Source: Cyanophora paradoxa CCMP329 (lineage: Eukaryota; Plantae; Glaucophyta). From it: a DNA stretch of 64,000 nt. Below, in pieces: positions 1-64,000 of the stretch. Position 1 is the first letter of the stretch, and each line of letters begins with the position of its first letter. The stretch spans positions 248,001-312,000 of the forward strand of contig QPMI01000010.1 in NCBI GenBank assembly GCA_004431415.1. Direction: 5' to 3'. The position numbers and the translations under genes were made by a program. The notes below the pieces were generated by a model, which was not told the origin of the DNA, did no database searches, and was given only the letters and a program-made list of their open reading frames with translations.

Positions 1-2628
1 AAAGGCGCCGATGATGGCGCCGAGCTTTCCCATGGCCGCTGCGCGTGACACGAGAGATATACCGATCAGCTTGGATATAGATGAGGATGCATGTGCTGAC
101 GGACCGGAGATGCCGTGAGCCGTCGAGCGCCACCGTGACGGGAAGATTTCGGCGGGCACAACAAACGTGGTCTTTGGACAAGTCATGATCAGACGTAAGA
201 CGCAGGGAGGCTGCAGGACGGTGCTCGGGCGCACCGAATTGGGACCCCAGTTCGCGAAGAAGAACGTCAGCGCGTAGAGCTGCGCCCAGATTCAATTAAT
301 ATAAAGCGAACGCGGAGGCTCATAAATATTCGAGTTCAGAGCGAATTAACATACCACAATGAAGCCGCTCGGGTTTCCGCTATACGACTGAGGCAGGCAC
401 GGTTATTTCATGGAACGTTCACGCCGATACAGAATTGAACTCGACTCAGATCGAGCGAATTATTGGCGTACCACATATTGGCGCCAGTCGGCGCACGACT
501 TTACGTTGGCGGCGGTGAAGAGATTGCCGGCCGCGTCCTTGCCCAGCTCGTAGTCCGCCGCCTCGATCTTGGAGAAGAAGTGGTCCATCCTGGCCGGGTT
601 GACGGAGTACTTGCCGGCCGCGTCGACGAGGTAGGCGGCCGACGTGTCGGTCGGGCCGGTCGGGAGGGCGCCGGCGATCTTGGGAATGACGACGGGCAGG
701 CCGGCGGCGAAGCAGGAGCGGGCGACGAGGTCGAAGCGGTCCGTCGGAGTCTCGACGAAGCTGTTGTAGGCGCCGGCGATGACGGCCATGAACAGGGTCA
801 TGAAGAAGAAGCCAAACATCTGCGTCGAGTTTCAGCGAGTTTTAAACGAGAAGAGCACATATCGATCATGAATCGAACAAACCTGGATCCTGCGGAGTAG
901 GGTAGGAGATGAGAATTCGGAATCAGCCGCAGGGCCTAAAATGAGAATGCGCTTTCGCTCACCACCAGCGGCCGATCTTCTCAATGGTGAAGACGGTGAA
1001 CCAGTAGCCGGGGATGGTGGAGCCGAGTGCGATGATCGCCTGCGCGCGCGCGTTGTACCACGACGACTCCAGCGGGGTCCACCACGTCTTGGCGCCGCCA
1101 CCGACCGCCGGATCCGTGCTGCCGGCCGCGGGCGCCGTTAGTGAGGATCGAGAACCTTCAGCAGCGAAGAAAGCTTCAGAGGATCCAAGAGTACCTGTAC
1201 GCGAGGTTCGAGGGCGGCTCGCCCCACGCTGCCTTGTTCCAGTACGGCGGGATGGCGGCCGTGCGGGTCGGGTAGTACATGTCCCATCGCGGGTTCGAGT
1301 ACACGAAGTGGTTCTTTCCGTCCGCCTTGGGATCTTCGGACGGGAAGCCCAAGCCTGGGGTCCCGGAGCTGAACGGGTTTGTGCTGTAGCCCAGCCACAT
1401 CTTGCGCGGTAAAAGTTGATCGATCAGAATCGAATCGAAATCGAAGTGATTAATATGAATGATTAATATATTAGCAAAGCACACCTTCTGCTGGGCCTGG
1501 GCGCCCTGGACGAGGTACTTGGAGGGGACCCAGTCGACGGTGCGGAAGACGTCGGACTGGAAGAGGCCCTGCGAGTAGAAGGCGACGTCGAGGAGGAACC
1601 AGGTCATCGTCGTCCCCACCAGGTGCTTCCAGTGGCCCTGCGAGTCGCGACCGCGACGCGCGCGTGAGCTCCAATTTCGACCATTTCGTACATGTTCGTA
1701 CCTTGATGAAGTGCTTGAAGGTGTCGACCTTGTCCTGCACCGCGACGTTGCGTACGAAGGTCTCCGAGGCGTGCAGGCGGCGGTGCAGCACGTTCTGAGC
1801 TTTGCATGTGAGCGAAGGAGATTAAAGGTCAGCGAGCATGATTTATAAGCGTCGGTTTCACCTCCATGTCCTTCACGGCGGTCGTCGTGTCTTTCTGCGG
1901 AGCGTACGAGGATTACGCATTGTTTACTTTGTATTTTGAAAAAGTCATCGCTTATAAATAATTTGCCATCGATATCGGTATCGGGCAATCGAATTCGGGC
2001 GCACGGCGACAAGCATAGTGAAGCGGGCCGTCTCGGGCATCTTGTTGCGAGAGTACACTGGTTCGCGAATACCATCAATGCCAGCAGGAGAAAGTGGTGG
2101 TCTTAATAAAAGGCTTAAGACTTACGGGTCAACGCAGTAGGCACGCAGGCGAAGGCCAACACTTTTCGGAGGAGGCGTTTTCAAGTCAGCGTTTTAGAAA
2201 CAATTTAATTTCAGTTTGTCATAGATCAAACGTTCAAGCCGACCAATGCGCCACACGAAGTCGGCGTTCTCCGGCGTCTGCGCGCTGCGCATGCGCGGTA
2301 TGCGGTGAGTTCGAGGGCGTTTGCTTTCGCATGAGCCGCCGCTGGTCACGGCACGCACTAGAATCGGATGAAGATGGCGTTCACAATAAGCGCCACGGTC
2401 GCCGCGACGAGGTACCCGACGCCTGCGCGGCGAGTCAACGATCATGATCAGATCAATATAAGACCGGGGGCGCGCGCGCCCTGCATGGCGAAGACGGCCG
2501 CGACGAAGGCGCCGCGGGACGACTTGGAAGAGTACTCGGACATGATGGTCGCGCTGAGCGGATAGTCTCCGCCCACGCCGAAGCCAAGGAAGAAGCGGAA
2601 GACGCAGAGCGAGGCCATGACGGCGTGG
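1..2628 (-). pseudogene. PHT1/PHO84-family H+:phosphate symporter (MFS), multi-exon; 5' part (TM1-3) not found, 3' end runs off the window
   Basis: Spliced exons give [141 protein letters not shown] and [13 protein letters not shown], all hallmark PHT1/Pho84 motifs. Upstream of 2628 the frame hits a TAA inside MITE-like DNA. The family call is firm; pseudogene status is inferred. Confidence 0.8.
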
Positions 2629-2798
2629 CACCAAATTACCGCGTTTTAAAAAACTTGAGGCTTGTATGGGGCGGTAATTGTAGGGGGTACTATATGGGGC
2701 AACATCTCAGGAGAGAATTACCGCGGTACCAAATTACCGCGTTTTAACAAATTCTCAGCGCGGTAATTTGGCACCGCGGTAATTAAGTAGGCGCGGTA
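2627..2798. mobile_element. Truncated MITE remnant related to the TACCGTG-TIR family at 44651/46041
   Basis: Internal repeats CCAAATTACCGCG/CGCGGTAATT in both orientations. The right end, reverse-complemented, reads TACCGCGCCTACTTAATTACCGCG, similar to TACCGTGTAATACTTAATTACCGCG at 44651. Confidence 0.6.
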
Positions 2799-3133
2799 TA
2801 ATAGTGCCACACGGTACTACCCTCGGTTGTAGTCTACTATACGTATTCGCGTGCCGGGCCATGCCCAGTGCCCACTGCCCACTGCCCACTGCCGGCAACC
2901 GCGCGCCCCTTCGCATCGGTAAGCGGCGTGACCCTTCCGAACGTCCGACGGACCGGCGAGTCGGCGGCGACGGTCGGCGGTCGCGTCACTAACTTGGCGT
3001 CACAATTTCGGGACTCACAAAATCTCACAATGGCTGTGTCACCGATTTCGAAAAAACGTACAAAATCACGGCGAACACCGTGACGTCGACCGTCGACGTC
3101 CAGAAGCGATAAAACGGTTTTGGTACCACAGTA

Positions 3134-3238
3134 CCAGGGTAAGTCGGCCGCATCTTCGAGATGTGTGGTAAGTCGGCCGCATCTTTGAGACATCTTAGAA
3201 TTAAAGATGCGGCCAACTCATGCACCCGCGTACCCTGG
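3134..3238. mobile_element. Small (~105 bp) inverted-repeat element
   Basis: Ends CCAGGGTA...TACCCTGG. Internal GGCCGCATCTT (twice, direct) pairs with inverted AAGATGCGGCC. Confidence 0.5.
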
Positions 3239-3287
3239 AATCTTCAAAAATAGAATTCACCTAGACATCTATATACATCATACCGCC

Positions 3288-3330
3288 TACATACGGGGGC
3301 CCCACTAGCTGTAGTCTCTCAAAAAAACAA
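3288..3330. mobile_element. Conserved element terminus TACGGGGG-N-GTAGTCTCTCAAAAAAACA (copy 1)
   Basis: The same motif recurs at 46765-46808. Both copies lie in TE-rich intergenic DNA. Confidence 0.5.
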
Positions 3331-3899
3331 CTATAAATTACTCCGGTGTGAATTAACGGGGTGTCACAGTGTCAAACCTGGCCCAGTGGGCCTACGCCGC
3401 GGGCCTACGGTAGTATTTACCACATCTATCGATCTGAGTGTATATATAAACACTGTAAGAGTCGCATCAACTATATTGTTAAATCGCCGTAGACTCGAGA
3501 TCTAGATTTGATTTTTTTGACAGTGGAATATTTTACTACTTAACGTTAACGCTCGTATACGAATGATCATGAAGGTCGCCGAGTCGTGCAAAGGCGTGCA
3601 CGTGCATGCACACATGCCGCCCGTTAATTAATGACAAAGAGGTGCCTGAGAAAGCTCTACAGACCCAGAGCGACCGCTATCATCGCGAACACCAGGCTGT
3701 GCAGAGCACGCACTCCGTAAATACCTCACTGATCAGGCCTGTTCCCCGCGTGCCGTATACTACTAATTCCGGACGCGACATCAAGCCAAAAATAATAATC
3801 ATGAGCAAATTTGGGGAGCTTGCAATTGCAGATCTAAATCTAGAGGGCCGCTGAGCATGATCATGAGCTGTGTGTTGAATTCGAAGCGAAAAACGATGA

Positions 3900-4638
3900 C
3901 AAACTAGAATTAAGCCGAAGTTACTGCGGTTCCGTGCGCGTTGCCTGATCATGACACGCTGCCTGCTCATATGCAGAAGTTAGTACAGTGTGCGCGAACA
4001 CTGTGACATGCATAGCAAGAGGGACCGGCGTTAAAATTAAATTTGCCGCGACGGCGACCATATGCTTGATCATGAACCTCGGAATTTGAGGCGATTAAAT
4101 TTCAATCCGAAGCTCACCATTTCGGGAAAAGCAATGTCAGGGGTTGTATGTGAACAGGGGCATCGATGCCGTTCGAAATCATTGTGGAAGGTGGACCACG
4201 CCTGGGTCCAAGCCGGGCATGCGCAGCGCACCCCCTGTACGAACATAAATCTCCACGTGATCATGAGGATGCAGCACACATGATCGTACACGTGTACGTA
4301 TACGTATACGTTTATGGGGTCTTATTCATATATACAATTAAACGCACCGATTCCTTGATCATACTCTCAAGAAGCAGAAGCTTTTCTTTTGTCTGAGCGC
4401 CCATGGAAGTTAACGTTATGATAGCGATCACGGTCAGGTTCGCGAGCGGGCGAGCTCGAGGGGAGCGCGTCGGGCGGACCAGCTCGCGCAAAACTTGGTG
4501 TCGGCCAACGTTGACATAGGTTGTCCGGGCGCCGGCGTCTGTGCTGTCTTTGCAGGTACCGGTGGGACTCACAATTGCAATCGATATCGACGTCGGCGGC
4601 ACTGTGGCCGTTAACGTTGGGACCATATGCATGGCCAT
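3900..4638 (-). CDS. Possible small spliced hypothetical protein
   Basis: Plausible GT-AG joins give MHMVPTLTATVPP...HQVLREL|TKEKLLLLESMIKES|GVRCACPAWTQAWSTFHNDFERHRCPCSHTTPDIAFPEM. No recognisable domain, and both ends are uncertain. Confidence 0.3.
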
Positions 4639-5269
4639 GCGTGTACGTATACGTACACGTAATATACGGTATACTCGAACGGAATATGCAGCGAGCTCGA
4701 GCTCGATGATCTTTGCAGGAGCGCGATGCTGCGCAGTCACACACACTGAGTTCTAGCTATAGTCGACGTCTGCCTGATGAGCGGCTATTTCGAACTCGGA
4801 ATCCCGAAGCTCGCTTCGAATTCCGAAGCAGCCGCGGCGTGAATAGCACTGCGGCACTGTATACGTAGACACCGCTTTCCAAGTTTCCGACGACGGACTT
4901 CCTTGATCCCGGCCCGGACCGACGTGCGCCCGGCGCCCGCCGCGCGCGCCGTCCGGCCGGCCGCGGCGCGGCGGCGCGCGGTGGCGCCGGGGCGGCCCGG
5001 CGCGGCGGCGCCGGCGGCCGCGGAGCCCCGGTGCGCCCGCGGCCGGCGCCCCCTGGAGCAGGGAAGCGGCGCGAACTTACTCATATGCATCAGTTACGAA
5101 TTCGAACTTCGAAGTCGTCATCGATCGATTTCGACCATGAATCCGTGATCGACAATCATTGAAAAAATCGAATACTAGTAGTACAGTACTAGTACTTCGC
5201 TCGGGTCGCGATCGACGCGACGTCGACGGCGGCCGCGGGCGGCGACGTCGACGACGTCGACGAGTACTA

Positions 5270-5651
5270 CGGGGCCGTATTTCGCTGTCGGGGATTTGTA
5301 TGGGAGCCGCGCTACGTAAGGACTACGTAGTTAAAACACGATGGTGATGTCACGTTTTGCATGATGTCAGGTTAATTTCGAAGTAATTTCGAGTCTCGAC
5401 GTTACGACGACGTAGCTTACGCGGGCGCTAATTCTTTACGATTAGCGCCCGTCATCGTAAGCTACGTTCTTAGGATTTCTAGTGAAACAGCCTCAATGGG
5501 ATGCCAGTAGCGGACGGGTACGCGAAGTACCAAGACACTACGAGCTCGGAGCAAGCGGCACCGAGGCGGCACTTACATCATCATGGCATCACACTTTTTT
5601 CCCCGCAGTTAATTTTCACTACGTAGTGGGCGACAGCGAAATACGGCCCCG
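5270..5651. mobile_element. ~380 bp MITE, PIF/Harbinger(Tourist)-like TIRs
   Basis: Perfect 21-bp TIR CGGGGCCGTATTTCGCTGTCG (5270-5290) / CGACAGCGAAATACGGCCCCG (5631-5651), with further nested inverted repeats and a central hairpin at 5410-5467. No clear TSD. The superfamily is inferred from the GGGGCC terminus. Confidence 0.75.
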
Positions 5652-5973
5652 GCGGTTCGGCGTATACGTATACGTAGTAGGTGACTGTACATGTAGGTCA
5701 GCGCGCGCGCGCAGCTAGCTGCTGCATGCATGCCAGAGCCGCTGCGTAGCTCCGCTGAGCGCGCGGCTGCTGCATCGATATCAATATTAATCTGGACGCC
5801 AGCACGCGTACTACGGTACGTATATACGAAGCTCGTTGAACGGTTCAGAGCCCCCCCCCCCCAACGCGACGGGGATACACGCAGTTTCGTGCGCATCGCC
5901 AATTGCAAGCACACCGGCTGCAGGCAACGCACATCGGCAGAAGGCGAGCGGTGTGTGGTCTCCGGTTCACTCC

Positions 5974-8624
5974 ATGGCTTCCGGATCCGGCGAGCGCGCG
6001 GCGGCGCCGGCGTACATCGATGGCCAGCAGCAGGCGACGCTCGAGCATCTCAAGCGCCTCGTCTCCTTCAAATCGATCAGCAGCGATGAGAGCTGCCGCA
6101 AGGAGACCCTCGCGTGCGCCCGCGAGGTCATGAAGCTCTGCACGTCTGTCGGTGTGCACGCGGCTCTCTGCACACGACTGCCGCAAGATGCGGCCGCTTA
6201 GCTGCGCGCCGCAGGTCTGGAGAACGCGCGGCTCCTGACGCTGCCGGATGCCCCCACGGCGCTCCCTTGCGTGTACGCCGAGCACCTCCACGCGCCGGGC
6301 AAGCCGACCATCCTACTCTATGCACACTTTGATGTGCAGCCCATCGGCGACGCAACGAAATGCGCGCGTGCCGCCCGGCCCGGCCCGCGCTGCGCGGGGC
6401 CGGGCTCGCCTGACGTCGACGGGGCGCGGCCGCGCAGGGCACACCCCGCCGTTCGAGTGCGTCCTGAAGGAGGTTCCAGCGCAGGGCGGCCTCAGAATGT
6501 ACGCTCGCGGAGCGGCCGGTGCGCTCTGCTCCGCCCGCGCGCCGCGCCCCGCCCCGCGCTCGCCCGCCGCCTCTCACGTGCCTGGACTTCAACTCGACTG
6601 GACTCGAAATAGACGACAAGGCCGGCGTGATGGTGCGTACCCCCCGCCGCCGCTGCCTCAGCTCTTCTCCCCCGCCGCCCCCGCCCGCGCTTAGCTGTGC
6701 GCTTCGTTCGCAGGCCGCCCTTTCGGCCATCGACGCCCTCCTCAAGACGGGTACACTCGCGGTCAACGTGAAGGTGCCCCACTCTCCGCCAGCCGCCCCG
6801 CCGCCCCGAAAAGGCGCCCACGCGGAATCGAACCAGGTGCTCTTCGAGGGGGAGGAGGAGATCGGCAGTATCCACCTCGAGCGCTACCTCGAGGCGTGCG
6901 TAGCCCCCCTGCGAGGCGCATCCTCCGTACCCCCGGGCCCCGGGCCCACGTATCCCCCAGGAACCTCGCCCTCCTCAAGAGCGACGCGATCGTTCTCGCG
7001 GACACGGGCAACTTCGACTGCGGCGTACCCTCCATCACGCGCGCCCGCCCCCGTACCCCGACCCCCGCAGCCGCCGGTCTGAACCCTGGGGGTACCAGGT
7101 ACTCGCTCCGGGGTATCGTTGATTTCGAGGTGGAGGTCCGGGTACTCAAGCAGACGCTCCACTCCGGGCTCTACGGAGGTCCGCGGGTTCAAGAGTCCGG
7201 GGTACGCCGCTTCTGACGGGTAGGGGGGTACGCAGGCCCCGTGATGGACGCGCTGACGGCGCTCTGCCGGATGCTCGCGACGCTCCACGACGAGCACGGG
7301 GCCCCCGCCGTACCCGGCATTCTCGACGGCGTGCGCCCCCCCCACCCGTTCCGAGCCGTTCATGTACCCCATCGCCGATTCCTCCCCCCCTCCCCTAAAA
7401 ACAGGTCCGGAAGCCCCTCCCGAAGGAGGAGGAGAGCCTTCGCGCCCTGCAGGTCCGCGCCGCGCGTACCCCCCTGCGCCCCATCCCCCCCGCAGCCTTG
7501 ACACCGTACCCCCCTTTACAGGCAGCCCTCCCCGACGAGACCTTCCGCGCCCAGGCGGGGGTACGCGCCCCTTTCGCCGGAAAACTGCGTATCCCGCCCT
7601 CAGGGCCGCGCAGATGGTGGACGGCGCAAAGCTGTGCGGTACCCCCGGCGTTTCGGCGCTACGGAAGGTCTGGCAGCTGCCGGCCATAAACGTCATCGGT
7701 ATGGACGCCTGCAGGTCCGCTCCTGCGTACCCCCCCGGGCTCCCGCTCCCCTGGCCCAGCCATCCGATCCGGTCTCAATCCTTGTTCCTGCTAGCATCGC
7801 CGAGTCGTCCAACCGGATCCTGCCTGTCGCCCGTGCCAAGATTTCCATCCGGTACCCCTTCCTTTTCCGCGGACACCCCCCGTCCCCGGTTCGAATCCGC
7901 GCAGGATCGTTCCCGACCAGAACCCCGATCACATCGCCGAGGTAGCCCCCGCGAACAGCACCTGTAACCCCCCGCCGAATCACCTACCCCTCCCCTCCAG
8001 GTCGTCAAGAAGCACCTGAAGGCCGTCGCGCCCCACGGCGTCCAGGTGGCCCTGTACCCGCCCCCCCGCGCGTTCCCTGCCTGCACTGTACCCCGTCCAA
8101 CCCGCTTCCCCCTCGCAGGTTTCGTTCCACGGCGGGGACGGCCTCAAGCCCTGGGTACGCGAAATCGATCGATATCGCGGTCCTCGATCCCTTCCGAGGG
8201 GTACGGGGGCGCCCAGGTCTGCGTCCCGGAGGGTAAGGCCTTCGGAGCGATGGAGGAGGCGATGCGGGCGGGGTACGGGAAGGAGGCCCGCTACTGCGGC
8301 TCCGGCGGCTCCATCGGTACCCCCCTTTCTTCCCCCGCTCCGGCCCGTCCCGTACCCCGACCTCCCGCCGACGCCCTGTACCCCCCCGCAAGGCTTCGTG
8401 GAGCCGTTCGTGAAGGCGTTCGGGGGTATACCCGCGATCCTGGTCGGCATCGAGGACCCCTACACGCAGGTCGGTTACCCCTCCGATCCTCATGATCGTG
8501 TACCCCTCCGTCGACACCGTACCCCCCGCAGGCGCACGGGGAGAACGAGTCGCTTCTCGTACCCGAGCTCTTCCGGACCTCTCGTACCCTGGCCCACTTC
8601 CTCTCGAACCCGGCCTGCGTCTAG
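5974..8624 (+). CDS. M20/M25/M40 family metallopeptidase (dipeptidase, Dug1/CNDP2/DapE-like), ~17 introns
   Basis: Spliced protein contains [84 protein letters not shown] and AHGENESL, the complete M20 metal-binding motif set. It ends in TAG at 8622-8624. Confidence 0.92.
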
Positions 8625-9247
8625 GCTGGGCGCCAGCTGCCGCAGTGCAGGCGCGGTTCGGTCCGACGGTCCCGAGGGCCAGCTGCAGGGCGCGGCTTTC
8701 CGAAGTTCGAATTCCGATGCGCGCCCCGCCCCTTCAGGCCTGGGGGGGGCCGGACCTATCCGTCTTTAATGAATACTAGTATTATAGCTAGCTTCGGAAC
8801 TTCAAACCGCACTTGAGAGTCGCTTCGCTCGGGTTGCCGATCCCCACCTTCCGAAGTTCGCCCGCGCACCGGAGCCGAAGCCGCTGCCGGCTGTCAAAGT
8901 TGCTGTTGGCAAACCGCGGCCGGCGCGGGCGCCGGCGCGCCGGCCGGCGCCGCGTGAACCAACCCTGTGGGGGGGTACATGTACGTGGACCAGGTTGTCA
9001 GGCACCGGCCAGCTCGCCATAACAGCACAGCAACAATCAGCACCAGCGCTAGCGACGGGCTGCGACCGGACAAACTCGACTCGCTGGCGACCGCAGCCCG
9101 AAAGGCGCCCCGTCGCATTCGCAGTCGTGCATAACTCATCCGCATGCACGATGAGCAGATGAGCTCTTGATCGGTGAGGAAGACCAGCTGCAACCGGAGG
9201 AAGCCGATCGCGAGCGCGCATTCGAGTTCGCCGCAATTGCAATTGCA

Positions 9248-12200
9248 ATGTCGGGACGACCGAGCCAGCGCAAGCCCGGGGAGCCTGTCAAGGTGCTTGC
9301 GCACGTCCCGCGCTCGCTGCAATGCCGCGGCCGGCGCCGTATACGTAGCTAACACTTCCGCGACCCGCGCCCGTCGACGTCGCCGGCGGGCCGGGCACAG
9401 GTTTCTTCGAAACCTCGAGCCCCCGCCCCCGCCCGCGCTGCGGCTGGCGCTGGAGCGGCTCCGAAGCCTGCGCCGAAAGCGACGCCCGCGCCGGCCTCTT
9501 CGAGCGCTGCTCGAAAACCTTCCGCTGCCGACCCTCCGCGCGCGGCGCCAGCACCGGCTGCAGGCCGCATGCCAGCGCCTGCAGCTGCTCCATCGCCTCC
9601 AGCTGCAGCGGCCGCGGCCGCTTCGCACGCGGCGCCAACTGCAATTGCAATCCCCGCGCGTCAGCCGCAGCCGCCTGTGGAGGCCAAGGACTACTCGCTG
9701 CCGCCGTCGCGGGAGGAGGCCGAGGCGGCGCTGCGGGCGGCCCTCGCGGCGGAGCTCGCGGAGGCTCGGCAGCGCGAGGAGCGGGCGGACCCCTTCGCGT
9801 GGCTCGACGTCAGAGTCTTTGTCTCGTCTACCTTTAAGGCACGCGCGCTTTTCTATAAGATTGTCTAAAAATTGAGGCATGTCTATAAGATTGTCTAAGA
9901 TTGTCTAAGATTGTCTATAAGATTGTCTTGTCTCGTCGACCTTCAAGGCGCGCGCGCGCGCGCCGGCCGTATACGCAGCAGCACCGGCGCTCCCGCTGAC
10001 CTTGCGAGTTAACCAGGACATGCACGGCGAGCGCGACTGCCTCAACAAGGCGCGCCGGCGGTCGGTCCGCGCCGGGGCGGAGCCTTCGCTGACCTCGCGC
10101 CCCGGGCCCAGGTCGTCTTCCCTCGCCTCAACCAGGAGGTGGGCAGGGCGCGGCGGACGCGCTTCACCTGCGTCGACCTGCGCTGGGGCCTCACGGTAGA
10201 GGAGACCTCCGCCTACGGCCGCGGCGCCGTCCTCTGCTGCCTCGTCCGCCCCTCCCTTGCGCGCGCCTCCGATAGATACCGTACCCCTGCCCTCGGCTGC
10301 TAAAAATAGCCCGCAGGACGAAATCCGGCGATGCCGCCCCTGGTTCCTGTGCCTGCTGGGCGCCCGCTACGGCTGGGTAGCCCTCCCCCCGCCCCCGCCC
10401 CGCCCCTTCGCCCCCCCCCCCCCCCCCCCCCGCTTCCTTCGAGTCCTCTCCCACCACCCGCCGAAGCCCGCCCGCAGGTTCCCGAGCGGACTTACCTGCC
10501 GGGCTTTATGAGCGACGACGATCTCGAGCGGTCCGCTACCCCCCCCCCCCCCCCCCCCCCCTCCCGCCTCTCTCGCTTGGTTCCTTGCATGCGAAGCTGA
10601 TCATGAGCACCTGACAGCTACGCGTGGCTGCGGAAGTGGCCGCTGGGGGACAGCGTGACCGAGCTCGAGGTGTGGGCGGGGCTCCTCGGCGCACCCGTCG
10701 GGGGCGGACCCGCCCCACGTGCCTTTGCCTTCCTTCGGGACCCCTCCTTCGCCTCGAAGGTGCCGAATTCCGCTCGAATTTCGCTCGAATTCTGCCCGCC
10801 CCTGAGCTCCGGCCGCGGCGCGCGCACTGCGGCAGATCGTCGACGAGGCGGGCAAGGCGGTCTTTGCTGCCGACCGCCCCGAGCGGCAGGACGCACTGCG
10901 GGCTCGCGTCTCGTCCCACCCGCTCTGCAAGGCACGTCGCGCTCTTCGGTTTGCTGCGCGGTCTGTTCTTACCCCTGACCGCGCCGCAGGCGGCGACGTA
11001 CCGGTGCGGGTACGCGCCGGGCGGGGCGCACGGGCCCCCGGCGGCGTCGGGGCTCGAGGACTTCGGCGCAGCGGTCTTTGAGGCCCTGCGCGCCGCCGCC
11101 GAAGCCGCCCGCCCCGTACGGCCCTCCTTCGTCTCCTGCTGGCGTTCTCTGCGGCTCATGATCACCGCCCTGCAGCTGGGCTCGGGAAACGCGGGGGGCG
11201 ACCCCTTCTCAGGGGAGCGGGAGGCTCAGCGGCTGCTGGTCGAGCGCCTCGCGGGCCGCTGCGTGGGGCGGGAGGCCCTCGCCGCAGCCATCGCCGACTT
11301 CGCGTGCGGCCGGCCCGCGAAGGGCGACCTCATCAAGCCACCGCCGGCCCCTGCCAAGCCGGCCGCGGCCGCCGCCGGCGCGAAGAAGAAGGGCGGGGCG
11401 GCCGCCCCGCCGGCCCCAGCCACGTCCAACGTCCTCGTCGTGACCGGCCGTGCGCCCCGCCTCCTCTCCTTCGCCTCAGCCTCAGCCTTCGCCTTCGCCG
11501 CCCCCGGCCCCGAGCGAGCCGCGCAGGGCCGGGGAGCGGGAAGACGTCAGTCATGGCGCAGGCGGCCCTGCGCGCCGCGGCCGAGCGGAAGAACGTCGTC
11601 GTGCACTTCGTGGCGGGCACGGAGCACCCCTCGGGCTGGCGCTCCATCGAGCGGCGCCTGCGGGCCGAGGTCAAGGCGGCGGGGGCGCAGGACCTGCAGC
11701 GGAAGCAGGACGAGATCGAGGACCCGCCCATCGCCAAGCTCGCGGCGACCGTCCCTGGCGGCATCGCCGTCATCATCGACGGTGCGCTCGAACCGTCCCG
11801 CGGGCGTTGTTGAATTCGAAGGGGCTCTGGCCGAGGCCCCGCTGCAGCGGTGAACCAGATCAAAGGGGGCGGGTACGAGTCGGCCCTGGGAGTGTTCAAG
11901 GGGGATTGCCGCCTCGTCCTCTCGACCGTCGAGGGCAGCGGCGAGAAGCTCGCGCGCGCTTTCGGCGCCCACAGGCTGCCGGCGCGCCCGGCCCTGGCTC
12001 CGGACTAGTACTACTCCTGTCCGCGTCTCGTGATCCCGGCTCCGGCTCTGGCAGGTCCCGGGGCTGGATGCGACGCTCGCAGGGGAGATCGTGCGGCGGT
12101 CGCTGGCGGACGGCGGCAAGCGCCTGACGGAGGGCCAGGCCGCCGCCCTCCTCAAGAAGCAGGACGCGACCGCGCCCCTGTACCTCCGCCTCGCCGTCGA

Positions 12201-14672
12201 CGAGCTCCTGGTCCGTTAACGTTGCCCTCGCCCTCGCCCTCGCCCTCGGCGCTGTAGCTGGCGGGCTGCGATTGCGACCCTTTACATAATACGATTACGC
12301 CTCGGCAGCTAGGTGTTCGGGCTGTTATATAATTACGCTATAATATATATAATTATGTATACGTAAAAAAATTTACATAATACTACGGTTTAATTACGCC
12401 CCGGCAGGTGTTCGGGCTGTTCGAGGGTCTGGACGCCAAGATCGGGCGCCTCCCCGGGGACACGCAGGGCCTCCTCGCCTCCGTCCTCGAGCGCCTCGAG
12501 GCCGACTCCGACCTCGCCGCCCCGGGTGCCGCTTGAGCTTCGAATTCCCCCACATTTCCACCCAGATCTAGAGCAATCCATCCTGCTCGTTCATCAGACA
12601 AACAAACCAGAATCTGCATCTCTAGATCTAGTAATATACAATCCCTCCTTCTACTTTGAGTCTAATTACAAAATCGAACGGCCCGGCAGCGCTGGCGCTC
12701 ATCGCCGTCGCCCCCGACGGGATCTCGGAGGCGGACCTGCTGCTCGCCGTCTCCGTCGCCGAGCCCGCGCTGGGGCCTGACCCCGGCGGCGAGCCCCGGC
12801 CCGTGCCCCGCCTCCGCTGGTCCCTCCTCGCGAACGGGTCCGCGCGCGGGCGCCCCTTTGATTAATATTTCCGCGCGCCGCGCGGCGGCCCGCGGCCGAC
12901 GCCCGCGCGCAGCATCGCACACCTGCTCCGCCCCGCCAGCGGCTCGGCCGGCCTCCTCTCCTTCTCCCACAGGTCGGCCCTCCTCCTTCGAATTTGTCGC
13001 CCCGCACTCGACCGACCGACGGGGGCGCAGGCAGGTCGCGAGGGCGGTGCGCGCGCGGTACCTCGCGGGCTGCGCGCACGGGCCGGACTGCGAGGCGACG
13101 GCGGCGGGCGACGTCTGCGCCCAGTGCCGGCCGGACCCCGACCCGGGCCAGGCGAAGAACCTCCCCAAGTTCGAGGCGGAATGGGCGGCCAAGGACGGCC
13201 GGCTGCACCAGGCACTCGCCCTGACGGCCCTCATCTCCCCGTCCTACCGCGCCTGCGCGCGGCACCACATCCACAGGAGCGCGCCCTGGCACAAGCCGGC
13301 GGCCACGGCCCCCTACCTCAACGCGGGCGTTGCGCGGCTCGCCTCCTTAACCGCCTTCGCCTTCCCGTGCGGCGCGTCCGGCGAGGGCCGCCGCGAGGGC
13401 CTACTGCGCGGCGTCTGCGCGGCGCTGGCGGCGGCGCCCGCCCTGCGCAAGCTGAACTTCGGGATGCGGGCCGAGGTGAGCGGGCGGGGGGACCTCAACG
13501 TCGGGGCGCGGATGTCCCACTCGAAAGTGCTGTCGAAGGAGGCGGCGGGCAGCGTCGGGCTGCTGCTGCGGCGCGCCCCGCGCCTGGAGGCGCTGATCCT
13601 CGACGACCTCGGGATCGACGCTGCGCGCCTGGCGCCCATCCTCGAGGGCGCGCGGGCCGGCGGCGGCCGCCTCCGGGGCCTCTCCCTCGCCGGCAACCGC
13701 CTCTACTCAGACGCCGCCGCGCCGCTCGCCGAAGCCCTCGCGACCGCGCTCCCGGCCCTCGAGCGGCTCGACCTCTCGGCGAACCGGCCCACGGCCAAGG
13801 GCATGGACACGCTCGCCCCGGCGCTGGCCGCCGCGCCGGCCCTCCGCGCCCTCTACGTCGACTTCGAGTGCTTCGGGGCCGGCTACGACGGCTCCGAGGA
13901 GGACCAAGGGAAGCTCGTGCGGCCCCTCGCGCGGTTCGCGGCGGCCGCCGCCGGCGCGGCCCCCGAGCTGCGCCTCTACTTCGTGGGAGCCTCGCATGTC
14001 TTCAAGCGCCCGGGCTGGCGCGTCCGCACGATGGAGGACGTGATGTTCGGGAAGTGCTGCACGATGGCGGGCGCCGCCCACCTCGTCGCCTCGGGGGGGG
14101 CCGTCCTCCCCTGCCTCGCCTCCCTCGACGCGGTCCGCGCTTCAATGTCAATCGCGCAAGCTTGGCTGAGGCGGCCGCAGCTGAACGCCGGCTCCATGGA
14201 GACGCAGGTCCTGTGGCTGGAGGACCGGCCCAAGGGCCTCGAGGAGTACGGCTCGTCCTTCGGGCGCCTGTACGAGCCGGTGGACCCCGAGGGGGCCCTC
14301 GAGCCCTCCTTCGGGTGCGAGGGCGAGCCCCTCCTGGGCGTCTGGGCGGGCCCCGCCGGCCTCGAGCTGCGGCTCCAGGAGGCCGTCGGCCTGTCCCACC
14401 TCGGCCGCCTCCTTTTCGGGAGCCTCCGGGACCCGAACTCGGGCCTCTGGGTCCTCAAGAGCGCCCCGGGCGTGCCCCCGGCCGCGGCCACGGTTCCCCT
14501 CCCCGCCTGCTGCCTGGTGGGCGCCAACGGCTCCAAGCCGGACGACGCCGGCCAGGCCCGGGCCTCCCTGCTCGAGGGGGGTACCGAGCTGGACCTCACG
14601 TGGGGGCCCGCAGGGGCCCCCGAGGCCTCCCTCGCCCGCGCCCGCCTCCACCGCGTGCTCCCGCGTCCCTAA
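9248..14672 (+). CDS. DUF4062 + NACHT/STAND NTPase + RNI-like LRR protein (NLR-like architecture), with an Ala/Pro-rich N-terminus
   Basis: DUF4062 motifs as in TEP1/NWD1/NPHP3: VRVFVSSTFK|DMHGERD, VDLRWG, CL|DEIRRCRPWFLCLLGARYGW, SVTELEV. Walker A is GRPGSGKTS and Walker B is IAVIIDAVNQ, followed by PLYLRLAVDEL and FSH|QVARAVRARYL. LRRs include LEALILDDLGI, LRGLSLAGNRL and LERLDLSANRP. It ends in TAA at 14670-14672. Confidence 0.85.
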
Positions 14673-14723
14673 TTATAATTATATAACCGCGTCCCGTTCG
14701 GGTCTCGATTCGGAGCGGAGGTC

Positions 14724-14846
14724 TTAGTTATTAGCTTAGCTTAGCTTATTAGCTTAGCTTATTAGCTCCTAGCTTAGGCTTAGCTAACCCCGCCCCGTCC
14801 CGTTCAACGGTTTGGGTCTCGATTCGGAGCTTAGCTTAGCTGATTA
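14724..14846. repeat. (TTAGC)n-like simple repeat between two copies of GTCCCGTTC..GGGTCTCGATTCGGAGC
   Basis: Directly visible in the 3' flank of the NLR-like gene. Confidence 0.8.
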
Positions 14847-15498
14847 GTGCGCAAATGGGGCTATGAATCCTATGATTACGCGCGCGCGCTGAAGCTTGCG
14901 AGTAAAAAACGTTTGCTATCTGCGGTCAATGATGCTAAAAAAATGATTCATATTGCAATCACCAGCCAATATTAATCATTCATTGAATCGCTGGCGCCGG
15001 CCGGCGGTACCGCAGTACCGCCGGACCGGCGCCGGTACCGCCAAATTTAAAGCCTGAAGGGCGATGAAATCGTCGCGATCGGGCGCCGCCGCCGGGCCGG
15101 TCCCGGCCGCGGGTGCCGCCGTGCCGGCCCGGCGGGCCACTGCCGGCCCACTATACTCATCAGTAGTTTCGAATTCCGCGGCAGCTAGGCCGCCTCCTAA
15201 CAGGCCGGCGCCACTTCAATGCTACTATAGCTAACGCCGCTAGTAACGCGGCAGTAGCGCCTAGTAGGCTAGTAGTAGCCGCCTACTAGTAGGCGGACCG
15301 GCTCCGCGTGCGATCGATATCGCAGGGTATCATCGCACAGACTACATTTATATTCGCACCGCAGCCCAGGCTAGGTACGGCCGCGATTATCGGATTGCTC
15401 TTAAGGCTTCCCCCAGCAGACCTGACCCGCCCCGATCGCGTTTTGCCAGTTGTCCAGCTGCAGCAGCCGTACGTTCGCATAATATATACGCGTTAAAA

Positions 15499-16457
15499 AT
15501 GTACGTCTACGCTCCGAACACCGACTGCGGCGAATTCAACAACGTTGACGAGCAATCGACACCCGCAATCGACATCTTCAACCAGAAGATCGCCGCGTTT
15601 GAAGAGCAGGTTCAGAGCAATCTCGACTTGCAGCTTGACCTGAAGTGGGGCCGCACTTACGCCTCCAAAGAGGTGATGCGCTTTTCTTATGAGGCCAAGG
15701 TCCGTGCGACGGTCCCCCCACGACCATTGACTTTAATTTTCGGAATACTGGCCATGCGCCGGCTGTATAGGCGCTGATCATGAGCTAGCCTAGTAGCTAT
15801 AGCTATGCATAGGACGCGTGCGGCACGATCATGAGCTCGAGCACCCCGCAGGATGAATGCGAGGATCGCAAAGCTTTCGAAGATTACAAATACTGCGTCT
15901 GCTCGGGCAACGAGACCGAGGATAATGCCATTGAAAGCGACGAGGATTTCGACGCGTGGAACCAAGGGAGGATCGCATGCGAGGCCGAGTTGGACAAGGC
16001 CTTCCCACCGAAAGTTAGCTGCGAGCTGGTGCGTACGTATATTAAAAGTATACATTTTGAATGAAGTTCTGCACTGCGGCAATTAAGGCTGCGAAGGAAT
16101 TATTTGTCTGATTAATCACTGAATCAAACTCTCGTCTCCGTCGAGCAGGACAGGGCCCTTGTCGAAGCTGCCATGCTGAAGACGAACGACTTCGTGCGCT
16201 CCGTCGTCTTCGCCGACCGGCTCGACAGTGCTTCTCAGGAGGCGGCCGACGTCGACGCTGACTTCGACGAGGACGATGCCGCCGCCGTAAGTCTATGATA
16301 CATATATTCGCCTGCAGCTAATTAAGCTGTAAACTATAATTATACCGTAAAGGTCAGTGGGAATTCGAACTGATCACGAGCCGCTGCGCAGGAGGACTTC
16401 GCTGAGGCGCTCGCGGCCTCCGACGCCGAGCTCGCCGCCCTGGATCTCGCCGCGTAG
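15499..16457 (+). CDS. Small acidic hypothetical protein (~200 aa, 4 exons)
   Basis: ATG in an A-rich context. Three GT-AG introns join in frame: ...RFSYEAK|DECEDRKAF...VSCEL|DRALVEAAM...DDAAA|EDFAEALAASDAELAALDLAA*. Confidence 0.65.
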
Positions 16458-16652
16458 CCCGCCCCATCGATATCGTGGCATCCTGGCATGGCCGGCTCGC
16501 GATCGACTCGGCGAGTCCCCAGCCCCCCCAGGCCGGCCCTTCCCCGGGCCCCCTCCGTTGCACATTTGGAAAGCTCTTTCGGATTTTAATTGTAACTAGG
16601 TATACGGGGCTCGTGGAAAGCGGCGAGGGGAGGGGAGAGGGGGAGGGGGAGA

Positions 16653-16680
16653 GGGGGGGGGGGGGGGGGGGGGGGGGGGG
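16653..16680 (+). repeat. Poly-G tract between convergent gene ends
   Basis: About 28 consecutive G preceded by GA-rich repeats. Confidence 0.9.
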
Positions 16681-17010
16681 AGCTGGAAGGGCCAGGAGTC
16701 AGGGTTGGAGCATAGCGTCACAATTCGCCGAACATAATATTAATAAAGCACGTGGCGTTGCCACAACTTGCCAGTTGGCCTAATTGTGTCATGAAATCGC
16801 GGCCGCGGCCGGCTGTGCCCACAACCCGTGCCTAGAGCATGTGGCAGAAACAGCAAGACTGAAATACCATGATGGCAGCTTCAATAAGAGACGAGACTAA
16901 GAATACAGATAAGATAACAGGTTGCGGAGGGGGGCGCGAAGACGACCAATAATAGGGGCGCCGGAAGGCGCAATAGCGCGCGCCCCGCCTCCGCCCTCCC
17001 CTAAGGTGAG

Positions 17011-20000
17011 CTAAGAAGAGCACTGGCTGGTGTACTGCAGGACCTGCTCCCACAGCACGTTCTTCCCGTCGTCCTTGATCTGACGTGGGGCGGAGCCGGC
17101 TCAGAAACGGACAGACGCGTGCGGGCCCAGCGCAGATTCAAAGGCGCCGCGCGGATTCGAACCTGGACGGTGACCGTCTTGAGCTTGGGGTCGAACGCGA
17201 GCTTGGTGTACGTGCGCGCCTCCTGCAGCGTGCCTGCACGCGGCCGCCCGGCGGGCGGTCAGCCGGGGTCTAAGACAGAGTCGGGCGGGCGGGCGCACCC
17301 CAGGTGAAGGGGACGCGGAAGGAGGAGGAGACGGCGGCGCGGTTGGGCGGGGCGGCGGCGGGCCCGACGAGGACCTCCGGAAGGAAGAAGTCGTAGTTCG
17401 CCACCCGGCTCTGCGAACGAAGCGAACGAAGCGAACGTTAGTGGAGAGCAGCGAGTGCGGATCGCGCTCTAGGTCTTCTTCTTGTAGCTTCTATCTATCT
17501 ATCTATCTCTGAATTCTGTAGCGTCTTGTAGGGGGAGAGGGAGGAGAGGGAGGGGGATACAAGCGCCGAGCGGAGGGAGAGGGGGGTACACGCGCGCACC
17601 ATCGTGGAGGTGACGTTTGCGATGCCGGAGAGCTGCACTCCCCCCGAGACGAAGAGCACGCACTTCTTGGCGTCCGTCGCGAGGAACCTGACGAGGTCGC
17701 TGCCCTGGTCGACGGCGTACCCCGGCCAGAACCAGCCGAGCGCGTTGCGGACGTCGACGCCGACGCTGGAGACGTCGACGGTCGGGCCGCCCTGCAGCAC
17801 CACCTGCAGAGAGTAATACACTTATATAAGAAGAACGGAGATCAAAGATAGAAAGATAGATGGGGAACCTTGAAGGTGGCGGTGGATGCCTTGATCTCGG
17901 CCTTGAGCTGCGAGAGCGTGTCCGCGCTCACCAGCTGCCTCGGCGTCCTGTCCCCACGGCCGGCCGCCAGCGTCAGTCTCTCGGTCCGGGTCGGGCGCTC
18001 CGCCGCGCGGCGCGGAGATTTGTTTTTACTCGAAAATTCCTAGCTTAATTAAGCAGTTTTCTGCAATCGGCTCTAGAACTTTGGCCGCACGCGCACCGCT
18101 CGGATCGGAGGTCAACGACGAAGAGGTCAAGCGTGGTGCCCCACGAGAGCTTCCGGAGCGCCTTGCTGCTCGCCATCGGCACCGCCTCCTGCACGGGCGA
18201 GCGGGCCGGGCCGGGTCGCCCCCCGTCAGCTCTCTTCGCGCCAAAGCGGTCGGCTGTGAAGGCGGACCTTCATCGCATCACGGGCCCGGCTCTGCCGCTC
18301 GGCGTCGGTGATGACGGGAGCACCCGCTAGGGCGAGCTGTTGGACTGCAGGGCGATGGGAGGCATAAACGTCGGGCGCAAGCGGTGGGGCGGGGCGGAAA
18401 AGCGCACTGTTCATCGAGGTTTTCGCTGCGAGCGCTGCGCGCGCATTGTGCACGTCAGCTGGTGGCGAGAATCGCGACAACGGGGCGCGTGCGTGCGCAC
18501 CGTTCGGGTCGTAGTACGAGCCGTACTCTTTGTCGGACCACGTCGCGGCGACGGAGGCGGAGTGGAACAGGGCCTGCACGTTCTCGCGCCGGAGCTGTGC
18601 GCTCCACTCGGACCTGAAGTAGGACGGGTTGGCGGTGGTGTTGACGGCCGGGTCCGCGTAGATGGTGTCGCCGGCCAGCAAAAGGAAGTCGAACTTCTCC
18701 TCGGCGGCGCGCTCCAGGACGGTGTCGGGGAACCGCGAGTTGTAGATGGCGCCTACCGCGCCCAGCGTCACGATGCGCTTGGTCGAGTCGGCGTTGCCCA
18801 TCGTGCGGAAGCGAACGATGGCGGAGCGGCCGGTCGACGTGGAGACCCACGCGTTGTACAGGGTGTCGGCCTTGAGGCCCGTCAGCGTGACGGTGAAGAG
18901 CGCGTCCGGCCCGGTCGGCGTCCCGTCGTTGTATGTTAGGTCCGTACTGCCTGAAATGGGGTCCGCAGGACTCCCCCACGTCGTGCCCGAGGCTGCAACA
19001 TAACGGAGAGACAGGCTGCCGGGCCCTCTGGCCCTGGCGACGAACTGCGCCGTCGTGTCGGTGACGTCGCCGACCTGGAGGCCCCACGCGAAGACGTCCT
19101 TGAGAAGGGGCTGGGTGGGTTCGTAGGAGACCGTCGGCTCGGCCCCGCGCGACGGCGCCGGCTCGAGCGGGGCGTCCCCGCCGCGGCGGGCGGCGCGCCC
19201 GGCGGCGGCGATGATGATGATGACGAGGATGAACCAGAGGACGGAGAGGCAGCAGGACCACTTGGCGAGTTTCTTGGCCTTCTCCGAGCGGCTGTTGCGG
19301 TACTTGCAGAAGTTGATGCAGCAGAGGATGCCGCACAGGAATCCGGTGATGAAGAGCAGCTGCGCGTTGGCGGCCTCCTTGCGGATCTTCCGCTCCTCCG
19401 TCTCGTCCTTCACGTGCTCCTCCTCCTCCGTGACCTGACAAAGAAAGAAGAAGTTAGGCGAGCTTCAAAGAGGTAAGGGACGAGCTCACCTTCATGAAGA
19501 CCTCCTCGAGGGTGGTGAGGGAGAGCTGGATGTCGGTGATGTGCATCTGCTCCTTGACCGCCTCGAACCGCTCGAAGAAGTCGGGGAGCTGCGGCGGGCG
19601 CGTAAGACCGGCGCGTGCATCAGCGTAGACGGGGAGGGCGTGGTTGTGGGCACCTCGGGGATCTTCTCGCGGGGTACGCGGAACTGCCAGCAGCCGGGGA
19701 GCACCGCCGCCACCTGCGCCGCGCCGCGCCGCGCCGCGTCGGGATCCCGGGCCGGGCCGACGCTTCCAGACAAGGTCGAAAGAAGGGAGCGTACCTCGGC
19801 GCCGCGGAGCTCGCGCTCGACGAAGGAGCGGACCTCGTCGCCGATCTTGCGGCCCTCCGCCTCCGTCCGCTGCGCGCGCCGAGGACGACGGCAACGTCAG
19901 CCAGGCCACCGCCCGCCCGCCCGCCCGCCCCTTAATTCTGTGGCGTCAGGTCGTGGCGCACGTGCTCGTAGAGGAGGGTCATGCGGTAGCCCGTCCCGAA

Positions 20001-23000
20001 CTTGTTCTTGAGGCGCAGCGACGTCCCCAGCACCGACACGCGCCCCGCCTGCGGGGCCCGACGAGGCCCGGTCAGCCTCGGGGTCCAGCTAGGTCTCTCT
20101 GGCCGGCCGGCTGGGAGCTGCTAGCTTCTTCTAGGTCCAGCTAGCTAGTTAGATCCAGCCGGCGGGCGGGCGGGCGGGCGGGCCTTCATGATGCCGATGC
20201 GGTCGCCGAGGATGTCGGCCTCCTCCATCGAGTGCGTCGTCAGCACGATCACGCGGTCCCTGTGGCGGAGAGTGAGTGGGGCGGGCGGGCGGGGCGGGGC
20301 GGGGCGGAGAGGGTGAGGCGGGGAGAGAGGGGCGGGCGGGCGGGCGCACCGCTTGACCTTCTCGATGAGGTTCCAGACCTGCCGCCGCGACACGGGGTCC
20401 ATCCCCGTCGTCGGCTGCGCGCAGAGCACAGAGTCAGAACAAGAACGACATCGAAGAACGACGGGCGCGCCTCGTCGAGGAAGACGATGCCCGGGTTGCC
20501 GATGAGGGCGATGGCGACCGAGAGGCGGCGCCGCATGCCCCCCGAGTATGCCCCCGCGGGCACGTTGCCCGACGAGGTCAGCTCGACGTCCTTGAGGCGC
20601 TCCTCGACCTCCTCCTCGATCCGGTTCCGCGGCACGCCCTGCGGGGGCGGGCCGGGTCAGCCGCAGAGAATCGCGGAGAATCGTAGGGTGGGATGGCTCG
20701 GCTCGGCTTGGCTTCGAAGCCCGAGCCGAGCCGGCCCGGCCCTAGCTAGCTCGACGAAGACTTAGGCGCACCTTGAAGCCGGCGTAGATGCGGAGGTGGT
20801 CGCGCCCGCTCAGGTCGTTCCAGAGGATGTCGTGCTGCGGGCACACGCCCATGATCTGCGGGGGCGCGGAAGCAAGCAAGGGCGTGAGAAAGCAAGCGGG
20901 CGACGAAAGCAGCGAGAGGCGGAGCGCGCCTTGCGGATCTTGTCCATGTCCTTGATGATGGAGTGCCCGAAGATAGTCGCATCGCCCACGGTCGGCTTGA
21001 AGAGGCCCGTGAGCATGCTGCGGATAAATAAGATCAGCGGTGGAATCAATCGGGATCGATCGAATCGGCTGCCTCACTTGAAGGTGGTGGTCTTGCCGGC
21101 GCCGTTGTGGCCGAGCAGGCAGAAGAGCTTGCCCTCCTCCATCGTGAGCCAGGTGCCCTTGACGGCGACGAACTCGGTCGTCGGGTCCGCGATCAGGCCC
21201 AGCGTCCGCTTCATGTACCTGAGTTCGAGAGAAAGGTCAGATCGGATCGGATACGATCTGATCTGACCTGATCCGATCGCGCACGTCTTTCGCAGGTTCA
21301 TAATCTTGACGGCGGTGTGCGGGGGCGCCTGGTTGCTGCGCAGCATCTGCTCCTCGTTGCGGATGTCCTCGTCCATGTCGGCGCGCTGCTCGTTCGGGAC
21401 GTTAGGGGGGTACGCTGCGTCGTTCAGGGGGTACGCGCGCACGTCCTCGGGGGACATGAAGTCGGTCTGGTCGATGTGCTCCGTGTGGTCCTCCTTGCCC
21501 GTCCAGTACGAGGGGTACAGGAAGTAGAACGGACCCTTCGTCTGCCCGTAGTGCGCTGCGGTTCGGGAGTTCAGAATCGAACGGAGCGGTTAGTAACCGA
21601 CGGCAGTTAGTAACTGACAGGGGATGACGTTGTCGAGGTAGAGGGCGAGGACGAGGTACAGGAAGAAGTCCAGGATGAGCCACTGGTACGTGTTGTTCAT
21701 GGACCAGTTGTTGTCCGAGGCCGTTACCTTCGCGTCCATTCGCTCGGCCCAGCGCAGGCCGACGTCGGACTGCTTGGAGGAGACGTCCCCCAGGTCCTTG
21801 AGGCCCTTGCCCAGAAGGCACATCGGGAGCAGCGCGAAGGCGCGCCCGATGGCGAGCGAGACGGCGTCGTTGTAGATCTGCTGCGCCAGCGACTGCAGGA
21901 TGATGCCCACCACGAAGATGACGAAGCCTGTTCGTCCAAACAAACGAACGACAGAAGTCAAACAACAACGCCGCGGAGAGAGTAGTAGAAGGGCTCGTTA
22001 CCCAGCGAGGCGGCTGTGGACGCCTTGGAGATGACCGTCGAGACGAAGAAGGCGAGGGAAACCATGGCGAGGCCGAAGAGGAAGAAGAGGAAGAAGTACG
22101 TCGGGAAGTCGTTCTTGAGGAAGAACCCGAACTGGAAGATGGCCCCGGACACGATGATGATCAGGCCCGTCAGCCTGCGCGAAATCGTTCGGGATTCGCG
22201 GATCGAATCTGGATGAAATCTTTTCTTGCGCACGTGTTCCAGGCGAGGTTCGTGATACCCCACGTGAGCCAGTACGCGGAATCCTTAAGGCCCATCTGGC
22301 GCATGCCCTCGCGAAGCTTCAACTCCTGCTCCATCACAATCTGCAGCGGACGGGCGGCGGCCCGGGTCGGACACTGCGCGCGCGCGCGCCCCCGAGAAGC
22401 GGCCCCGCGCGAGATCGAACCTGGGAGATCTGGATCACGAAGTTGAACATGAGCGCGCCGAAGATGAAGACGGGGCCGTACAGGGCCACGGCTGCGGGGG
22501 TACGGGTTGGGATCGGCGGGGACGGGGGTACGGAGTTTTGCGGGGCGCACCGCTCAGGGAGAGCAGCTCGCGGTGCGGGTACTCGACCTTCGTCACCTCG
22601 AGGGTGGTATCCTGCGACCGGGGCGGGTTGGGCGAGGGGTACGATGCGAGGCAAAGCTTTCACTTGGGGCCGGGGCGCGGCGCACCAGCATGCCGGTCGC
22701 CTCGCAGGCCGCCTGGTCGAGCTTTGCATCCATGCAGCGCGCCTGGAAGCTCACTGCGCCGCCGCCGCCGCCGCCGCGTCGGCGCGGGCGCGCCGCGGGG
22801 CACGGGGCGGGGGGCGGGGCGCACGGATCTCGCGCTCAACGGCCAGCTGGAGGGGAATGGCGTACGCCTCGACGACTCGGATCGGGCGGCCGCGGCGGTA
22901 GATCTGCGTCTGGTTGTACTGTGGTGCGGGGCGGGGCGAGTCAGGCCGGGCAGTCAGGCGGGCGTAGGGGCGAGCGAGCGAGCGAGCGAGCCTGCAGCGA

Positions 23001-23815
23001 GTAGGAGATCTGGAGCGGCGCCGACCGGGGGTCCTTCTCGTTCGCGTGGACGATGTCAAAGACGACGGCTCCGGCGGTCGAGTTGGGGTTCTGCGGCGAG
23101 GCGGCTCGGGCGCGTGCCCCCCGCGCGGGCGGCGCGGCGCGGCGCGGGCCGCGGATGGCGCACCGCCAGAAGGAACGTGTCGATTTGCGCGGCGGAGTCG
23201 AAGGCCTTCACCTCGGACTCTGGGATGTTGTTCCGTATGCGGATTTGATCTACGAGCAGCTTCGCCGCCCAGTCGTCGGACGGAGCCCACGCGACTGTGA
23301 TGCACGAGGTCGCCCGCGCGTTGGGAATGCAGCGCGTGAGCGTCGACGGCATCACCGTCTCCTTCCCCTTCGTCACTGCGCAGCGGGGGCGGCTGAGCTA
23401 AGAAAGGAACGCGAAAGGAACGGAGGCGCCCGCGTGCGCACCGACGCTGGTTGCAGGCCCCAGCACGGCATTCTGCTTCAGCGCAAACTGGAGGAGGAAG
23501 ATCTGCGTGCGGGGCGGTGCGCCTTAGAACGCGTGAAGCGGCAACGAGAGGCGGCGGGCGCGGCGCGCACGGCAAGCACGAAGATGAAGGGTGCGATAAG
23601 CTGAATGATGGTGCTCTTCTTGTTCCGCCTCTGCGCCGCGGTCTTTCAGGCCCCGACGAGCGAGGGCACGCGCAGGACGAACCGTGAGCGACCAGTTCTT
23701 GCTGCGCCGCGGCAAGAAGGGGTCAGAATCTGCTTGCTGAGAGGACGGTGCGGGCCACGCACTACAGCAGGATCTCGCACTGCCGCACGAAGCCGCGGAA
23801 CCCGTCGAGTCCCAT
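17011..23815 (-). CDS. ABCA-family half-transporter (plant ABCA2/ATH1-like) fused C-terminally to a membrane anchor and a degenerate PhoD-like phosphatase domain
   Basis: N-terminus MGLDGFRGFVRQCEILLYKNWSLTRRNKKSTIIQLIAPFIF. TMD motifs IVMEQELKLREGMRQMGL and LYLVLALYLDNVIP. NBD motifs [41 protein letters not shown]|PTTGMDP, LTTHSMEEADILGDRI and LTTLEEVFMK. The GT-AG intron ~19490-19436 joins in frame to VTEEEEHVKDETEE..., then PhoD motifs (FAWGLQVGDVT, FLLLAGDTIYAD, LDLFVVDLRSER, ASTATFKVV). It ends in TAG at 17013-17011. Confidence 0.88.
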
Positions 23816-24596
23816 GATGCAGCGGGGCAGTCGCGGCTAGCGGGCTAGCCCGGTGTAAGACTAAGCTATCGGTCGCCGCACTCGCTAGGGTGGAGCTGCG
23901 CTGGACCCTGCTGCGTGCCGCCGGTGCCGGCTTTCTCGGGCCGGGCTCACTTGCTGCGCTCAAGGGCGAGCTGCGCGTGCGCTCCCTAGAAGCTCCCAGA
24001 GTCAACCCCCTTAGAAACGCCAAATGAAAGAAGGCCGGCGCCCTCTGTGCTCCGCGCGCCTGCTGTACGCGCCTGTCGACGCCCCCCCCCCCCTGTTGAC
24101 GAGCGACTCGAAGCTGTCGTGACCGACGTGAAATTATATCAATCATACTTTCTTAGATAAAGTTAGTGTATATACATGACAAAAAAACGTCTGCTGTCGC
24201 GTGATTGGCGGAGTTTTTGTTGTCCGTGTACGCCCCCGCCAGACCGGACCGACGCTAGCGCTGGTCTCTTGTTACGCTTTCTCTGTGAAGTTCGGAGCGA
24301 AGTTCGCAGGAAGCCCATCGCTGCCCAAGCGCCGCGCGCAGCGCGCGGAGCTACGCGCACGGTGAGACCAGACGACTCAGACTAGGCAGCAAAGCGTGTT
24401 CGAGCCCCCAGAGCGACTTCGTCCTGTGTGGGTCGGAGCGCGTGGGAGTGAGCAGCGCGATACGCTGGCTCACCAAGAGCTAAGCGTGTTTAAGGAGCAC
24501 GAAGCCCAGAGCGTTGTGGTCTTCTCTGAGGAGAACTCCCAGCAGCAGCCGGCCGAGCAGTGGGGTGGCCGTGAGTACAGCAGCGGCGCGACCGGC
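23816..24596. promoter_or_regulatory. Probable bidirectional promoter/5'UTR region of the two ABCA genes
   Basis: 780 bp between divergent ATGs, with an AT-rich core at ~24130-24190 (TATATA) and an inverted CCAAT (GATTGG) near 24203. Confidence 0.5.
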
Positions 24597-27500
24597 ATGT
24601 CAACGATGCCGGGACAGCGAGTTCAATCATATCCCAACGGGGGGCAGGCGCGCGCGCGCCCGCCGCCTCGGCCGGTCGCATTTTCGATCCGCGAATAGCT
24701 TATCGACCCCCGCGTGCGCGCGCAGGCGGTCGACATGAACGGCCACTACGGGGCAACCCCTGCAGTCGTTATGACTGCTCAGGTTCGCGCGAATCTGCTT
24801 CTCTGCCGCCCAACTATTTCGCCCCCTTCTGCACGTGGCCCGACGCTTCCGCGCAGCCGCACCATGCGCCGCAGGGGATGCACCAGCCTCTCCAAGTCCT
24901 CTGTGAGGCTTTCCCGCTCTGCCGGGTCCTTCTCGGCAGGCCCTGACCTTCACCGGCAGCTGTGACCCCGCCCGACGACGCGGGGCGCTGGGCCGACGTA
25001 AAGGTGCGGTCCCGAATCTTTCAACGCCACCGAAGCGATGCGCAACGCCCGCTCACGCCTCCTGGCTACCAGGCGTTCAAGCCGGACGGCAAGTTCCGCT
25101 TCAAGGATCAATTCATGGCGCTCGCGCGGAAGAGCGCGACGTACCAGGTCCGCGGCTCGTATTCGTCTCTTTAGTTTCCTTTTCGGCGGCTTTCTGACCC
25201 GGGGCGCGCTCCGCAGATGCGCCAGTACAAGTGCGGCCTGCGCCCCTCCCGTCTCTTTCGTTTCAGCTCCGCTCGCTCCTCCGCGCCCGCCGCTGACGCT
25301 CGCTCCTCCGCGTCGGTCGTGCTCAGGACGAACTGCTGCCAGATCTTCACGCCCTTCGTCCTGGTGCGCCCCGCGGGCGAACGGGCCCGCCTTCAGCGGG
25401 CCGGGCGCTCACGCGGGCCGCCACGCCGTCGCAGATTCTCGCGCTCTTCATCCTGCAAGTAATCGTGTCGAGCATCGTCACCAGCATCCGCGGGAAGGAG
25501 TCGCCAGCAATCCCGCGCCCTCCCCTTTCTCTCCCGTTCCTCACGTGCGCCCGCCCCGCCCCGCCCCGGCCCGCCGCCCGCTTGCGCGCCCGCCCGGCGG
25601 CCCGACTAAGCTCACCCCGCAGACAACACGAGGAGGACGCAAGCCCGGGGTGTACCCCGGGGCCCCGCATCATCAACGAGAAGGACGGGACTTTCCTGTG
25701 CGCACGCGCCCGCTCGCCCCGCCGCCCGTTCCGCCCCGTCCCTCCCCGCCGACACGGCCGCGCAGGTTTGCGAACGAAGACACGGCGGCCGCCGCCGCCT
25801 TTGGAGCCGTACCCGCAACGAAGTCCTGGGCCTGCGCAGCCATCAACGCTACCGGGTTCCCGGGGGTACGCGCGCGCGGGCCGCCCGCCCTCTGCCCACC
25901 TCCAGCCCCGCAGCCCCGCCCCTCACCTTCGAACTCAGATCGGGAACGCGCTCGAAATGACCGCGTCGTACTCCGGCGTGCTCGGCGCCATGACGCTGAA
26001 CGCCTGCGACATGCTGGCGCGTGTATCCCCCCCTCCCCTCCCCTCCCCTCCGCGTCCTCTAACGGCCGCGGGCGGGCGCAGACGTACAAGGGCGAAGTCA
26101 TCTTCCAGCAGGCGCAGCGCCTCTCCCTGTGCCGGCAGGTCCCGACGTACAACGTCCCCAAGCTCGAGACGGTCCGCCCCGCCCCCTACCTTTCTTCTTC
26201 TTTCCTTCGTTCTGAAGCCCCTTTCTTCTTCTTCTTCCCCCCCGCAGGTCCCGAGCCAGGCCGAGATGGAGAACCGCATCCTGAACGACTTCCCCCGGGT
26301 CTACGCCGGGGGGTACGTTTTCAAGGAGCTCCGCCCCGCCGAGCGCCGCTACCGCCTCGCCGTCCTCTTCAACGAGGCGCGTGAACCGTCCCCCGCCCCG
26401 CACCCCCGCCCCCCGCACCCCGCCCCTCGCCTAACGGGCCCTTCGCCCTACGCGCAGACGATCTCCCAGGCCCGGGACATGCCGCTCCTGCTCAACTTGA
26501 TCACGACGGCCATCGCCCAGGTCCGCCCCCCCTCTCTCTCTCTCTCGAACGAAGCGAAGCTTCGCCTCGCCTCGCTTCGCTTCGTTCGGTTCGCGGCTAT
26601 GCAGCTGACTCCGCCCGCTTCCCGCGCCGCCCCGCCCGCCCGCGCAGAGCCTGCTCCGGCCCGACCCCGCCTTTCGCTTCCAGTACCCCGCCCCCGACAC
26701 CCTCCCCCAGCTCCCGCAGCCCCGCGGCCGCACCCTCAGTGCGCCCCTCCCGCCCCCTCCTCCGCGGCGGGCGCGCGCCCAGCACCCCCGGCTCTAACAG
26801 CGCGCGCGCCCCGCCAGTCGGGACGAAGGACTACCCCTCGAACCCGACGCCCAACGAGTTCGACCTCGTCTCCCTCATCGGACGTCAGCCCACCCATCCC
26901 TCCCGCCCTGATCTGATCCGATCCGATCTGACCCGCCCCGCCCCCGCACAGCCTTCATCTACATCTACATCTTCCAGCTGATGTTCCCCGTGGCCCTCGG
27001 CGGCATCGTCTACGAGAAGGAGCAGCGCCTCCGCGAGGTTATGAAGATGGTCCGGCCCCAGCTCACCCCTTAGCTCCCCCGCCTGAGATGCAGAGTCCCC
27101 CGGAGCTAACTAGAAGCCAATAGAAGCAGAGCCCGCGAAGCAGAGTGTAGAGAGCGAGCGGAGCTAATAGAAGCTAACAGAAGCAGAGCCCGCCCCTGCC
27201 CCCTAAGCCCCCGCCTAAGAGGTCGTGAAGATGGTCCGCCCCCAGCTCACCCCTTAGCTCCCCCGCCTGAGATGCAGAGTCCCCCGGAGCTAACTAGAAG
27301 CCAATAGAAGCAGAGCCCGCGAAGCAGAGTGTAGAGAGCGAGCGGAGCTAATAGAAGCTAACAGAAGCAGAGCCCGCCCCCGCCCCCTAAGCCCCCGCCT
27401 AAGAGGTCGCGAAGATGGTCCGGGCCCGTCCCGCCCCTGCCCCCTTAGCCCCCGCCTAAGAGGTCGTGAAGATGGTCCGGGCTCGTCCCGGCCCGCTCTC

Positions 27501-29676
27501 GGCCCCGCCCCGCCCGAGCTCTCCTTTCGCCTACGCTAAGCTTTCCCCCGCGCAGATGGGCCTGAAGACGTTCGTGTACTGGGTCGTGACGTACCTCTTC
27601 TACTACGTCATCTACATCGCCGCCATGCTCTTCATGATCGGTGCGTCCTCTCCGCGCGGCCCCCTCCGCTCCACTCCGCCCCTCCGCCCTTCTTGACGCC
27701 TCCGCTCCGGGGCCCAGCCGTCGCGTGCGCGTGCGGCTTCCGCTTCTTCCTCGTCAACTCGTTCGGGACGTACTTCATCATGCTCCTCATCTTCGGGCAC
27801 ACGATGGTCGGCCCGGCCCACCCGATCCCGTCCCCTCCCATATGTATCCGATCGCATCCCATCCCATATGCATCCCATCCAACCCTATCCTCTCTCCCGA
27901 CCCTCCCCTTCTCTCCTCTGACGCCCCTGCTCCCCCCCCTCCCCCCCTCTCCCCCGCAGGTCTCGGCGGCGTTCTTCCTGTCGACGTTCTTCACGAACGC
28001 GCAGACGGCGACCGTGGGGGGGTACGTCTACATCATCCTCTCCGGCATCATCGCCTCCCAGGTCCCCGCCCCCCTCCTTTTCCGCCCCCCTCCTTTTCCC
28101 TCCAGAGGCTCCAGAGGCTAGAGCTAGCTTAGAGCGAGCTGAGCGAGCTTGTGGCTAGTGCCCTCCACCGCCTCGTTCACCTTAATCTTCTCCGGCATCT
28201 TCTCCCCACTCCCCGCCCGCCTCCCCGCTCGCCCGCTCGCTCGCTCGAGTTTAGAGCTGCCGCGCCCGCTGCCGAGCTTAGAGCTGCCGCTTAAATCCGC
28301 GCCCCCGGCGTTGTTCCGCACTCTCGGCGTTGTTGTTCCCGCGGCTAAGCTTCGGGTCGGGTCGTGCGCGCAGGTCATAGACCAGTACCTGACCAGCGAC
28401 ACGACGAGCGACGGCTCCCTCTTCGGCATCCAGGTCCGAATCCACGAGAATCAAATTTCGTTCCGAAACGGATTTCTCTACGAAACTCGCGCAAACAAAA
28501 CAGAAATTCGAGTAATAATGTTGAATCGCGCAATAAGATCCAAAATAATCCATTCCTCAACGTTTCTTCTCACGAGTATTCGCACGGAACAGATCGTGCC
28601 GTCGTTCGCGCTCTTCCGGGGCATCCGCATCCTCTCGGACAACGTGGCCTTCGGCTGGGGCGGCGTCCAGATGGCCGACGTCAACCACAAGGAGGTCCGC
28701 CGCGGCTCTTCCAAACATTCCAAACAATCGCCGCGAGGTCTAGCAATTCTAAACATGCTATTCCGGGATCTTTGAAGTCAGCAGCACAAATTATATACTC
28801 TGCTCCTTCCTCCTTCCTCCCCCTCCCCGGGCAGTGTTGTGGTGTGGCGAGGCATATGGTAGAGGGATAAATAAGGTCTGCAGGTCCAAGAGAAGATGCT
28901 ATTGCAATGTGTAGATATATATGATGGCTCTAAATCATCGCCTTCCTCCTCCTCTTCGCCTTCCTCCTTCCTCATCATCGCCTCGGCCCCCTCCCTCCCT
29001 CAGGTCCGCCTGGGCGAGGTGTACGGCTTCCTCATCGTCGAGTGGATCGTGTTCCTTCTTGCCGCCATGTGAGTAAGAGGCGCAACAAAGCGTAGCCTAG
29101 CGGAGCGGAGCTGAGCTCTGACGCTCGTGCCCGCAGCTACTGCGAGCAGGTGGTGCCGGACGGCATCGGCATCAAGAAGCACCCCCTCTTCCTCTTCCAG
29201 AAGGAGACCTACGTCAAGAAGAAGCGGACGGACCGGGACCGCGACGAGGCGCACCGCCACGCCAAGGCGGTCGTGGAGGGCGAGCCCGAGGACGTCGCCA
29301 TGGAGCGCGCGCGCGTGCTCAAGGACCCCAGGTCCGCGTACCCCCCACTCCTCGCCCGCCTGAGTTGCCGCGCCCGCTGCCTTCTGATTGATGCCCTCTC
29401 CAGCATCGCGGTCCGCGCGATCGACCTGGAGAAGGTGTACCCGGCGAGCGGGGAGGTCAAGGCGAAGACGGCCGTCCACTGCCTCACCCTGGGGGTCCAG
29501 GTCCGTCTTTGCGCGCCGCGCGCTCTCCGGGACGGCTAGAGGGGACACCACACCGCGGCCTAGCCTAGTGCTCTCCACTCCACCCGCGGCCTTTTCACCT
29601 TCACATCAAATCAAATCAAATCTCGTCCGTCGTCCACTGCCTCACCCTGGGGGTCCAGCACGGGGAGTGCTTCGGG

Positions 29677-29715
<39 letters not shown>

Positions 29716-32375
29716 AAGTGCGTGCCCGGGGGCTCCGCCGTGCATCCGATAACTAAATCCGGACGTTTTAATTGCTGATAGCTATCTGATTTCAAAATAA
29801 TTGAAGGAGTTCCACAAGTATCCTCTAATACATTCGGCTTCTTGATCACGTTAGTTTATCTGATTAGGGGATCCCATCGCGCCGCTGACCCTACCCTACG
29901 CCTACTCCATCCCGCCCCGCGCCTCTGACCTCGCCTCCCCCCGCCTCGTCTCTGACCTCGCCCCGCCTCTGACCCGCGCCGCCCCGCCGCGCCGCGCAGC
30001 ATGCTGTGCGGGTTCCACATGCCGACGCACGGGACGGCGGTGATCAACGGCATGGACGTCCTTCACGACGTCGACGACATCCACGCGGTCAATCCTCTAT
30101 CTTCTTCTTCTTAGCTTTCGTCGCACGCATCTTCTTCTTAGCTTCTTAGCGCAGGTGATGGGCGTGTGCCCGCAGCACGACCTGCTGTGGGAGAACCTCA
30201 CCGGCCGCGAGCACCTCCGCTTCTACGGCCGCCTCAAGGCGCGCCCCCGCCCCCTCCCTCTCCAACTTCTTGTCGTCCTCTAACTTCGGCGTGCAGGGCC
30301 TGCGGGGGAAGCTGCTGGAGGACTCCATCACGTACCGCCTCGGGCAGGTGAGGGCCCCGCGAGCGGCGCACGCCGCAGAGCAAGAGCGGCGACGGCCGCG
30401 GCCTGGATCGCCCGGGATCCGATCCGATGCGATCTGACATTCCTTCCCCCCTCCCCTCCTCAGGTGAGCCTGCTGGAGGCGCAGAACAAGGCGGCGGGGG
30501 CCTTCTCGGGCGGCATGAAGCGGCGCCTCTCGGTGGCCATCGCGCTCATGGGCAACCCCGACGTCGTCCTCCTCGACGAGGTTCGTATTATGTTATTGAT
30601 TCATTCTTTGTTTTGTTCTTTGTTTGGTATATATTCTTTGTCTTTCGGTGGGGGCTTCGGTGTCGTTTAGGGGGGGCTTCGGTGTCGCGTCTACTTTTTA
30701 AAGAGCTCTTAAAAGACAACCCCGACGCCCTTGAGAGCTCCGAGATTTATTCATGGAAGAAGTCTTCAAAGCCCTCTTCTTCGCTCTGACGCGTTCCCCC
30801 CTCTCTCGAGCAGCCGTCGACGGGGCTGGACCCGGCCTCGCGCCGCTCGCTCTGGGACGTCATCAACGAGTACAAGAAGAGCTGCGCCATGCTCCTCACC
30901 ACCCAGTGCGCCCCTTCCGCCCCGCACGGCCGCCCGGCCCCGCCCCGCCGAGCAGCCTAGTTGTTTCCGGCCGTTTCCAGCTGCTAGTCGAAGCCCCGAG
31001 CCGCCCAAGCTAATCTGAGCTTAGCTCTGAGCTCCTAAGCTGCTTCGCGCTCGCTCTGAGCCGCCCCGTCTCGCCCCGCCCCGCCCCGCCCCGCCCCTAC
31101 AAGTCGATGGAGGAGCCGTGACTACGAGTAACCTTCCTAGTCTAATCTAGTTTAACCTTTCTAATCGAATCGAATCGAATCGAATCAAATCGAATCTTTC
31201 TAATCTAACCTCTCTAATCGCAGCTCTATGGAGGAGGCGGACGTGCTCTGCGACCGCCTCGGCATCTTCTCGTCGGGGCGCCTCCGCTGCATCGGCAACG
31301 CGGCGGACCTGAAGCGGCGCTTCGGCTCGGGCTTCAAGCTCACGACGACGTGCCCCGTCCAGCACGAGGCCGCCTGCCACGAGTGCGCGAAGCTTCCGTG
31401 GCCGACGTGGCGTTTTAAAGGAGCTGTTAAAGAACGAGCCGCCTCTTCTCCACGCCTGCACGCCTGCGGGCGAGCGGGGCCGCCCCGTCTAAAGCGGTCT
31501 AGAGGTCTCAATGAGCACTTGAGGAAGAACGAGCCACAATCACACCGCCGACTAGTTCTTCGCGCTCTAAACTCGACTGGGCCGCCCCGCGCGACTCTGC
31601 TTCTCGAAGCTTTCGTGGCTGACTTGCGCGCCCGCGCGCCCGCCCGCGCCGCAGCTTCGTGATGAAGCTGGTTCCCCAGGCCCAGTTCCTCAACGCCCTC
31701 GCCGGCACCCGCAACTACGAGGCGCGCCCCGCGCCCCCGCCCCACGCCCCCTTTAGGAAACGAACGAGGGACTATAGTATTTAGGATTTAGGACTGTAGA
31801 AACGAGGGATCTAGGATGTAGGCACCCCCAACTAGGAGGCGCGCCCGCCCCGCCCCGCCCCGCCCCGCGCCCCCTCGAAGAAAGAATGACAGAGAGAGAG
31901 CTCGAGCCGGCCCGCCCGCCCCCTCTGACCGCTCCGCCCTCGCCCTCGCCCTCCCCCGCCGCCCTCGAAAAAAGACGTAAAGAGAGCTCGAGCCCGCCCC
32001 CGCCCCCTCTGATCTGACCGCCCGCCCTTTCTCCCTCCCGCGCGCGCGCAGCTGCCGAAGGGGTCGTTCAGCCTGCGGGACCTCTTCGCGGCCTTCGAGG
32101 CGAACAAGGAGGGCCTCAAGATCACCGACTGGGCCATCATGGACACCAGTGCGCCCTGTTGGAAGATTAGAACTATAGATATTAGGATCTAGGATTAAAG
32201 GATTTAGGGTTAAAGATTTAGAACTATCGAACTATAGAACGACTGGGCCATCGTGGACACCAGTGAGCGTTGTAGGGCGCCTAACTTATGCCCGGCCTTC
32301 TTCTCCTTCTTCCTCTGAGCTCGCTTCGCAGCGCTTGAGGAGGTGTTCCTCCGCATCGCCGACATCCAGGACTGA
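24597..32375 (+). CDS. ABCA-family half-transporter (plant ABCA7/ATH6-like), ~28 introns
   Basis: [31 protein letters not shown]|[66 protein letters not shown]|[15 protein letters not shown]|[14 protein letters not shown] and DWAIMDT|[10 protein letters not shown]. It ends in TGA at 32373-32375. Confidence 0.92.
27035..27480 (+). repeat. Intronic tandem duplication (two 184-bp units plus a 57-bp partial unit), each beginning with a copy of the exon end and donor
   Basis: GAGGT(T/C)(A/G)(T/C)GAAGATGGTCCG at 27035, 27219, 27403 and 27460. The units are near-identical. Confidence 0.9.
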
Positions 32376-32792
32376 TCGACATGATTGGAGAGGGGGGACC
32401 CGGGCCACCCGGCGCCCGGCGCCCGGCGTCCGGCGTCCGACCTGGGAGGATGGAGGAAGGGAGGGAGAGGAGGGGATGGCACCTGAGGCGTTTTCGGTGC
32501 TCTTTATTACGCCGCGCGCCCCGTAGCTATAGCGGGCCGGCCATATTTCGAGTAAATTAGTCGCCGGGTCGAACGAGCAGTGTTATCTATCTTTTGTTTG
32601 TAACGCGCGCGCTCGCTCGCGTTCTCCGAGTGTCAGGATGTTTGACTCAGTAATGCGTACATCTGATTTTGTATTCGCAGCATTTCACAGCTGTCCATAT
32701 TACAAATACACTCTAGCATGCGCAGCACTTAAGCTTCTCCACACGAACGAGCACACGGGGGAGGGGCGAGGCGCGGAGCTCGAGGGAGGGAG

Positions 32793-33107
32793 GGGGGGGG
32801 GGGGGGGGGGGGGCGGGAATTTTCGAACTACTGTTCAGGCGGATACAAAGATCGAACGTTAACAAAAATACAAATATAGAGGCGGAAAGTAGGCTTACTT
32901 AGTAAAGATACAAATAGAGTCGACCAACTTTAAAATTTTGGCAATGTCGCCGAATCGTGTCGCCGAGTCGACCAATGTGTACATGTGTGTGTGTGTGTGT
33001 GCGCGCGCGCGCGCGTGTGTGTGTGTCGAAGGGCGGAGGGGGGGCGTCGACGGGACCAGAAGGGGCGGGAGGGGGGCGGGAGAGGGGGGGGGGGGGGGGG
33101 GGGGGGG
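32793..33107. repeat. Two poly-G tracts and an alternating (GT)n(GC)n(GT)n run between convergent genes
   Basis: G-runs at ~32793-32813 and ~33083-33107; purine-pyrimidine alternation at ~32976-33026. Confidence 0.85.
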
Positions 33108-33315
33108 CCGTCCACGCATGCCCCGGCTCCTCCCTCCCTCTCTGCTCCTCCCTCTCTGCTTCCTGCGCCGCCGCGGCGCAGTACGTCCGGTGGACGCTAG
33201 CGCTGCTTGCAGAATGCCGTTTTTCGGAAGGGAGGTGGCTGCGCATGCTCACGACCTTCTGCGGCCTCGGCAGCTAACACAACTCAGCGGCAGCTAAGGA
33301 CAACTCAACTAACTT

Positions 33316-36300
33316 AGTAAGTGGACCCGCGCGAGTATCTTTCTGCGCAGCTGCCATAGGACCCGCATGACCGACTCCGTTCTAAGCTACACACAGCAAG
33401 ACGTCGACCTCATTTCATAGTATGCAGCTATAGCCTATAGTTAACGTTGTATTGGTGGCGAAATATGCATCAATATTTGACCAGCGTTCTTGCAAAAACA
33501 ATTTACATATCGAGAGAAATAGACCGTCGGACTCCGACAAGTCTCCCAGCTGCAGGGGGTTTTACTTTAATCTCTAGCTAGTCAAATGCCTAGGTGTATC
33601 GTGGTGGTGCCGACAGCTGCAGTATCATGATCAGTCGTGTCCACCTTTCCAAGAGTGTTCGGGCGTGGACGCGGTCGAGCTCTCTTCTTGTGGGCGAACC
33701 GCAAAAGCCCCGCAATCACAAGGACCGCCGCCTGCGCAGAGGAAATTCAGCACGTCGGGTTTGTACACGTGGGCGCCGCCATGCCCACGGGGCCGGGCCT
33801 GGCGCGCACCACTCCGAGGCCGACGCCGAGACCAATTGCGAGATCGGAGCCTCTGCTAGTGCCTTCATTGCCGGCCGTCGATTCCGAAGCATGGCCCTGC
33901 TGCCACGAGGACAGCAGTGATTCATGTGCGGACCACTCCACATACTGAATTGGTCCCCCGCTTAGAGCATCAGCAGTGTTCACGCTCATGCTTACGCTGG
34001 GGAGCCGAGGCGCACGGGGTTGACGAAAAGCGTCTCGCCATCTGGCTGAAGCATGGAGAGGCCATATGGGATGCCGGTGGTGAAGAGGAGAGCGCGCGAG
34101 CTGGAACAGCGGGCTGGAGGGAGGCCAGGAAGCTCTACGACCGTCCCGCGATCGCGACTCAATGAGATTGGGGCGTTTCTCACGAGCAAGAAACGGAGTT
34201 TACGCACGAAAGCAAAGTCCGGCATCGCACAGACGCGCCCCCGTGATGGCAAACGTGCAGACGGGGCCCGCTTGCGCGTCGAACGTGCCAACAAGAATCT
34301 GTGACGAGCACGGGCTCTATCAGAGAATGATCCGAATTCAAAACCCTGGCGCGAGCGCATGCATGGTCCATAATTACCGGATTAGGAACATCAGAAAAGA
34401 CGCCAGGCCAGGCGACCTCTACGGATGGTGGTGCCCCGATACTCGACCGTGAGGGGGCTGGTACCCGCACAAGCGCGCGGCTGTCCAGCGGTGCACAGGC
34501 ACGCAGACTACCATTCATCGTGCAGGAGAGGTTTGCAACGTTCACGATCCCAGCTACGCGCGCGCATTGGGTCGGCAGCGGTGTTAGCATAATTTTCATT
34601 GGATTTCGAAACCGTAGCGAATCCGAACCTCGTGCCCAGTAGATGGCCTGATCATGATCATGACAAAGATTAGAAACACTTCCGACAGATGACAGCGAAT
34701 CTGACGCACGTTTTGGATGACGGTTGTCGTGGATCCGTCGGATATGGCAAGCGCGTAGTTCTGCCCCAGCGAAAGCGCGAGCAGGGCACGCCCGCTTTTT
34801 GCACGCACAGGTGCGAATCCGAAAGGGCTTGCGGGTACATCTGTACATACGTGCATTCGATCGGAATCTTGATGATCAGAGAGTGTGACCGAATTAAAAT
34901 GAACACATTAGTTTGCACCAATGCAGAGAGAGGAGGACGGCTTCGCGGTGGTGGGATCGAAGGGCGGGGAGAGACGAGCGGTGAGGTTCATTGCCTCAGA
35001 GAGGAGCGCACCGTCGCTCGCAAACTCTCCGACTCGGACCCAGGGCAAGGCCACATACTGGCCTTCAAAGCAAGCCGTCGTTGCGTGCGACTGTCTTGCG
35101 GACATCGAGGCTATCGGAACCTCGGCAGCGAATGCGCCGTCTCCGGTGGGCTTGGCGACTCGGGCCAGCTCAGGTGCGCACTTCGCAGCTGCGCGGCGGC
35201 AAATTAGCACTTCAGGTGCGCACAAGTACTTTAAAATATAACCGGGCGCGAGCGGGGAATGGGGTTTGGCTGCGCACCGCTGGTCGTGATGGTGAGTGTA
35301 GTGCTTCGTGCACCCGAACCCAAACGGTTTCTACAGAGAACGGCGATAGAGTACGGTGCTCCCGTCTCGAGTCCGTCCACCGTTAGGGTGATGGGGAACT
35401 CGGTGCCGCCGGCCGGCGGGGCAGACGATGCGAGCGTCCTAAGGTTCTCTACGCCAGCGCTGCTTGTAGATATTTGCACTATCGAGCACTGCGTGTGCGG
35501 TTGCGGAACATGCGTCGGGCAGGGCTTTCGCGATCGAAGCACGTGCACGTGCTCGTGCGCCAAAATATATCTAATGCAAACGCAGACGCGCACAGTTGTG
35601 ATCGGGATGGGGGCTCCGGAGTAGGCGTCGATTGCAGTGCTCACGGGTTGTAAGAATGAGACGGAAATAGAGCGGAAGGTGACGCCTGTAACCCGCACGC
35701 TGGTTGGTGCGGTCAGACCTGACCCAACCCACAGCCTCACGTCAGTCAGCTGCCGTCAGTGTACATGTTGCGTATGCCAATGATCCTTTACGTGCGGCTT
35801 AATTAACGCAAGGCTCTGGCGTGCACCAACGTTGGGTACGGGGAAACTCATGGCGTTCCTGATCGTCTGCATTTCCCCCGTCCGCGCATCCTTGAGTGTC
35901 ATGTCGAAATCTGCGAAGTTTTCGAAATCAGCGATGGAGCTCTAGAGCTAGATAACCCTTCGGGAGCGCGACGGGATAGCGACGCCCACTGTGCCCCTGG
36001 GGTAGTAAAGTACTATTGCAAGGTGCCGGGATAGTACAACCGACGCCTTTGAGAGTAAACTACAAGGTGCCGGGATAGCGACGCCCACTGGGCCCCCGAT
36101 AGGGGGACGCATTGAAACAAACAGGAGTTCCCCCGATAGGGGGTCGCTTCCTGAGTTCTAGAGCTAGGGCAGTAGTTACAATCGAGTGCACCTTGCGAAG
36201 TACCGGACGGGATCGGAAAAGGCGATCCCTGCGCGTACGGCAGGTCGCCTGATGCGTTCTCCACCAAGCGAAGTTGGCTGAAGGAGGTAGGCAGCTCCTT

Positions 36301-39300
36301 CGGCATTGCTGTTCAACGGGTCGAGAATGCAAAGTCATGGGCAGTGAAAATGTCTTATCCTAATAGTATTCGAATTCACGCACAAACAATGACCCGACCG
36401 GAGGTTGAATCCACGCGCTTGTTTGCCTCAGCAAATGTGTACTTGGAGAACACCACCTCCTCACTGGTAGCGTGTCAGCGTGTACAAGCTCAATACATAT
36501 GATAGCCCAAATTTAAATGCAAACAGAAACGATCAAACCCTGTGGAGCAGACTGTCAAGACGTTGCCTTCGACGTATGGCCCGCGTGCGTCGAGGTATTG
36601 GCGGCAAACAGCGCTTGCAGGAGCCGCTCCGTGGTCAGACCCCACGCTTATGCTAACATCGACGTCGCTGGAGCTGGCCTGCAGCACCCGGCGTGACGAG
36701 CTCACTGTGAACGGATCTAGTGTGTGCAAGGTAAGCGCATCTGAGATATGCATATGCGACCGAACTATCGCGAAGTCGAACAGATCCGCGCCCGACGGGC
36801 CGGCACGCACACGGGACGTCAAAAATGAGGGCGCCGGCGTCAGTGCATGTCGTGTTGGTCCAGTACTCGGGGAAGCGACGACTGAGGGTGCAGGATCCAC
36901 TGAGATCGCAGGTGCGGTTGAAACCGCAAAAACTAGGTCGGTTGAAGCCGGTATAGGTGCAGGAGCTGCTCGCATTTGAAGAACACGTTGTTGGTGCAGC
37001 CGCGACTCGTCCTTCCAGCGCGCCTGCGCGGATGCGTGCCAGATCAGATAATCATATAATTACTTCAGCATGCAAGTGCAGGCTCGCTATATATATTGTA
37101 TAAAAAGAACAGTAAAGACTACATATGGCTTCAAGGGGGACGCGGAAGCTTAAGCACCGTCAGGCGTGGAGCGGAGGTCAGCGATGGCGGAGAGATCGAT
37201 AAGGACCGCGGAGTTCTTGGTCGTGGCTGTTAGCGGGCCCGACGGTAGGCTCGCCCCCTCCTCGTGCCCGCAGGCAACAGTGATCGCTGCGACTCAGCAG
37301 TTGGCGGTGGAAACCGCGAGGCTCGACGGGTTCAAGCATCTCGAGTTTAACTCACCATACGTCTGGCCGGGTCTCAGCACGTATATGCTGGGGTTCGTCG
37401 CCATCGAAATGGTTGCAGAGCCGAGCGGCACATCGACGGCGCCTGATCGAGGCGTAAATAAGTCCGCTGCACAAATCACATGCGCAGTGCACGTGAGGTC
37501 TTTTTGAATTCGTACCCGCGAAGTTTCCGCCGACATAGCAGGAGCAGTTAAGCACAGGAGTTCCACCACCGTCGCCGGGCTGAACAGAGAACACAACGTA
37601 CTGAGCCTGATTGTTGTTGTTGCGGACCGAGCGTCAGACGACTGAGAACAGATGCATTGAACACTATTTCTCGCGAGGCTGCGGCCCTTACCTCCACAGA
37701 GATGAGCTCCAGATTCGAGGGAGGCGGTACCACTGCGCGTAAACGGGCGCGCTCAGGTTTTCAAAATTTGTTTGAGCTCTGCGCACGCAACCACTTGATC
37801 ATTACAAGCTTGTCGCGTAATGCACCTCGCGTAGTGAAGGTCTGAACCAGCTCGGCGCCCTTTCCGCCCTCATTGAAGCAGGCTACGGAGAGGGAGTAGG
37901 TTCTATTGGGCGCAAGGCCGGTGATCTCCGCGCTAATGTCCGCTACCTGCACGGACTGAAGCACGCCCGGCATCCGCATACCGCAACTCTGGACGACTAC
38001 ACCGCCGGATGCCTGTGCCTGCTCCACGCAGTACAGATGTGTGCCGTCGCTACGGTACGTTGCACCGGCGTCGACGCGCCTCGAGCGAAATGCTTCAAGG
38101 CCGTCAATGAAGGCGGCGCAGTAGGCAACTAGGCCCCGAGGGGGCGCTCCCGGTGGGAAAGCCGCTGACGGGGGCGGCGCGTACGTAATGCGGACAGACC
38201 GCACACGTGGCACCACTATAAGCGAGACGGGTGCGGCTAGCTTCGGCGGCGGCGGTGGCGAGGTCGGCTTCGGTGGCGAAGGCGGATCGCCACCGGCGCC
38301 AGCGATTGTGAAGCTCGCCTCTGAGCTTGCGGGGCTGGCACCGTACGAATTTTGACATGCCGTGTGCACGACGTAGGTGCCGGGACCCACGTTCGCGGAG
38401 GCACCCGTTGCCGAATCCACGTAAGTGAAGATAGATAGGCTGGCAGACTGCTTTCCGCCAAAATCCTCATCTTGAAGCGTTGGACCGATTCCCTGATAAT
38501 AGTTAGAAGTTGCAAACTTGATGGTGCCCGGCACTGATGCATGACATGGATATGTGGACTGTCATTTCGCACCTCAATTTGCGTAGCGCCGGCAGTGAAC
38601 CTAATGTAAAGTGTGCAATTGAACCGGGCAAGGGCGTGGTAAGGCGCCGTGAAGTTTGAGCGGGACACTGATACAATGAACGAGCTGTCAAACTTGGATA
38701 CGAGTTCTGGGGCTGGAGGCTGGACTGGGGGGCCGTTTGCTGCGAGTGCAAAGTGCAAGAGAACGAGGTCAGGGGAGAAAGCTTAGTGCCACGTTGCTGT
38801 AACGATACAGATCTAGATCTCGACACATAAACGAGGCAGATATTTAGAACCGCTGGCGTAAATTTAGGCCTAAGTACCGTAGAACGTTGCCAGCGCGCTG
38901 AAGGGCGAGACACCCTCCTCGTTACGGCATCTTGAAAAGACCTGCGAGGAATGGATCACTGGCTGCAGCTGCAAGGTTTGCGAGCTAAACGCAGCGCATG
39001 TAAACACGCCGTGTAATTCTGGTGTGGCTTGACGTTCCGCAGCACGAAAGTTGTGGCATTCTTGGAAGACACGTTGGTCGATACGCCGTGGTCTGCGAAC
39101 ACACAGAAACCCTGAACCACGTCGGAGAGAAAGCGCGAAATCACGACGCGCACCAACGACGACCTCGCCAATCATTGCATACAGATCGCAGGATGTTAGA
39201 GCTGGGTACGCATCCGAGGCGTTGCCAAGACGGAACTGCAAGCGGGCGTCACTTGCGATTGGATAATAAGCTTGAGGGCGCCCATTTATCGATTACTAAG

Positions 39301-42300
39301 CGATGCATCAATATCGCGCCTGAATCGTCAAGAGTTTGTCGGTTGCTCGAAGCAGGACGGGTTTCGCTGGAGCCGACGGGACAGAACGCGACCGGACTGC
39401 GGGTGCCAAAGAAAGATAGATATTAGCGGAAGAAGGCTTTAGCTTCATATCATTCGGGTGAATCGACCTGTTTGAGTTGGGCCCGAGCCGGGGGCATGAA
39501 CTTCATAAACAAAATTGCTCGTATATAAATTGAGTTTAGGCTCGAGACCGTATTCTTCTCGCTGTTCAAGTTGCATCGTGAATTGGTTTATTAGATGTTG
39601 ATGTGACCAGACATTCTCCATTAGCCATCCGTATTCGGGGTTGGGGTATAGCACTGTGAACGTGGACTGGTACATTGCCATCGCTGGGGGACCGTGAGGC
39701 CTAGGGGTCGCAAGAAACATCACAAGACAAGAAACTATTTGCCTCCGGGCCCTTGTACTCTTGGCATGTCGGCTGTTGTTGTCTGGAATGCATACCCCAA
39801 CGAGTCATCCCGCTCAGAAACTTCCCAAGGAAATATTCCATTGATGCCCAAGCCAAGAAATCTGAACGCGAAAGGCGGGAGTGACCAAAATGCAGCACGT
39901 TGCAAGCACTGTACGCGCACAGTCTACAGTTGGTACTTGAATACGCGATTGGTCCGGCCTTGAAATTGAGAGGCGGTAGCTTTTCGACCGTATGAGTATC
40001 TGAGAGTATCGTTGAAGGATCGTTGAAGAACTTTTGCGGAAAACCAACCTCGATCGACTTGGAAAGCGAACGGCTCAAACATGGTCAAATTACCGTTTTT
40101 CTTTGCCGGGAAACGCCCTTCTCAAATGCGTAATGCAAATGCACCGCGATCGATAAATACACGGGGCTCGCGAGCCAACAATTCATTGTTCACACCTGTT
40201 CCCAGAAAGAGCACGCGGTCATTGCAGCTGAAGGCAGCCCCGATGGCACCCCGTGAGACAGTAGCATACGTCCACACATGGGTGATTTCTGGCGAAGATG
40301 ATGCAAGGTCGATGTAGCTGCAGCGTGGCACTGCATTAAAGGGGGTGGCGGCGGTGGCGAGCTGCAGAAATGCGGGAGGACGTACAAGAGTGAGTAGTAC
40401 CAGGCATCGGCGCCTTGATTGGTGTACGAGCCAGCTTGCTTTGGGAGCCCCAGCTCGCGGCCTCCATAGAAGTACCACCGTGACCCCGAAAGCGTGTGGA
40501 GCATCTGGACACGAGCCTTCCTCCCAGGAACAGAACCCTCCTTAAGGGCAGACTTTCCGGTCGCGTCGTCTATGAGGAGCGTCGCGACCCCAGATGGTGT
40601 GAGCCGCCAAAGGTCTGAGGCGAGAGCGGTTAGACAGGTGGAGCTCGAACGCTCATGGCCTTAAGAATTCCGCGTGCGCACCCATGAGCCCATCCTCAAC
40701 GCTCTCGCCTTGGTCTGTTCCGTTCATTCCGCCTGCTCTGTATTTAGCATCTTATCGCTGGAAGAGCTCACGCGAGAACTCGAACCGAACAGATAAGTTC
40801 TGCCGCCATAATACTGCATGTGGTGATGCCACCTGGGCCCAGGGCCGCCACCGCTCACTTCAATCTGTCTTACCGCAGATAACAACCCGCGACATTTCGC
40901 TTTCAAATTGACGTCGAATGCAAGATACTGCAGGGTCTCTAGATTAATCGCAGCGAAATAAAACGGCGAATTGCTTGTAGGCCTACCTCATTAACCATGC
41001 CTACCCACGGCCATCGCATCCCACCATAGCAATAGATTGTCGAATCGCCGTAAGCGCACGCGTGAAAGAACTGTCCTACGCTGGGTAGTGCGGCGGGGGC
41101 CGCGTCGTCTTCGCGACTGCAGCCGGGTACAAGCGGCTCCAGGTTCCAGATTTTGATCATCGCTTGTGGTTTTGCGTCTAGTTCCTTGGTGTTGAAATTG
41201 AATATATTTGCGGTTGCACCTCCCTAGAAGTGAAGCGCGTGCACGTGCCAGGCGCCCTGTGAGCGAGAGCGGAGTCGTAACATTAAAATTGAAGGCGCTT
41301 GCGTACTATTTGAACCATCTTCTTCTGTCCATCCTCGGTCTGCAAAAACACAGCCGCAGTCCCCCACAAGCCATACTTCTTTGCTGGCCAGATAGGGGGG
41401 GCTACAGCGAGTCTGATGCTCACGTCTAGGCGTTCAAGGGGCTCCGTGGCTGCGCATGATGCATATGAGCAGATCTAGATAGATAATTAAAATTTATTCC
41501 CATTAAACTATGCTGACCGGAGTAGCGGAACAGCCTGGCATGAAGTCCAGTGGTCGGCGGGTGCCCATTCATGCTCAGATCCCGCCCGCCAGCCTGGATC
41601 GCAGCGCAAATTAAAGCTTAAGTGATCGACCTGAGAGATTTGGACAATTAGGTCAAACCGTCTTCCGTACCTCATACAGAGTGCAATTTCCGTCTGTCGC
41701 GAATGCTGGTCCTCGGCTTGAGATGGAATTTCCATCGTACTGATCGGCGCCTCATCACGTATGTACGCGCGAGTTTAACAAATTGGCGGCGACGCAGACC
41801 ATATCGCTTGTGACGTAAATCAAGTTCATCTTGTAGAAAGGTGTTCCAGCGTAAGTGAAGTTTGTTCCATCTAGTTAATTGATGCACATGGGTACGTCTA
41901 GAAAGAACAGGGAAAATCCGAAACAAAAGCCGCGCACTGTTGACGTCGAAGAAGCCGTACTGCACCATGAGACCTTCATCTTTATAACTAATGTGAGCGC
42001 TAGCAAGACCCGACTGCTCGCGTAGAACGCTGGATGTTCACATGGAGCACGTAGAGGTACATACAAGTGGTCAATCATTCGACCAGATCTCGGAATTACA
42101 GAATAAACACTTACTTCCACTTGAAGGCCACAAAGGGACCGCAATTAAAAAGACCAACCGGCCATCCAGCATGGAACAACCGGGAATCTACTTGTAAGAA
42201 TTGCTTGCGGTCATCAGGTTCGGACAAATCCATCTACGTACAGTCGCAAATCCAGTTGGTTTGGCTGACATGCGCGCAGCAGATATAAAAACTAATAAAA

Positions 42301-43971
42301 TGCGAACCACCCAAACAACCTGCTTTGTTTTGTACATATTTAGAGTTTCGACACCTCTTAGTCGCCCTTTGTCGTCACGAAATCCGGTCATTGTTAATGT
42401 TTCGCTTGCGTCTCCAGGTCCGTTTGATCCACTGTCGTCTTGGAGCACGTAATTATCAAACATGCCGCCGGCAACAAACAGTCTTGAGCCATGGACCGTC
42501 CATCCTGATGTCGATCGTAAGATTTCATGGCGTGCCGCCATGAGAGTCCGGCCGGCGTCATTGAATGTGCCGATATGGGTTCGATTCGAGGCGAGGCTGA
42601 CCTGCTTTGGCGCGTCTGAAAAGTGACCAGTAGTAGGAGTCGCCATACTTGCCGGCCGGGAGGTCGACTTTGGGAGACGCCCCCCCGGCTGCTAGCGGTA
42701 CTGCGAAACAGGATGGTGCATGCTCGGCAAGGGGCGGTTTAATTGTGCATGTGGAGCACGGCGTACAAGGGCTCCAGCTTTCAGCAGCGATGTCGTATTT
42801 GTCCCAGCGAGTATTCCATACCTCCTTCGGCACAGTCGTCGTCTTGAGTCCCAGGCCGATGTATAGAGCTCCTTCATAATAGGCCTTCGAAATTGCGTTT
42901 TGCGAGGAAAACCATCATCTTTCAATTCAGAGATCGAGGTCATAAGTGCAAACCAATACGTGCGCCCTGTGTTTGGAAGTGTAGGTAGTGACGTCTTGTA
43001 TTTTGGTCAGATTGGTGTCTGAGTGCAAATGTTAGATCGACTACGAATTCGAGAGGGCTATAGCTAGCGCCATGATCATGAATCGCTAGAGTCGGGCGGA
43101 GTTAGATCCGGATTTGGAGATAATGTTAGAACGCACCCATTTTCCAAACTTTGGCCACGTTGTCGCAGGTCGAGCAGACTGTCCCTTCCACATTAAACTC
43201 GCCAATACGGCCACCCGAACAGTAGATATATCCGGCCGGATCGTTGTCCCTTCGGAGGGAGATCATGATCAGTCACCCATCATGACACATGTACATGTAC
43301 ACGCATGGCCAGAAGGATGTCTCTTTTGATCTATAGCTATGCATGATGCACGCGCAACCAGACGCACCAGGTGCACGCGGCCCCTTCCAGAGCTTTATCC
43401 GGGCCCCCTGTGAGCGAATCCATGTACGATTGAAATGCTTCGATGTACATCCAATTGAAATTGACTGCACGACGACAGACGAATTTAAAGTCGAAAGACG
43501 TCGGAAGCCATGCACGATCGCGATGGCGTGCGCGGCGCTCGGCGGCGCACGATCCACGTCCACAGAGAAGACGCGGTTCCCGACCCCCCCGGCCGCCGCA
43601 TTCGGCCCGCCGCCGACGACTAGGAGGCGCTGCTCTCCGGACGGATTCACGTAGTAGACCATCGCCGCCAGAACGAAACCCGTTGGTCTGTCAGCGCCCT
43701 GCGCGGCTATCTCTCTCTCGACCATCAGCGCTGCCTGCACTGCCCAAAGACCTGCGATCCATCCAGGTGCAGCTGCAGTCGGCAACCGCCCGAGGGTTCG
43801 GAAAAGCAGACGCAGCGGCGCACCGACAGTGTTCATGATCACCGTGGCCACCGCAATTATGAGAGAAATGGACATCCACGGGGGCCATGTGCGCACATGC
43901 GCTCGCGCGTGCTGAAGGCGCCAATCGCCAGCTGCAGGTTGCCGTTGGCGAGCAGTTCGTGTGCGAAGCAT
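33316..43971 (-). CDS. Large type-I membrane/cell-surface protein with N-terminal Kelch repeats and multiple fibronectin type III domains
   Basis: Signal-like MSISLIIAVATVIM. Kelch motifs RLLVVGGG, ALYIGLG, RLFVAGGM, TIYCYGGM, WYFYGGRE and FHACAYG. FN3 motifs ITGLAPNRTYSLSVACFNEGGKG and VDGLETGAPYSIAVLCRNRLGSG. TM segment LAIGLGVGLGV|AAVLVIAGLL followed by RFAHKKRAR. The exact start and stop, and whether this is a single gene, are uncertain. Confidence 0.7.
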
Positions 43972-44650
43972 AATGCCTCCTCGAGCTCGGCCTTGGCTTG
44001 TCCGACGGTCTTGTTCGACGATCTGAAGCTTGATTAAGACTTGCTTAGTATACGTACTAGTACTGCCGCAGTACATGCCAGCCTCGGCGGGCGCCGCGGA
44101 GCTCAGCAGCAATTGCAAACCACCGTACGCTAGCCTAGTACTACGGTGGCGCTACCGTACTACGGTACTACATGCACGGGCACGCCGTAATACGGCCGTA
44201 TACCGGTATATACTAGTACTAGTACCGTACGTACTACGGTAACCGTTGAACCACGCTACCGCCTACTATAGTAGGCGGCTACTACCGGTAGCCGGCTACT
44301 AGCCGCTGAGCCTACTATAGTCAATACTAGTGTACCGGTACTACCGGCTACTACCGGTCAGACTGGGTCAGTGGCGGACCTGCCAGGCTGCAGCTGGCGG
44401 TCACGGCGGTAGTACCGGTAGTCACTGAGTAGGCGTCGCTACCGGACCAGTAGTACCGGTAGGCGGCGGTACCGTACTACTGCCGTGCCGCGCCGCGCGC
44501 GGCGGTAGCCGGCTACTAGCCGCTGTCTGGCCCGCTGAGCCTATCCACGTCTTTGTCCACATCTATCACGGTGGGTGGGCAAACGTCTGACTTGATACCT
44601 GTCTAACATAATACCATAACTCAGTACTGGCCCTATATATAGTCTAGCGC

Positions 44651-44838
44651 TACCGTGTAATACTTAATTACCGCGCTGACATAACTACTGCGCTACCATA
44701 TGCATATTACTGCGCTCAAAATTTTTAGAACGCAGTAATTTGGTAGCGCAGTATTAGCCCCTTTGCTAACAAATTTTTGGATTTTCGAGGCCGATGGAAC
44801 GCAGTAATTTGGTAGCGCAGTAGCGCAGTAATTTGGTG
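44651..44838. mobile_element. Truncated copy of a Tc1/mariner-pogo-type MITE
   Basis: Left TIR TACCGTGTAATACTTAATTA plus internal CGCAGTAATTTGGTAGCGCAGTA repeats, colinear with 46041-46230. The right TIR is absent. Confidence 0.8.
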
Positions 44839-45576
44839 TACATCTGCCGCGAGGCTGTACATGTGCCGAATAGCGCCGAATATTAAGTGCCACCGGAGAT
44901 TTCATGTTTTACAGTATAGCGGGCCTTAGCGGCTCAGCGGCTGCAGCTCAGCGGCTGCTGCATGGGCCCAGGTAGTCACTGATCATGAGTTGACGAATAT
45001 TTCATGCCTTCCGTGTTCGAATCGCCCTGCGATGAGATTCACGCCTTCGATTCCCGCCCGTTCCACATAATTCCGATCGATCATGCCCCACCTTGCCTGT
45101 ATACGCCCCCACACTGGGCCCACAGTGCTGGAGTAGACTAGAGGCTGTGTCCGGTAATTCACCAAAAAAAAGACGAATATTTTGATGACGAATATTTGAT
45201 GCTCTTCACCTGAAATTGTGTATCGAGAGGGGTACCAACGGCTGTATCGAAAATTTGATGCTGTCGAACCATATTTTCGTCACGATTTTCGGGTTTTGTC
45301 GAAATTAAGTCTCGACGAAAATTTCTATAGCTACGTTTACAGTACAATGCAACTTGTAGCAACAGTCACGAACTTCCGATCGCGAACGCGCGTGACCGTC
45401 GGACGTTAACCGTTGAACTTCAGAAATTTTCGAACATTTGTTTTGCAAAAGTGGACGTCGCATTGATCATCGGATACACCACGGCACATGTATCAATGTT
45501 CTACGTGACGTGCCCTTCCGTTCAGAAATTTTCGAACACTGACTCTGCACGTCCGAAGTTACTCCGAACCGTTGAA

Positions 45577-45990
45577 CGCTACGAGTTATGGCTCTATGGC
45601 GCGATTTCCGCCATACAAACCTTTTTCCGAGTCAAGTTGATTGACTCAACTCGGCAGAGCTCTCGACCAATGGCCGCCCGGTGCCCGGTTTCGAGTCAAA
45701 TTAGTGTTGCCAGGTGCCCGCGTTTTCCCCGTACTAATTCGACTTGAAAATGCCAGTGTTTTCTGATTGGGCACGTGACGGTATATTTCGCATGCTAGCG
45801 CTATATAAAAGCTGCTGTTGGCAGTTACTAGGCGGCGGTTACTAGGACTGTACCAGGTAGCTACTAGAACCTACCAGGTAGCTAATTTACACAAGGGCAA
45901 GATCTGCCAGCCGTGCATCCGGCGCCTGCCAATCTGGAGTTTGGCCCCAGTTCGCCAGGAAACTCCGCCTAAGGCCCATAACTCGTAGCG
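45577..45990. repeat. ~410 bp element bounded by a 15-bp perfect inverted repeat, with an internal imperfect palindrome
   Basis: CGCTACGAGTTATGG (45577-45591) / CCATAACTCGTAGCG (45976-45990). Inside is CCAAT...TCGAGTCAAATTAGT...ACTAATTCGACTTGAAA...ATTGG. Confidence 0.6.
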
Positions 45991-46040
45991 GAACTCCGAC
46001 GGTCCTACGTCACAGGCTACGTGTACGGTCACTACTAGGC

Positions 46041-46302
46041 TACCGTGTAGTACTTAATTATCGCGCTGACATAACTACTGCGCTACCATATTAGTATGAT
46101 ATCGATGATATTACTGCGCTAAAAAGTTTTAGAACGCACTAATTTGGTAGCGCAGTATTACCCCCTTTGCTAACAAATAATAGATTTTCGAGGCGGATGG
46201 AACGCAGTAATTTGGTAGCGCAGTAAAGCGCCTACGTATATACCGGCGCAGAACTTTTGGAGCGCAGTAATTTGTGGCGCAGTAAGTAAGTATTACACGG
46301 TA
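46041..46302. mobile_element. Complete ~260 bp MITE with TA-flanked CCGTG TIRs (Tc1/mariner-pogo type)
   Basis: TACCGTGTAGTACTTA ... TAAGTATTACACGGTA (1 mismatch in 16), TA at both ends, and internal subterminal repeats. Confidence 0.85.
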
Positions 46303-46764
46303 GTACGGTGACGTACGGTCACGTAACGTACCGGTACCGGCGTCGGTCGACGTCATTTATCATTTTTTTCAAAAGTGGACGTCACATTGATATTAAGAAC
46401 ACCATGGCGCGGCACAACTTCCGCACAAATCCGGGATCCTCACACTCCTTATAATAATATTTTCAATGATCAAATTGTCCTCAATGACGCGTGCGTGAGT
46501 CACGTGAGGCGCCCTGACGTCGACGACGTGCGGACCGCGCGCGGCGCGGTCCGCCGCCGTCCCCCGCGAAGAATACCTTCTAAAATTTTATAGAATAAAT
46601 GGCGCCGGCAGTTTTGAAGCAATTTAAAGTGGCGCCGGCAGTTTTGGCAATTTGGCAAAGTACTAATTATTTTCCTGTACTAAATTAACTAGTTATTCAG
46701 TACTAGCATAGTACTAGTATCGTACTACGGTATTTGGTTTTGCTTTGTCGATTTTTAATTTTAC

Positions 46765-46808
46765 TACCTACGGGGGGTTCGCCCTTTCGTAGTCTCTCAA
46801 AAAAACAT
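46765..46808. mobile_element. Conserved element terminus (copy 2): hairpin CTACGGGGGG-TTCG-CCCTTTCGTAG + TCTCTCAAAAAAACA
   Basis: Matches 3288-3330. Confidence 0.5.
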
Positions 46809-48335
46809 ATTTGGTTTTGGTGAATTTCCGCCGTTTACTTAAGTTACCGGCCACCAGTGATGGTATTCCGAATTCGAATTTCTCCAAAAAACAGTGGCAC
46901 AGCCTCAGCCGCACAGGTAATATCATAGTATATTGACAGTACTCTAGTACAGTAACCGTCGACGTCGACGCCGTGACGTCGCCGTCTCGCCCGGCCGCGG
47001 TAAGTCCGGTAACCCTAAGCGTGACTCAAGCGCATGCATCCGATGATCATGCATATGCATGCGACTGAGTACTAGTCACGTCCGACCGTCGGACGGTCCT
47101 TTGTGACTCTCTATTATAGTAAATTGCAAAATTTTGCAATTGTGAGTAAATCGTCTCTGAATCAGTAAGTTAGTAACGTGACCTTCGAATTCAGCGGTCC
47201 GTCCGACGGTCAAGTCGTCAATCGTTTACAACTTTACCTTCCGGCCGAGTCCGACCGTCGGACATTCGACTTTAATTTATATATTTTAAACTTGATTATG
47301 GCATCATTGCCAAAAACAAAGTTGGCATCCGCAGCCGTGATATCGATGTCGGATGACTCGGATCATCGGATGCACGGCGTCTACGAAGCTACGTATACCC
47401 GGACTCTATAGCTACCGGTACCGTAGTACTGCCACCGTACTGGTCCGCCGGGCCGGTAGATCTGATGACTCATGATCCGCGCCGATCATCGGATCTCATT
47501 ATCACTGATCGATCAGTCACTGAGTCATCTGACTCAGTGACGGAGCTCCCGGTCCGGGTCCCTGTCACTCCCTGATCATGACACTCCCTGTTACTCCCTG
47601 ATTCCCGGAGTCGACGTCCGTACGGTACGGTCCGGAGTTTCAAATTCGAATTCGGTGCCAGCCTGGGAGGCCGAACCGTCAGTTTCTCCCGAGAACTCCC
47701 GAGTTTCGGTGCCAGGCACTGCCAGCCTGGGAGGTCGAACCGTCAGGTTAACGTTTCAAGAACTCTGCTCAGCGGCTACCCTACCCCTCCTATGCGAGAG
47801 CGAACCGTTGAACCGTTTTTTGTTTCGGCGGCCCGGCGGCGCCGGCGCCGGGGCCGGCGGATCGATATCATCGCGATCAATATCGGATCCTCAGTGATTC
47901 CTCACAACAACTTGCAAGTTGGCAAGTTCAGTGCCCTTCACTGATGAGTCATGGACTCATGGCATCATTGATCTGCCAATGTTTTACCCCGTTAACGTTT
48001 TTTGTTCTGAAAATCGCAGGATTCGCAGCTTGGCCCAACTAGTACTTGGCAACTTGGCAAGTTGGGGACCCGGGGATCCGATGATCCTCCGACCGTCGGA
48101 CCATCATGGCCCAGGCCAGTCTGGCAGTGGCATGCATGCGCATCGAATGCCATCGATACTCGGATATCTGGAGTCTCAGAGTCTGCCAATGCCATTGAAT
48201 GATGCCGCCTGCCGCTGAGCTGCCTCAGCGCTAGCCTAGTAGCCTGCCTGCCTGAGCTGAGTGAGCTCCGAGGCTTGATCACCCGAGTCGATGCGCGTGT
48301 ATGTGGCGGCATTGTGGCCGCAGTGGCGGCCCTGG

Positions 48336-48517
48336 CGGGAGTCGCGGGACTCGGGACTCGGGAGTCGGGAGTCGGCCCCCGGGCCCCGGGGCCCGGCCCA
48401 GTCGGGACTCGGGACCGTCGGACTCGGCCCCCGGGACTCCGGGAGTCGGGATCGAGTCGGCCGCGGGACTCGGGAGTCGGGAGTCGGGACTCGGGAGTCG
48501 GGACTCGGGACTCGGGA
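48336..48517. repeat. Degenerate 7-mer minisatellite (TCGGGAC/TCGGGAG)n
   Basis: Directly visible, about 75 bp upstream of the ATG at 48591. Confidence 0.85.
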
Positions 48518-48590
48518 TACTATGATACTATGATAGTATATAGCTATTACGATATACAGTCGTGAGGAGCCTAAGCTTGGAGAGCTCGAG

Positions 48591-51500
48591 ATGAGAACAG
48601 GCCGAAGCATGATGACGCCAAGAGTCGTGCAGCTGCTCGCTCTGGCTCTACAACTCTCTCTCATCGCCTCTCTGAGCGCTAGCGCGCATGCTCGCGGTCG
48701 TGATAGCTCCGGTAATCATAAGCTTTTTCATTATTGCCGATGCTCGGTGCGAGGCTGAAGGGGGAGGGGGGACATGTACGTGTACATGCGCAGGACATGG
48801 AAACGAGTGGTGGCGCTCGACGCACATTTCCGGATCTGGAAAACCGTTCCGGAGCCGCCCGGCGGAACTTGAGAACCACCATCAACTGCCGGGCTTCGAC
48901 CCGCAGCGACGCACAGACGAACGGGGTCACGTGCACTACGAGCACGCCGAGGTGCGAAGCGTGCCTTGCTGTACATGTATCGCACGCGCGCGATGCTTAA
49001 AATTACCCGTTGGCTCGCCATTTCCAGTGGCGGATGACTCGTGCCGGCAAACGGAGCCATTATCGGTGCGTTTGTGCATGCCGCTTACGTATACGTATAC
49101 ATCTGCGTAGTCAAGAAATGCGAATCTCGCAGGTACTCGGCGACGCAGACGGGAACTGTCTTTGAGCTCGATCGAGAGACGAGCGTTGTGGCCGTGCATT
49201 GCGCTCTTGCACCCGATATCGTTACCGTCGTGCTGGCCGGCCGTGGACCTGAGAACGCGACACATGCACATGCATACGAACATGGGCACGAACATGCCAA
49301 GAAGCTGCTAAGACCTGGCATGATCGTTGTTGGCAGCGAGCATTGGTTCGGTCGCTTGCCATTAAGTTTTATATTTCTATAGAAAGCAATATATACAGAA
49401 TACGTGAAGCGGTGTGTCGTAATCAAAGAATGCACAGGGGATGCGGGAAAGGCCCCGCGGTAGATGATCACGAGGATGCCGACGAAAGTGATCACGAGAC
49501 GCCGGCAACACACGTCAAGGTGCGATTTCTGCAGCATGCACATGCATATGGCTTTGCTATCGAACTCATGGAGTTTCTGAAGGCCGGGCTCATGGTCAAG
49601 ATTGTTGAGCTTCACATACACACATGTGCTGTTGACGTCAGCGTTGCACGTGCACACGCGGATGGAAGTCGCGGAAATGTTGTTCGCGGCACTTGTATTA
49701 CCATTAAGGGAGAACAAGCAGTTCTTGCGGTGCGCCTGCTGCTAGGAACCTGATCATGATCATGACTAGAATGAAAATCCACTCACAACTGTACGCATGC
49801 CTCGCATGTCTACATATATATCCAGGACATATTCAAACACCTCACATTGTCCTTCGTCACCGAGGATGCACATGGTTCACAAGATCGCGAGTGTGTCATA
49901 CGCGCACACTGATTTGTTTCCGAACATCACTTATCGCATCGTTCCCGGCCAGAGACTCCCGCCGCATCCCCCAGCATGTGTACCGTGCCCATGGGCCAGT
50001 CCGAGGGCACGACGAAGCAAAATTTGACGAATTCCATGAAGGCATGTGGAGCATTGCAAACCAAAACACATTCGTTGCAGCGCTGACCATGTTATCAGGT
50101 TTGGCACGCAAGGGACACATGCACGACATCATTCCGCGGCACTATCAGGCATCCAATTTGAACGAGCAAGACCGTAAACTGCATGCTTCCAGACGCCCCC
50201 ATTCTGACGCTCCCAGCGTCGGTAATCTGCATACGGACGCAAGATTTAGTTCTAGATCCCCCGATCCCGAAACCCGGACGGGTCGGATCAAAAGGCGAGC
50301 GGTCAAAGCGGTGAATGCGGAGAAAGTACAGGCCGAGGTGCGCTTAAGCGTTCTGAGCGCACGCACTCAGTTGGTTTTTCTATAGCTAATGCTCATTCAG
50401 TACGAGCTCGCCAAGAAAACAGGCAACGGCGCAGACCCGGTCAGCGATTACGTGGCATGGTCCATGAGAACTCAGAAATCCGATGAAATGCCAACCCACC
50501 TCATGGCATCCCAATACGGAGTTCCTGAAGCAGCGATGAGGAGCAGGCAAGCCAGAGGAGACGAGGCCAAAGAATCGGGGTGGACAAAATTTTGTAAGGT
50601 GAGATTCGCCGCGATAGCACTGGGGTGCCGCGTTGCCGTACGCGTCTTCTTGCAGATGGCATTTCGCAGGGATTTGTATCCATCGGAAAGAAAATTATTA
50701 GCTTCGTGAAGGATGTTGTACACGAGGTCGCAAATATTGCGAAGTGCGGCTTTTGTAATTCGAGAATAAACACGTGCACGCAAGTCTAAGATGCCGATGC
50801 CTGCTCAGAAAAGTGATTCACTTTGTAGTTGAGCTGCCCGTAAAAATTTTGAAAGTGATCGATGCTGCTACAGGTATCTGCTTTCGCTTCCAAATTGGTC
50901 TTTGCCCCGTCAATTCGCAATTCTAACTCCTTCGTCCCCTTGCTTTTGATCTCGCATGGCAGGCGGCGCTTTAAAATCCGTGGTAGAGGGTGCAGAAAGG
51001 TGCTTGCATTATGTAACTCGATTTTGACCGCTGCACCTTAACCAACTATCACTTACTTGGAGTATCTTCAGCGCCGTCAATGTATTGAAGTACGGAATCG
51101 ACACTGCTATCAATGCGGCACGCGCGCGGGCAACGTGAGCCGCGCTTTTTCAAGGATCCTGATGCAGCGTACAGGTCGAGTCTAGCATCAACTCTACACT
51201 CGACCTGGTCGCATTGGCACTGGATGCAGTAGCCTGTCTCGGAGGAGATTGGTACGATTTTGAAATCTGCATAGAAGGCGGTTTCGAATATTGTTCTTGG
51301 TACACGCACTTGCTGATACGACGATTCATGGCTAGCGACCTTACGTTCCGCAAGCCAACTTTTGGCGTTAGCTTCAATGTCAGTTCGTTTGCCGAATGCG
51401 GATGCATGCGCAATCACAAGGCATGTTTTTGATGCCGACGCCTCAGTTTGACGGCAACTCCCGCGCCCTCCTCGATGCCGCTTCAACAATCTCTTGACTA

Positions 51501-54500
51501 ATTTACAACTTCCGTGCTCATCGATATCATTGCAGAGAACTTCCACAGACAGATGATGAAGTGGGAGCCGATAGATCTAGGTGCATATGCACGCACCGTG
51601 ACAGCGCGGATTTCGCAAATTTGACGAATAGCAGACTTCAGTGTGGAAGCGGCGAAAGAAGGTTGATGAATATCTGAGCTTGTAAAGCTTCTGCGCAGCA
51701 TTATAAATTGAAAACCAATTTTGCAGCCGGAAATTCGAAAACCGAAGCGGTCGTCAATGTAGCCGGGAAAATCGTATTCGACGTGCGTGCTGTAATTAAT
51801 GCCATTATATTTAAAACGAAAGCTGCACCTATCATGTGCTTATGAGCGAATCACAGCCCGAGGAGCTTTACTTCTGGTCAGCTGTCCATTCAGCTTCTAG
51901 CGTTCTCGATATATTAATGTTAACGATTGCTCTGTGTGAATGGCATGCGCATGCACAGGGCGGGTACAGGCGCGTTTTTTGGGAATCCGCTGTTCCCTTG
52001 TAAACTTCACGTAGCTCATCCAGGATTTTTCAGGATTCAAATTTATGCTGAAAATCAAAAACTACGATCTGAAGCTCGTCTCTCTGAGCAAGTATGCTGG
52101 CAAGTTGATCTCGTTCTACTTCAATTCACTAAATGCGATGCTTGGTTTCTTGCATGAATATGTGTTTCGGCGCAGGCTTAAAAGCTTCTGCACAGTGCCG
52201 TCTAACTATTTCCATGTGCTTCTTTCTGGTCGGATTGCAAGATTACGAGATTGCTCGCGATCGCTCGAGCAACGCTCAAACACTAGCCTTGACTGATCGG
52301 TTTGCAGTAACATGCAGATTGGAGCCCAGAAGCCTATATGGCAGAAAGACTGGGATAAAAGCTTCTTCATAGTGCGCGAATCTCAGTCACAAATGCGCCT
52401 CTCTTTTCTTATGCGAATTCAGGGTCCTGTCATGGTCACAGTGAAACCTGAGGTTGTAATCAGCGTGGGCATATTTGGGGGTAGGCGAAATCTATTACAA
52501 TTGCTGGCGGATAAATCAAGTCGACGTCTTTCGCCAATGCTAACGCGTATGCCTGTTTTGCAGAGATATATGTGAATTGGGATCAATTGATTGGTATGAG
52601 GCTCGAGGCTGGCTTTGAACTTGGATTGAAATACGAAAACAACAAGTTGGCTCCAGTATGATCATTTCTGGTTCTTGCCCTATTGTTGGTCTTTAATTTG
52701 CCCATCTGTTTCAGATCGCCGGTGCGCAACTTAAGTGTGATCGTATCAACTGTACACGTACACATGAGGCTACCTTTTTCGGCGGAAATTGGCAGGCTGG
52801 ATGGACGGTGCGCTATAACTAACGATTTTTCCATAGCTGTAGTATAGCTATCGCTTTGTTCTGATTGTTGCAATTCCTCTGCTCAGATAAACCTCCTGTG
52901 GTTGAGGTTGGCTGTTCTGGTGTTCGAATTTATCATGCACTTTCATCGAAACCAACTTGAAGTCTGCGCAAATTATGTAGTTTCCAGAGATTGTTCCTCC
53001 AGACCAAGTTTGTGAGCTATTTTCGGCTTTGACTCAGCGATTGCACTTGCTGTTTGGCATTTCTGACTAGGATCGCCATACAGACATGAATTGCGTGATC
53101 CAAGTGGTCCCAGAAGGCAAGTACTATTCTGATTGCACCCCGCGGGTTAGTGTTGATCGGTGCAATCAGTGAACGTCCAGCTTGGAGTTTTTACTTTCAC
53201 GTAAGTGCCTTTGGATTAACAAGACGGTGTAGTTCTCGGTATCATGAGCCTCGAGCTTAAATATGCAGCAGGTTCCTGAAACTGGAAGTGCTTGTCACCT
53301 TGAAGTTTGGGGTGGTAAGAATTCGAAGACAAGTGATGTGCCGCCGTTTTTATTTTCAACGCATGCGTTCAAACACGTAGGTATTCACACCAGTCGGAAC
53401 ATCGAACGGAGCTGACGACACGTGTGTGGGAGGTGAGTTGATATCGCTCATGTACGAGGCTCATGTCGCTCATTCCGTGCACTGATGCCAATGGTGCTTG
53501 TCAGGAATACAGCTGTGGGTTGGGTTCGCATTCACAGATTCCTCCATCTGCAAATCTCATCTCACAAGTTCGCTGCTCCAATTAAACTCGCTGCAGGATC
53601 GTTCCGGTGAGCTCAAATCTCCAATCTTTACAGTAAAACCTGAGAGGTTGATTGCTTTTGTGATCGATTTCAGAGCATCGGGGCCCATCTTGTGCGTTGT
53701 TGCGCATGATACTTTGATCTGAACTCTGATGTTAGCTCAATGCGTGACTGGGTTTTACAGCAAATTGATGGTCGGTCTGAATTCCTATCTTAAGCTTTCA
53801 CGATGCTTTTCGTGCTTTCGCTAATTTCGATGACTCCGTCCTGCAGGACTCGTGCGTACGGAAATGAGATTGTTATGTGCGTGTAAAAAGCTGATCATGA
53901 GCAAATTTGTATCTTGCCCCGTAGGTGAAGATACCCGCGAGTGCTGCACTCACGTACACTCTCGCGTCGTGAGTTACTCACTCTTGTTCTGTCCCAAATT
54001 CGCAGCCGCTTATGCGCAATCGCAGGCACGATTTTAACAGAGACAGCAATATCTGGAAGCCAAAGATCGGTTCTCAATATCTGGATCAGATCGTGCTTTT
54101 CTCTACCGTTCGTCACCAATCCGTTCCCGGCTTTCGCAGTCGACTCTTGATGAATTTGTGCAGTGCGGGAATGCAGATCAGGGAGCGGACTCGGGCTCAG
54201 GCTCAGGAGCCGGGACAGGTTCAGGTTCGCTCTCAGGATCAGGCAACAAGCTCCTCAATATTACGAGCCGGTATGAATATGGCCCGCCATACTGCAAACA
54301 GCAGTATTGCTGTAGCTAGTCCTGATCGCCGACTATGTGGTCGGTGATTTCGTTCAGATCCCGAGACGCGCTCGAAGTCGGATGGGTGAGCTTGATCATA
54401 GAGTATTTATTTTTCGATTTTTCGATTTAATTGCCGGACGCAGCTCTACCCCGGCTCCCAGGCGCTTCAAGATGACGTCGTTGCTTTCGAAGTTCGTCTT

Positions 54501-57500
54501 CAATCTTGATACCAGAACACTGAAGAAACGCTCTTGAGCTCTATCTTCGAGCAGGCAGAGTATGGAGAGAGTGGGTCGACCTCAAAACAGAATACGTATA
54601 TTGCGGTTGCAGCGGCTTCCATGACGAGAAAGAGATACGAGTTGTTGACGAATCCGCAACTTCCTTTCTGGGTCGAGTCTGAGGAGGTGCAATTCAGCAA
54701 CGACGCATGCCCTCTCAGCCATGGGCTCGTCCTCCTTGTCGATTCCGACATCGGCAAAGCTATGTGCCAGTCCCTCGAGAGCGGCCTGACCAGCAACTAC
54801 GCCGCGTTTTTCAGCAACGTCATTGCTTCGGACATGCGAAGTGCCTATTCCTTTTCAATGAAGAACCTGAAGGAAGACACAGGTTCGCGTGTGCTATTCA
54901 CTCAAGCAACAGTCTAGATCTGACAAGAACCTGGATTCGTGCACGTACTTGCGCAGAATATGAAATCAAATTGTCTGGTACGTGTACAAAAGTCTCTGCA
55001 TATGCGGATGTACATCACTCCCACGAAAGCCCTGATGCACGCACGCAAAGCGGTTTTTGTTGATGGTGAAAAGCAAGAAGTCGAGTCTTTGAAGACCTTT
55101 ACGTTGGGTACGCCCGGTCTTTGCCCACTCAGGGTTCCGGTTGTTTAAAGACTTCAAATTTCGCAGCTCCTCCTGCTTTACCACCAAGCGACCTGCGAAT
55201 GTTGGTGCGTTCCGTTCGTAGGCGCACCTCATCAGTCCCCTGAAAAAGCCAACCGCAGGAAATCATCGCTGACTCACAAAACCCGGGACGCTTTGCTGCG
55301 TCTTTGGTGCGCTCCATGCCCCGGCCTATAGCTATCGCTATATATATATATATATATCTACAAGAGCATCTATAATTACGGCCTATACATCTTTATGTAA
55401 CAAGCGTATCGTTTGTGTGCTTTCGTTCAGACATGGACGCCAAATGCTGCGGTCCCGAAGCCGGCTGGAGCCTTCTTTCAGGTCTTTGCAATTGCGCTCC
55501 TTCTTTATGTACCTTCTGTCTCTCAATGATCATGATATCTCCAACAGGTTTTTATAAAGCCATTCCGGCAACCGCTGGAGGTTCCGAACCCCTGCGCGAA
55601 ACGGATGCGTCGCATTCCGTTTCGGTCCCCCTTGAGCTTAAAATCCTGCGAGCCGCAAGCCGGATACGCGCAGCCGCTCGACCCTGCAACTACCATCTTC
55701 CCTCCTAGACAGACTACACCATATCTGGATTACATACCCACTATGACAGCCGACGTCAGCACGCTGCTCGTGCGGGGTCTAAGCGCGGGGCTTGTCTACC
55801 ATTTTGAAGTGGCGCATGTGTTGCCGGAAAAGTATGACCCACAGCTGTTCGCGCCTGGAACACCATCCACTGTTCTACAGCTCCAGATGCCAGGTGCGTG
55901 CACGTGTACAAGATCGCTCGAATTCGAACTCAACTTCAAGCTTAAGGCTCATATTCATGTGTTGTGTGTGCTGCCAGGGCTTCCCGCGGCTGGCTTTATT
56001 ACTGGGAACACGTCCCTTCCTTTCGCTCTGAAGGTCGCGATACGAATTCGACGATTCTGTATACGAAGACTTTGAATCTAACATGCAAAAAGGTATCCCG
56101 ACTGGATTGCGGCGTTTTTAATGTCAGCTTCAGTCCGGCGCGCACGGGTTTTGGGGCTGCAGTCGCCGCCATTGCGAGACAGGCCGTCCTGAAGGTGCGC
56201 GGCCGGGCCACTGCAGGCCTAGGGCGCCCCAGTTGACGCTTCCGATCACATCGCTGCCCCCAATTGCAAGGTTTCGGACAACATTGGCGGCAAGGCTAAG
56301 TTCTTGACCATTGATTTGCTGCCCCTGAAGCCGTCATATGCTGTCTTTATCAATGTCTCTTCCGCGGTCATCAAGCGGACCGTGCAGCGCTCCTTTGTTC
56401 TGAATGCCGTGACTTCCGCTGGCTTCTCGCCGGATGCAGAGGGGAGCAATAAAGTCGCGCTGCTCGACCGACCCTGTTCCTCGGGCTCTTCCTCCAGTTC
56501 CTGCGCTCTGTGGCGCCTGGACGGTGACAGGGTTGAATATATCTTAACAGTCGTGATGTTGCCCTTCGGCTCACTGCGATCAATGCCTGCGTGCAGATGT
56601 CTTCATAGAGTGCCCTGAAGCGAGCTTCTCGGCGACGGCGTTCGACGAGGAGGAGATCCAGTGCGCAGATGCCGACGCTCCACAGGACGCGAGCAATATA
56701 CTGTGCATCGATGGCTCTGCAGACGACCCGATCCCCATCGCACGTCGCCATCTCCTCCTCTCGAGCGCTTCGGCACCTGTTTCTAGATCTGATGTGCAGA
56801 TTGGTGGTATGGAGACAGGGCACAGCTTCCCTTTCGGACGCCGCCGTGCGTCTCCGCGTTACTGCATTTATGTTTGTTCACGTGGAAGGGCCTTCGAATT
56901 CATGATCAGCTGACTCCACTGCGACAGTGCTTCAGGTGGACTCGGATACAGAGCTATTTAGTGACGAGCCGCCGCCGGCAACGGGACCAGACGAGGGCTT
57001 CCGCATCACCGACCCGCTCCCGATCGATCCCACGCTCGCGCGCGCCGCCGAGGCCGCCTATAGCCCGGCGGACCCAACAGCCATCGAACTCCCGATCGCC
57101 GGAGCGTTCCGAGCGACAGACATGTACAGGGCACCCGAGTACGATCCGAACAGTGCAGTCGCCAAGATGAAGAGAGACGTTGACCGCGCGACGCTGTTCA
57201 TGGCCACCAGACTGAAGCGGAACGCCACACAGCGTTACGTAAACACCGAGATAGACGTCGATCTCAGCAGGTCGCGCTGCCCGCCCGACTTCAAGTTTGC
57301 GGCTGGGCTCGGCCGAACACAGCGGGACTCGCTCTGCCCGTATCAAGTGGTGCGACGTTGCAAGGCGTTCCATGCGATGCATTCGACTGCGCTCAGCTTA
57401 AGCTTGCCCTTTGTGCAGACGGGCTACACGAAGGTGTGCGGCGTCTCTTCGACGCACGCGGTGCAGTTCCTGTTCACGGCCCCGCAATCGGCCCTCTACC

Positions 57501-60500
57501 GCTTCGATTCGTCCGCCTCAGCTTTTCCGACCATCATCGACCTCCGGAGCTTCGACTCGAATTCTTCGTGCGATCGCCTCGCCTGCACCAGACCATTCTA
57601 TTTAGGTCCGATATCCAGTGTAGCCGTCGAATGGCAGTGCTGACCAATGGGGACGCGCGGGTTCCTTATATCATACGTATGTACAGGCGTGAGCGGGACA
57701 GAGGCTGCAACCCAGGTCTCAGTCTTGACGTGGTACTTGAAGCAAGGGGCCGGCGTTGCGGTGACTGTGGCGGCAAACACCGGAGGCTGCGCCGAGGGCC
57801 CTGTCGTGCTCGAAATTGAGCTATATACGCCATACGACGACCGTGCGCCCACGCTTACGTCGGCTTTAGTGGGGCTCACGAGCCGAGCGGCTAATCAGCT
57901 TACTCTCAGACATCCTCGTCGATACCACCATAATAGAGGAGACGACGTTCAACGCATCCACAATCGCGCCGATTTCCGGCTCGGGGTCTCCTCCGCCCGC
58001 CGTGCTCTCTTCGATCAGCAACGCACTGGATTACGCCGCGTGGCGCATTGCGGAACGCTCCATATCGCGGCCGGTGCAGGCACGTGCGAGCGCCGTCCCT
58101 TGTTCGCCTCGTTTTTGAATGTACGTGCCTCCTTATCGGGAACCGCGGGTCGACTCCGTTTTCAGATTGGTATTTTCCTGATGGCGGGGAACTATTTTTT
58201 GAATTCAACTGGCCACGGCTGGTCGGTACCACAGACGGCTGCTGCGGCAGGCTCTACAATCTGGGTTCGCGATCGCCCCGTTTGCGCAAACCTACGCGTG
58301 TGGCGGCGGCTGGCTCAGGCCAACTTGTGATTGCACAGGTCCGGTCGCTCAGCGGCACGTTGAATGGACCCAAGTCAGCTGCCGACACCTTCGCAATCTG
58401 CCCCGTCGCCAGCGCTGCCTTTTTCTTCGGCCCCGCGAGCAGTTCGCCTCTCATCGTGCCCATGGTGCGAATAAATGCATCGATAACCGTGAGCATCTGT
58501 CGCTCTACTCGCTCTACCGACGCCTCCCAATCCTCTAGGGCCTTTCAATTGCCAACTGCTCTGGGAGCTACATCGATGCAATGGGTGCCGAGCGCCACAT
58601 GCCGCCGATCACAGTAAGCGGTTTGGCGGGCGTGACACTGCGAAACCTTGCGCTGGCGGGCAATTGGAACACGGGCGGCTCTGGCGGCTCCATCGTCGTT
58701 CAGGGCGGCGCTTCGGTTGTCATCTCTGGTTGCGCCTTCATTGGGGTGCGCTACTTCACAAGGACAATCCATAAGAACGCAGAGCGATTCAGTAACTCAT
58801 CTCTCCGCAGAACCGTGGGACGGGATCGGGAGGAGCCCTCGCAATTCTAGACGGAAGTTCCGCAACCGTCGTCAGCTGCGCATTTGCCAGAGTCCGTCGA
58901 CTTCTTATATAATATATCATCATATCTTCGCGATCGCACGATCATGATCAGATATAAGCTAAATATCAACATTGACATGACCGCTGTTGCAGAACTCTTT
59001 GTCTGAGATCGTGAGCTCTGGTGGCTCCGGCGGAGCAGTCGTCGTAGAGCAGAGCAGCGCCTTTTTCACGAATTGCACATTCAAGGAGGTGCGCCTGTTA
59101 GGTTTCGCAATCGCTGAATGCGCATGGCCACAGCGCAGCGGGCTTAAATTGGTTTCGCAGAATTCGGCGACTGCGGGCGGAGGCGCAATCTTTGCGCAAG
59201 GCGGAAGCATCTCGATCTCTAGCTCGTTATTTCAGCAGGCAAACCGCCCTTCGCACATGTACATGTACGAACTCAAGCGCATACTCAAATGCACGCATAT
59301 GCAGAACACCGCGGGGACGACTGGAGGGGCGATCGCAGCCAGCCGCTGCAAACTAAGCATTGAAGATACGATGTTGCAACGAGTGCGCATCTGGCGGCGA
59401 TGATCGTCTTTTTTAGCGTTTTGCTTATGACCATGATAACATGTTATCGGCTCAGAACACTGCATCAGTGCAAGGCGGTGCAATCGCTGTTTTGGACGGC
59501 TCCACATTCAGCTGCGCTCGTAGCTCTTTCTTGCAGAGCCAAGCCCCCATCGGTGCGCACAGCATGTGCACGATCCTCGACATCTACTGCATAAACAAAA
59601 CGTTTGGAATTCGTCAGGCGGCGCCCTCGTCGCCGGTGATCGCAATCAGGCGGCGGCAGGCCCGGTCACTTTCGAAGGCTGCTCTTTCCGGGTCGGCATG
59701 GGGCCAAACGCCGCACGGGCCTGCAGCTGCCCACGCTGATCTCGACCTGCGCGCATGTGCAGTCCAACGAGGCACTCTCGGCCGACTTGACCGCCACCAA
59801 CCGCGCTACGCGTTACGGCGGCGCCCTCGCCCTCTTCCGCGCCTCTGAGACGATCTCGATCCGTGGGGCGATCTTCGACTCAAACAGGGCCGATGGCGCC
59901 TCCTCCATCTTCGCCGCAACCCCCTTCGTTTTGCTGGAGTCTATTGTGACATCGGGTCTCGGGGACGCAATTTTTGTGAGCGATGCGAACGCCGAACTGA
60001 GCGAAGTAACCATCGCAAAGCATTTCAACGCACTGACCTCGGATCTAAATGGTAAGCAGCGCGCACGCGTGGATGTGCCGCTGTACGTAAGCTTCACATA
60101 TACCGTCGCCTGCATTCGCAGTCGGAGGTGCCGTTACTTGCACGGGAGCTTCGGCGTCGTTGCGATTATCGATGAGCACCTTCCGAGAGAATCTCGGCGC
60201 TGGACATGGTATTTGACTAACTATATAAACATATATACCTATCATAGTATATATTGATCGAGGCGTGGATGCGTGCCATTAATATATATATTGTGACTTT
60301 TACGTCTGCATCTTCAGGGGGCGCTGTCCTTGTACGCTCGGGGTGCAGCGCGGTCTTTACCAAGTCTCGCTTTGAGAGTGCGCTGAGTTACGTAAGTCAT
60401 GTCTTCTGAACTCACTCAATTGAACGTATCAGAGAATAGAGGTCTTACCGGAGGCGGTGTCGCTGTTGGTGTGCCTGGCGATAGCTCTGCCGATGCTGGC

Positions 60501-62839
60501 AGTGTCTCCTTCGTCAATGTCGGCTTCACGGAGAACGCGGTGAGCTGCCACCTATCTGTTACAAGCATTAAGGTTTCTGCAAACCTCCGCCGCCGTCGAC
60601 GTTTCCGCAGGCAAGTCCCTACGACCCCGATGATGCGCTGTACGCAGGCCCCAACAGGGGCTTCGGCGGAGGGCTCGCCGTCTTCGGCTCCACTTTGCCT
60701 GTTGCCGTATCGGGCTGCCTCTTTGTCAACAACACTGCCTTCACGGTCTCTTCGAGTTGTGATATCCCGTCATGCTTTGAACCTGCTGATCGGGTCCGGA
60801 ATCCGTTGCATGCAGGGTGGCGGCATCTTTGCCTCGAGCTCGCTGCACGTGACTGGGCAGCAGTCGATATTCATGTGCGTGTGTGATGCTGCGCACGCGT
60901 GCATGTGCTGGCGCACTGCAGCTGGTGTCTGATGTGTGCATATGACGCGCAGGGACAACATGGCAGGTTACCTGTGGTTTGACAGCGACGAAAGCAGCGA
61001 TCTTCAGAACGGCGGCGGAATCCTCGTCACGTCAGTAGAGCAGACAAGAAAGATCTCATTCGAAATAACAGACGCCGTTATCGTTCGCAACTTTGCAAGG
61101 GGTGTATACGGAGGCGGGATCGCTGTTCTGGGCACAAGTGATACCGTGCGAATCTCTATGAACGGGACAAAACTGCTCGTGCGCTGGCTACTCGTGGCTA
61201 TAAATTAATCTGTCTCTTCTTCAATTGCTGAGCCTGCATCCGCGACCATTGACAGAACAACGTTGTGATGTCGGACGACGGGCAAGGCGGAGGTGCGCAA
61301 TTTGCAAGGAGACGTATACAATCGCGCACATAAGCTTGTAATTGGACAAATATATAGAAGCTAATATATAAACATTTAGAGATATTTAAGCACACATCTG
61401 AAATCATGATCAGGTCTTTTTGTGGCCGAGGCGATGCTTGAGGAGGGATCGGACTTCGTGGCGACAGCAAATATGGCGCTGGGGGCATTCACGAACACTT
61501 TCTTCGGCGGGGAACTGAAAGCGATCGCGGACAACTACGCGCGGAACCCGCAGAATGCGAGGCCCACCAACAAAGCAGCCTTCAAGAGCTGCTTCGGGGT
61601 GCTCTGATGATGATTTGTATCACCTTGTTTATCATTGCAGGGTCCTGAAATTCGGGACATCTGCAGTGCACGCCCTGCCAGAAGTGCCAGCCGACAACGG
61701 GGCGATGTGTCTTCCCTGCTGACCTTGGTCTGCTCCCATGTCATCTTCAAGAGTCTTCCGCCTTGTATACGTGAGCGTGGCTCACGCACGGGCAGAGGAT
61801 TGGTGCCAATGGTCGGGAGCTTGCAACAAGGTCGGCACTCTGCTTCGAACTTTCTGCACATCTTACCCCGCTAATAATGGCACGAATCAGGACGCTTGTA
61901 AATTCGTGCAGATCGGCAATGCGGAGTTCGAGAGTTCAACGGGCTTCCAGACGCGCGCAGCTTCCGCGGCCTATTCTATAAGCTTCTCGCTTTCTTTCTC
62001 TTTCGAATAACCGTATTCGAATCTTCGCAGGATCCGCATCGATTTCGACTTTCCGTACACAGTGCCAACCTCGTCAGCTGCCGTCAACTGCACGAATTTC
62101 TTCCTGCCGGACTCGGCCAAGCTCCTCGGCACAGGTGCGCCAACTGCAGCCTGATTGCAGACGCGTTGCTGGCACGTGCACGGTCAATTCCTGAAGAACG
62201 CGACAGGAGCGCTGTGCGCCATCCAGTCGACGTCGGCACTCGCAGCCGTTGGAAGTCGAGCCCTCCTGCAATCGGGCAGCACCAGTACCCCAACTCGTCA
62301 GGTTAGTCGGGGCTGAGGCGCTGGCTTAAGCTTGCAGCTTGCGCCGGCCCCGGCGATCGATCGCGCTTGTGTGTTGATTGCGGGGCGATCAGCTGGTGAT
62401 CAGCCTGGGGGCGGGCTTCAATGTGCAGCCTGGCACCGTTCTTGAGCTAGATGCCGTGGGCCTACCGGTCCAGTATGGTGACATCTCAACGAACCCCATC
62501 GTACAGATTGCTATGGCCTGCCCCCATGCCAACCCCGCTGACCCCCCTTGCATGAATCATTGCCGCCGCTGACCGATCATACGCTCCGCGCGCTTTTTGC
62601 AGGCGGCACTACCAATATCCGCGCTGCAGGAGAAGCTGAGTCAGTTCAACGCCACCGGCGCAACGGCGGGGCGGGCCATGGCCGCCCAGGAGTCGCAGCA
62701 GCAACAGCGCGTCTCAACATCAGATGCGCGCGTCAACGCGACCCCCGACCTAGGCCTTAGCATCGTCACGGGCCTCGTGGCGTTCATAGTCGCTATTGCG
62801 CATGTTGCGTTGCACGGCGGGCGTCGGCAACCGATTTGA
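48591..62839 (+). CDS. Giant secreted/anchored surface protein: signal peptide, His-rich N-terminal region, Gly-Ser linker, FN3 domains, Pmp-type GGA(I/V) right-handed beta-helix, Cys-rich module, C-terminal hydrophobic anchor
   Basis: Signal MMTPRVVQLLALALQLSLIASL and linker GSGSGAGTGSGSLSGSG. FN3 motifs NITSRSRDALEVGW..YSFSMKNLKEDT|EYEIKL and VRGLSAGLVYHFEV. Pmp-type repeats NSATAGGGAI, NTAGTTGGAI, NTASVQGGAI and NFARGVYGGGI. Then CTPCQKCQPTTGRCV, LVISLGAGFNVQPG, and the C-terminus LSIVTGLVAFIVAIAHVAL..*. It may be more than one gene and has a possible internal stop at 54507. Confidence 0.6.
55339..55357. repeat. (TA)n microsatellite
   Basis: Directly visible. Confidence 0.85.
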
Positions 62840-63199
62840 GACCCGCATATACATACATACACCTTTTTTGAGCTATTGCTATAGCTAGCGTTAGTTATAT
62901 AACGTTGACTCTTTTTGCACGCACTTGGCTCCGCTGCTTCCCCGGGCCCGTTCGTGCGCGGCCGGGCGGCTGCCGGCACTGATCATGAGCGCCTGCCGGC
63001 TGGCCATGGGCGTTTCGCGTTGTGTTGGGCCCGGAATCACTCACGCTGTGTTGGCATATATATGCATCTCTGCCGTTGTGCGCACGGCAGTCACTGAATA
63101 ACCGTACCCTGGGCCCTGTCCTATACAGCTATGTCATGATGATCAAAGGTAATTCGAACTTGATACTCCGAGCTCCGAGGCTCGCCTGGATTGCAAGCT

Positions 63200-64000
63200 A
63201 CAGGAGTGGCAGGAGTGGTCTCGGGGCTCCAAGGAGGCGCACCGGCTGGAAGCCCGGGGGGACGCGCCACTGGAACCTCCCCCCCCCCCCCCCCCCCCCC
63301 TCCCCCCGACCGCGGCCGCCCGACCCGGTCCTCCCCCACTCTTCCTCACCGCCCCACGCTCGCCCGTTCCGTACCCCTCCGCTCCCTCCCCCCCCAGCCC
63401 AACGCCTTCCCGATCCTCTGAGCCCGGCGGCTCTACCAGGTCCGCTCCCGGACGAGCGCGCCCCCACCCCCGAGCCCGCCGCACCCGCGACACGGCGGGC
63501 CGTACTTCAGCGTGTACAGAGTGGCTTAGTTTACAGAGCGCCTTCCCGGAGGCCATAGCTTGCTAGGTATAGTCACAGCTGCAGTCGTCTAGCCGTCCGC
63601 TTGTACTTGTTAGACTTGGCTCTCCCTCTCGTCCTTGGGTAGTCACTCCCTCCTCGCGTAGGGCCTCCCTTGTACTGCAGCGCTAGCGCTAGACCTAGCC
63701 CCGGGGTAGCCTTTCCAGTTATTTCCACATCCGAGCTCCACCCGGTGACCCGGTCCGATGTCCGAAAGGCTTAGTCCCGTAGGTTCATCTCTCGACTTGA
63801 CACAGATGGACACCTCAGTTATATCTCTAGCCATTTGTCTCGGCGTGTGCGAATTCATATAAATCCAAGGAGGCGCACGTGAGGGTGGCCGCTCTTTGTA
63901 TTCAAACGGGGGCCTGTAACCGCGCGCGGCCACCCGGCCTGGCGGGGGATCCGGTCCGGAGGGGGTAGGAGGGGGGAGGGGGGGGGAGGGGGAGGGGTCG
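63200..64000. other. Unclassified non-genic segment between a poly-C and a poly-G/purine tract; possibly the end of a repeat or retroelement continuing beyond the window
   Basis: No splice-compatible coding signal. C-rich at 63278-63400 and G-rich at 63960-64000. Confidence 0.25.

Follow-up and report, generated by a model that had tools for sequence, protein, structure and literature searches.

The ABCA transporters ABCA3, ABCA4, ABCA1 and ABCA7, together with the half-size ABCA proteins found in plants and protists, have a membrane domain, whose TM1 and TM2 are separated by an exoplasmic domain, followed by an ATPase domain with intact motifs. Transporters of this subfamily move phospholipids and sterols, and the reception of lipid by their exoplasmic parts is a live structural question. 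We know of no characterised ABCA protein with an extra TM helix and a folded domain after the ATPase and regulatory region. B. subtilis PhoD (PDB 2YEQ) and the PhoD-type phospholipase D of Streptomyces are secreted and combine a sandwich with a metallophosphatase core. GAP50 of Plasmodium (PDB 3TGH) has a metallophosphatase fold that is membrane-anchored and serves as a non-catalytic anchor; it belongs to another, purple-acid-phosphatase-like subfamily and has no transporter part. PhoD proteins held by a TM helix on endomembranes or the plasma membrane are also known, namely Babesia PhoD and PtPhos5 and PtPhos6 of Phaeodactylum, which are discussed for phospholipid remodelling (PMC10907312).

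In the window analysed here, 64,000 nucleotides of a Cyanophora paradoxa contig, one gene brings these elements together. Its product resembles the ABCA proteins in domain order, exoplasmic domain and motifs, but it is one half only, and past the usual end of an ABCA half it continues into a membrane anchor and a PhoD-like domain of 470 residues. This domain shares the sandwich and core of PhoD and the Streptomyces enzyme, whereas six of its nine Fe/Ca ligand positions are replaced and, where those proteins are secreted, it is held on a transporter. The Babesia and Phaeodactylum proteins, in contrast, retain their metal ligands and lack a transporter part.

The gene is read from the minus strand, on which all features given below lie. 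Its coding region (17011..23815) runs over 34 coding exons from an ATG at 23815-23813 to a TAG at 17013-17011 and matches, residue for residue, a public EukProt protein of 1402 aa and about 152 kDa (P0001; Cyanophora paradoxa tig00000057_g89.t1). Exons were searched one at a time at first, and this public sequence was used as the full-length protein thereafter. The final ABCA exon (19490..19588) ends in ...TTLEEVFMK and is followed by a 55-nt GT-AG intron in phase 0 (19435..19489; GT at 19489-88, AG at 19436-35), which has a pyrimidine tract and is defined by both the sequence and spliced contigs. The next, large exon (18501..19434; residues 849-1159 plus one base) opens in phase 0 at 19434 with VTEEEEHVKDE and encodes an acidic linker, two hydrophobic segments, an N-terminal beta-sandwich and the first half of the PhoD-like core. 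A 27-nt microexon (18408..18434; residues about 1160-1168, ALAAKTSMN), missing from the first-pass annotation but present in P0001, sits between this exon and the following one, with a joint at 18434->18501 and a loose end at 18408. The rest of the core occupies seven exons within 17011..18344 (18344-18268, 18188-18097, 17947-17869, 17803-17600, 17410-17299, 17233-17163 and 17079-17011), and the 3' untranslated region (16863..17010) extends to the limit of the transcript contigs. A start-codon check of exon 19434-18501 found no ATG upstream of ...RFRTMGNADS; a separate start within this exon is therefore unlikely, as none precedes the fold. Retention of the junction intron leads to a stop 11 codons on (TAA 19456-19454; the in-frame ORF ends at 19454), and a possible minor isoform keeping it would yield an ABCA-only protein. 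Nine long flanking ORFs (6-15 kb and 25-35 kb) matched no Pfam family.

The 55-nt skip (19432->19488, cut +2), like every other joint predicted, is seen in the contigs of three studies (X1, X5 and X8), whose RNA nature is our guess and which, being contigs, are no proof of one molecule. The X1 and X5 contigs, of 4590 and 4597 nt, each cover 22492 to the 3' end (16895/16863), and these lengths are consistent with a CDS of 4209 nt plus UTRs. In a DNA-like run (X15), splice joints were looked for and none was found; the junction intron was still present. The Cyanophora paradoxa fusion gene is real and expressed, with an in-frame splice and one transcript. The in-frame ABCA-PhoD fusion announced in the first-pass annotation is thus borne out by the spliced contigs, by the public model and by the same architecture as unbroken ORFs elsewhere; the clean GT-AG intron ahead of VTEEEEHVKDE now has exact limits (19489-19435), and the FMK|VTEEE joint, across which the annotation asked for RNA evidence, is present in the X1, X5 and X8 contigs.

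The transporter part was recognised from the start as an ABCA half, and Pfam matches and the nearest solved relatives agree. The membrane-domain exons (21620..23815; residues 1-462) encode TM1, an exoplasmic domain at about 52-243 and TM2-6, and match ABC2_membrane_3 at 29-456 (E 7e-21). The exons of the nucleotide-binding domain and regulatory region (19490..21553; residues 464-848) match ABC_tran at 556-697 (E 4.8e-26). All ATPase motifs, named here by their positions in P0001, are intact: Walker A (GHNGAGKTT, 570), signature (YSGGMRRRLS, 669), Walker B (IVFLDEPT, 689) and H-loop (LTTHSMEEA, 722). The 13 best solved relatives are all ABCA3, ABCA4, ABCA1 or ABCA7 (E 1e-165 to 1e-127, against about E 1e-47 for the class that follows), and residues 209-846 match the first half of ABCA3 with E 2.7e-165. 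These matches assign the protein to the ABCA subfamily, in its half-size form; with one membrane domain and one intact ATPase domain, it therefore presumably forms a homodimer. The exoplasmic domain, of about 192 residues (52-243) and flanked by the hydrophobic helices TM1 and TM2, can be aligned from fusion to fusion; a Cys pair in it is invariant, and it carries N-x-S/T sites.

The downstream domain had been read as PhoD_N plus PhoD. The PhoD assignment stands: whole P0001 matches Pfam PhoD (PF09423) at 46.8 bits, the cut-off being 27, although single exons remain below threshold (16.2 and 14.2 bits). The PhoD_N assignment does not, since this Pfam family gave no match on P0001; a weak match to Pur_ac_phosph_N, together with the fold, supports an N-terminal beta-sandwich. 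An AF2 model of the domain (pLDDT 86, pTM 0.91) superposes on B. subtilis PhoD (2yeq_A; Foldseek E 3.6e-25; Z 33.2, rmsd 3.2 Å over 410 residues), a comparison proposed earlier. The same model matches GAP50 with Z 23.2, without a match to the N-terminal sandwich. Single-sequence phmmer of residues 930-1402 against PDB chains did not find PhoD, and a 22-sequence profile was required to reach it. Among free-standing proteins, the domain's nearest relatives are bacterial alkaline phosphatase D proteins that carry Tat-like leaders. A predicted complex of the exoplasmic domain (52-243) with the PhoD-like domain (930-1402), run without supplied alignments, scored 0.00, a value that speaks neither for nor against contact.

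The ligands of Fe3+ and two Ca2+ are, in B. subtilis numbering, C180, D207, Y210, D265, D266, N271, N272, D436 and H438; the equivalent positions in Cyanophora read A, D, Y, S, D, S, Y, G and Q. The Cys site is Ala1077 in LGAVGAIY (18742..18765), whereas AGDTIYAD (18652..18675; GDTIYAD, 1103-1109) keeps Asp1104 and Tyr1107, the equivalents of D207 and Y210. TWDDHEVxNNW has become TWSDKEYGSYY (18511..18543; WSDKE, 1147-1151), in which D265 is replaced by S1148, the His by K1150, N271 by S1154 and N272 by Y1155, and D266 is kept as D1149. SGDxHxG has become SGGVQLSG (17624..17647; SGGVQ, 1304-1308), with D436 replaced by G1306 and H438 by Q1308. The motif readings of the first-pass annotation (GDTIYAD kept, WSDKE, GGVQ, neither the Cys nor NN) were all accurate, as was the loss of catalytic metal ligands that it deduced from them. 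In B. subtilis PhoD, activity is abolished by each of C180A, D265A, N271A, N272A and D436A (PMC4223295), and at least four of the six replaced positions are thus individually essential in that enzyme. From these replacements, the PhoD-like domain presumably cannot build the Fe/Ca/Ca centre and is non-catalytic; Asp1104, Tyr1107 and Asp1149 remain and may form a reduced metal site.

Between transporter and PhoD-like domain lie a Cys/Gly-rich hydrophobic segment of marginal insertion (residues 873-891; 19306..19362; Hessa sum +0.93), a basic loop, KYRNSRSEKAKKLAKWS, with 7 K/R (residues 892-908; 19255..19305) and a strong TM helix (residues 909-927; 19198..19254; Hessa sum -3.6). This helix corresponds to the relatives' single TM, and the marginal segment has no counterpart in any other fusion examined. 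The loop motif NS.SE.A.K.AK.S is common to small membrane proteins of 87-132 aa (P0117, P0119, P0125 and P0137; match to query 11-76). A CD225/dispanin-like hairpin for residues 873-927 was considered and set aside as a lead only, the match (E 0.032, 14.8 bits) lying below the Pfam cut-off of 27.1 and covering only the loop end and the second segment; on the hairpin and the small look-alike proteins, no Pfam family reached its cut-off, with weak matches to CD225, Frag1 and others, and an ESM Atlas feature search with the hairpin (856-932) gave no usable match. In nine relatives, one strong TM follows the NBD, with 5-7 K/R ahead of it and 0-4 behind. A single TM after a cytosolic NBD therefore places their PhoD-like domain outside the cytosol, and a Nolandella relative is a stand-alone protein with a type II anchor. 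The earlier view that the domain faces the outside or a lumen has indirect support from the single TM and K/R bias of the relatives and from the Nolandella anchor; in Cyanophora, the extra marginal Cys-rich segment makes the orientation less certain. The marine P0045 differs in having more than one hydrophobic segment.

At least ten other fusions of an ABCA half, a TM and a PhoD-like domain occur as single ORFs in uncultured or microbial eukaryotes, including P0019, P0142, P0151-P0156, P0169/P0173, the fragment P0050 and P0045, and the architecture recurs unbroken in other eukaryotes, in contigs of both genomic and transcript origin. The fusion is thus found in a glaucophyte and several microbial eukaryotes; in an amoebozoan, a relative of the ligand-poor domain stands on its own. 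SGGxQ/L stands in place of GDxH in 10 of the 12 ligand-poor sequences examined, P0169 having AGGLQ and P0050 none. No ligand position is kept throughout the ligand-poor clade (GD is changed to GN in three members, Y to F in three and WND to WNQ in one), and the non-ligand pocket residues W1147 and E1151 and the LD..ER motif are conserved throughout the fusion family. In the tree, the ligand-poor ABCA members, namely four full-length proteins and the P0050 fragment, group as one clade of five (SH-aLRT 98). P0045 keeps every metal ligand; used as a query for homologues, it retrieved only itself. Its placement as sister to the ligand-poor clade was not recovered, and a single ancestral active fusion is therefore no more than a possibility. 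Among three relatives, pN for the domain is about 0.3 and pS about 0.75, a contrast usable only as such, and not as dN/dS, because synonymous sites are saturated; a nonsynonymous difference of about 0.30 at that saturation indicates that the domain is maintained under constraint.

A literature search for an ABCA-PhoD fusion found no paper describing one, in line with the first-pass statement that none was known to be described. That statement needs amending in other respects: the gene model is public, relatives bear the JGI pipeline label 'ABC-type multidrug transport system ATPase subunit/phosphodiesterase/alkaline phosphatase D-like', and the family is conserved beyond Cyanophora, the same architecture having turned up, uncharacterised, in several microbial eukaryotes where such a search had been suggested. 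What is new here is the family of other fusions, the ligand-poor clade, the ligand-complete marine version and the contrast between the single TM of the relatives and the additional segment in Cyanophora; the Cyanophora gene model was already public.

Based on the above data, we consider it fairly probable that a half-size ABCA transporter leads through a membrane anchor into a PhoD fold unable to build its metal centre, and that this arrangement defines an old, conserved eukaryotic family. That the fusion is merely apparent, produced by read-through or overlap assembly of two neighbouring genes or carrying a PhoD-like part in decay, seems very improbable. Contigs cannot prove a single molecule, but the in-phase splice and the absence of an ATG ahead of the fold in the downstream exon rule out that the PhoD part has a start of its own; the recurrence of the architecture as unbroken ORFs in other eukaryotes also speaks against two genes, and the constraint on the domain, its conservation and its confident fold rule out a decaying relic. 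It is also rather improbable that the domain is still an enzyme, which would hydrolyse the transported lipid by another chemistry at a metal site that is reduced or altered (Asp1104, Tyr1107 and Asp1149 together with new residues). Three kept ligand positions, an intact fold modelled with high confidence and the family-wide conservation of W1147, E1151 and the LD..ER pocket residues would suit such an activity; four replaced positions, however, are each essential in B. subtilis PhoD (PMC4223295), and no ligand position is constant across the ligand-poor clade.

The side of the membrane is where a competing arrangement deserves more thought, unlikely as we hold it to be: both hydrophobic segments of the Cyanophora protein might span the membrane, leaving the PhoD-like domain in the cytosol by the ATPase domain as a regulatory or scaffold element. 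The presence of two hydrophobic stretches (873-891 and 909-927), the resemblance of the segment pair and its loop to the two-segment module of the small membrane proteins, and a PhoD-like domain with only two N-x-S/T sites (N1113 and N1314) and few Cys are all compatible with it. The first segment is marginal against the strong second, however, the 7 K/R of the loop between them would keep that loop cytosolic by the positive-inside rule, and the homologous domain is non-cytosolic in the nine single-TM relatives and in the type II Nolandella protein.

In the arrangement that we favour, with a metal-poor PhoD fold anchored behind the transporter, the PhoD-like domain would lie on the side of the membrane away from the cytosol, next to the exoplasmic domain of the transporter itself, where as a tethered module it could bind or accept the phosphate-bearing head group of the pumped lipid. 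Its origin may lie in a 'flop and cleave' ancestor, an arrangement still ligand-complete in one marine relative. A more far-reaching scenario, which we regard as speculative and doubtful, is that an ABCA floppase hands outer- or luminal-leaflet phospholipid to a tethered PhoD-type phosphodiesterase in P0045, and that in the Cyanophora/amoeba-type clade this hydrolase, of bacterial-type phosphatase origin, became a non-catalytic head-group receptor accepting, gating or sensing the substrate. If true, this would provide a lipid exporter with a built-in extracellular acceptor domain.

Among ABC transporters of whatever kind, a conserved ABCA protein with an extra membrane pass and a folded phosphoesterase-derived domain past its ATPase is unusual in layout, and the fusion would physically couple lipid export to a head-group-recognising fold. 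The coexistence of ligand-complete and ligand-poor versions offers a natural experiment in the passage from enzyme to accessory domain. Lastly, the fusion family adds a eukaryotic branch to PhoD, a family central to phosphorus scavenging.

The fusion gene is expressed, and its two halves are joined in frame by splicing. In the minus strand of 16800-20200, the last ABCA exon ends with ...TTLEEVFMK at 19490, a 55-nt intron with a pyrimidine tract follows (19489-19435; GTGAGC...TTTGTCAG), and the next exon opens in phase 0 at 19434 with VTEEEEHVKDE. Retention of this intron would stop the protein 11 codons on (ORF end 19454). As candidate RNA runs we took those of one organism holding about half of the sampled words, as expected from exons alone; two runs with about 0.9 of the words are DNA-like. 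Contigs were aligned to 5901 bases (16600-22500). Those of three studies (runs X1, X5 and X8) skip 19432->19488 (55 nt; plus-strand CT..AC, that is, GT..AG on the gene's strand) and also contain all other predicted joints, and it is these spliced joints that argue for the runs being RNA; no spliced joint occurs over 16600-22500 in the DNA-like run X15. The GT-AG intron between FMK and VTEEE proposed in the first-pass annotation is thus borne out by sequence, phase and spliced contigs alike. One contig each of X1 (4590 nt) and X5 (4597 nt) spans from beyond 22492 to 16895 and 16863, respectively, a length consistent with a 4209-nt coding sequence and short UTRs; such contigs prove neither one molecule nor the absence of a minor intron-retaining isoform.

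The large exon after the junction (19434-18501, minus strand, 311 codons) contains, by sequence scan, no ATG ahead of ...RFRTMGNADS, well inside the fold, so that an independent start of the PhoD part is unlikely on sequence alone. The earlier exon structure, right at the junction, had missed a 27-nt microexon within the PhoD-like core (ALAAKTSMN; 18434-18408, minus strand), which is present in the transcript contigs and the public model and is flanked by GTGCGC-type donors. Exons were searched one by one. From the large exon, an exhaustive HMMER search led to the 1402-aa protein P0001 (EukProt, Cyanophora paradoxa, tig00000057_g89.t1), 100% identical across that exon, on which all later whole-protein analyses were made. 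Exact-match mapping places the whole of P0001 on 34 exons from 23815 to 17011, including the microexon. One intron is of GC-AG type on the gene's strand (joint 20414->20471, 20415-20470, plus-strand ends CT..GC). Simple repeats, (GCCC)n-like and C-rich, occupy parts of others (20146-20342, about 19898-19938 and 17528-17558); they are skipped in the transcript alignment and show zero depth there. Near 17490-17510 an intron contains an (ATAG)n run. The flanking ORFs yielded no neighbourhood context.

Pfam assigns ABC2_membrane_3 to residues 29-456 of P0001, ABC_tran to residues 556-697 and PhoD to residues 1087-1317 (E 2.9e-12; 46.8 bits against a cut-off of 27, on the whole protein). The best solved matches of residues 1-846 are ABCA3, ABCA4, ABCA1 and ABCA7 (E 2.7e-165 to 1e-127), other solved ABC proteins matching far worse. 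Since this match stops at the end of the first half of ABCA3 and the ATPase motifs are intact, the N-terminal part is a half-size ABCA, its single membrane domain followed by a single ATPase domain. Modelled with AlphaFold2 from 88 sequences (pLDDT 86, pTM 0.91), residues 930-1402 have B. subtilis PhoD (PDB 2YEQ) as their top solved match (Foldseek E 3.6e-25, TM 0.70; VIA-align Z 33.2, rmsd 3.2 Å over 410 residues), followed by purple acid phosphatases. Profile and superposition both uphold the PhoD assignment made earlier.

Most metal ligands of this fold are gone. With the motif register set by profile alignment to 2YEQ (chain numbering C124, D151/Y154, D209/D210 and N215/N216 for C180, D207/Y210, D265/D266 and N271/N272), and Cyanophora positions read from alignment A1 and a MAFFT alignment, D207, Y210 and D266 are kept (D1104, Y1107, D1149), and C180, D265, N271, N272, D436 and H438 are replaced by A1077, S1148, S1154, Y1155, G1306 and Q1308. 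Six of nine ligand positions are therefore substituted, at least four of which the model enzyme cannot lose even singly: in it, C180A, D265A, N271A, N272A and D436A each leave no activity, and activity falls drastically in D207A and D266A (PMC4223295). The first-pass reading of the motifs (GDTIYAD kept; WDDHE, GDVH, SC and NN altered) was correct, and its proposal of a pseudo-enzyme, in the sense of a loss of PhoD-type catalysis, is well supported by the replaced ligands.

The ABCA-PhoD architecture is real, conserved and uncharacterised. A large-exon search and two region-restricted searches returned further proteins combining ABC2_membrane_3, ABC_tran and PhoD, namely P0019 (1393 aa), P0142 (1331 aa), P0151-P0156 (1331-1496 aa), P0169 and P0173 (1353 aa), P0045 (1742 aa) and the fragment P0050. 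Several are complete ORFs on transcript-sized metatranscriptome contigs (4.4 kb for P0151, 5.5 kb for P0045) and the genes of others run without interruption on genomic contigs, so evidence for the fusion does not depend on the Cyanophora gene model. The gene for P0142, a protein labelled Schistocerca gregaria (XP_049848739.1), is at 8001-12239 of a 115-kb unplaced scaffold (L007, JAKZLS010000268.1 of GCA_023897955.2) with genes a few hundred bases apart; given this tight packing, the scaffold looks like that of a microbial eukaryote associated with the locust. The contigs of P0019 and P0154 (L003 2098-10182 and L008 1-6008) have in common the order Na_Ca_ex, 89-aa gene, fusion gene, which points to related genomes.

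No ligand position is retained across all 12 ligand-poor sequences: Cys is absent in 11, at least one Asp of WDD is lost in 11, both Asn are lost, and SGGxQ/L stands in place of the GDxH of active PhoD in 10 (P0169 has AGGLQ, and the motif is missing from P0050). P0045 retains every motif (ATSCLG, GDTVYAD, WDDHEVYNDW, SGDFHFG; Pfam PhoD E 2.7e-42). Its linker of 360 residues contains several hydrophobic segments, and its 5.5-kb contigs (L001/L002) come from two runs, ERR1719163 and ERR1719456. A maximum-likelihood tree built on 88 domains groups the four full-length ligand-poor fusions with P0050 in a single clade (SH-aLRT 98); P0045 falls outside it, its placement unresolved, so the fusion may, but need not, have arisen once. 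In the DNA of three relatives synonymous sites are saturated (pS 0.72-0.83), and nonsynonymous difference is about 0.30 in the PhoD-like part versus about 0.20 in the ABCA part; against such saturation, 0.30 indicates a domain that is conserved, not decaying. Non-ligand pocket residues (W1147, E1151, LD..ER) are conserved.

The ATPase domain necessarily lies in the cytosol. A simple scan on the Hessa scale detects, in each of nine relatives, a single strongly hydrophobic 19-mer in the stretch from the ATPase end to the RFRT motif; the 15 residues ahead of it hold 5-7 Lys/Arg, against 0-4 behind it. This layout makes their PhoD-like domain non-cytosolic. The type II anchor of P0158 (EukProt, the amoebozoan Nolandella sp. 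AFSM9), a signal-anchor helix at the N-terminus followed by a ligand-poor domain with no ABC part, agrees with this orientation. P0158 also carries a Pro/Ala/Leu-rich insertion of roughly 290 residues ahead of its W.GY motif. The equivalent Cyanophora helix is residues 909-927 (Hessa sum -3.6; 6 Lys/Arg before, 3 after), linked by the loop KYRNSRSEKAKKLAKWS to an additional Cys/Gly-rich segment, residues 873-891 (Hessa sum +0.93). This extra segment could make the two a true two-pass hairpin that would leave the PhoD-like domain in the cytosol, an arrangement that the one-TM layout of nine relatives and the anchor of P0158 render rather unlikely. We favor, with reasonable confidence, a segment 873-891 that is re-entrant or acylated and does not span the membrane, and hence a PhoD-like domain outside. 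An outward or luminal orientation thus holds for the one-TM relatives; for Cyanophora, for which it was claimed earlier, it is less certain.

The segment-loop-segment unit (19198-19362, minus strand) resembles membrane proteins of 87-132 aa (P0117, P0119, P0125 and P0137), with which it has the loop motif NS.SE.A.K.AK.S in common (E about 4e-5 to 2e-4). No Pfam family covers these small proteins, CD225 being a weak lead only (E 0.032); their N-termini are Q/N-rich. By this resemblance, the Cyanophora linker may contain a recruited, possibly undescribed small-membrane-protein module.

GAP50, a metallophosphatase fold that serves as a membrane anchor, superposes on the Cyanophora domain model with Z 23.2 and offers a precedent for such a use of the fold. 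Babesia PhoD and diatom PtPhos5/6 are membrane-anchored as well (PMC10907312), but these retain their ligands and have no transporter fused to them, whereas the Cyanophora domain has lost six of nine ligands and sits on an ABCA. The earlier statement that no ABCA-PhoD fusion had been described stands for the full-text literature searched, although automatic JGI names reflect it.

The transporter would act as a homodimer, its PhoD-like domain probably non-catalytic and placed beside the ABCA exoplasmic domain. We propose that this domain may bind or receive a phosphate-bearing head group, given that the solved ABCA relatives transport phospholipids, that a phospholipase D is among the PhoD relatives, and that W1147, E1151 and LD..ER have been maintained.

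Follow-up and report, generated by a model that had tools for sequence, protein, structure and literature searches.

Introduction

Where new spliceosomal introns come from has long been asked, and few single cases bear on it cleanly. The locus described here raises the question directly. In a window of 64 kb of Cyanophora DNA (the whole stretch that was analysed), one intron of a transporter gene ends in 28 nt that repeat, letter for letter, the end of the preceding exon. The first-pass annotation, made from the letters alone, read this repeat as intron gain or acceptor replacement, caught in the act. Was the intron created by an insertion that duplicated a piece of exon, or did an older intron receive a new 3' end? 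Break repair is one of seven mechanisms proposed for intron gain (PMC3443670), and a search of the literature on intron gain in Cyanophora found no paper. The evidence assembled here speaks for gain through an insertion that duplicated 28 nt of its target, a reading to which we give a probability of about 60%.

The host gene and the removal of the intron

The window contains two diverged ABCA half-transporter genes in head-to-head arrangement, one at ~17000-24000 on the minus strand and the other at ~24500-32700 on the plus strand. When the exons of the host gene were searched singly, the exon at 30464-30577 matched Pfam ABC_tran with 28.5 bits (cut-off 25) and the exon at 30155-30238 matched only ABCA1/3/4/7 chains in PDB (E ~1e-12). 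The Walker A exon of the paralogue also scored above the ABC_tran cut-off. As judged from these matches of its predicted protein, the host gene belongs to the ABCA subfamily of ABC transporters.

The removal of the intron is documented by two transcript-like contigs of 3.2 kb, which come from two different studies (runs X15 and X17) and have all introns removed across the locus. In both, 29472 is joined to 29631, skipping 158 nt; the 28 letters of the repeat fit on either side of this joint, GT..AG appears at the cut shifted by +28, and within the 28-nt ambiguity 29501/29658 is the sole GT..AG option. A joint that skips the 158 nt occurs in no DNA contig aligned to the locus. The spliced frame runs through GVQ| into the next exon without a shift, and eleven RNA joints of the gene, taken together, give one open frame. 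If retained, the 158 nt (not a multiple of 3) would shift the frame and bring stops into it. Being removed from RNA at GT..AG, the intron belongs to the spliceosomal (U2-type) class. The first-pass annotation had predicted an opening GT at 29501, closure at the CAG of the second copy and a GVQ| junction, and had named RNA as the place to look for that junction; the transcript contigs of both studies agree with it throughout and confirm the acceptor at 29658.

The signals at the 3' end of the intron lie within the repeated piece. Copy 2 contains a CTCAC whose A stands 15 nt before the next exon, and the neighbouring introns carry CTGAC, CTAAC, CTCAC or CTGAT (CTNAY) 15-29 nt before their acceptors. 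To judge by motif and position, copy 2 probably supplies the branch site as well as the acceptor. The earlier suggestion that the copy provides both a CTCAC branch-like motif and the AG thus holds at the level of the motif, with a spacing like that of the branch-like motifs in neighbouring introns. No AG occurs in the last 89 nt of the intron before the acceptor, nor in the last 63 nt of the insert that precedes copy 2.

At the other end, the intron opens with GTCCG, the donor motif in about half of the 12 introns of the gene. Five of these donors read GTCCG and a sixth reads GTCCC (27051, 28062, 28434, 28695, 29332 and 29501), an unusual consensus compared with GTAAG or GTGAG. The same transcript contigs also back a GC..AG intron of 58 nt at 30239-30296. 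The features of the locus are collected in Table 1.

Table 1. Features of the locus, in positions of the 64-kb window
Feature	Positions	Strand	Remarks
Spliceosomal intron, 158 nt, phase 0, GT..AG	29501..29658	+	Joint in transcript contigs; only canonical choice
Exon of ABCA-type transporter gene	29404..29500	+	RNA-supported joints at both ends; in frame with neighbouring exons; last 28 nt are copy 1
Repeat copy 1, exonic	29473..29500	+	Exact, 28/28; ends in CAG, then GT; read as left target-site duplication
Insert, 130 nt	29501..29630	+	Donor GTCCGT at its start, second GTCCGT at its end (29624-29629); no similarity nearby
Multi-copy part of insert	29500..29549	+	Other contigs match from the donor site on, with 2-4 mismatches and different upstream sequence
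Repeat copy 2, intronic	29631..29658	+	Exact, 28/28; read as right target-site duplication; CTCAC at 29641-29645, acceptor CAG at 29656-29658
Next exon, Walker A motif of nucleotide-binding domain	29659..29717	+	Spliced frame
Junction copies in same gene, intron 27051-27555	27036..27494	+	Last 15 nt of upstream exon plus donor site, three further copies
Homologous site in ABCA paralogue	21077..21187	-	Coding continuous, no intron; Pfam ABC_tran E 1.5e-5 (Walker A exon)

The repeat and its genomic reality

The direct repeat between the exon end and the intron end is exact over 28 of 28 positions and cannot be extended (C against T on the left, G against C on the right). When up to three mismatches were allowed, the 28-mer had two matches in the window, which are the two known copies. 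The perfect copy described by the first-pass annotation is therefore there, in just these two places. As a control for chance likeness at splice boundaries, each 5' boundary of the gene's 12 RNA-supported introns was paired with every other 3' boundary. These 132 mismatched pairs had on average 2.7 and at most 9 letters in common, against 28 for the intron studied here. The true boundary pairs of the other introns of the gene have 0-9 letters in common, the same as the mismatched-pair null; the idea of older duplications around these introns was dropped on that ground.

That the structure is an artefact of assembly or a chance repeat is hardly credible: short-read contigs do break inside the intron, but an independent DNA run from 2012 (X1) has both copies with their intron-side flanks, the RNA skips exactly 158 nt, and 100 dinucleotide-preserving shuffles gave no match to the 28-mer. 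One X1 contig (27500-29540) holds copy 1 and 40 nt of the intron, another (29520-31834) holds 111 nt of the intron, copy 2 and the exon, and neither differs from the assembly at any position. In thirteen DNA-type runs, 99% of the sampled words of 28900-30400 are present. The breaks of the short-read contigs at 29520-29540 are due to the multi-copy nature of 29500-29549. Run X14, with a share of sampled words of 0.93, shows no differences in 3.4 kb of flank, but its long contigs leave out 29541-29630 and one contig stops exactly at 29631, the first base of copy 2; the run may contain a variant here, or copy 2 may have another sequence on its left.

Identity at 28 of 28 positions limits the divergence of the intronic copy to less than 0.107 substitutions per site (95%), and this bound on its age is looser still if splicing constrains copy 2. 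The intron can thus be called young, as the first-pass annotation had it, but not necessarily caught in the act: a bound of ~0.1 substitutions per site is too wide for that, and copy 2 now carries splicing signals.

The 130-nt insert

Between the two copies lie 130 nt of G+C-rich sequence. Local alignment of this insert with the adjacent 130 or 400 nt on each side, on both strands, gave scores within the range of shuffles, and searches for other copies in the 64-kb window (exact, with up to three mismatches, and by sensitive blastn) returned only short G+C-rich chance matches. Near its 3' end the insert contains (TCAAA)x4.4 at 29601-29622, which bears out the (TCAAA)n filler mentioned in the first-pass annotation, and 10 nt separate this stretch from copy 2. 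Rfam gave no match up to E = 10 and the intron folds no better than its shuffles (z = +1.26), which speaks against a retroposed known small RNA or structured element. A scan of 29000-30200 reported no inverted repeats involving the ends of the insert.

The first 50 nt or so are of a different kind. Some 4-8 other contigs, all short, have 39-48 nt in common with the insert and then diverge, and two of them agree with each other, up to the donor G, in an upstream flank unlike the one here. Since the likeness to these other copies starts at the donor site, it hints at an intron-derived or mobile donor, which might have carried its own 5' splice site and co-opted the 3' site from the target duplication.

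Short direct repeats elsewhere in the window

The repeat at the intron does not stand alone. Exact direct repeats of 16-33 nt, spaced 22-241 nt apart (e.g. 3138-3185, 12311-12421, 36019-36078 and 44728-44822), number 18 in the window and none in five shuffles, and several of them contain AG|GT-like junctions. On sequence grounds, these repeats suggest that small insertions with long duplications arise by a general process. Four repeat pairs compatible with GT..AG (7453-7714, 12313-12407, 36023-36066 and 47670-47733) were not counted, as no convincing coding frame runs across them.

Within the host gene, the intron at 27051-27555 has three additional copies of its own exon/donor junction, at ~27220, 27404 and 27461. 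They lie in tandem repeats of 184 nt (x2.1, 97% identical) and 57 nt (x2.1), and are apparently unused decoy donors. A transcript contig has a loose end at 27555.

The homologous site in other ABCA genes

In the ABCA paralogue on the opposite strand, coding sequence runs uninterrupted through the site of the intron, and AV stands 19 residues from the G of GxNGAGK in both genes. Downstream, the two genes have introns at two shared positions, one following Walker A and one preceding the MGVCPQHD exon. The paralogue has no introns matching 27807-27959 and 29501-29658, and has one of its own at ~21219-21283, 21 codons upstream. Intron turnover between the paralogues is thus high, which makes the comparison a weak guide to the ancestral state.

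A metagenome scan with the 64-aa exon as query recovered five distant eukaryotic ABCA loci (L001-L005). The site is uninterrupted in all 8 of their nucleotide-binding domains, which has little bearing on ancestry as the loci are intron-poor throughout. These loci are A+T-rich (35-54% GC), at least three of them have two nucleotide-binding domains on the contig, a motif GIKKHPLF after the last membrane helix is common to them, and the stretches that match the exon are almost contiguous. A word search with the 129-aa genomic ORF at 29150-29536 for other assemblies of the locus gave no match.

Proposed gain by insertion and its alternatives

Two traits of an intron made by insertion at a staggered break are found here: a direct repeat on either side (28 letters, against at most 9 in the boundary control) and an insert unrelated to its flanks. 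From them we infer the following course of events. An intron-less ABCA exon would have been broken by nicks 28 nt apart, about 130 nt of foreign DNA would have been set between the ends, and fill-in would have doubled the 28 nt on both sides. The insert would have brought the donor GTCCG, and the duplicated exon end the CAG together with a CTCAC ~15 nt upstream. With a donor in the insert and these signals in the duplicated piece, the spliceosome would remove the insert plus the right-hand copy and restore the original message exactly; that removal and that restoration are what the transcripts record.

Three lines of evidence together favour gain: the insert is unrelated to the flanks, the site is free of introns in the paralogue and in the distant homologues, and duplications of 16-33 nt are common in the window. 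The direction of the change is weakly supported by sequence comparison, which covers one old paralogue and five distant, intron-poor homologues that lack the intron at this site. Several considerations count against gain. At 28 nt, the duplication exceeds in length those that have been published for new introns. That a random piece of filler should start with the best donor motif of the gene is improbable, barring selection or an intron-derived donor. The signs of multi-copy sequence extend over ~50 nt of the insert and rest on short contigs. Finally, the paralogue is an old one, with some but not all of its intron positions common to both genes.

The other half of the first-pass proposal, replacement of the acceptor, survives as an unlikely but serious alternative. 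Here the intron would be older, and a break near its 3' end would have been repaired from exon 2 on a template of spliced mRNA or cDNA. Synthesis would have placed a copy of exon 1's final 28 nt beside exon 2, and the new end would then have been joined to what remained of the intron. The result would be the natural footprint of an aborted intron loss of the RNA-templated, reverse-transcriptase type, a thought that we advance tentatively. RNA-templated repair of breaks is established in yeast; for an acceptor rebuilt in this way we know of no precedent. Such a repair predicts, with no extra assumptions, that the copy consists of the last bases of the exon, that it abuts exactly on exon 2 and that the donor site is mature and follows the consensus. 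It would also fit the acceptor region, in which a run of five G precedes the CAG, whereas the gene's other introns end in pyrimidine-rich sequence. Against it, the paralogue and the distant homologues have no intron at the site, the GTCCGT with which the insert both begins and ends is left unexplained, and insertion-type duplications of similar length are common in the window and account for the same structure more simply.

The likeness of the insert to sequence elsewhere and its repeated hexamer bear on a special case of gain that we consider distinctly doubtful, in which target-primed reverse transcription would have delivered either a copy of an Introner-like family or a reverse-transcribed lariat loop (one turn plus 6 nt). 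Such delivery would explain the long duplication, and a mobile or lariat copy would account for matches to other genomic copies that begin at the donor G. The occurrence of GTCCGT at each end of the insert has a probability of ~3e-4 at fixed places, and the full hexamer is unique among the 18 repeat pairs of the window; a prefix that equals the suffix is not a general signature of the local repeats, only a 5-nt match at 9880 (in a tandem array) being comparable. For a lariat in particular, the sequence …ATCTC, which precedes the second GTCCGT, would look like the surroundings of a branch site, provided that the branch A had been skipped. On the other side, the other genomic copies match for 39-48 nt only and then diverge, the 64-kb window has no second copy, the insert shows neither a poly(A) tail nor, in the inverted-repeat scan, inverted terminal repeats, and one hexamer is thin evidence. 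If true, a lariat-loop insert would be direct evidence for the transposition of introns via excised intron RNA.

A tandem duplication of a local segment that later diverged (Rogers model) has next to nothing left in its favour: tandem duplications do span a donor site in the same gene (27035-27494), but the 130 nt have no similarity above shuffles to 130 or 400 nt of either flank on either strand while the 28 nt are perfect, and divergence cannot have erased the one and spared the other.

Meaning and comparison with known systems

Gain by insertion, if it is what happened here, is an event of a kind already known and no new kind of mechanism. What is notable is the long and perfect duplication together with confirmation from RNA. 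The whole anatomy can be read in one place, with the donor in the insert and a branch-like motif and the acceptor in the duplicated piece of exon. Taken with the similar junction duplications in the same gene, the long duplication suggests that an active insertion process is at work in Cyanophora, lengthening introns and occasionally creating one. Were this true, Cyanophora would be a usable system for studying intron birth.

Among known routes, insertions of LINEs, SINEs and processed copies by target-primed reverse transcription have variable and often long target duplications. The present structure resembles them in its long duplication and in a stretch of simple repeat near the 3' end of the insert. 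It differs in having no poly(A), no recognisable retroelement and the 10-nt gap between that stretch and the duplication. In the Rogers model, a tandem duplication of an exon segment containing AGGT yields the intron (PMC3443670), and there, as here, a splice site is drawn from exon sequence; the difference is that in the model the whole intron is duplicated exon, whereas here only 28 nt are. Introns from organelle DNA captured during break repair are represented by Bigelowiella and Daphnia cases that PMC3443670 cites; they share with the locus a one-step birth of an intron from filler DNA at a break, and they differ in that the present insert is G+C-rich.

Some families of Introners bring a 5' splice site of their own, and a target duplication of 3-9 bp furnishes the 3' site (PMC9860276). 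The division of labour is the same as at our locus, in Chrysochromulina among others (PMC9860276): the GT comes from the insert, the AG from the duplicated target, and the length of the mRNA is unchanged. Introners are recognised by target duplications of 3-9 bp and/or terminal inverted repeats and have many near-identical family copies, which form introns in unrelated genes. Here, the duplication is 28 nt, only ~50 nt are multi-copy and no inverted repeat that involves the insert ends was reported in 29000-30200.

In Daphnia pulex, new introns flanked by repeats of 4-12 bp have been ascribed to staggered double-strand breaks and their repair (Li et al. 2009; PMC4202315). The 28-nt duplication described here is more than twice the longest of these, and in Daphnia the gain is proven by intron-less alleles in populations. 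In other respects the two cases agree: both have the signature of a flanking direct repeat, an inserted sequence that in Daphnia is mostly of unknown origin, and a message restored by splicing (PMC4202315).
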